A DNA stretch of 64,000 nucleotides from Balanoglossus misakiensis (lineage: Eukaryota > Animalia > Hemichordata). Shown here in pieces: positions 1 through 64,000 of the stretch; position 1 is the first letter of the stretch, and the number at the start of each line of letters is the position of its first letter. Made by a program: the position numbers and the translations under genes. The notes below the pieces were generated by a model, which did no database searches, had not been told where the DNA came from, and worked only from the letters and a program-made list of their open reading frames with translations. The DNA is taken from the NCBI GenBank assembly GCA_040954595.2, contig CM082579.2, positions 8,917,625 to 8,981,624 of the forward strand. Reading direction: 5' to 3'.

Positions 1-229
1 CGATAAGACCCCTTCAGGGGACACTCCTACAATGTGTACTGGAATAATGAAATATTGGCGTTACAAATTGTAAAAAAAATATCATGTGGACAAATTTGTT
101 CTGAATTGCGACGATATTAAACTGTCTGACGTAACCAACAAGGTACTTTTTTATCCGTGTGTTATATTTAATATGGCGTCGAATGGGGGTATCATCTCAT
201 AAAATTAAATAAATCATCGAGACACTCAC

Positions 230-3073
230 CGGTATCCGTAGCTTCTACAAACACGGGGTCGTGGGTGTAGGTCACGCATATTTGCACCCAGTTCTTGCCG
301 GCTTCGTTGACCTCGTCCCAGAAGTCCGGAGTCGCGTACCTGGTGAAATGCGAGTCCACCAAAGCCGTCTTCACCTCAACCGGGTACGAGTCGAAGCCCC
401 GCACCAGAGTCCTCGTCTCGTTGATGTAGTACGGCAGGTCGGCCTGCAACGGGTGTAGACATTGTTGTTCTCAAACTGGCAACATTTACTGTTAGACTGA
501 AGACCTACATGTATATACACCCTTTTCATAAGTCCAGCGCACTCACGCAGCATCGTGAATTTGAATTCAAAGCGAGGCCAATTGGGGAAACACCCTTGAT
601 GTGATTGGTCAACTTTCCCCCATTGGCCTCGCTTTCATGATATAAATCTATGATGGCTGCGTTAGAGCGCTAGACTCATGGAAAGGGTGTATTGGGTTCT
701 TCGTTTCTCGTCAGGTCCTTGCATGAGTAGGTTCCTGAAGGGTGTGTCGAAACCTGACTCTATAGGTATATTTTGCAACGCCTAATCGCAAATAAAAATT
801 ACAAATAATGAGTCTCTTTACTTTAAATGAGGGGAAGAGTGTTAAACAGGTAACGCAACAGTGGTATACTACGAGAAGAATTCTTAACTCGAAAACAAAG
901 TTTGACTTGCTTCCTTGTTTATTCACCAAAAAACTTGATTGTTTTTCTGTTTTCTCACTCCGATGTTGACAGGGAGATTGACCCGAGGGTACCGTCGGTC
1001 GATCGAACACTCGGACTATTGCCCGGCCTGCATAACAACCACGAAGCCAACCGGCACGCAATCGGCTGTTGGCATTACGTGATTTATTCGCCTCCGGCAT
1101 ATTACATTACCATGTTTCTAAAAAACATACCACAGGTTGCAAAATGTCCTCGCTGCAGAGATGTTTCGACATTGGCACCCCACAAAGTGTAGGCAACAGA
1201 TGTTCATTGTCAGATTGAGATCTGTCTTTGAAACATGCGTACCGGTTGAAAAATCATCGAGGAACACTTGTTTTTCACGGAAGGGTAGATTAGAAGGCAA
1301 CTTACTATCAGTAACACTGCTTTGTCATCTAGTTCCACTAAACATCAAAGAAAGTCCAGGAAAACGTTGAATTTTAGTAAATTGCATATGGCCATTTTCT
1401 ATAGAGCAAACTTGTTTTATTTATTTAGACAGCTTGACACATTATACAAAAGACCGTATTTCCTCAAGGAGTACACCATGACGTGCCAGTGTGAACCCAA
1501 TTTAACCCAGCAGTCTAAACGTCAGTTGTTCTCGTCACTTTATTTGTATTAAGTCATGTTTTCATATTTCGGTATGTTTGGAACTTGTGGCGCGGCGAGT
1601 CTAAACAACACTTACAAGTTGACAGCGTCATTAACAATTGGGCGAGAAAGTTACTGATTGTTAAATAAGAAAATACTTGCGTCATGGCTGCCAGCTACGG
1701 CCACAGTCGTTTGGGAGTTGTTACAGGGCGATTGCTCCCATGACTAATAGAAACGTCATTAATAGCAGCAATCACCGTGTAACTTCGAAGCGACCGTGGC
1801 TAATGACTGATTTAATATAACCTGACATGGCATTGGCGGCCAACACATCCAGACGAATGAAGTCGCAGCGTCATACAAGACAATTGCCTGAAAATAATAG
1901 CTGACGAAAAGCCGGATACTGCGTTTTAATTTCAGATATGGATCAGGACACTGTTATGTAAGACATGACCATACCCCGTTGCAAGGACCAAGGACAAACA
2001 TATGAATCCATGACAGAAAACAGACGCCGTACATGATAATAATTTTGATGCATGCAGTTGTAAAATGTGACTATTTAACGATATGACACGAATACATTTA
2101 ACAATCTTGACATCACTATACATTTGTCATTACCCGTCTTCGCAATGACCGATATTATGTATGAGGCTGTAACCCCCGGTGAGGTTGTGACTGGCGCCAT
2201 ATGTCACACCACACCACACCACACATCACCACACCACACCACGCCACACCACACCGAACCACAATACCGCACCACACCATAAAATCATGCATTCCTACTG
2301 TGTTAAACTTATTTAAGCAAAGCGTTGTGATATGAGAACAGACGCTTTGTAGGCGATACCAAAAGGAAATGTCTTACTTCGAATAACACATCAATCTGAT
2401 CATCGGTCAACTCCGATAGATTTCTTGATACGAGGTGGTAATTTTCGCTCGGTAGAGCATTTTCGAAGATGTACTGTGCTTCAGGCCTACTGAACCGAAA
2501 ACGCGACCCAATAACATTCTCGGTGCCGGACTCTCTCGGGTCAGCGATGACAGATTGTAACCAGTGTCGCTTCGGTTCACGGGTAGAAATGTAATTCTTG
2601 ACATAGTCGAACTGGTCTCTTGGCAGGCCTGCAGAATCTATGAAAGGGAATATTTTAGGGAACGATGTAGTTTATACAGTATTTTGATTTAGATTCGGAT
2701 CATCGAAGAACAGTTTACTATGATTCAGAATATCACAATTTTTTTCAAAAGGGGGGGGGGGTGTTACTGGTGAGATTACAGGACAATAAAAAGGAGGGAA
2801 TCTCTTGCCTTGTTTTTCTTGTGTTTAAACCCGAAATGGAGAAAACAAGTCGTTGTTTTTTTTCTCGAAAAAGACAAAACAAATATTTGCCACATTCGGG
2901 TGCAGCGAACAGAAGAGTCAGCGGAAACTGACAGAAGTATCACGGATTACACGCAACCATTGCAAAGCAATCTGCGCACAAGGAAGTAAAATGATTTTGA
3001 CTAGCTCACCTGCGCAAGTCCTTTGTAGGCTGCCAGAAAAGAGAGCCAAGAGGAAAACGCTGGCTCGGAGCAT
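230..3073 (-). CDS. Signal-peptide protein with N-terminal phage/T4-type (GH24) lysozyme-like domain, paralogue A; 5' part only, continues off the left edge
   Basis: Exons 3073-3010 (MLRASVFLLALFSGSLQRTCA, phase 1), 2637(or 2628)-2378 (SAGLPRDQFDYVKNYISTREPKRHW...VIGSRFRFSRPEAQYIFENALPSENYHLVSRNLSELTDDQIDVLFE, phase 0) and 443-230 (ADLPYYINETRTLVRGFDSYPVEVKTALVDSHF...WVQIC, phase 1). All junctions are GT-AG with compatible phases. Clearly homologous to exons 7488-7732 and 8059-8305. Confidence 0.8.
515..692. mobile_element. Small fold-back MITE-like element in an intron
   Basis: Terminal inverted repeat ATACACCCTTT (515) / AAAGGGTGTAT (682-692) and inner IR AAAGCGAGGCCAAT (569-582) / ATTGGCCTCGCTTT (622-635). 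Confidence 0.7.
2206..2279. repeat. Imperfect (CACAC)n microsatellite
   Basis: Visible pentamer run cacaccacaccacacc... Confidence 0.9.
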
Positions 3074-5190
3074 CCCCGCAAAGAAACGAATATCGCAGCA
3101 AACACGTAACGGAGAGAGGCGTCACGCGAATTTTCGGAAATTCGGACTACTTTCGGATCAAATCGTCGATCGGTATAGGAACGGTGTGACGCAGGTGTCT
3201 TTTAGTCCCACCCCGGTAATTTATGACCACTGTTGACGGACTGATAAACTAACGCCAAAGCCCGACCCGGAAGAAAAGATTGAAGTTGTTCCGACTTGCT
3301 CGATCAGGTGAACTTTGGATTGTCAGTAACATTGACGCCCCTCAAGGTGTACATGTACGACAATGTGCCCATTATCTTTGGAGTTGCGTCAAAGTCAGAT
3401 AATGCCACTGCTCACAGTATTTGTATAAGTGCTGCCGTGTGATTCACTTTAGAGTCGTTGCCAGAGCGATAGTTTTATTCCCTTTGTGTGATGTAGGGTG
3501 GTCTGGAATTGGCCGGGCTGACTCAAGGGGAGAGTGCGTAAACTGAGCTTTAACTTTTGGGTGTTTTTCTCAAAACAGTTTTTGATCCGTCAAGCAACAC
3601 CCATAATCACGTTGAAATGGCCAGCGCGTGTATTTGGCTCATCGTGGGCGAGGCGAACGGCCGGACCAGTGACGGGGCGTGCCGCGTCTCCGGGCTACCC
3701 CCGGCGGGACCCAGCTCAAGTACCCGCCGAGTGTGATTTGTTTTCCACAAGAAGCGTTTTCATCGTACAGAGATGATGTACACAGCAGAAGTTTTACGAG
3801 GAGTAGAATGTGCATTTGGCAGCACCATCAATGTCTGTCTCCAAAGGGTTGGAATATTTTCAATGTAACAATGCCTGGCTTTCAAAGCTCTTCACGTTTA
3901 ATGTGCTGTGCAGTGCTCGAGGAGGCCGCGTTGATGAATTTCCACAAGTGAAACTCTCATTTTTCACAAAGCGCGTCAAACTCGACACACTATACTTGTA
4001 GAAGCTTAGCCTGCGGCCTTTAGAACGACCGACCAGTTTGAACTTTGGAGAACTCGGTTAGCGGGTTCAACGCGGTCGTTCGTCGATATGCGCGCTGTTC
4101 AACTGAATTACTGAGTCAGATATGTTAAAATTCGTGCTGATTTATATGCGGCTTTGTGAGTTCAAAGCTGACCAGTATATACCGTGCATGGTCTTGAAAC
4201 CGAAGCTTGAACTAAAAAGTGATGAGTTCGACGACAATATGGCGGCCATGCCGAGCTTTGTTCATAACTTCCAACGTCTCGATCATACACAGCCGATCGA
4301 GCTGTCTCATAACATCTGAAATTAAGTCAAAATAAGAAGAACAGAGAACAGCATGCAACATGGTTGTGGCGAAAAAACTGTTGGCGGGAAAATTACAAAT
4401 AACAACGGTCAAATTTCTCTATGAATAGAGAGCAAATTTGACAACTGAAGCCACTTTGTTAAAAAATGAATTTCAAAATTATTTTGAAGTAAATGCATGC
4501 AACAGGTAAAAGCTTACTGCACCAAAAATTAAGACAATGCCCTCACGACGTATCTCTAAGCTCACAACTGCGCGGGGCCTTCATCGTCGATGATTGATAC
4601 TTTTGATACACGATATCGGAGCTATAGTGCGTGACCTTAATGGACGAACGAGATAAATAAACTATCGGATGTCTTTAATGCTGGCGGCCACTGCATGTGG
4701 AGAGAGACCTCAGGCGAACCCATCTACTGTATGTCTATGCCTCGTTTCATCAAAGACAAATCCATACGCGAAGGGATGTTGAGAACAGTCCAAAGTCTGG
4801 AGAAAATTATACCCACTGCCAATAATCAATGCACATAGAGTGAAACTGCTCTGGCCCCACGCATGATTTTCGTCAACGAATCTGTCGGATTACTGACGCC
4901 TCCATCATAGTGTGTGGGGCTGTGTGTCTTGACCCTGGGCTCGGGTTACTTATATTATTTTCGTGTAAGCACTCTTGACTTTTGGGTTCTGTTGTTACAA
5001 GGGAGAAAACGTTTTTTTTTTAAATCTCCACTGGAACAGTCGCCCACGGTCAGGGCTCGTCACTGGCCAATCCCTGCTTGAAGCGTGATAGAGTTCCACG
5101 CCAATCAGTGATCCGTAGTTTTATAGCGTCGGGTTTCAGACGACAGTCCTTGCTGATAATGCATCCTGCATGTTGTTGCTTTAAAAAATA

Positions 5191-19032
<13,842 letters not shown>

Positions 19033-19643
19033 TACTTGGCTGTCAGCTACTCCTGAATGCATTATTATAGTACATTTACTGTGAAGATCTCATTTGGTGT
19101 AGTGAGCAACTTTTCGAAGCGTCATGCAGTTAGGGTTTTGTAGTGACGTAGTGCAGGCATCGTTGTAAGAACTTAGAGTGGACAGACAAACGTTAAGTCA
19201 ATGAGTTTATCTGCCAGTTCGAGTTAAGTGTGGTAGACTATAGTGTATAGAATTAATACATTATTAAAACAACAACTTGCTAGTGACAATGTTCTAGACG
19301 TGAGTAGAATTTTAAGATGTGGTACGTGTAGATTCACCTAATGCCAGCAGGTCGTCGTTTTAGCCTCATTATGACGAAAAATTCCGAACAGCTGTATATA
19401 CGCTGTGATATATTTGTGAGTCTGCATCTATAACGCTTATTGTTTGGAGGGGTGACTTGTATTTTCGTTCCGTCAATAATGCTCTCCGCGCGAAAGGGTG
19501 TTTTCTGTCAACTTGCGTCTGTGTTGAATGAATTACATTCATTCAAAGTCAATCGCTTGATGGCGCAGTCACTCTTCAACACGATATCCCAGTTGCAAAA
19601 CCGTTCTCGCGCATTAGGCCTCCCAAACATGTGACGAACATGG

Positions 19644-22343
19644 TTATAAAAATCCTGTCAAGTCACGTTCTATCGCCCCCGCGCGGAGGAGTTTCAGCAT
19701 GTGCTGTCGTTCTGATTTCCAGTCATGTCCGGCCAGGAACGACGACGACTGAGCTCGCCTTCGAATGGAATAGTAGTGGAACGGATAGCCGGCATGCTGC
19801 CCGAAGCCCGCTACGTCCACGTGGTCGCAGTAGTGGAGGGCGAACGTAAGAGCTATCATCCCGATGGACGGTTTCAACTGTAAACGAGAGACAGAGGCAG
19901 AGATGGAGAGTGGGAGAAGGGAAAGAGGGGTGGTTATCAGTGTAGACTATTAAGAGGCGGGAACCACCAACTGATGAATATTGTAATATGACAACATATC
20001 ATTTTGGCAAGCTGCATGACTTATTAGTTTTTTAGGTATCTTTCCAGAACAAAAATGCCTTGATTCAATTCAACACTTCATCGTCGATGATACCAGCAGC
20101 AATTTTTGGTCTTATTTTATCGTTGCCACATTCATTGGCGAAATATAACTAAACCACAATTTGAATAACGATTCGACAATGAACGATTTAGCGGACATAC
20201 CGGAATGTCTAAGTGTTCCTTTCGGGCGATTGTGAAGATGTGCGGGTGAAGTAACCTGACCCGTTCCCCCGACACGAACCTCTTTGGCACTTTCTTCCAA
20301 TATCTGTTTTCTTGTATGGGCGGGACTCGGCCAGACTGACAAAAACAACAGAACTTAATGACATCAGTACGATCCCCGAATGTTTGAATACATTTACATG
20401 TACATGTAAAGGCGCCTACAGTGCTTATTTGACATTGTTCTGAAAAAAAGAGCATCGAGTTGATTAAGGTAAATCTTGAACGTGCATGTGCTGGTACCGG
20501 TTTCAGTCATATGTCCTTTATCATATTATAATTTAGGATTCTAATTTAATTGATTTTTAACTCCGCACAAGTATTAAAGGACACTGCGACGAATGTATAT
20601 TTCAATCTTACCTTGTTCAGTACGGCATTCAGCCAATCATAATCGGCCTCCTTGTACACGACGAATATGACGTCGGAATCGGATTCGTATTCCCTGACTT
20701 CCGTTAACGCCGATTCTGGATAGAGAAATCGAAATGACGTTTTGGAGCCCACATCGAGGCTAAAATGACGAGTCGGCGCATTGTTCATTCTGTAGTAAAT
20801 AATCATACGTATAGGTCAAGGTTACTGTCACAGTCATTGTGTAATAAACCTGGGGCATCATTTTGATTGGTCGGGAAGCACAATTATGCGTATTATGCGT
20901 GACAATGACTGACCTGATCACTATGTCGTAGCTATCTATCACTCCGCCCAGCCTTTGACCCCTTAGCACACCGGAACTTCCCACAACAACGCACTTTTTA
21001 CAACCAGTTCTGTCGATAAACAACATATTCCGATATTCAGTCATCAACAGGTGATGTAATTGCCAGATAAGTATACCGAGTAACGTCAAACTATGCATCC
21101 TACCCGAATCGATCTGGTTTCTCCACGTTTGGTAGCAGGTCCAGTATGTTATCTAACACACCCAATCCTGACGAAGAAATTGGTCAGAAAATCGCATGTT
21201 ACTCGCAGACCAGATTGGGTTTTCAGCATGGGACGGGTATAGGTTTTCATGTTCACGTTTGCGACATTTCTCTAATTTTGCATCTGCAACCATATAGCAA
21301 GAGCGATGGCCCTTCCTCATCCGGCTATCTAAATCGCTGAAGACAAAGTCTAAGTTTTTTGTATTTCAATAAAGTGCGTGAAAGATATAGAAACCGCCCA
21401 GCCGAATGAATTTGACAGTGACATTGCCTCTGCGTGACAGACCCCTGTCTCTTGACAGCACTCATGAACCAGCCGTCTGTACGCGAGTTTTGGCAAAGAC
21501 GTTCTGGTCCACCAGTCGACGTTTGTGAACTGCATGATTGCTGTTACACTACTTACCGTTGTCATCAACTTCTAAAACCTTCATTATAGAGAAAAGTGCC
21601 TCGTTCCTTTCAGCCTTGAAGTTGTGTGTGACGAACAATGTTTCGTTGGGATTGAAACTGAAATCGTAAAAGTTCGATACAACATGTAGTCATTTACAAT
21701 TTTAGTCTGTTCGCCGATCCACTGCACGACTTGAGCTTGGGGGAGGAGGGCTCGGCGAGAGGGGGGGGGGGCTTTTCTACAGAGTCAAACAATGCACCCA
21801 GTAAATGTTCTTTTAGACATAACAGATCTAATGTACTATGCACAACTCCCTTTAACGGTATAATGTAAGATTTGTCACTTACTCCCCCGAAAAACGCCGC
21901 CTGTCGTAAGATCCATATACTTACGATGGAATAACTTGACGAACTCTTTGGTGTAAATAGTTCTTCCGACAGATTCTCAGCTTCTTCTTTTGGTCTTCTT
22001 CTCTAAAATATCGATAAGCACGAGAAATATATTCTTCAAATTGAATATCGTGCGCTATGCAAAGAAGAAATGCCAAACGTTCCCTTCCCCTACTAGGAAA
22101 CCCCACTCTCTCTGCCACTGAAGGTATGAACCAAATTGCAATTTGTGGGGGGGGGGATACTCACCCTGATAATCCCCTCCTCATTTTAAATACGAACGTC
22201 TCGCTGTCAGCTATGATCGCAGCTATTTTCCGATAAACCACATCTTCTTCTTGCATCCAAATAACCAAATAACAGAGCAGGACAAAGGTGACACAGAGCA
22301 GTGCGTGTATTTTGAATTGACGTCTCCTAAACCGCGCCCTCAT
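19644..22343 (-). CDS. GT29 sialyltransferase, ST3Gal (beta-galactoside alpha-2,3) type, type II Golgi membrane protein
   Basis: N-terminal MRARFRRRQFKIHALLCVTFVLLCYLVIW (basic tail + TM; 22343-22165); stem exons ~22092-21924, ~21657-21557, ~21167-21104; L motif CKKCVVVGSSGVLRGQRLGGVIDSYDIVIR/MNNAPT....DVGSKT (21009-20914, 20789-20612); exon 20335-20201; last exon 19877-19644 with S motif PSIGMIALTFALHYCDHVDVAGF, motif III HYY, VS motif HDWKSE and C-terminus DLTGFL. The exon 1/2 junction is uncertain. Confidence 0.92.
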
Positions 22344-24179
22344 GTTATCATATCGAAAATCCACGTTTTTTTGTGAGATTAGATACAGGACAATAAAGTG
22401 TTAAGGTACACTGCATTGGCAAGGTGCCGTTTGTGTTTTTTTACACAGCCCCTTCCTTGAATTCCTTCAAACGTGAGAAACGCACGTGTACGTCAGTCTT
22501 TAGCAAGTTAACGCTCGAATACATATTATACAGGGTGACCTTCGTGATTGGCCACGTTATGTTCGTATTCTGCTGGGGTCCAAAGTACACAGCATTCGAC
22601 GAAACAGCGTCCCAAATCAAACGTCATATCTGGGTAACCTTGTGTAGATATATATGCTAAACTGTGCACCTTGGTGCTGTGAGTGTAGCTGGCGTTGTCG
22701 CCACATATACCAGCCTATTTTCCGGTATGGTATTCAGCAGTGCGGCTGGTCGTCTGAAAATCACCAATTGTCCACTGTATCACAATCCTAGGTGTGCAAC
22801 AGGGTATAGATAACTTCTTCTGACTTGCGTTTTTAAAATTGAAGACGATCCATATGGTCTAGTAGTAGTGTAGTAACGTAGCAGCTGTTATAAGAGAGAT
22901 TGCAATGGTCGCCCTCAGCAGGGAAGTATATGCCCTCCAGAGTTTCAGTGTTCAAATGCCCACGTCCACATGGTCCACATACACATATCCGTCGCCTCGC
23001 CTCCAGGTGATCAACGACGGGTAGGGTTCTATATGCTCTCACTTGTGTCTACCGCGACGGGTCTGTCGTAGTTCACGCCTGGTCTATCAACTCGAATTGT
23101 ATGATGGGTAATGTCACCTGGACTTTGTCATCATGTGGCATTGTCGCCACGGCACTCAATGTTAAATGTCGCTCGACATTCTCGCAGTGGTTATCAAGAA
23201 GCCAATATCCTCCTTGTCTTCAATGTACATGTAAGAAGTAAATCTCGCCCCTTGCTCGTTACGTTTAATGTTTAACCCCATGTCGATAGGAAACTGGTTT
23301 TACCAACACGTTAGCTGTGTCATTATTTACCAGAAGGCATTGCATTTTATCAATTAATATTCATAACCGAGTGCCACGTGACAATTAAAAAAGTTGTGAG
23401 ACTTTCAAAATAAGTTAAACATGACAACTTAGATTGTGTTGAGAGCGCATGCGTGTAAAAGTCCACATGTACGAAGAATGGGGTCGTGGGAGCCATTCCA
23501 TGCCTTCCCGTGTTTTTCTCCAGTAGATCACTACACACCAATATATCAAGACAAACAACCAGCTGCCGCTAAAAAGTGCGTGCTGCCAAGTAGTTACCAA
23601 GAGATTTACTAGTAAAGCGATCACACGTCGTTTTCAGTGGTCCATGATGTTTCTAGGTTAGCAAAAGTGGGCCGTGTTGAATGAACCTTGGTGTGTAAAA
23701 TGTGCCACCATCGATTGTAGTTGCTGTCATTCTCATTTTCAACACCACCACTACCGCACCAGCGCCACCGACTTTCGGAGTCAAATATATAGTTAGAATT
23801 AAATTAATCCGTCAATATCCTGTGGATGATAAACAGTTTTAGTCACGTGCATAGGCCTACAGACGTAGGAGTAGCCAACAAAAATCCTCACTGTGCCAAA
23901 GTTAACACTTTTGAACAAAAAACGCGAGTCATGTCATCGAACTTAAAGGCCTTCTAAATATCCACGCTGGGTTTAATAAAACTGCCGCCTTGTGATTTAC
24001 AGTGTTAGGCACTTGTTTTCTTCGTTGTAGTCACATTGTGGTCGCCCACGCAAACCTACACGTTCGCTTATCTGTAGCTTTTGGCAGCTCACCCATAAAT
24101 TTCAAGTAACTGTGCCAAAGTGCGCTGTGAATCACCAACGAGGCGGCGCTTACAATCAACAGCCGACCACAGGGCCCGC

Positions 24180-24526
24180 TAAGGTAGTATTCGCCTCGGG
24201 ACAGATTTTCAGAGAAATGGTAGTCCTCCAAACATTTCAATTCTTTGCCATATTATAGAGTGGGGAGAGTCTTTTTGAAAGTAAAGAAGATAATAGGATG
24301 TTCACTACCTTATATTTCTTCATCGAGTTAACACTGGGATGGCGGCCATTTTGATTTTCAAATTTTATTGGAGACAATTTCGCTCTCTCCATCAATATTT
24401 TGCACGGTGACCCCCCCCCCCCCCGATTTCTAGTCTAAATTTTAAGGGAGAATAATCTAAAGTTGTCGTGAGCAAAATACGAGAAAAAGTTTAAGATTTT
24501 GATTTTCGAGGGTCATTCTACTTTAA
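24180..24526. mobile_element. Degraded TTAA-flanked non-autonomous DNA transposon (Kolobok-like MITE)
   Basis: Left end TAAGGTAGTATTCGCCTCG pairs imperfectly with right end CGAGGGTCATTCTACTTTAA; a related end (AAGGTAGAATGCGCCTCGAAA) recurs at ~9344. Confidence 0.5.
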
Positions 24527-24726
24527 ACGCAGAGACCTAGAATGTGTGAATGTCAACCGGATCATACAGATGCGTCATCAGACAGTTTGCAAATGATGAG
24601 GGTCGGTTCGCCGGGCGAAGCCAGGGTGATAAATTCACCCACTCAGTGTCCAGCAAATCAACTTTTGAGACCAGACCATCCATCTTTACAGCCACTTCCC
24701 GCGAGGACAATCGCCCGAAGACAACC

Positions 24727-27700
24727 ATGGCTCTGCGGCTGACCTCGCTTCTAATCTTCTTCAGTCTGCAACTTTTTGACGCCGTGCTAGGTACGTTGTC
24801 ATCACCCATTTCATCATTGCGTTTATTTGACGTGATATGTAACATTAACACCGATGTTCATATAAGAAATTGAGATTTTTGCGAAGTTAAGAGAGATTTT
24901 TTTTTACTCAAAAAGTCGGCTTGCAGAAGTAACGCATAACTGGACATTGACGTCGGAAGATCCCAACATTTATTGTGTCCAAATCAGTCTAGACGCCTTT
25001 CCAGAAAAGATTCTTCACTCATATTTTATACATTTTAAAGGTGAAAGGGAACGTTTCAAGTTTAAAAAAAATGGCTGTTGTTGTTTTCTAAGCCGTGCAC
25101 CAGCCAAACTTTCTGGATATTTTTCGCACCGTCGACGTCATTGCCTATTTCATAACATTTATCCCTATCGTTCAACCTCAGCTTAGCATTGCGAGTAAAA
25201 GTAACATCCATTTAGAAGTAACTTTTCACATTGTCTGTTTACTAGAGAATTGGCTGCATTGTCGAAATACATTGAGAATTGTTAACCGATACTGCTGTTT
25301 TCATGACCGAGTCAACTGAAAATCAGTGTTTGAATAAAATCCAGCTGTCGCCGCATTTCACTTTGAGATATACATGTAATACTAGTACCTCCGTCGTGAT
25401 AGTATGAATTTCAAAACATTCCGTGAAAAAAATGCTGATCCAGCACATTTGCTAGCCAAGGCAAGCCACGCGTATGTTTTGTCAGACACGGGCTTTCCCC
25501 CACTAACCACAGACAAGGAGGGGAGATTTTGTTTCTCCTAGTCTGATTCATCAACATCAGAGTGACTGTATACAATTGGCCGATAGGTCGCTTGGAGGTC
25601 TTGAGATTGGCCAGGCGACGATAGGGACCGGGGCCAGGCGCAGGTCGTGAATGGTATTAACATCATTCGGTCGGACGAGCGTAATGGGAACTTAACATTA
25701 ATGTAACCATGGCGAGTCAGATAACCTCACGCACACAGCAGCTGAATTAGCAGTAGTACCTCAGCGAAAATCGAGAGCAAAAAGTACAATGGCGTGTCAA
25801 ACGCTGTCGTAAAAGTTGGGCATTAAAAAGTTACAGTGTATACCCGCGATATCATTGGGGCACTTGTGCAGTAAAAAGGAACGATAAAACATACTTCGGT
25901 GCACTAAAAATTAGATTAGTGATGCTATTTATAACTTATGTACTTTGTATTTGGCCATGCTACGGGATTCTAACGTCCCTGAAAATGGTATTCATACTTA
26001 CTGTCCAAACACGATGACACGATCCTGATGATGTTAATGACCATTCCACCCACTTTGGCGAGCGTAAGACAATCAGATAAGTCTTCAGAAATAATGAGTG
26101 TTAACATCACGTGCACCAGATCATACGCGGTGAAGACGGTTTTGGCCAAATTCACTTTCAAACAAGTTGGTTATTAAATTAGCGTATACTGCTTGGTATT
26201 TTCTTGACATTTACCACCATATCAAGCGAATGTAACTTAGTAAAATTGGCCAAGAACGTCCATTTGCAGAATTAGCTCGAATTTCCCCCCAAATGATTAC
26301 GTGTATATAAACGAATAAAGGCATAAACTTAGTGGATTTTCATCAATGTGCCGTGTTAATTTTGATTCAGTGCAGAGACTGAACGGTGTGAAAATGGCTC
26401 ACGTCGTGACTTTTGTATCTTCCAGCGTCGGAGTGCTACTACGATCCCAAGGCCGCCGACTACCACGGGACCGTGTCTCGAACCGTGAGTGGCAGAACGT
26501 GCCAGAAGTGGACGTGGCAATTCCCGCACCGTCACAGCAGGACCAAGGGGAACTACCCGGACTCCTATGTGGGAGACCACAACTACTGCAGGAACCCCGA
26601 TGACTGGGAAACGGCCTGGTGTTACACCACAGACCCGCTTCAGCGATGGGAAGCCTGCGATGTCGGGGAGCCAGAGGAAAATTGCTACTGTGAGTGCGTT
26701 ACTACGTATACTTCTCATATTTGCTCTTCTACCTGTACGTGTATATTAACTGCCTGCGCTGAATTCGTGTCATTTGAAACTGCAACGGCTCATTAATTTC
26801 TTGATATGGCTGTAGCATTAATGATCAGTATTATTTTAGAACGTAAAACATCTAAGTTAGTAAGCTGAGTTTGGGGAAGTTAAGTCCGGCTGATTTTAAC
26901 ATATGTGCTATAGCTTTGAGTTCGATTATCATTCACGATATTGTCTAGGCTTCAAGGCTTCCATTTTTTGGCATATATCACTACATTGCTGAGCTGATTT
27001 GTATTTCAAATCGTTGACTCCAACTGCTAGCAGAGACTGTGACATCGACGATTACTTGAGAATCATTGAACGGCCAATGGGAAATCGAGTTACCAAGCAA
27101 GATGGAGCGTTGTAATTACTATTTAGGGGTCACGGATAAACACAAAAAGGACGTCTCTTTTTGGCATCAACCAAAGAAAAAATACCCACAGAAAAATAAA
27201 CACCAAGAGAAATGCTGACAAACACTGGTAAACAAAAGTCTCTTCTGTTTTTGAAAATCCGGGCAAGTAATTTACGAGGACCACATGTACTGAACAACCC
27301 TTGAATCACGGATACCAGAATGCGCACTTGTGAAATACAAACAAGTATACCATTCAATAGATACACAGGATCATAGCAAGCTGGTCAAACTTCATTAATA
27401 TCACCTTGGGTGCTGAGTTTCGCGAACTCTCTCGCCAGAAAAGTCAGGGTTGTGAACTTGACATTGGGGGCAAGAAAACAAATACATGTAATCTCGTTTC
27501 CGAATGTGAATACCCTTGAGTAAAATTCTGTCGGTTGGCATGCCGAGGTTTACATTTTACCCGCTGATACGCCTCACGTATCGTCAGTTGAATGGACAAT
27601 ATAATACCCATGTATTAAACCTCACAACTTTATCTCCCAAGTTTAGGAAAATCGAAATCGGACTTGCAGAAGTGATAGTTAATTTGGAGTTCAAACCTGT

Positions 27701-29103
27701 TTTCTTCATTACTAAATCAGAGTACGGGGTTTGGAGTCAACAGCAGTGTAAATCAACGATAAAAATAGGTCGTTTGCCCCATCTTGAGACCTTAATGGCA
27801 CTTTTTAGATAATTTGTTTCGTGGCAGTTTGGACAGATATACGAGTGTGGTGTTTACTGTCATGATTTTCATTTTTGAGTCCAGCCACATGTTCGACACA
27901 TATCATGCATACTACTTGTGGTTTCAAGTCCCGAGCATGTGAAAGCAACTGATACGCACCCAATCTGCATAAACAGATCAGACAGACCTGGATTTGAAAT
28001 TGGACCTGCGCGTTGCCGGTTAGCTGAAATCACTGACAGAAGTATGATAGTATATGCTACAAGGGAAAGCGCCCTCGACCCAGTCGGCATTTCTGAAGAC
28101 AACCTTTAGAGATCAAACGGTGGCTCCCATGCAATTTGTATTGTGTGTATTAAATTTCACAACTGTTCACATAACCCCGGACCGGCTCTTTCGAACTGTA
28201 GCTTTAAGAGATTGTGTTACTGCCCTTTCTGCCATCGGCGAGTCGCAACATCTGTTAAGTAAAATAAAAACACGAATAACCGACCATTTGGCAAAACGAT
28301 ACTTAGGATTTCATTGCCCCTGCGCTCAGAGAGTTACAGGGTAGTTTCTTGTTCAAGCATCCCAGAGCTGGCCCTCTTAGAAGAAATTATGTCCATGCTT
28401 GTTCCCACAATCGCGAAGAACATTTTTTTTCGTTCACCACCACTGTCCGCTAAAAAAGAAAGAAGGGACACTTTCTCACAAAACTGGCCAGTGAAAGGAA
28501 TAGAATATTCACAAGAAGTTTGACTCTCAAATGTCACATTTCCTCGATAGGGTGTCTTTTTCCCTTTAGCTGTCAGAGATTGACGTATATGCTCTTCCAC
28601 TGTTTTTTTTTTCAATAGACACTGAGTGTTACTTCAGTAGTACGCAGACTGATTACCGAGGCACCGTGGCAACAACCGCGTCCGGTATCGAGTGCCAGAA
28701 GTGGTCAGACCAGGCCCCCCGCAGTCACAGGTTTATCCCGTCGAAACACCCCGGAAAGGGACTCGGGGCCCACAACTTTTGCCGCAACCCAGACAACGAC
28801 GATGACGGCGCCTGGTGCTACACCACCAACTCCACCGTACGATGGGAGCCCTGTCACCTTGGACCACCACAGATCAGCTGCAACAGTAATAACATCAATA
28901 ATATCAAATAATATAAAGTTATTGTATTTTTATTGTGTTCATGAGTCGATATTTCTCCCCGGTGTGTGTTTTCACTTTCTTTTGGCAAACTATGAAAATA
29001 AAGTACACATTAGACAATGAAATTCTGCATGCGGTTATAGTCATGCATAATATGTATGGTGCAACAATAAAGAAGACGACGACAACAACAGCAAAACAAC
29101 AAT

Positions 29104-29141
<38 letters not shown>

Positions 29142-32100
29142 AACGATAACAACAACAATAACTGTCGCAATGGAACTGGAATATCTATCGCTCAAAACTC
29201 ATTTTACCATAGATCTGACGATATCACTTGGTCCCGTGGATAGAATTAAAACGAGGCGACAAACATCAACCCGATCGTCGGAATCTTCAAAGAGTCACCT
29301 AAAGAATATATAAACGCCCTTTTACTAAAATGCAACACGCTATCAATTTCTTATTTTAGTTTCGGAATGCTTCCATGACGAAAACGGTGCAGATTACCGT
29401 GGCACGAAGAATCGCACGAGGTCCGGATTCCTCTGCCAGAAGTGGACCTCCCAGTACCCCCATTCCCACCAAAGAACGCTGGACAACTATCCGGCCGCCG
29501 GCTTGGGCGACCACAACTACTGCAGAAACCCGGACGATTCAGTCACCGCCTGGTGCTACACAACCACCCGATTCAAACGCTGGGAATACTGTGACATAGG
29601 CCACCGCGGCAGTGATTGTGGTAGGTCGATCACTAGACAATGAAACAGTCACGTTCAGGTGTATTCACACATTGCTGTTCCTACGGCTGAGAACATTTTC
29701 TTCTGCCCACAGCAATCGAGAAAATACATGTAGGGTACCGATACAACTTAAAATGCGATTTGTAATTTTTACATTAACGAGCGTGGTCATTTTGAAAACA
29801 AAAGATAGCTAAAATCTGAGGCAGTTTCATTAGCGTACGAAGTGCATGACGTCAAAAGTTGAATGACACGAATTATGAAAATTTACTTCTGGAAAGTATG
29901 GACATCAGTTAAAACGTTCGGCCTCGGATGCGGGTGCATGTACTTTCTTGATCAATATACTCTCTTCCAAGATGATGTTTGCGACTTTGCAGAAGTCAAC
30001 TACACCGGAGCACGTTCACCTAGTGAGCCCTGTTTCTCGTTTTCGTTCTGTTGCAGGGGAAGACTTGGAGAAACCCGGCACGTGCCCACCTCTCAAACAT
30101 GGCGCCGGCCTGTGCGTCAACGAATGTGCCAACGACTACGACTGCGCGGGACACCGGAAGTGCTGCTCTAGTGGATGTGGACAGATCTGCGTCGACGCTG
30201 GTGAGTATAGTGACCTCACCAGGGCTTCGTTCCACCCCAGTCATTTGTTTCCATCGCACATGTACACTTAAAAGAAATCGTGATACGCTTTGTATGATAG
30301 TTACGACAGCTTGCATCCGCGTGAATTTGAGCCGGGTATCTCAAAGCGTTAACACAAAAAATGAGAAAGCTGGTTTTTGGAAGGTTAATTAAATTTCCTG
30401 TCATTTGATAATTGTGTAATGTTCCCCTGTCTAAGCTTTCAGAAAATATACACTTTTAGGGGATTCTGAACTCCAGAATTGTTAATTTCAAAGAGTGAAT
30501 TTCTTATTCTGCATCCTTAACTGGGTCTTGTTTGCGTTTTCTCTAGAATTGTATCATATGACCAAAAGTAACGAAACAATCGAATGATATCTTATTTTAT
30601 TTTACGTATTCATTGAAACGCATTTCTGCCTAATCGTCAACAGTTGCCCCCGTGGAAAAGCCAGGCAGCTGTCCACTCGTTGACAACGATGCTGACGTCA
30701 CCATATGCGTCCATCTGTGCGATACGGACGATGACTGCCTGAGTAGTTTGAAATGTTGCACCAAGGGCTGCTCCTCTGCATGTGTCATACCGGGTAAGTG
30801 GATAGCTATAGCCCAGCTTACAACTAACTTCGCCCCAAAAATTGTCCTCTCCACTAAAAAACATTTAGAGGACGCGAACTCTACAGGCTTCACATGTCAT
30901 AGCATTAAAAGGTACACGGTCACCTCCAATTTGCATAATGTCCAGAAACTGCAAAAATGGCGTATCCGTGTGTTCTAAAGAACGTATTGCGGCGCTCTTT
31001 TAATTGCGCGTGTGCCTATCCAATGAAAATCCCTGATTGGCTGGACCTGAATTTGCCATGTTAACTGTAGTAAATTTGCATAGGTAACCGTATGTACCAT
31101 TAATTATTGCGAGTGTCTCCCCAAGAACCGATATGTCGACAGCTACAATGTATAGGTGGCGCACTCCGCCAAGGAAGTGGCGATTGCGAATAAAGAGGCA
31201 TTTCACAAAATCTTTTTTTTGAAGCTAGAATATCTTTCACTTTCTGTAGTGGGCGTCATAGACAAGCCGGGAGAATGTCCCAGTATCCGACCCAGGCACG
31301 GTCGGCCCTGTCGCCACGCCAGCCACGAGTGTTACAGCGATGACGACTGCCTTCTGTGGCAGAAGTGTTGTTCCAACGGATGCGGTCACGTCTGTGTAAA
31401 CCCAAGTAGGCTAATTGCATTCATGTTACATGTATTTGTATGATGATAATTAAGGATTCCAACGCACGCGTATAACGAGCTGCCTGCTCGGCTGACCCAA
31501 AGCACCATAAAAGCAACGCTGCTATTATAAGATGCTGCCTTTTTTGCGCCCTGGAAAAGTGATAAGTGTTTTGTACAACAAAAAAAACAACGTTCTTACA
31601 AAAGGGACAATGAAGTTACGTTACTAACCACCTGATGCTAAATTCTTTCTGACAACACTTTGTGTGGCGAATTTGAATTTGAATGTATACATGTATATAT
31701 TGCTATCCGTTGTATTTTATGCATAGCTAAAGCAATGAGGCGACCAGGCGTGTGTTCGGCATTACGTGGCAGGTTGACCGAAATATGCGTAGAGATGTGC
31801 GCAGACGATAACGATTGCGATGAAGGCTTGAAATGTTGTAGCAATAGCTGCGGTGGAAGCGTGTGCATACGAGCAGGAGGCATGTAATTAACGCATCTCT
31901 TTGTCTTTATGATATCAGTCATTAGCGCTGGATTGAATGTTACTATAGTGTCCCGGAATACATGGTTACTTTGCAATAACGAGAATGATATCACGATAAT
32001 GCACGGAACTGCAAAATTTACAAAATGTAGCTTAGTATGCTGTACAACGCTCGCTATCGCACGCACATCTTCAAGTTACTAAAGTACCAAAAGTAATGAC

Positions 32101-35100
32101 TTTGGCCATTTAAAGTAAATGTGTGTTTTGGGGCATTTACACGTGACCGATGTACGTTTGATGCAGGCTCGTCGAGACGTGGAGACGATAAAAAGTGTCC
32201 GCCAGTATACAACGGGACAGCTGGCGTATGTGAAGAGCAGTGTTCTGGTCACGCGGACTGCGAGGGAGACCTCAGATGCTGCAGCAATGGGTGTGGCCAC
32301 GTGTGCGTTTCTCCAGGTCTGTGGGAGTCTGTGTGTCGGGGTTTGGGATTTGGTGTTAGCTCAGCTGGACATTTTGTATATTGGTATTATTTTTGTTATA
32401 AAGACCCACAGTCACTGTGTCATATAAACTTTTAAACGCTCTATTTTTATCATATTGCAATTGTCATTTAGTCAGTTCTGTGTGCCTTTTTATGGCGATA
32501 TCTAGTTGGTTTCTGAATATTGATGTCCGAATTTTCTCTGTGTTTATCCCAACTAATCCAAAACAAAATGAATTATGGACCTTTTCTCACCACGACAGAA
32601 ATCCCGCGACCGAAGGATGGAGTTTGCCCTCGGATACCTGATGGCATCGCTGGTGTTTGTGCGCAGCTTTGTGAAGACGATAGCGATTGCGTCGACAGAG
32701 AAAAGTGTTGCTCCAACGGTTGCGGCTTTAGTTGTGTGAAGCCAGGTACGAAGAATCCCCTATCTGTCTAACTAACACATATACTTTGTCTGACTGTTTG
32801 TATACTAGTATGTATGAAGCAACTCTTACAGTTCAAGCTCCTTCTGGCCATACAATAACAAGATATCACTGCAGAACGTAGGGCCAATTAGTAACGTGTA
32901 TACATGTTAAGAAGTTTCTGTCCAAAGAATAAAGAGTAACGTTGACGCGAGATTTTTCGAAATATCTTTTATCCAGAAATCGAAATAATAGGCTTAATGC
33001 CCAAGCCCGGGCAATGTCCACGCTCAGAAGGCATGATTGGCGCATGCGTCGAGGAATGCTCAAGTGACGAGGAGTGTGACGGCGACAAGAAGTGTTGCTC
33101 CAATGGTTGTGGACATGTCTGTGTCTCGCCAGGTATGCGGAATTTTGAGCGTAATTTTGTAATGTAATATGTTAAAATGTTGTATCATCAAAATAGCATG
33201 AAGGGTCCATGGGTTTACCTCGACGCAGTATGGTAAAACACTAGGCTAGCAAAGGAATTCAAAAGAAATGTCTTCGATGTCGTATAACTTAAATTATCGA
33301 TGCGCTAAGTACATGTACTGTAATATCAGTGGTAGTCCGTTAATAAGCAGGCACCAAACAGTCGCATTCGTCATGTGCATGTTTAATATCATGAGTGGTC
33401 AAAGAGCCTGCCACCATCCGTCGATAGAAGCTTAAATGATCCACATACACAATGTATTGTGGTCTGTACTTGATATGTTGAGATTTTGTATCAGCAAAAA
33501 AAATATTGGCTTATTATAACCAATGTTCTGATTTATAAACGTGAAGGTAGAAGCAAGGCCGACGAAAGTGTGGACTCGTCTCCATCCGACGGCGGTGCGG
33601 AGTGTCCAGTCATACCCGCAGGCACTCTTGGTGCGTGTGTCATTGAATGCATGAGTGATGAAGAATGCCGAGGTGGTCGCAGATGCTGCTACAACGGCTG
33701 TGGGCGGACATGCGTCAATACAGGTCAGAAATCATGCATAAATATGTCTTCCTCTGGTATTGTTTTGTGTTTGGTGCATTGTGATAGCCAAGTTGTGTCA
33801 GTTCTTAAATGATTTCGTCGATGGTGTCAAATCTAATGACCAGAGTTGGACGTTTAATGTATAAGCACAGCATGGGTGGATGACTGTACATCGTATACCG
33901 CTTATCGAAGTTGAGCATCGTGATCTTATAAAAACAAGTTAATACATTTAAGCAGGTGTGGCGAGGGAAATTGAAAGTTAATTGGTGACTTTTCTTTTCG
34001 CACATTCAACCAATTCCCAAATGCCAAAGGAGGACATGACGTCATCGTCGGAATACCACAGAAGTCTGGTCAGTGTCCAGCACCACCAGAGGGCGTCATG
34101 GGCGCATGTGTAGAAGAGTGTTCCAGTGACGAAGAGTGTGACGGTGATAAGAAATGTTGTTCCAATGGATGTGGCCATTCGTGTATTAGTCCAGGTGAGC
34201 ATAATGTATAATTTGCAATAATTAAGTTCGCCAATTTTAAGTTGGCCACTAATACTTTCATTAGAGTAAATGCACAATGTATATCTCAGATGTGCAAATT
34301 AGCATTGAAGTATTCGGTTACAATATGCAACTTACGCGATTTGGGTTTGGGAAAGCTTGTAAAGATCATTTTCTCCCATTTCAGCTGGCCGAGGAGTTGG
34401 TGGCGGGAAAAACAAGAGGGACACGGTCGGTCTGCTCCCCAAGAGCGGGCAGTGCCCCGTGGTTCCCGAGGGTGCAGTGGGCTCCTGTGTTCAGGAATGC
34501 AACAGCGACGAAGCGTGTGGGGGAGATCAGAAATGCTGCTCCAATGGGTGTGGACGTCGTTGCACAAATCCAGGTAATAGAACTAGGTCACGTTCGCGAC
34601 TGAAACGGATGCACTCGCATGGTATTCTGGACTCTAAGTATACATTTAATGCAGTTTGATTAGGAAAATTCATCTTTTAATGGAGGGCATCGCAACAACA
34701 TTCTGATCTATCTGAATGTCTACTTCCCGTACAGCTTTTACGACATCCCTTATCATCTCAAGCAGAGGATTTTGAAATGTTACATAGTTTGTGACAAATT
34801 TGGGTTTAGAACCGTTTTGCCTGAGCAGCTTTTGTGTTCGGTACATTGTTATAGCCAATTTGTTGCAGTTTTTAAACGATTTCGTCGATGGTGTCAATCT
34901 AATGACCAGAGTTGGACGTTTAAGGTATAAGCGCAGCATGGGTGGATGTACATCGTATAACACTAATCGAAGTTGAGCATCGTCATCTTATAAAAACAAG
35001 TTAATACATTTAAGCAGGTGTGGCGAGGGAAATTGAAAGTTAATTGGTGACTTTTCTTTTCGCACATTCAACCAAGTCCCTGCCAAAGGAGGACTTGACG

Positions 35101-38100
35101 TCATCGTCGGAATACCACAGAAGTCTGGTCAGTGTCCAGCACCACCAGAGGGCGTCATGGGTGTCTGTGCAGAAGAGTGTTCAAGCGATGAAGCGTGTGA
35201 CGGTGATAAGAAATGTTGTTCCAATGGATGTGGCCATTCTTGTATTAGTCCAGGTGAGCATAATTAGAATTTGCAATAATTAAGTTAACCAATTTTAAGT
35301 TGACCACTAATACTTTCCTTAGAGTAAATTATGCTATTTTGGGAATCCCACATAAGTCTTTTAAATTGGCCTGCACAATGTATATCTCAGATGTAAGCAT
35401 CAGTTCTGATGAAAATATGGCGGTAGCGTCATTTACGTTACTTTTTGCTGCAATTTCTGTTTTTCTTTCTTTATTTTACCAAAATATTGAGACAAATAAT
35501 GGTAATTGTAAGTATTGCAGAGAGTCACGTTTTGTGGGCTCATCAAATTCTACTAAAATTGTTAAAGAATGAGAAGAAATGCCATTTTTGATGACTCAAA
35601 TTTGTCTCTTCTGACTACAGTTGATGTAGCTGTCGGAATCCCCCGAAAGTCTGGTCAGTGTCCTGCACCGCCTGAGGGAGTCATGGGCGCATGTGTAGAA
35701 GAGTGTTCCAGTGACGAAGAGTGTGACGGTGACAAGAAATGTTGTTCCAATGGATGTGGCCATTCTTGTACTAGTCCAGGTGAGCATAGTGTATATTGTG
35801 GATAATGCCAGTTACATTTGACATTCAAGGAAAACGTCAAGTAAGATGCAGCGGTTAACTTAGAAACATTAACCCAAAACTGAAGTATAGGTGGATGTAA
35901 TAGGCAGAAGATGTTCTAAAGATACTCTCTCTTTATCGTTTCTGGTCATAGTTGCCACAGGAGCAGGCATTGATGCCGCTGTTGGAATTCCACAAAAATC
36001 TGGACAGTGTCCAGCACCGCCTGAGGGCGTCATGGGCGCATGTGTAGAAGAATGTTCGAGTGATGAAGAGTGTGATGGGGACAAGAGATGCTGTTCCAAT
36101 GGATGTGGCCATTCTTGTACCAATCCAGGTATGTGTAAATATAATTGACGTGTTTTTCTTCTAGAAATTTTAACGTTCCCGTCAGTCACTGGTTTTTGTC
36201 TTTAGTTGCTATATTTAGGTATTCCGTATAACCTACATTATGTATGAGATCACGTGGAAATTGTGTGACCTGTCACAAAATATTGGCACTTTTCACACAA
36301 AAACCAGTTACCACCAAAATAAACGTGTCTAAACTATAAATTAAGAAAACTTCACTTTCCGATGTGTCTTTTGTTGCCTCAGTTGTCGTTATGGTTGGAA
36401 TTCCACAAAAATCTGGTCAGTGTCCAGCTCCGCCAGAGGGCGTCTTCGGTGTCTGCGCAGAAGAGTGTTCAAGCGATGAAGAGTGCGGTGGGGACAAGAA
36501 ATGCTGTTCGAATGGGTGTGGTCATTCGTGTACTAGTCCAGGTATGTATGGGTTAACTGACGATTAAATATAAATACCAGTCAGTTTAATTTACATTACG
36601 TTTTTTCTGGTGAATATTATACCATAAAATGAATTTCCTTATCTGAAAACAGCTGTTGACGTCATTGTTGGAATACCACGGAAGTCTGGTCAGTGTCCTG
36701 CACCACCAGAGGGCGTCATGGGTGTATGTGCAGAAGAGTGTTCCAGTGATGAAGAATGTGACGGTGATAAAAAATGTTGTTCGAATGGATGTGGCCATTC
36801 TTGTACCAGTCCAGGTATGTGTTAACCTAATGGATATACTGAGTACATGTATTTTGCTACATTTAGGTACATGTATAACAGGGTGAGTGCCTATATGTGG
36901 TTTCATGGAAATTGTCTGACCGGGTTCAAAATGGCGGTGTTTTGACACAGCAAAACCGGTTACCATTCAAATAAACGTGTCTAAACAAATTAAGAAATCT
37001 TCACTTCCTGATGTTTCTATTGTGGCTGCAGTTGACGTCATTGTTGGAATTCCAAGGAAGTCTGGTCAGTGTCCAGCACCACCAGAGGGCGTCTTTGGTG
37101 TCTGTGTAGAAAGGTGTTCCAGTGACGAAGAGTGTGAAGGTGATAAAAAATGTTGTTCCAATGGATGTGGCCACTCGTGTACTAGTCCAGGTAAGCAAAA
37201 TGTATATTGTGGATAGGCCAGTTAGTGACATTGAAGGAAATCCTAAAGTGAGGTGCAACAGTTAATTGGAAAATATCAATCCAAAGACGAAAATAGGGTT
37301 GACTGTAATAGACAGATGTTCTAAAGATAGACCCTCCGTTATCTGTTTCTGACCATAGTTGCCAAAGGAGCAGGCATTGATGCCATTGTCGGAATTCCCC
37401 GGAAGTCTGGTCAGTGTCCAGCACCACCAGAGGGCGTCGTGGGTATCTGCGCAGAAGAGTGTTCCAGTGATGAAGAATGTGATGGGGACAAGAAATGTTG
37501 TTCGAATGGTTGTGGACATTCTTGTGCCAGTCCAGGTGTGTATGAATCTATTGGATGTGTTGTTTCTAGCAATTGTGACGTTTCCGCCAATCACCGTTTT
37601 TCTTCACAATTGCTGCATTTGGAAATTGTGCGACCGGGCAAAAAATGTTGTCATTTTTCAAACACCAAAACTGATTACCACACAAATAAAAATGTCTAAA
37701 GTAATTAAGATATCGTCACTTACTAATTTGTCTCTCCTGGCTGCAGTTGATGTCGTTGTCGGAATTCCCCGGAAGTCTGGACAGTGTCCAGCACCACCAG
37801 AGGGCGTCATGGGTGTCTGTGTAGAAGAGTGTTCCAGTGATGAAGAGTGTGGAGGTGATAAAAAATGTTGTTCCAATGGATGTGGCCATTCGTGTACTAG
37901 TCCAGGTGAGCATAATGTATATTGTGAATAGGTCAGTAAGTGACAGGGATGACTGTAATAAGCCGTATTGTACACCTATACTGCCGAAACCTATGGCACT
38001 GGTCGTACAATAAGATAAGCTCTCTCTCTCTTTCTTTATCGTTTCTGACCATAGTTACCACAGGAGCAGGCATTGATGCCATTGTTGGAATTCCCCGGAA

Positions 38101-40604
38101 GTCCGGACAGTGTCCTACACCGCCTGAGGGCGTCATGGGCGCATGTGTGGAAGAGTGTTCCGGAGATGAAGAGTGTGACGGTGACAAGAAATGTTGCTCC
38201 AATGGATGTGGACATTCTTGTACCAATCCAGGTATGTGGAAATATAATGGATGTGTTTTTCTTCTAGCAATTTTAACGAATTAAGAAACCTTCATTTTCC
38301 GATGTGTCTTTTGTGGCCACAGTTGTCGTTATGGTTGGAATTCCACAAAAATCTGGTCAGTGTCCAGCTCCGCCAGAGGGCGTCTTCGGTGTCTGTGCAG
38401 AAGAGTGTTCCAGTGATGAAGAGTGTGGTGGGGACAAGAAATGTTGTTCCAATGGATGTGGCCATTCTTGTACTAATCCAGGTAAGATAAATCTAACTGT
38501 AGACACTTAAACGTTTGCCCCGTGCAATTCAATTCGCGATTCGAACTCGGACCCACAGTGCCCTATCACATAGCAAGGTATACTCAACGCGTTCCAACGC
38601 GTCGTTTCAATACTATTATTCTAGGTACATTGGGTATTTTACGCACGATATAATGCTAGTAGTGACTATGCAATAAATACTCATATTCCTTTTTTATCTG
38701 ATTCACCCACAGCCGTGGATGTCAACGTTGGAATACCACGGAAGTCTGGTCAGTGTCCTGCACCACCAGAGGGCGTCATGGGTGTCTGTGCAGAAGAGTG
38801 TTCCAGTGACGAAGAGTGTGATGTGGACAAGAAATGTTGTTCCAATGGATGTGGCCATTCGTGCGTGAAACCTGGTGAATACCGATGTGTTGTTTGATTA
38901 TTTATGTATCTATTGGTTAGGAGCAGTATTCCAGGGCTACTGTTGTCCTTATTTAAGCAATGGAAGACCAGAGCATGAAGTTTCTTAAAAGTATACTCAA
39001 CTCTGGACCATTGAGTACGATTTATCCAGAAGGATGAACTTATAGACAGATCCGTTTTTTTTCTGATTTCTTTTCCGGCAAAAGTTGCAGTCGATGTTGG
39101 TATACCACAGAAGTCTGGCCAGTGTCCAGCACCGCCTGAGGGCGTCATGGGCACGTGTGTTGAAGACTGTTCGAGTGACGAAGAGTGTGATGGGGTCAAG
39201 AAATGTTGTTCCAATGGATGTGGTCATTCGTGTACTAATCCAGGTAAGTGTAGATTCATTCAGGACACCCCATCAAATGTTCGATCTTCCGTGGAAGTTT
39301 TATTGCAAACCACAGTGGTTGTGACTGCGCGGAAGGGAGGCGTGGTAACGAAAAATGCCTTTTAATGGTCAGTTGGTCATCACCCCTCTCTTCGTCTTCT
39401 TAAATCACCCATTCTTCCGCAGACGGAGGACTTGATGTCATTGTTGGAATTCCACAAAAAAATGGTCAGTGCCCTGCGGTGCCTGAAGGTGTAATGGGCG
39501 CATGCGTGGAAGAGTGTTCCAGTGATGAAGAGTGTAACGGTGATAAGAAATGCTGTTCGAATGGATGTGGACATGCATGTTCCAAACCTGGTGAGTGCAT
39601 AAGACGTTCGTTCATCCGCCCTCATGCCAATTTTCAACAAAATTCTGAAGTGGCCCTCTGTCATTATTTTGTGGCTGGAACAACCCTTCATAATTGACAT
39701 CAGTATGTAAATTAAGGATGTCGAGAAATCGTCACAAATCTTTTCATTTTTACATAATGTATATAATAAAATGATGAATGGTGCTTTTAGATGAGAAGGT
39801 TGGGAAGAATTTTAGTCTTTGCTAATTGGGAATGCAAAGGGCTATAAAAATAACTTCAATATCTTCACAATGTTTCAGCCAAGATATGACCTTGTCTAAA
39901 AACTATATCAGAGAAAATTACAAATTATTCACAAATTATTAATTGGTATATGAAATGCTTCCGCAGTTTTTTTCAAATTTACTAGACCCAGAAATGACCT
40001 TGACTTGCCTGTTTTTGTCCTGATTCCACTACAGTTGAAATCATTGGCGAGTGTCCTGTAGTGCAAGAAGGTGTCATGGGCGCATGTGTGGAAGAGTGTT
40101 CCAGTGATGAAGAGTGTGGCGGTAAGAAGAAATGTTGCTCGAATGGATGTGGACATTCGTGTACAAAACCTGGTAAGTCAGCAATATGCCGAATCTGCGC
40201 AGCGAAGGACATTGCACTCGCATGAGCATGTAAAAAACGGGGATTGAGATTCCATCCATCTTCATTAACTCTCAGGTCTTATGCATTTAAGTGTCGTAGA
40301 TCTTTCACCAAGCATATGTCCATGAGCGTATGCTCGTGTCCTGTTTCGCACAAAAGTCGTATGTGATTTGTTAAATAACTAGTGAATCGAACTGGACACG
40401 ATTTTTTTTTTATGTTGGTGTTATTGTTGTTTGGTAAAGTTCTGTTGTAGATACTCACACATCAGCTTATTTTTTTATTTTTCAGTCACAGCCTATAATG
40501 GTGCAGGTATGTACTTTTTAAATTATACTGTCCTACATACATACATACATACATACATACATACATACATACATACATACATACATACATACATACATAC
40601 ATAA

Positions 40605-40635
<31 letters not shown>

Positions 40636-41255
40636 CATACATACATACATACATACATACATACATACATACATACATACATACATACATACATACATAC
40701 ATACATACATACATACATACATACATACATACATACATACATACATACATACATACATACATACATACATACATACATACATACATACATACATACATAC
40801 ATACATACATACATACATACATACATACATACACTCATTCATTCACTCATTCATTTCTTTCAATGTGTATCATCGATACTGAATATTGTTTTATTCTGTC
40901 TTGCAGACGCTTTGGCAGCAAACAAAGCCTCATCAGACAAGGGATCTTCCAAGTTTGTCACAACCGTAGTTGTGGCAGTTTTTGCTGTCATCGCCCTGCT
41001 GGTTGCCATTGCCGTCATTGTCATTCTTTTACGGAGACGCCGCACGTCGAACAGACAAGATAACACCAACCAAGAAATTGGGTTTGTATATACCAATTGC
41101 CGGAATATAATGCAATATAGTTTGCTTTGTGCGTGAGTCATAGTAATCTTATATGTTCGCCCATAATTTAAAGATGACGAAGTTTAATTTTGTTCGCTTT
41201 TTCTTTTTCGTGAAACAGCATGGAAAGCAAGAGGGGTGATAGCAGTGCTCAGTAG
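24727..41255 (+). CDS. Type I membrane protein: signal peptide - 3 kringle - 24 WAP (four-disulfide core) domains - TM - short tail
   Basis: Signal exon 24727-24790 ([21 protein letters not shown]); kringle exons 26426-26689, 28619-28885, 29360-29620 (each CQKW...HN[YF]CRNPD...WCYTT...RWE.C); WAP exons starting at 30057, 30644, 31250, 31727, 32167, 32599, 32977, 33547, 34030, 34385, 35089, 35621, ~35952, ~36383, ~36653, ~37032, ~37359, ~37747, ~38055, ~38323, ~38713, ~39084, 39423, 40035 (C..C...C..D..C....KCC...CG..C); 21-nt exon 40486-40506; TM exon 40907-41081 ([26 protein letters not shown]); last exon 41219-41255 (TAG). Domain exons are phase 1-1. Confidence 0.9.
29075..29160. repeat. 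Imperfect (ACA)n microsatellite
   Basis: Direct reading; source of the poly-Cys and poly-Leu ORFs on the minus strand. Confidence 0.95.
33778..35394 (+). repeat. Recent ~0.5 kb direct duplication of an intron+WAP exon+intron segment (33778-34293 vs 34846-35394)
   Basis: Near-identical non-coding text in both copies (GATTTCGTCGATGGTGTCAA...TAAAAACAAGTTAATACATTTAAGCAGGTGTGGCGAGGGAAATTGAAAG...), with one ~45-bp indel. Confidence 0.9.
40534..40832. repeat. (ACAT)n microsatellite, ~300 bp, one interruption
   Basis: Direct reading; source of the MYVC-repeat ORFs. Confidence 0.98.
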
Positions 41256-42283
41256 AAAGTTTCCCTCAGAAGTAAGTCTTTTAATTAAAAATACAGTACA
41301 GTGTGCGTTCGGAAGGATTGTTATTGTTTGTTGCTCTCTTCATGTTATTCTGCCCGGTGATAGTTCGGAGCACTCGTTGTGACAGGCAACTGATTCCACG
41401 ATTGCTTTACCGTGGCCAGGAGGCTCGAACAGCGTTTTTGAACCCACTTTTCGAATCATTTATTGACAGGTACCTGAGGTTTGCAAACGATTGCGAAGAT
41501 TATTTCCGGACCCAGTGCTATTACATAAGTAGACCCCGAGATCCTTGGGAAGTCTCCATTTCATTTATCTTGGCAAGACGTTAGACTATCATAATAAAAC
41601 ACTTCAATCTTTACTTTCGTTTTTACTGGCCCACAATACCGATGTTCGTTGTAGTTTACAGTGAGGTACCAAAAGCTGATAATATGCATACATGTACATA
41701 CGCTTGTCTGTAGGACAATATTTGTAAGAGTAGACACACCATATACTTTAACTTGCCTCCTTTTATGTTTGTATACTTTAATGTTATTATTAGATTGGTA
41801 AACGAGAAAATTTTACAGCTCACAGACAAGACCTGAGTTGTTTATCATGTTAGTATAATATAAAATGTTTACAAAATAAATAATTGCTTGAATTATTCAC
41901 GAAATTGGTGTCTTATTTCAAACCCCGAGGTTCTTTCCACTAATTAAAGTTATGTTCGGATAAAATTGCTAAGAAGAAAATTTGAGGTCTGGCGTAGCAT
42001 AAGATCATTAACAGGTGTTGCAGCGTTAATATTCCATATGCCTGCCTGCCTACTGTACCTTTAATATTTTGAGGAAACGTTTTCCTACAGTGTTATGTTT
42101 AACCAAGCAAACAACGACGTTAAAAGGGAGCTATTGCTCAACACAGGCAATGGAGATGACAGACAGAAGAGTAAGCATAACATTTCAATCAATGCATTTG
42201 AAATTGGGTAGAACAGCACACTTTGGTAGTATCCCAACTTGAATGGACTCCACATCAAACCCGTCGACAATGAGTCACCCAGA

Positions 42284-45200
42284 TCACTTCCCAGATAACC
42301 ACTTGGTGCAGGCCATGAATCCAACGGCAAGCGCTGTTACTGCGAGGACAGAGACGATGCAACCGAGAACCACCAGTGAAACGTGGCTGTCCTGCTCTTC
42401 AGCAAATGGTGCAGTTTCTGGTTTGCCTAATTCGGGGAAAAAAAACAGAAAAATGTTCAGTATCGCCAGCCATTGAGTCTTTGCTTCGCTTAAACGTTAC
42501 TTTATGAAAATTCCACGCGGCAAGCTGGTACTACGGCTTTCGCCACCCCCACCCCAGCCTATGGTACTCGGTTATGGATATGAAACGCACAGTTTATACC
42601 TCTGCGCCATTAGTCTATGACACTGGTTGCATTGCTATTTTAGGTAGCAAACTAAAAGGTACGAGAGATTGCAATCTAAAACGATATCTGCCATGATATA
42701 TATGTCACACTTAGGGCTGGGAGATCATGTCATTCGTTCAGGCTAGAGAAATAATTAAATTTACATTACCACAAATACTTGCTACGTCATCAATTATGGA
42801 AACGGCGTAAAAATCCGCCTTGGTGAATAAGGTCCAATAAATTAATTCCCCACATCCGTTGTCCCGGCAGTCATTTGCCAAACTTTGCACTTCCGTGTCA
42901 CCGAGCATGCGCGAATACACATTGAGGAATGCTAGGGCGCCGTGGAAGCCTCTTGCACGTACAAACGTCAGGCGTTGGTTGTATTCTTGTCCGAGGAGAA
43001 TCGTTCCCTTTTTGGCTATCACCCTCCCCTTGGCGTGTATTAGATCATCCTGGAAAACTAGTTTTGAGTCCAGGAAAATCTTCAGTTGGCCGCCTTCACT
43101 GGCCCAGGCGACACACACGTGGTGCCAGTGGCCATCGGCGATTTCCACTCCCTTCGACAGCTCTAAACTCTGACCCAGCTGCAGAAACAGCCCATAGCCG
43201 TGCTTGAGTTGTCCAATGGACAAGACGATCGCTCTCGATTCTTGGGGTGTGTGGTAATGAAACAGTGTTCCGAGACCGTCCACCTCACTGGGCTGCGTCC
43301 ACAAACAGACGGTGAACTCGTCGACTTCGTCTGGGAAAATTGATTGTCGAATGACGTATCCAGTGCCATTGAAATAGAGTGACTTATCCTGAAGTTCCCC
43401 GCGTGTGCAATGAGGACTTGGTTCTGAAATGACACCAAAGACAGTCTCGTTTACGTTCACAGAACCATATATCAAGCCGATGACCATGAACACTACATTC
43501 ACAATACAGGGCTAAGATTGATAGGCATAACAAGTCGATATTACCCTTAATGCAACTGTCAGACCACCACGACCCTTAGGCGAAAATCTATGACGACTTT
43601 GCTCGATCTCACTGTATAGTAAATTGTAATGCACAAATTGCTATCTGTGGAAGAAGCCTCACACAAAGACAGACGTACGGATTGAGACGCCAAGATTGTA
43701 CAATACCTGTCGAAGATGGAATGTGTGCTGTGGTACCGTTTTCACTGGTGGCGTGGCCAGATGGATAACCTGATGATGATTCTGTTGGTCATAAGCGAAG
43801 CAGAAATTACTACACCTAAATTTAACATCTGTTATACAATGTCTTCAATCTTAGCACATTGACATAATTTTTTAACCTCGGACAAGAATATTGTGTGATC
43901 AAGAGGACGCTCTATTGGACAATAATTGCAAAATGTCGTTTTGTAATAGTTTGAAATTTATTTTAAATTTGAAAAATGGCAAATTCCTTTATATTTCTTT
44001 TACAGTTTACACCGCAATTTTAATCGAATCCAAACAGTGATATCAGTTGTGTGATGAGTGTTGATTTACCTTTCACTGTTGTTGTCTCGCGTATGTCAAC
44101 AGGTTTCCTCTTTGATGTTGGAACTTCTGTAATAATACATAAATAAATATGCGAGCAATAGTGCCCCGGTATTTAATTGATTTCTGTTATTGCCTATCAA
44201 ATATGTTTTTGTTTCACCAATTGCAACCCCTGATCGCCATGGTTTTAGCAGCTAGACAAAACCATACATGATAATGAAAAATGCATTTCTTTAAGAAAGG
44301 GATGGGCCGGTTTGTATTACAAATTCAAAAGACTAAAATTACAACACCGTACCTGTTGCTCCTCCTCTTCTTGTTGGCGTTCTTTCTGAGGTGTATTGTG
44401 CCGTGGGTGCTCTTGTTGGAATGGAGACTGGAGTTGGCGAATTCCAAAATAAAATGCAAATATAGTTTTTATCAGCTACGCATTAAAAGTCACAGAATTA
44501 CATAAGCACAACTTTGGGTAATCAATCAATCGTGTAATCAACCAAACCATCCATCCACCCGTCCAAAGTCAAAGGCTTCAACTATGACATGGAAACATGC
44601 TGTTCAAAACTGTTGAAATCACAATTTCGGTTGTAAAGTGAGCATTTCCCTTTTAATTTTCATACATATTAAACACAAATGCACAGAACAGCCCAGTCAG
44701 ATGATCAACATCGGAACACACACCTCAACCCACACTCTAAACCGCGGCAGCGAAAATACCAGTTCAATGCTGATCCTTACCCGGATTATCACACGCATGC
44801 CCACATCCATTAGGACAACATTTTTGTTTTCCCGGACAATCTCCATCGCTGTAACACGCCTCCTCACATAGACCAAATGTGAAGTCAGCAACGAATGGAC
44901 ATAGACCAGGTTTGTCTTCTGGTTCAACTGTACATTTGTATGACATTTACAAAATAATCATTGTTTCTTGTCAAAATATTAAATTGTGAATGTTCAGTGT
45001 CGTTTTCAATACTTGTATTCATGACAGTGTCTGTCTGTCTGTTCACTTGTCCATTCAACAATAATCCATCCATCCAATCTATCCATCAATCCAGTCTCCC
45101 AAAGGCAGACAGACAGACAGACAAACAGAGCCTCATCCATATGTCTTAAAATCGGTAAATAACAAGTCGGAATATACTTGCTGGTTTGTCGCCAGTTAAA

Positions 45201-48200
45201 ATCTAAATACCACCTTGTCCCATGTATAACGTACAACTATGATAACACAATTCGTTGCTACGTTACCTGGATAATTGCAGTCATGACCACACCCGTTAAA
45301 ACAACATTTCTGGCTTCCCTGGCAGTCCATGTCACCACGACACGCCTCCTCACACAGGCCAAATGTATCATCTTCCACGAAGGGACATAGTCCGGGTTTG
45401 TTGACACGCTGAACTGTTAGGCACAAACAGAAAAAAATCTAGGCCCAGCCTCGTAAAATCAAGTATGGATGATGATGATACTTATGGGTATTACAAGTAT
45501 TTTATGTATTACATGTACATCTGTTGGGTGTATTATATGTATTCAAACCGTCTCCATTCAATAAAACACAACGCGCCGATCATACCTGGGTTATCACAAG
45601 CAAGGCCGCATCCGTTCGAACAACATTTTTGCTTTCCCGGGCAATCTCTGTCTGTATGGCAAGACTCATCACATCCGTCGAATGCGAAGGACTCAACGAG
45701 TGGACATGTACCTGGTTTGTTTACTGGGAGCTCTGTAAAGTAAAAATGTTTGCATACATCCTGGGAGACTGTTTTTTCGCGGTAAATTGTTACTATAGCG
45801 ATTACATTTGTATTCTAGCCTGTCCAATCTTATGAAAATATCAGGTGACCAGTCTAATCGATGGTCAAAATCGCGATTTTTTTGGCACCACGACATCTTA
45901 CTAAATATCTGAGGAGATCTTCTCTTAGAGCTAATTATTCAAACACCAAGAATGTAGAATTGGTTGTTAAAGTCAAGTATGATCCGTCTGTTTGAGGAGA
46001 AACTCACATCTTACCTTCTGTCGATACTGGTGGAGTTGTGACAAACGTTGTTTCGGGGGTTGTTTGTGATGGGGTTGTTCCAATTCCATCTATATGTGGA
46101 GGCGAGAAAAGACCACATCTTAATATCTTTTGAGTTCAAGTTTATTACGAACCTGCACTGTGAGAGCTCCCGGCAAGGTTCTTTCATTAATTTTATGCCT
46201 ATATGTCGACTTACACAAGTCAATACAAACATTGTCACCGAAGTGCGTTGAACTACTTATACGATTATATAAGAAACTAAGTCAGCGGGTATTTTTTCAA
46301 AAGAATTTACCACGATAAGTGATTTTTCTGACTGTACAGAACAGATTGTCGAGAATTGACACATTATGCCATTAAATAGACCAATTTCCGCCGAGAACGA
46401 TATCTCGCGAGAATCATTTGATGCCCCTGATAATCGCCGGAAGTACGCAGCAAACGACATTCTATTGCAACCACGTCAGAAAAAAATGAAACACCTACCG
46501 GGCCGCACGCAAACATCTCCACAGTATGAATAGCAACATTTCAGGTGACCACTGCAGTCGTTGTCGCTTGAACACGCGTCCAGATTATTGCAATCGTCCG
46601 ATAGGGCTGGGCACACACCGGGCTTCCGTGTATGTTTCGCTGCGGTTGAAAATATCATTGAGCATCAAAGTTCACTTCGAGTAGCATATAAATGTTTGCG
46701 TAAGACGTGATCTTAAATTGGAATATGCAGGCGACACCATTTTCCTACTGGCATTTACGGACTAATTCCACTTAACATATTTGTAATAAAGCTGAATAGC
46801 AGACGAGACCTGAACACACCTGGATTGGCGCACACATGACCACACCCAGTGGGACAGCATTTCTGCCAGTAAATGCAGTCATCATCATATGAACACGTCT
46901 CTTCACACAGAGCGCCCTCTATTTCACGTTGACACTGCCCGGGTTTGGTTCCTCGAGATCCTAACGGAGATATAAAATACCAGTTTTACTTTGGTGAGTA
47001 GCCCTGTACCTAGCGACTTAATTTATGCTATCAGATAAAATAGTTTCAATAATGAATGGATAAATAACTACTGTCAGAGAATAAGATATATATTCGAACA
47101 TTCTGAATGACTCAGACCAATCACCATGTTAGAAAGTGGCGTCTGACAGGCTGTAATACAGAATAGGCTGTTTCATGATTTACCTGGTGGCAATCTAGCA
47201 ATGGTTGTCGGGAGTGTGCTGGTATCTGGAGAAAAAAATGCAAGGTAATCAGTTATTATTCCGCTGTCCGATTTTGCATTGAAATGTTGGCCGAGGACAA
47301 CATTATTAAATTCTAGATATATTATAGTAGTCCGTACACCAAACGATTGTGAATATTTTAAGTTTTTTAAAAGTATTTTTTTTTCTAAATGACAAAAAAC
47401 AGGCTTACCAAGCCTTAATCGTGCTGGAGTAGCAACAATTACCGGAGTTTCAGGGACCATCTCTGAAGTGGTCATTTCAATTGGAATTCCATCTGTGTGT
47501 AGAGATACGAAATTGCATGATCTCAAGCTTCTCTCGAATTCACCCTTCCGCAAGTATGCTCCATACAGTTGGAAATGTTTCTGACAGGCGTAAATTTTAC
47601 TTAAAGCTCTGATCATGCATGCAACCGTTGTTATATCAAGATCAACTTCACCCGTGTCCCTTTCACGAATATTTCATAATACAAATACTGCACCAGCGCC
47701 TTCTTGCATTTCGACAGGATTCCTGGACAGGATCATGGCACGTGACAAAGTATACATTGCTCTCCCTTCTAAGTAATGCCAAAGACTTACCAGGTCGCAC
47801 ACAAACACGTCCACAGCGTGAATAACAACACTTCAGGTAACTGCTGCAGTCGTTGTCGTTTGAACACGAGTCGAGGTGACTGCAATCGTCCGGAAGAGCT
47901 GGGCACACACCGGGCTTCAGTTTGAGCTTCGCTGCAGTTGGAAATAAATTGGGGATCGTTTAGGGTTAAGGCAGATCAGATGGTGTAACTCTTTGGTTGA
48001 TTTGATCCATTACCGTCACAAGTTCATAAATAAGTAGCATGTCACACCAACGGGAATACATGAACGTTACTATGTGTAATGTTCCCCTTGACTTGCATAA
48101 CGTTCAGTGCTGTCAGTCAGTCAGTCAGTCAGTCAGTCAGTCAGTCAGTCGACAGACGATGTTGCATACATGTACATTACCTGGCGCGAATCTACGCGTT

Positions 48201-51200
48201 GGTACCATCCTTGCGGTGGTTATCGGCAGTATGTGGGTATCTGAGGAAAAAAGTTTCAATTTTATGTGTGATGATTGCATTGCAGACCACCCACTCTCCA
48301 AAATCACAGGACCAGTCCATATATACTAAAACAAGGTGCCTATTGATGGCATCGGAAATTGTGGTTTTGTTTTCTTAAAAGAATTACTTTGAGAACATAT
48401 TGTGGCACCTTCCCTACAAATTTCAATAGTGACGAAATTGATTGGGATTTCAACATCCAGCTTACCAAGTTCTAGTCCCTGGGGAGTCGTTTCAGGGGCC
48501 ATTCGTGAGGTGGTCGTTTCAATTGCAATCCCATCTGTGCATATGCGGAGACAAGAACATGCATTTAAAGCTCGCCTTTGCCAAGTATGTACCGCGACTC
48601 ACTCCGAGAATTTCTTGTGAATGTTCACGCACAAGTTTTCTTAGCCGGGCGTACTCGACGCCGTGGACGTTGAATGGTAAGTCTGCATATGTTATACTGC
48701 GTCGATCAAGTACATTCATGATCACCTTATGCGTAAATGCACGTGAAATTACAACATTCGAGAGAATGGCACCTGACATACCATCATGCATTTCCTCTTG
48801 GTAATGCCCTACCTCAAAACATGACCGCAACGTTAAAGTACCATGGAAATGATTGAACTTGAGCTTACCGGGCCGCACGCAAACACGTCCACACCGAGAA
48901 AAGCAACATTTCAGGTAACTGTTGCAGTCATTGTCGTTTGAACACGTGTCGAGGTGACTGCAATCGTCCGGGAGATCTGGGCACACGCCGGGCTTCAGTT
49001 TATGTTTCACTGCGGTTGAAAAATACATTGGATGTGTTCACTACATTATGTAAATAAAGTATGTGTGAATCAAACTTTATTCGAGGAGTTATCCCCCCCA
49101 GCCGTTCAAGCCGCGCACATATGAAATTTCTAGGCTATTAAAGCCCTCTATAGTGTCACTATTTGTTGATTAATAAAATAAGGGAAATTTCGCGTTCTAT
49201 ACTGTTGTGGTCATTCAGTAAATATTCACAACCTAGAGCGTGATTTTGTATCCAGGGCCAATTAGCCCTGTTCCAACCGTGTCATGGTGCACTGAAACTT
49301 TCGCGTGTCCACCAATTATATTGCTGTGCTTGCACCATCAACACACTGGTATAATATGATCACGAGTATATAATTATCGATAGAATGTGATTTTCTCGAA
49401 ATCCAGGAAAAGGCAGAACACTTCTCACAAGCCGCGCAGACCCACTTTTTTTCACATTTGCATATAGTCTCCCATTATGCGCCTTATAACGGGACTTTAT
49501 TTTTGTTATCGCATTACTAGTAATGACCATACGAACAGGATTTTCTTCGGGCAAACTCTCTGTAAATAAATGATTTTAAATCTATAGTTTCAATTTAGAC
49601 TATCATGCCCAGATGGTGTTTACTATAGATTGGTGGAATTCATCAGGCACGACAACGTTCCCCCAACGAGTTGGTTTTGGAAGACATTGTTACGGCTATT
49701 TGAGATAAGAGTCACTTGTATACTATTTCCTCGCGTTTTCACCAATCATATTGCTGTGCTTGCACCATCAATGGTATAATATAATCATGAATGTCTTATT
49801 GATTGAATGACAATGACAACCGTAAACCTAGTGATTTTCTGGACATCCGGGAGTAGGCAGAACGCCTCTCGCAAGCAGTCGCACTTTGTTTCAAATTTGC
49901 ATATAGGCTAGACTCCCATAATGCACTTTATAACGGGAACCTTATTGTAGATGTAACATGCTTCAATTTTTGGCTATCGCATTAAGTGCCCATGCGAACA
50001 GGATTTTCTTCGGGCAAACTCTCTGTAATGTAGAAATCTAACAAAGAATTGACCATACGTTTTATAGTTCGATTTCACGAGGGATTATGAATCTGCTGAT
50101 TCATTTCAGAATATTTCCAGGTGGTGTCTATTATAAATTGCTGGACTCCATCAGGCACAACACCTTTCCCCCACGAGTTGGTTTTTAAGACATTGTTACG
50201 GCTATTTCAGGTAAGAGGCACTGGAATACTATTTTCTGTACAGATTTTATCTGTTGTAAGTTTCCATTGAATATTAGCAAGTTAGTTTATTGGTGTAGCG
50301 TGATCAATACCGATATTTAATGTACGTTTGATGTGGACAGTTAACCTTGGATCTGGTTTTGTGTACTCTCCACACACATGAATGTGTAAATTCAATATTA
50401 TACATCTGAATAATTTATAGAAGGCGCTGAGTAGCTACAATTTTGAACACTCTCATTAAATTTCTGAATGCACGTCATCATTTATATTACATGTTTATGA
50501 TTATCAAGCACTTTTTTCTGGTGATGTTTATCTCCCAGGAAGAAACCGCCATGAATTGGATCTTCAGTTTCTTGATTGTCGGCGCCATGTGCGTGCCTTG
50601 GGTGAAATCGGGACCCGTAAGTCAGTATTTAAGCTACATTTGAATGTCGAAGTGTTTGTATTTGCATTTATTGACAATTAAACCCTCGTAATACTTTCTT
50701 AATAGTTTCATCATCGCGATATGGTACACAATTTGAATGTCTGATGAGGTTGTTTAAAATATCCGAACCAACTACATGTATTACAAAACGACTGTTGATT
50801 GCTATAAATTCACAAATAAATCAATATTAGCAAACAATATGTTATAATATATATCCTCATTTTAGTACAGTGCTCTTGTCAAGTAACCTAATACTTTTTA
50901 ACTTGCAGACTTGGTGTGGTGGAAGTGATCTTACGGTAAGTCAGTTCATTATATTTTGTTTGAGTATTATCATAATGCCATGATATAACTCCATGAACTC
51001 TGCGCACGATCAGTGCTGTACAGAAGTTATTTCCACGAGCTCAGCGTTGTATTCTGCGGCAGTACTTTCACAAGTGCAGTAAATGAAGAATACCGCGCAT
51101 AGCATATTGAACATGGATTCGATAACACAGGCGATAGCGAGAGATTTTCGTACATTTGGAGATTCCGGCAACCAAATATTTCGGTATTCTGACGATAGTT

Positions 51201-54200
51201 TGGAAATATACAAAATGATGTCCCCAAATTATTTGAAAAAAAATATATATATATTGTTTCCATTCTAATGCTCAGTTCTGGTATTCAATGCTTACTGAAC
51301 GGACAGGAGAAAACTGTTAATTAATACAATGTTATTACGAAAGCAGTTTTCAGTTTAAAATAGAGCGAAGATAATTTTGTTTAGTTGCCATCTTTTGGGT
51401 TTCGTTTCCTCGACAATATAAACAGTTTTTTATCGTGACTGATGGTGAGGATTGGCAGATAGTTACCCCTACAGACCATCATGGCACTGCCGCTGTACAA
51501 TTTTTTGTTTTCGACATTCATGTTTCCTTATTTTGTTTTGTTTTCTAATCCGTATTTTCTTTTTATGCTGAGAAAGTATGATTACCGAGGTGAGAAGCAA
51601 TTTGTTTTTACATGAACTGTGTATTTGTGCGACGTTTGACTCTGTCAATTGATTAAAAGGGTTTCACTACAGATCGACATTGAAATGACTGTTGCGATTT
51701 GTAGAAGAAGCAATACCAATCACCACAGAAAAGCTGTTCGGACGATACTAGCGAGTTTAATTATTGTTTTTGTCACCTGCAATGACATGTGTTGGTGTTG
51801 CTCCCATCGCTTTCATTTGATGTTGATTAAAACGTGGCTATAGTGACCATCATGGACATAAACCTCTGTATGAGAATACAGTGCTGCAATGTCATCAATG
51901 TGTATGCTGACGTATATGTCTGCCTGTTACTGAACAGGAACCAGCACTATAAAAACCAAAATCGGCTGCATGTGCGTGATGTATATCTACTACTGTCAAC
52001 AACCTGACGGTGAGTACTACGAGGACGCCGACACTTTCTGCAGAGAGAGGTGCACGATGGGAGGAATATCTGGTAGACTTGCCGTTCTCAACAGTCAAGA
52101 AAAGCTCGACCACGTGGTGGACACCATCACTAATCACCAACTGAATAGTACAGATTGCATTCCAAACCACGGTTTCTGGATCGGTCTGACGGATCGCTTC
52201 ACAGAAGGGAGCTTCATCTGGGCTGATGGCGAGGCCCTGTGCCCCGGTGAATTTAGTGCCTGGGCTCCGGGGGAGCCCAATAACAACGTGAGAAGGAATC
52301 CCGCGCAGGGACAAGACTGTGCTCAATTATGGTAAGAGGCCTCCTTGATAATAAATACTAGACCGCTATTTTATAGTTAAGTTCATATGACGTTCGACTT
52401 ACTTTACAGATTTTGAACATGTTATCCAAATTTCAGTGTAGCCTACTACTTAAAACTTTAATGAATCAAAACCTGACAGACTAGTGATAAATAAATTACA
52501 GAGATTTTTAATCATTTATATCAGACAGGAAGTGCACCTTTTTGCCTACATTAAATGTACCTTCGTTTAACATGATGACTAAGCACATTATTAAGTGAAT
52601 CACATCCCTGCAGTGAATATCACGGAATATCACACGAATGTGTAGTGTACGTTGGTATATACCTTCACTAATTTCATCTTTGAAAATTGGTCATGGTTTA
52701 ATACAGTTACACTCTTTTCCAATGAATTGTTCAAGTGGTCAAATAAGTAATGTTTTTTATGCCATTCGTACAGGTTTCGTTTTGGTAACAATGGCTTATG
52801 GGATGACGAGTACTGTGCTGTACGTTCGAAGGGTTTCGTGTGTGAAATTCAAGGTAAGAATCAAAACTTTCTTCAGATTTGCAAAATGTACGCATGCTTC
52901 TTTGCATTTTTTGCATGTCATACATGTACAGATGCGATACTGTACAGTGACTGAATGTGTGCGTGTTAGGGGGAGAGACAGACACATTGACAGACATGAG
53001 AGGCGTAGATTCAAAACAAAGGCTTTGTCGTTATTGCAGATCCGGGTTGCACCACTTGGGCAGAACATGAAGCTTCACGCCTGGCAAGTAGTGCTTAGGA
53101 CCGTGCAGAGTGGACATGGAGCACGCCCGCTGTGACAACTATAGCCAGTCATGGTTATTTGCATTGTAGTGATTTTGTCTCAGACTTTTGCGATTGCATG
53201 CAGATATTATAATTGGTCAAATTTGATGAAGGAAGACTTGCGTTTTAGAGCTTGGATTGTATCGGTGAACGAAGGATTAACTAGAAAAGTTACATGTATT
53301 AGAAATAAAATATCAAATACTGGATATCATATTGTAAAAGGATTTCATTAATATCCATGCGTAGCATTCATGTTAAATGAGAACTTAGCATAAGCCCTTC
53401 AACAATCATGAAAGATATACCCTTGTCTCCAAAGCAATAAGTATAGCCAGTGTGTTCTATTACTTTAATGACAAATACCGTCTGCCTGGATAGCAACGCG
53501 CGTATTGCCTCTCCAGAGGGCGCCGTCAATGACCTGTGGCTTTTCATAGACGCATCTGGTGAGGCGTATTGACTAAATGTGTCCTTTCAGACATCTTGGA
53601 TGTGCTGAACACTCAAAAACCAGTGTGTTCTATTACTTTAATGACAAATACCGTCGCCGCTATTTTGCCGCTGTTGACATCAACCCTAAAAGTTATGCGA
53701 TACATACCCCGGGCTCTCCGTAATGGCGGCCTTGTCTCAACATGATGTGGGATTGTGTTTGCTGGAGTTTCCGTTGACGGACTACCTGAAAGACAAGAGG
53801 ACGTTTTGATAAGTCAAAAAGAGTAAGATATCGAGATTAGGAAACATCTTTCAGGCAGGAAGGAGCACAGTTCAGTTAAACAAAGTAAACGATGACATTA
53901 ATCCCTTTCTTCAAGCTTCGTAAGAAAAGGTTACACACAAGTTGTCGAACGAGAGCGTTGGAGTGACCCATATCTGCAGCGTGGCAGTTTTTTCGTCCAA
54001 AAATAGGAAGGGTTGTTTGTTTAATGGAGTAAACATCGTTGCTATTAAAAAGAATGTTTGGTGTGAGATTAACTTTAATATTCTGCATCGCGAATGCCAA
54101 TTTGTGCGAGACGGAGGAGATTGTAACGGTGTCGCTTCATTTTACGATTTGAACTTCCATCCTGCACCAGGCACTGTAGCTGTTCAAATGTTTATATCGG

Positions 54201-57200
54201 TAGTTGTAAATATGTAAACGACCTCCCGGCTAGAAGTAGTACGCTGAAGAGTCGACAGCAGCTGGAAAGGGCCTGGTATTTCGAGGTCGATGGAGAGGAT
54301 CGTTTGTAGTTTGCGCGGGAATTTGCCGCGAAACGAAAAAACAACGACGGCTCTTCATCCACGCTTGAGTGCCGTCCTCTGCAAAATATACACCCACCGA
54401 ATAAACTCAGACCGCCGGAATGTGGGTCAATACCAAGATTTATGACCTTGCTTGAGTCAGGTTCTCTATCCACGATGCACTGTCACCTCCAACCAATTTA
54501 CATGTATCGGCGTGTGGTGGGACGACGGCATGCTATGCGACCGGATGCATGCATGGCTCCATTAATGTGATGACCATGGCATCTCCTCAAGGTCCCGCTC
54601 AAGGTGATGGTCAAGTGTCACGAAGTTATCTCTTAGTTTAAGTACATCAAGCAAAGACGCCAGTAGCCCTGGCCTTCTCATTTCTCTGTAATGTGGATAT
54701 GTCGAATAACTTATACGTTCTGGGCAGCTATACGTACCCGCGACAGTGATATCGCTTACGAAAAAAAGCAAGTTACAGTCGTGGCTTCTCACAGACAGAA
54801 TAGATGCACAATAAATCGAGCATTATGATACGGTCATTCTAAACGTGGTGTCAATATCACACTCACTTATTTCGTTTAATTAAAGAGGTTTTTTTTCTTC
54901 GAAACTTTGCGACTCGAAAGCCAGTTTTACTGAGTCCCAACCCAACACACCTTATTTTATTGTAAATGGTGACGCTGTCATGTGCTGACTAGTGAGCTGA
55001 CGCTACTGACTTGATTTATGCGGTTGTTGTCCAGTTTCAGTGTTTTCGTTGAACGTAAAATTCTTAAGCTAGACCTAAACTAAACTATTATTTACTACTG
55101 AGATACAAAGTACAGTGACCGTAAGAAGTAGACGACTTTTTACAGCTGAACTTGACTGTTTTTCACTTGAGAATTAGGCCAGTAACGTTACTTACGGCGT
55201 GGCATAAATTACAAATGATATGGCCTATTATAATAGTGATTCCGAACATTAAAATAAGAAAACTTACAACATATTGCGGATGCAGAGTCGAGTTCCACTT
55301 CGGGACTCAGTTGCGTCCGGAGGAAAGACGCCCAGGAAACGGTGCCACAGCCGTTGTTCTGGCAGTCGCTCGACATCACGTGTATTTCGTCCCCCGAGAG
55401 AACTCGAGCCCATAGGTTGAAGTAGGCCAGTTCACCTTGAAAGTTCTGCGACTTATCGCACGTGACGCCGGCTCGGTGCTGGTTCTTCCCGAGCAGGAGT
55501 ACGCCGTTGGGGCGCACGACGAGCGACGTGCCGAGATCGGCGCCGCGCGCCTCCGCGACGCCGTCTTTGTAGATCTGCCAGCCGCCGTCGGCCGACGCCC
55601 AGGTGGCGCAGACGTGGTGCCACGCCCCGTCGTTGGCCGACACTGACGTAGGCGGGCCTTCCGTGTCGCTCACCGTCAGGGCGAAATCTTGGTAGTTGTG
55701 GAGGACCAGCTCGCTGCTTTCGTCCTGGATGACGTAACTGAACGGGGTGCCGTGGTTGACGAGGTCCGTCGTCGTCATCCATAGACAGGCGGTAAACGCC
55801 GACAGCTCTTCCAGGAACGGTTCGTTTCTCCTCACATACCCCAAACCATCAAACCGCAACAGCTTGTCCGTCAGTGCACCTCCTTCACAATTCTCTGTGT
55901 GAATATAAAAAGCAAACCAAACTGTCAATCATTCAAGTTTCCCAACGGTGTATCCCTGAGATTTAATCTTTTCATTTAGGTCGCATGAGCGCACATTTAG
56001 AGATACTAAGTGTACTTGACCGCAACTTTCTTTTCTACACAAACTGCTTTTAGATTTTTCTGTTACAGACTACTTTGTGTTGCATGAAGAACCTCTTTGC
56101 TACTACTAACACACAGGGTTGCATATCCATGGTAACCACGGTAACGGATTCTACCTCCGCGTTGCGAATCTCTCAGGGCGTGTATAGCATCAATCTTCGC
56201 CATGCCACTGGGCCCTTTACTACTTTGAATTACTATCAGGAGGTCTTGCTCACGAGCTTGGCTAAAATCTAGGTCTGGTTCTCAGCAATGTGATTAGACA
56301 CAGATGGGAATGCCAGCCTCTTGGCCCGATGGGCGCATTTTGTGATCAGATTAACGAGAGACACAACATATAGTTGGGTGATATAGGCCTACTTAACCCA
56401 ATCCATGGACAGCTGTCATGTGCATCTCTATATAGATACACCACACGCCTCGTCCGACTTTTGCACGTGCAGTTTAAAATAGAATGAAATAGAATCTTGA
56501 ACTAAACGGGGTATTGTTTATGGTGTAAACTGTTTTTACTTTTCTCAAAAGTTTCACTATAGTGAATCAGGGTATCCGAGTCAACCCCCAGTTCAATGGT
56601 TTCACTATAACTCCACCCTATTCACTAAACTTGAGAATGCAGACGACAGAGATATGAAAAGCAGCTAGAATACACTGCGAACAACTGTGCTGATTCCTTT
56701 AGTTACTTCGTGGCATACGATCGACTGTTAGGTCACGTCCTTGTCACATTCTGTCCACTGCCTAAGCGCATTGTTGCACGATTCTACACGTGCATTGTTG
56801 CACGTTATTTGGTCCAACTTTTCGACCAATCGGTTGTCAGTTACACCCGACTGAGTCATCGCCGTTAGTCAGATGTGTTAGTTCCTTGCTTTTGGTTGAC
56901 TTTTCCATTTTATCTTCATGCGTGGAAATGAACCTTAAAAGGTTAATGAACTTCAAAAGTCCTCAATATACATGTACTTACACATGAAATGGGAAAAAAA
57001 TGAACCTCAATGTAAATAGATATTTTGATATCATGAAAATGTGCTAAAATTTTGGCGGGAAATCGGGGAATGCTGTTGACTTATTTGTAGGTTGGTGTCA
57101 AGGAGAGGGATTGATCCGTGTATGTGTAGGGTTAATCGCGGTTAAATAACGACAATCCTCTCCGCGGTTTTTATTTCTGTAGACAGGTTACGACTTTTCA

Positions 57201-58499
57201 ACTCTGCAATTTGTCAAAGTGAAAGGTCTCAAATCTCAGTCCTGTCCGATTCATCACGACAAACACAGACGTTGCCCGACCGCGAGATATTCATTTCAGG
57301 CACAGAAGAACCGAGGCACGTTGAGGATTTATCGGCAGATTAAGCTTGACGCGTCTTCTGTCGTCAGTACAGCACATCTGTTGCAACTTATTTCAACGGG
57401 GGAAGAAAATGGCGACGGGGAATCAGTTGGCCCGGCGTAAAGAAAACGCGGCTTCCAATTCTAGCCCAGCGTTGGCTCCGTCAAACCGCGCCATTTGACA
57501 TCACTCTCTGTACAGTGTCATTTGTTACAAAGCTGAAAGTTGAACATGACAACTTTGGTCAACACTTGAACTGATTTAAGACAGTGTATGTCTTCTTGAG
57601 TGACACATATACATGTACACTGTTTGCACAGTTAAAGATAACTTTGGATACACTTTCGGATAAGGATCGACTGTACGAATTAAGTGTCGCTTTAACTATA
57701 ACCGAAGCTGTAGGCTACCGATGATGATAATGACACGGACGTCAACTTCACTATGTGACTTTTATATGTTTATCATTCATTCATTCATTCATTCATTCAT
57801 TCATTCATTCATTCATTCATTCATTCATTCATTCATTCATTCATTCATTCATTCATTCATTCATTCATTCATTCATTCATTCATTCATTCATTCATTCAT
57901 TCATTCTCGAACGATAGCCTGGCATAGAGTACTAATGCATGGCAATTTCCCGAGTGAGTCAACTCTCTTTCAAAGTTTCTCGGAAACGAGGACGTCCTGT
58001 TGCTCGCCCCCCCCCCCCCCCCCGCTCATCGCCCGAACCATTTCGGCCCGGCTGTTCTGGTATTTTGTCAGGCTCTGCACGAGAGGAGACAGCACTGTAC
58101 ACAAGAGACTCAGGCACTGCACGAAGAAACACAACTTCAATTTTTTCCGTTTTTATCAATATTCAGAATACGTACAGTGCTTTATGATGGTGAATCACGA
58201 ACCATCGAGGAGTGGCTTCTATAACTTGAAACATGATCCGAGACTAATCAGATTATGTTTGACATTTCTGTACGTACTGTGTTGTACTGTACTGGAAATA
58301 TCAGTACCAAAGGCAGCTTGTCCATGTACACAATGAAAGACTTGCATGTGTAACTTTAAACATAAATGTGTAAATAATATCACGAACAAGTTACTTATGA
58401 CAAAAACTGACGACCTGACTTACCTTGGCTGAAAACACGAGAGGTACAAGTGTGTAAAACCAGATAAAAAACGGCTGCGAACCGTACACGGGAAGCCAT
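42284..58499 (-). CDS. Type I membrane protein: signal peptide - pentraxin - 7 WAP domains interleaved with Thr/Pro-rich linkers - pentraxin - TM
   Basis: Exons: 58499-58424 (MASRVRFAAVFYLVLHTCTSRVFSQ); 55894-55268 (PTX: FTACLWM..WHHVCATWAS); 49009-48869 WAP; 48534-48466, 48240-48181 linkers; 47931-47791 WAP; 47492-47409, 47225-47184 linkers; 46960-46820 WAP; 46639-46499 WAP; 46089-46015 linker; 45732-45586, 45413-45267, 44927-44781 WAPs; 44427-44353, 44126-44070, 43769-43707 linkers; 43423-42770 (PTX: FTVCLW..WHHVCVAWAS..LLGQE); 42426-42284 (TM VSLVVLGCIVSVLAVTALAVGFMAC, TGA). All internal exons are phase 1-1 with lengths divisible by 3. Joining across the 6.3 kb intron is inferred. Confidence 0.82.
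48112..48150. repeat. (GTCA)n microsatellite
   Basis: Direct reading. Confidence 0.95.
49302..50236 (+). promoter_or_regulatory. Tandemly duplicated promoter / first non-coding exon region of the nested C-type lectin
   Basis: Copy 1 49302-49731 and copy 2 49732-50236 share blocks (CACCAAT.ATATTGCTGTGCTTGCACCATCAA; CGAACAGGATTTTCTTCGGGCAAACTCTCTGTAA; ACGAGTTGGTTTT..AAGACATTGTTACGGCTATTT). Copy 2 has TATAAA (50132-50137) and donor CAG|GTAAG (50210/50211), which fits an acceptor at 50538 just before the ATG. Confidence 0.6.
50551..53098 (+). CDS. Secreted single-domain C-type lectin (EPN/WDD), nested antisense in an intron of the pentraxin-WAP gene
   Basis: Exons 50551-50616 (MNWIFSFLIVGAMCVPWVKSGP, Kozak ACCGCCATG), 50909-50935, 51426-51444 (inferred micro-exon needed for phase), 51938-52331 (A..FC...GRLA...FWIGLTD...EGSFIWADG...WAPGEPNN...QDCAQL), 52774-52853 (WDDEYC....FVCE) and 53040-53098 (TAG). 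Confidence 0.88.
53447..53655 (+). repeat. 36-bp exact direct repeat (53447-53482, 53620-53655)
   Basis: CCAGTGTGTTCTATTACTTTAATGACAAATACCGTC occurs twice. Confidence 0.9.
57772..57906. repeat. (TTCA)n microsatellite
   Basis: Direct reading; source of the HSFI-repeat ORFs. Confidence 0.98.
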
Positions 58500-59034
58500 C
58501 CTACAGCGGACTACACTTGACCTCCGAGGGCGCCACCATTTAGATAGTGAAGAGGGGGCGTGACAACTGTCCCCATAAATCCCCGCGGGGGGGGGGGGGG
58601 CTATGGTTGCACTAATTGAGGAACTGGCGAATCCGCCTTACTTTCCTATAAATGAAACTTCCATGAGAACGTCAGACAAACCAACCATGTATTTGTCTGA
58701 TTTCTAGAAACTAGCCAATGCAGCTGCGCGCTGTTTAATTTGACGAATGTAGATAAGCTCGGAAGTGCCATGACAATGCACATGATTGGCCTGTGAAAAT
58801 TTGGAACTTCACCAGCCGGCAGTGCCTGGGGATGGAGGTACCTGTTTGGATGAAATACCTACTGGTGGGAATTTTGAGATTTCCACAGCTCTTGTCCAAT
58901 ATGAGCCTGACATCTTAACAGTAGCCTGTGAAAAGCATTATAGGAACGTGCCGGAATGTTTTCGTCCTGCTAACACAACTCCAAACTCAAGCCAGCCATT
59001 AAACTTTATGCATGCCATAAAAATAAAGCACTAT

Positions 59035-60258
59035 AAAAGCTCTTTTTCGATGTCTACTTCAGAGGAATGATATAAATATATGCATTATGAGCACGCATGG
59101 CAATGAAACGTGTTAAAGGACAAGTGAACGCGTTCATTCATCTCCTCATGACGTAAATCGAGAAAGTAGTTGATACCATGGTCAAGTATTATTACAGTTA
59201 GTTATAATTATATAGTCGTTCCCGGACGAAAACGGACGGCGAGTGATGACGTCGAGTGCACCTTTTACCTTAATGCCATAGTTCAGTGCAGATAACTATT
59301 TATAACTTTACATAGGCCTACGTCTTTCATCTGAATTTAGTACAGTAAAACTCCAATTATCCAAACTCCAATTATCCGAACTGTTTGGTTATCCGAACTG
59401 CTGTCATGTCCCCCAAACAGTTCTTTTGTATTAAGATTATTATCCGAATAACCGAACTGTCTGCATATCCGAACAAAATCAATGTCCCCCTGTCAGTTCG
59501 GATAATTGTAGTTTTATTCAATTATTTATTCATTTGAAGAATACATGTAAGCTAATGGGTAACACTTAGTTACATCACTTTTTACCGACTAACACGTGAC
59601 GACAGATGTCTTCCACGGAATACTCATACAAAATACGTCCAGTGTTATGGCAGCAGTGTTAACCGGAAGAAAAAAAATACATTTTGGAGAGTATGTGTAG
59701 ACCTAGACCGAGAGTGTATGCATGGCACAAATACATAATATTAACCCGAATTCGAACCAGTGCACCAGATTCCTAAGCATTCCTATTGACCCTCTACAAT
59801 CCCTACATTTACTAGTTTTTTTTTATTCGGTGGAAGAATGCCGAAATATGGCGTCGTGAAATCTGTTCAGTAGTGCCGCAACGATAATGGCTCACAGCAA
59901 AGTAGAATGTCGCGGGTGAGAATTGACACGTCTCCACAAGTCTGTTTATATATGTAAGATTGGATATGGCTACGATGATAGCATTTCAAACACATACAGT
60001 CGACTTTTTACAGTCTTCATTCAGATTTATTTATCGTTTAACTACACACCTCCTGAATTATAGACTTTGTTCACACTTTTAACCACTCTCGTTAAAACCG
60101 GTATAATAGTCAGCACCATGCGCGCACAGGGTTGCCATGCAGAATAGCCACACCGTTAACTTATTTCAGAAACTGAAGACAATTAAGTCGCCAAACTAAG
60201 TATATTTTGCTCTGTATATGTTGTTGTTGTCGTCGTCATGATCATGATCATGCTCGTG

Positions 60259-60293
<35 letters not shown>

Positions 60294-60365
60294 CTCTTTT
60301 TCGATGTCTACTTCAGAGGAATGATATAAGTATATGCATTATGAGCACGCATGGCAATGAAACGT
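59035..60365 (+). repeat. ~77-bp near-exact direct repeat (59035-59111 and 60289-60365)
   Basis: AAAAGCTCTTTTTCGATGTCTACTTCAGAGGAATGATATAARTATATGCATTATGAGCACGCATGGCAATGAAACGT occurs twice, 1.25 kb apart; the second copy abuts a (CAT)n run. Confidence 0.9.
59341..59520. mobile_element. Tc1/mariner-pogo (Tigger-like) MITE
   Basis: TA+CAGTAAAACTCCAATTATCC at left, imperfect inverted AGTTCGGATAATTGTAGTTTTATT at right; internal repeats of TTATCCGAAC. Confidence 0.65.
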
Positions 60366-60507
60366 TCAAGAACATGAGATATTCAGACAAAATAGGTCGG
60401 TCCATGCACATGGTTACATTTATGCTTAAAATAGGAAAACAAATTTGTGTGGGGATTAAAAGTTAGAAGTCTTGTACCGTATATTGCATGACAAGTTAAG
60501 AAAAAAT

Positions 60508-60578
60508 TGCATCGGCCGGGAATCGAACCCGGGCCTCCCGCGTGGCAGGCGAGAATTCTACCACTGAACCACCGATGC
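60508..60578 (-). tRNA. tRNA-Gly (GCC)
   Basis: Reverse complement reads GCATCGGTGGTTCAGTGGTAGAATTCTCGCCTGCCACGCGGGAGGCCCGGGTTCGATTCCCGGCCGATGCA: intact acceptor stem, A and B boxes, anticodon GCC, followed by a T6 Pol III terminator (60501-60506). Confidence 0.98.
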
Positions 60579-61111
60579 GCTATGCTGCATGAAGGAACTA
60601 TCCTTTCCGACCCTGTAATTGCAACCGGTGCACCAATATGTCTAGTATTGTTCCGTGAATAGCACGACGTCGTGATTTAAAGGGTGAGTCATCTGCCTAT
60701 TGCGCCCTCGTTTGGCAAGCTGAATACATCAATTTGATTTGTCGATCTGGTCTCAATCTGTACTTCGTTGCCACTGGTGTTGACTTCCCTCAACTTTTTT
60801 AGCCAAGGAATAGCATGTCTTGGGCTGCAGTGTCTTTGAAAACCAAGTCTTTATTTTCTAACAAAGTTTGCCGTAATGCGGAGGTTTGGCGCTGGTCAGT
60901 TACGTAACTGTCCCAGGTACCTCTTGCTCCACTGAGGGTGTATAACTTGACCCCTGAACCCGGATATAAAGTGAAAAAAAAAACACCGTTCACTTTCAAA
61001 GTACACAACCATAGTTAGTGCGCGGGCTCAGTATACAGGTGGGGCTTTGAATATCAACTTGACCAGGAATCAAGTTTTATCGAGACAGGGCCGGGAGTTA
61101 AGCATATTAGC

Positions 61112-64000
61112 ATGGTGGAAACACAACGCCTACTTTTACTGGCGGCGGTAATAATGCCTTTAGTACTACACGATCATGGTGAGTACAATTGTACATTGTT
61201 CAGTTTATACATTGGTCTGATTTGCGCGACCGAGGAAGCATGTGTTACAAAAACCTATAATACTGAACATGGAAGTCACCGTGCAAGAAGTTGAAAAAAC
61301 GCCCTTGTTTTAATGAAAAAACGAAGCCACTTCTAGTATCTGATATTTCTGTCCATATTCGCAGTCCACACTCTCCGTGTGGAGTGACTGCAGTGCGCAG
61401 TCTAAGCAAATTTTAATCTGTTTTAGTTTTTATCTGTTGGTCTCTGACATAGGTGAGTTCCAGTCGCGTGACTTGTTGCTTCTGTGCTGCCATGCCGGCA
61501 GACTTCTTTCGAAAACTGGCCTCTACAATTAAAAGGACAATAATTGTCAGTTTTACAGCTCACTTTTACCTCGCAACAGAAAATCGAGACTTGCCGTCCA
61601 TTCACTTTAACATTTGCATTACAATTTTGAAGTCGATCGAGACAGAAAATGAATCAGCAGATGGGCGTGGCGTGATATTTACATATCCTGGACGCCGTCA
61701 GCGCTGCAAGGCGATATCATGGTGGTAAATTTTCATTCTGATATCACAGAGGCCAAGAAACGTTTTGTTAGAATGACACCTTGTGACATCATCAACAATA
61801 GAAACATTGAAACTCAGCGGAAAGGGTAATCTGAACTGCACATGCGCGACTAACTCTTTGTAAACGCACATTCAGCGTTGTTCCTATACGTTCACCATGT
61901 CAACCAATATAGTGAATAACATCGATAATGAGAGCACAATATGGAGAAAAACGTGACGGATGTTAGCCGTCCGTCCGCACATTAAACAACAAAAGACACG
62001 AATCTGTTTACTTCGTGTCCGGACGAGGTCTCAGCCAAGAAGTTAATCAAGCATGTCACGGTGAAGCAAACGGGTATAGTCATCGGTCTTCAGACATGTC
62101 CTTGACCCGGCGAAAAGTGAACTTTGCATATCAACAGACTTCACTTTTGCGCATCACTGATCACTTTCCATTCGCATATACACAAACACGGGGGGGGGGG
62201 GGATTGCACCTTACATGTTAACAAGTGGATACTACAGTAGTAGTTTACCACGAACAGGTCTAACCGATTTGGGCATGCGTATTCGATACTGCCGATGGTA
62301 TCGCCCATAGTAAAGCGTCGGCCACCTGGCTGCATGGTAAGTTATGCACAGTATAGAAAAGAAAACATTAATGCAAGACCAAATTCGAAAAAAAAATCAA
62401 AACTTGGAAGTGAGAATTCGTCCCTTGCATCAACACTTCCCTTGATGTAATGGCGTACCCCGTACCTGCATGTTGTGAGTTAAATATTCCTGTTTTTTAC
62501 AATACCAACGCACGAGAAAACGGGCAAACGGGAATCTTCTGACGTACAAAAGAGTGAGTTAATTGTCCATATACTTGTATCTTCAGGAGCATCTGCTCAG
62601 GTTCTACAAGAGCCCGGTATACTGCTGACGTCGCTCAGTTATGATGGCGAGTCGCACCTGATGTATATTCCGGGCAGCGGAGAGCACATCTACACGGACA
62701 CATCAGGTGGCGGTACCGTTGGCGTCAGCATACTGCTCTCGGACGCTGGCTCCATCAAAGCAGGAGTCGCTGTCGACCACGAGGACGATTTGGTCTTCTG
62801 GGCAGATCCCGCCATGAAAGCCATCTACGCGGCGTCCCTGGAAACGGGAAATGGCGGAGCAATTTACAGGGGCATCTCGGACTTGGTGGAGGGTATCGCC
62901 GTGGACTGGACAGCCAACAAACTGTACTGGACGGACGCGTCCTACAACTGGATTGCCGTGTCCGACTACGACGGCGAAAATGTCCGGACGCTGGTCCACA
63001 CCGGCCTGGACAAGCCCCGAGGAATTGTCGTGGACCCGATACGTGGGTAAGTCTCGAATGCGGCGTTCAGACGCCGTGTCAACGGAGCAGAATCATTAGT
63101 ATTGATTTAAATGGTCAATAGTGACCATTACTACAATAAACACGTTTTCTTTATCGATATAATGTTGTACTTTGGCAATACCCAGGGTTGATTATTATCC
63201 AACTCCAGCTTTTGATCGAAAATCCTGGTCACGTTCGCATATATATATTTAATGCTGTCATGTTTGCTGAAACAAATGAATTATCGTTTTATCACATATG
63301 CTCCCCGCTTACCGCGTTCATAGACCCTAGAGAAAGATCTTTCCCCTACATTGCGTCACCATTCTATGAGACGCGTGCATAAGTTACCACCACTGTGTCA
63401 TTAAAAACAGTATACGTGTAGTAACTGAAACACACATCCGCCATATACGTTCGCAAACTTGCTTGTGATATAAAATTCAGAACACATGCAGTGTTCTTGC
63501 CTTGGAAGTTCTTCGACGTGACCAAACCCCCATAGAAATAAACGTCATTGCAAATACAGATGAACAGTGAGAAAGAGCGCGAGTCACAGCTTCCGCATTC
63601 ACGCAGACATAATTACATAACAACAATTAACTACTACATGTATTTACATCACAATAAGTAAGGTATTCACCATTCCTTTATTTACAGTCATTTGTATTGG
63701 TGTGACTATGGGTTAATCGGAAGAATAGAGAAAAGCAATTTGGACGGTGGTGATCGACAGACAATCGCAAGTCAGGACATGGACAACGATAACGTATATG
63801 CGCCCCATGGACTAGTCATAGACTTCGAGGAAAGTAGGTAAGTTACTGAAGATATTACCGAACGAGGGCGCCTTCGACCCAGTAGACTTGTTCTGAATCA
63901 AATCGAACTTGTCTTTCATATGCACAGGTTGTACTGGACTGACAGCACCTTAAAGAAGATCATGTCCGTGGGCCTGGATGACGATGTCTATACAGTCAGA
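61112..64000 (+). CDS. LDL-receptor class B (YWTD) beta-propeller protein, LRP-like; 5' part only
   Basis: Signal exon 61112-61178 (MVETQRLLLLAAVIMPLVLHDH); exons 62587-63046 (VFWAD; EGIAVDWTANKLYWTD; LDKPRGIVVDP), 63688-63837 (LYWCDYG..GRIEKSNLDG.DR; PHGLVID) and 63928-end (LYWTD). Phases are compatible. Candidate TATAAA at 60965. Confidence 0.9.

Follow-up and report, generated by a model that had tools for sequence, protein, structure and literature searches.

Kringle domains are not confined to proteases and kinases. Kremen1/2 carry kringles with neither enzyme, and the available part of PMC5014086 describes their tail as dispensable for Wnt antagonism. For ligand binding, the comparison used here is the lysine pocket of plasminogen, whose residues we use as named in the accessible text of PMC9736318. 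For WAP domains, a 6/8 cysteine spacing, as in elafin and SLPI, is reported to be critical for protease inhibition (PMC11408880). The acorn worm locus described here bears on the question of what role most WAP domains play, adding a clear case in which a cell-surface protein displays them in large numbers, probably with no protease-inhibiting role. No new chemistry is shown, and mosaic proteins built from amplified exons are frequent in these animals; the relevance is to researchers on domain evolution and on the surface biology of invertebrates.

The window is a 64,000-nucleotide stretch of contig CM082579.2 of Balanoglossus misakiensis. A six-frame scan and splice-site mapping predict a gene of 31 exons in one open frame, encoding 1,651 aa with 210 Cys in the order signal peptide, three kringles, 24 WAPs, transmembrane segment (TM) and a 28-aa tail (Table 1). 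The model is built from genomic sequence and homology only. Exactly three kringle and 24 WAP exons lie on the + strand between 26426 and 40172. All kringles (3/3; E 3e-21 to 8e-25) and all WAPs (24/24; E 1e-9 to 5e-15) exceed the curated Pfam cut-offs (PF00051 and PF00095), with six Cys per kringle and eight per WAP. The initial annotation had read the locus as one domain per phase-1 exon, with three kringles, 24 WAPs, a TM and a tail of about 27 aa. Pfam and splice mapping agree on the domains, 27/27 domain exons are phase 1-1, and the architecture is confirmed; the tail is short as described, at 28 aa in the model rather than about 27.

Table 1. Predicted exons and signals of the kringle-WAP gene, in positions of the window
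Feature	Position	Strand	Remarks
Exon 1, start codon and predicted signal peptide	24727..24790	+	phase-1 donor; signal peptide judged by hydropathy alone
Kringle 1	26426..26689	+	Asp57 replaced by Trp; 63% identity to Saccoglossus P0123 kringle
Kringle 2	28619..28885	+	Arg35, Asp55, Asp57, Trp62, Tyr64, Arg71, Trp72 kept; Pro74; weakest donor
Kringle 3	29360..29620	+	Asp57 replaced by Ser
WAP1	30057..30200	+	
WAP2	30644..30793	+	
WAP3	31250..31405	+	sole WAP with 6 residues Cys2-Cys3
WAP4	31727..31879	+	no in-phase GT donor; requires inferred GC donor at 31880
WAP5	32167..32316	+	
WAP6	32599..32745	+	
WAP7	32977..33132	+	repeat type as in expanded block
WAP8	33547..33723	+	weak acceptor
WAP9	34030..34194	+	recent duplicate pair with WAP11, flanking introns included
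WAP10	34385..34573	+	
WAP11	35089..35253	+	
WAP12	35621..35779	+	
WAP13	35952..36128	+	long-linker type
WAP14	36383..36541	+	
WAP15	36653..36814	+	
WAP16	37032..37190	+	
WAP17	37359..37535	+	long-linker type; structure predicted
WAP18	37747..37905	+	
WAP19	38055..38231	+	long-linker type
WAP20	38323..38481	+	
WAP21	38713..38874	+	
WAP22	39085..39243	+	
WAP23	39423..39590	+	
WAP24	40035..40172	+	
Micro-exon, 21 nt, predicted	40486..40506	+	phase 1-1; strong splice sites, without homology support
TM exon, basic stop-transfer residues and tail start	40907..41081	+	matches Glandiceps P0096
Final coding exon	41219..41255	+	ends at stop codon; strong donor downstream at 41271
Candidate poly(A) signal	41593..41598	+	first AATAAA past stop

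The chain from the kringles to the TM would form a single mRNA. The donor of kringle 2 scores -2.0, with the remaining 29 donors at 2.3-13.8 on a matrix derived from these same gene sites. Read-through at this donor meets a stop after 8 aa, and AATAAA occurs at 28997 and 29066. Such features suit a full-length form that is rare or absent, the locus being either two genes or mainly a source of shorter products, secreted two-kringle or, as in Glandiceps, kringle-less WAP-TM. The same can be said of a signal-peptide-like phase-1 mini-exon in the intron between WAP11 and WAP12 (35417-35507) and of relatives' models, which include secreted kringle-only and kringle-less WAP-TM proteins. However, the mini-exon is at chance level (1 observed, 0.83 in shuffled introns), and AATAAA occurs 13 times across the gene span. 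A division into two genes is further opposed by the intron that separates kringle 3 from WAP1, 436 nt in which no start, signal-peptide-like exon or poly(A) signal (AATAAA) was found, and by a Saccoglossus model that contains the kringle-WAP junction. We regard a rare or absent full-length form as improbable. An internal start in the WAP11-WAP12 intron was rejected on the mini-exon count.

The TM has a hydropathy peak of 3.5 followed by four Arg, and the 28-aa tail lacks both Tyr and a dileucine. The tail aligns with that of the uncharacterised Glandiceps talaboti model XP_077983615.1 (P0096, 1,232 aa) at a score of 57, equalled by 0/2000 shuffles; in the shuffle test 11 other tails gave p 0.07-0.84. 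The TM exon matches P0096 with a BLASTP E of 0.076, not significant by itself, and a tblastn E of 4e-4; tail homology to Glandiceps is based on tblastn together with the shuffle test. A longer tail, using a 72-codon frame from 41364, would require stop read-through or a weak acceptor. Frames of this type occur at 3% of non-coding starts (419/13,820), and the Glandiceps model favours the short frame. The next gene lies on the opposite strand, with its start about 1 kb downstream.

Ambulacrarian relatives had been guessed at, and homologous models were found in Saccoglossus and Glandiceps. The Saccoglossus kowalevskii protein A0ABM0M9L3 (P0123, 579 aa, an uncharacterised gene model) consists of a signal peptide, a kringle and a WAP array. 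It shares a homogenised distal WAP block, acidity and short Cys2-Cys3 spacing, but it has a single kringle and eight detected WAPs plus a broken one, and it stops at a WAP with no TM seen. In trees, kringle 1 is the partner of its kringle (SH-aLRT 81), and WAP1 groups with its first WAP (support 85) and with seven WAPs of another Saccoglossus protein; these kringle and WAP trees are quick searches on few columns, with supports of 81-92 under the tool's bar of 95. In the ESM Atlas, residues 24-300 of P0123 gave no feature match, and structure matches were to kringle or WAP families separately. The name 'papilin-like' given to P0123 is a BLAST label. Papilin is defined by thrombospondin and Kunitz domains, and this assignment was rejected, as the Pfam domains of P0123 and of the exons in the window are kringle and WAP alone.

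The Glandiceps model is the top match of WAP7 and of WAP9-24. It has 20 WAPs of the same type, a TM and the homologous tail, and is likely the orthologue of the stalk-TM part. It differs in having no kringle, a longer tail and a Gly-rich juxtamembrane segment, and its WAP repeats form a clade of their own, a separate expansion. Since the Saccoglossus model lacks a TM and the Glandiceps model lacks a kringle, no homologue combines kringle, WAP and TM.

The combination, noted as unusual, is rare: of the 229 WAP proteins examined, one has kringle and WAP together and none has both with a TM. Searches with kringle 2 (95/107 candidates passed) and kringle 1 (147/151 passed; best 120 of 147) returned no kringle-WAP protein among the matches listed. 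This absence is weak evidence, because the true relative P0123 was missed and the searches covered only proteins of up to 2,000 aa. A metagenome scan was uninformative, giving 78 loci with 1-5 WAP exons, a kringle in none of them, and a best identity of 66%. No description of a kringle-WAP protein was found in a literature search that had most subscription journals outside its reach, and 'WAP' and 'kringle' are absent from the main texts of two hemichordate papers (PMC11175523, PMC13554239). The WAP count, which had been called extreme, is exceeded in database models from clingfish (35) and catsharks (36 and 80+); others have 23 (whipworm) and 20 with a TM (Glandiceps). Twenty-four is the top count among the 25 membrane-anchored WAP proteins seen.

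Cys1-Cys2/Cys2-Cys3 spacings are 10/3 in 20 WAPs, 9/3 in two, 11/3 in one and 10/6 in one, and the WAP exons carry a net charge of -86 over 1,265 aa (Glandiceps -111, Saccoglossus -47). The initial annotation had offered a tethered protease trap. In such a trap, or in a cell-surface inhibitor array, the kringles would recruit substrates or zymogens and the WAPs inhibit the protease. The WAP fold is the same as that of elafin and SLPI, and anosmin-1 binds uPA, both of which favour a trap. It is disfavoured because the 6/8 spacing reported as critical (PMC11408880) is present in 0/24 WAPs and the array is acidic; 15 near-identical loops, moreover, give no spread of specificity. We hold a trap to be rather improbable. 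A cationic antimicrobial WAP protein was also rejected, given the charge of the array against +12 for SLPI and +3 for elafin. Among PDB sequences, the WAP profile matched anosmin-1 best (E 2e-13), followed by elafin and SLPI (3e-7). The structure predicted for a single exon, WAP17, has moderate confidence (mean pLDDT 66), with disorder predicted for linker residues 1-13. Its top fold matches were omwaprin, SLPI, anosmin-1 and elafin, none with E <= 0.001.

Fifteen WAP exons are near-copies, with 72-95% nucleotide identity and no identical pair. Their dN/dS is 0.12 over 105 pairs, which are not independent and exclude WAP10; the latter was scored separately by pN/pS, which is 0.11-0.23 for every copy in WAP9-24. 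The near-copies are genuine duplicates, and purifying selection acts on them. The array has changed in length by tandem duplication, and the stalk likely grew by tandem copying of exons and introns together, separately in each acorn worm lineage. Length variation through exon skipping is possible. WAP9 and WAP11 are 91-93% identical with their flanks, and the acceptors of WAP8, WAP9 and WAP11 are weak, which could point to an assembly artefact or a dead row of pseudo-exons behind the high count. That reading is largely refuted and in our judgment highly improbable, as no copies are identical, homologous introns among them fall to 74-92%, all copies keep eight Cys, the frame and low pN/pS, and Glandiceps has a comparable array.

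Strong purifying selection on every copy also suits a reading in which the WAP array is the working part, presenting a multivalent acidic surface to a cationic ligand (a growth factor, an antimicrobial peptide, calcium or mineral), with the kringles optional. Glandiceps retains a 20-WAP-TM protein without kringles. The WAP of anosmin-1, the closest solved sequence, joins FGFR1 binding according to the available part of PMC3580776, and the accessible text of PMC5460417 lists a WAP-domain protein in the Patiria skeletal proteome. However, repeat number and type vary freely between species, and the WAPs recur beneath different kinds of head (kringle, pentraxin, C-type lectin), the pattern that a spacer would give. 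We consider a working array unlikely, if worth keeping in mind.

The lysine-pocket set of Asp55, Asp57, Arg35, Arg71 and aromatic 72 is complete in kringle 2 only, which matches plasminogen kringle 1 residue for residue at Arg35, Asp55, Asp57 and Arg71; kringles 1 and 3 lack Asp57. The combination of Asp55, Asp57, Arg71 and aromatic 72 is present in 1/70 other invertebrate deuterostome kringles, compared with 17/40 vertebrate plasminogen kringles. At position 74 kringle 2 has Pro, and 40/40 of the vertebrate plasminogen kringles have Tyr, Phe, His or Leu. Kringle 2 may bind lysine, for example lysines at the C-termini of cleaved mucus or matrix proteins; kringles 1 and 3 would have some other ligand. 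The Saccoglossus P0123 kringle has no pocket, so binding of lysine is not conserved, and the Pro74 and weakest donor of kringle 2 also count against it. If kringle 2 does bind lysine, a hemichordate membrane protein carries a plasminogen-type pocket, which bears on the time of origin of that pocket. The kringles of the gene cluster with ambulacrarian kringles and not with those of plasminogen (quick tree, SH-aLRT 94). The absence of a catalytic domain noted in the initial annotation is supported; its statement that kringles usually accompany proteases or receptor kinases is weakened by Kremen1/2 and by acorn worm kringle proteins with neither domain (Glandiceps four-kringle-TM P0220, Ptychodera secreted four-kringle P0470).

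Our preferred reading, to which we assign an even chance, is a non-catalytic kringle tether or co-receptor on a flexible acidic WAP spacer, Kremen-like, with the tail a mere anchor. The product would be a type I membrane protein, and its three kringles likely have an extracellular protein as their ligand. The 24 acidic WAPs likely form a flexible, protease-resistant spacer that keeps the kringles off the cell, and the short tail likely serves as an anchor only. WAP modules measure about 3-4 nm per repeat, giving an estimated reach of about 60-100 nm if the stalk is extended. The protein may act as Kremen does, as a non-catalytic kringle co-receptor rather than a signalling receptor. The exon chain, the acidic non-inhibitor WAPs, the pocket residues and the homologous models support the stalk with kringle heads first suggested in the initial annotation. 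Structural Cys take up 8 of about 43 WAP positions, and the dN/dS of 0.12 is lower than a passive spacer might require; the WAPs could bind something. More tentatively, and with rather low probability, acorn worms may have a modular surface-receptor family with kringle, pentraxin or C-type lectin heads on fast-evolving WAP stalks, including a lysine-binding member that catches clipped proteins. Stalk length in such a family may be tuned by exon skipping, and a plasminogen-style pocket without a protease would stand tens of nanometres out from the cell.

Among known systems, the ambulacrarian WAP-array membrane models share the WAP array, TM and short tail, and several have a recognition domain. 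They include Ptychodera XP_070554200.1 (pentraxin-WAP-pentraxin-TM), Ptychodera XP_070535890.1 and Saccoglossus XP_006811188.1 (WAP-lectin-like-TM), and the WAP-array membrane proteins Patiria XP_038066487.1 and Asterias XP_071785268.1. They differ in having 3-17 WAPs and kringles in none, and all are uncharacterised. The gene neighbouring ours resembles a Ptychodera pentraxin-WAP-TM model. Elafin and SLPI (WFDC14/WFDC4) and anosmin-1 share the WAP four-disulfide core; the former are small and cationic with 6/8 spacing, whereas the WAPs here are acidic and about 10/3. Anosmin-1 is nearer in spacing but has one WAP only, together with fibronectin III domains. ROR/MuSK receptor kinases were rejected, the locus having no cytoplasmic tyrosine kinase, a 28-aa tail and a next gene on the opposite strand. 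Plasminogen kringle 1 (PDB 1CEA; available part of PMC9736318) and apolipoprotein(a) resemble the gene in the pocket residues of kringle 2 and in tandem kringles, but they are secreted and have a protease domain. Membership of the plasminogen/HGF/apo(a) family was rejected, as the exon chain has no trypsin-like C-terminal domain and ends in a TM and tail. Kremen membership was likewise rejected, the exons found being kringle and WAP only, without the Kringle-WSC-CUB triplet. In the available part of PMC5014086, Kremen1/2 differ in their rigid Kringle-WSC-CUB unit, with no WAP, no long stalk and no sign of orthology, but they have an N-terminal kringle and no catalytic domain, as here; they are type I membrane proteins, the topology predicted for ours, and for Wnt antagonism a GPI anchor can replace their tail.

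Screening all six frames for cysteine patterns locates three kringle motifs and 24 WAP motifs, all on the forward strand between 26434 and 40162. With splice sites taken at homologous positions, they fall into a gene predicted from genomic DNA, with 31 exons and a single open frame of 1,651 amino acids that opens with the ATG at 24727 and closes with the stop at 41255. All 27 domains (3/3 kringles, 24/24 WAPs) pass the curated Pfam cut-offs, and every kringle and WAP exon is phase 1-1. The initial annotation had read three kringles, 24 WAPs and a transmembrane segment (TM) in one chain, with one domain per phase-1 exon, and the model bears this out. The tail, put there at about 27 residues, is indeed short, although the model gives it 28, with neither tyrosine nor dileucine. 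The model requires a GC donor at WAP4, has its weakest donor at kringle 2, and places a 21-nt micro-exon upstream of the TM exon. The intron before the TM exon holds a 300-nt TACA microsatellite (40534-40833).

Around kringle 2 (28885-29071), the weak donor is accompanied by a read-through stop after eight codons and two AATAAA signals. A secreted two-kringle isoform arising from this read-through is possible. At the other end, a strong donor lies at 41271, 16 nt past the stop. In the continuing phase, 41364-41581 stays open for 72 codons (background for such frames, 3%) and carries an NPxF-like motif. Donor and open frame could reflect a recent shortening of the tail, an intron in the 3' UTR, or chance.

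The exon chain very probably constitutes one gene, judging from its sequence and from homologous models. Kringle 3 and WAP1 are separated by an intron of 436 nt with neither AATAAA nor a signal-peptide-like exon, which argues against a locus that makes mainly split or short products, an alternative we regard as quite improbable. The uncharacterised Saccoglossus model A0ABM0M9L3 has the same order of signal peptide, kringle and WAP; its kringle pairs weakly with kringle 1 (SH-aLRT 81), and its first WAP groups, also weakly, with WAP1 (support 85). The uncharacterised Glandiceps 20-WAP-TM model XP_077983615.1 is the best match of WAP7 and WAP9-24, with a common repeat type, and its tail matches as well (0/2000 shuffles as high). 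From that order, and from the Glandiceps repeat type and tail, the N-terminal junction appears to have a counterpart in one acorn-worm family, and the C-terminal part in a different one; kringle, WAP and TM occur together in no homologue found. In the WAP11-12 intron, a mini-ORF that resembles a signal peptide and has a good phase-1 donor (35417-35507) is dismissed, its frequency being at chance level in shuffles.

The WAP copies are the result of tandem duplication under purifying selection. Fifteen of them (WAP9, 11-24) share 72-95% DNA identity with no identical pair; dN/dS is 0.12 across their 105 pairs, and every one of WAP9-24 has a pN/pS in the range 0.11-0.23. Introns were duplicated together with the exons, as between WAP8-9 and WAP10-11 (91% identity over 267 nt). 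Two intron types alternate (12-13, 16-17, 18-19 versus 13-14, 15-16, 17-18, 19-20; 74-92% identity over the parts that match), a pattern suggesting that the copied unit was two exons long. A collapsed or duplicated assembly is rejected as their source since the copies are non-identical, selectively constrained at that dN/dS, and separated by diverged introns; that the high WAP count is an artefact is scarcely credible. Blocks in the WAP tree are species-specific (window 15 rows, support 91; Glandiceps 11, 90; Saccoglossus 5, 92; Patiria 17, 98), so the stalks expanded, or were homogenised, separately.

The count, initially called extreme, is the highest among the membrane-anchored proteins examined, but it is no domain record. 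By our own hydrophobic-segment rule, 25 of 229 WAP proteins have a downstream segment (a few probably false or GPI signals), and the highest count among these is 20. Database models reach 23 in Trichuris and 35 in Gouania; in uncharacterised catshark models of up to 6,215 aa (XP_038629981.1, XP_072333681.1 and XP_072333680.1), the profile counts 36, 45 and 80 WAPs, respectively, and the pattern 47, 60 and 116.

A profile built from the 24 WAPs matches 355 proteins at E <= 1e-20, led by the Glandiceps model (signal peptide, 20 WAPs, TM, tail), and among the best 120 only the Saccoglossus model has a kringle. The best kringle identity among the database matches listed is 69%. When 1.84 billion representatives are searched exhaustively with a profile (3,184 matches at E <= 0.001), no second kringle and WAP protein comes up among the best 150, below which kringle proteins with few WAPs could rank. 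The 444 proteins fetched include WAPs in 229, kringles in 216 and both in one, and a kringle-WAP protein is described nowhere in the literature searched. The pairing is rare among these proteins, and the ambulacrarian relatives that the initial annotation meant to look for are recovered in Saccoglossus (kringle and WAP) and Glandiceps (WAP-TM). The kringle and WAP combination already sits unnoticed in that one misleadingly named Saccoglossus model. Acorn-worm models also include pentraxin-WAP-TM and WAP-lectin-like-TM proteins (in the latter, P0213 and P0381, the lectin-like domain is read off the sequence, and in P0213 falls below the Pfam threshold used), as well as four-kringle proteins with or without a TM. 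Such varied mosaics imply that kringle and WAP exons are freely shuffled in this group, and kringle-WAP-TM is a new architecture made from known parts in animals rich in such mosaics.

Features neighbouring the kringle-WAP gene in the window
Feature	Position	Strand	Remark
NIDO, TIG, AMOP, VWD and Sushi exons	7469-18224	+	Pfam; presumably SUSD2-like, from domain order
Glycosyltransferase family 29 (sialyltransferase) exons	19647-21152	-	Pfam; head-to-head with kringle-WAP gene
Pentraxin-WAP-pentraxin-TM gene	42287-55928	-	tail-to-tail with kringle-WAP gene
its TM	about 42290-42430	-	
its second pentraxin	42741-43511	-	
its seven WAP exons	44781-49009	-	with Thr-rich linker exons
C-type lectin exons	51934-52951	+	Pfam Lectin_C; in long intron between first pentraxin and first WAP, opposite strand
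its first pentraxin	55212-55928	-	
TCAT array	57773		134 nt
LDL-receptor class B (YWTD) exon	62484-63047	+	Pfam; gene extends beyond window edge

The cysteine-pattern scan finds seven further WAP motifs from 48983 to 44791 on the reverse strand, in the pentraxin-WAP gene. Ptychodera flava XP_070554200.1 matches this gene in the first pentraxin (71%), WAPs, second pentraxin (55%) and TM (57%), and has five WAPs, so WAP number differs here too. The resemblance suggests that the DNA comes from an enteropneust hemichordate other than the annotated ones. The C-type lectin exons are likely a nested gene.

PMC9736318 describes lysine analogues contacting Asp55, Asp57, Arg35 and Arg71 of plasminogen kringle 1, in a pocket that Tyr72 lines. 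Kringle 2 aligns with it gap-free over the pocket and, in the plasminogen numbering that we mapped from this alignment, retains all four contact residues, with Trp at 72. Kringles 1 and 3 retain Arg71 and Trp72 and have lost Asp57. Asp55, Asp57, Arg71 and an aromatic residue 72 coincide in 1/26 hemichordate, 0/13 echinoderm, 0/31 amphioxus and 17/40 vertebrate plasminogen kringles examined. Three points speak against a lysine pocket in kringle 2: residue 74 is Pro, the donor is weak, and the Saccoglossus kringle has no pocket. PMC6337849 reports that animals below vertebrates have only proteases with two or three kringles and lack a true plasminogen activation system.

A non-catalytic surface tether or co-receptor has, in our estimate, about an even chance of being what the kringle-WAP protein is. 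A protein ligand would attach to the kringles, perhaps through a lysine in the case of kringle 2, the acidic, disulfide-knotted WAP stalk would hold them outward and withstand proteolysis, and the tail would serve as an anchor. A stalk projecting kringle heads was one of two initial proposals and is the best reading; the other, a tethered protease trap, fares poorly. PMC11408880 treats a 6/8 Cys1-2-3 spacing as critical for inhibition and assigns it, among human WFDC domains, to SLPI domain 2 and elafin only. It occurs in none of the 24 WAPs here, which makes a trap unlikely, although a sea-cucumber protein reported as an antistasin/WAP inhibitor has the same short spacing and weighs against a firm denial of inhibition. 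The same source attributes the antibacterial action of the SLPI and elafin domains to cationic charge; the net charge of these WAPs is -86. The closest solved sequence is the anosmin-1 WAP, which is reported in PMC3580776 to modulate FGFR1 and heparan-sulfate-dependent function. That the WAP array is itself a binding surface is a minority possibility, somewhat ahead of the trap. The AlphaFold model of WAP17 combines a WAP core at a pLDDT of about 80 with a disordered linker, and WAP domains are its best fold matches, all with E above 0.001. The simplest reading of the array is a beads-on-a-string spacer. The known protein closest in working to the proposed tether or co-receptor is Kremen, described in PMC5014086 as type I, with an N-terminal kringle and a replaceable tail, although the kringle-WAP protein is not itself a Kremen.
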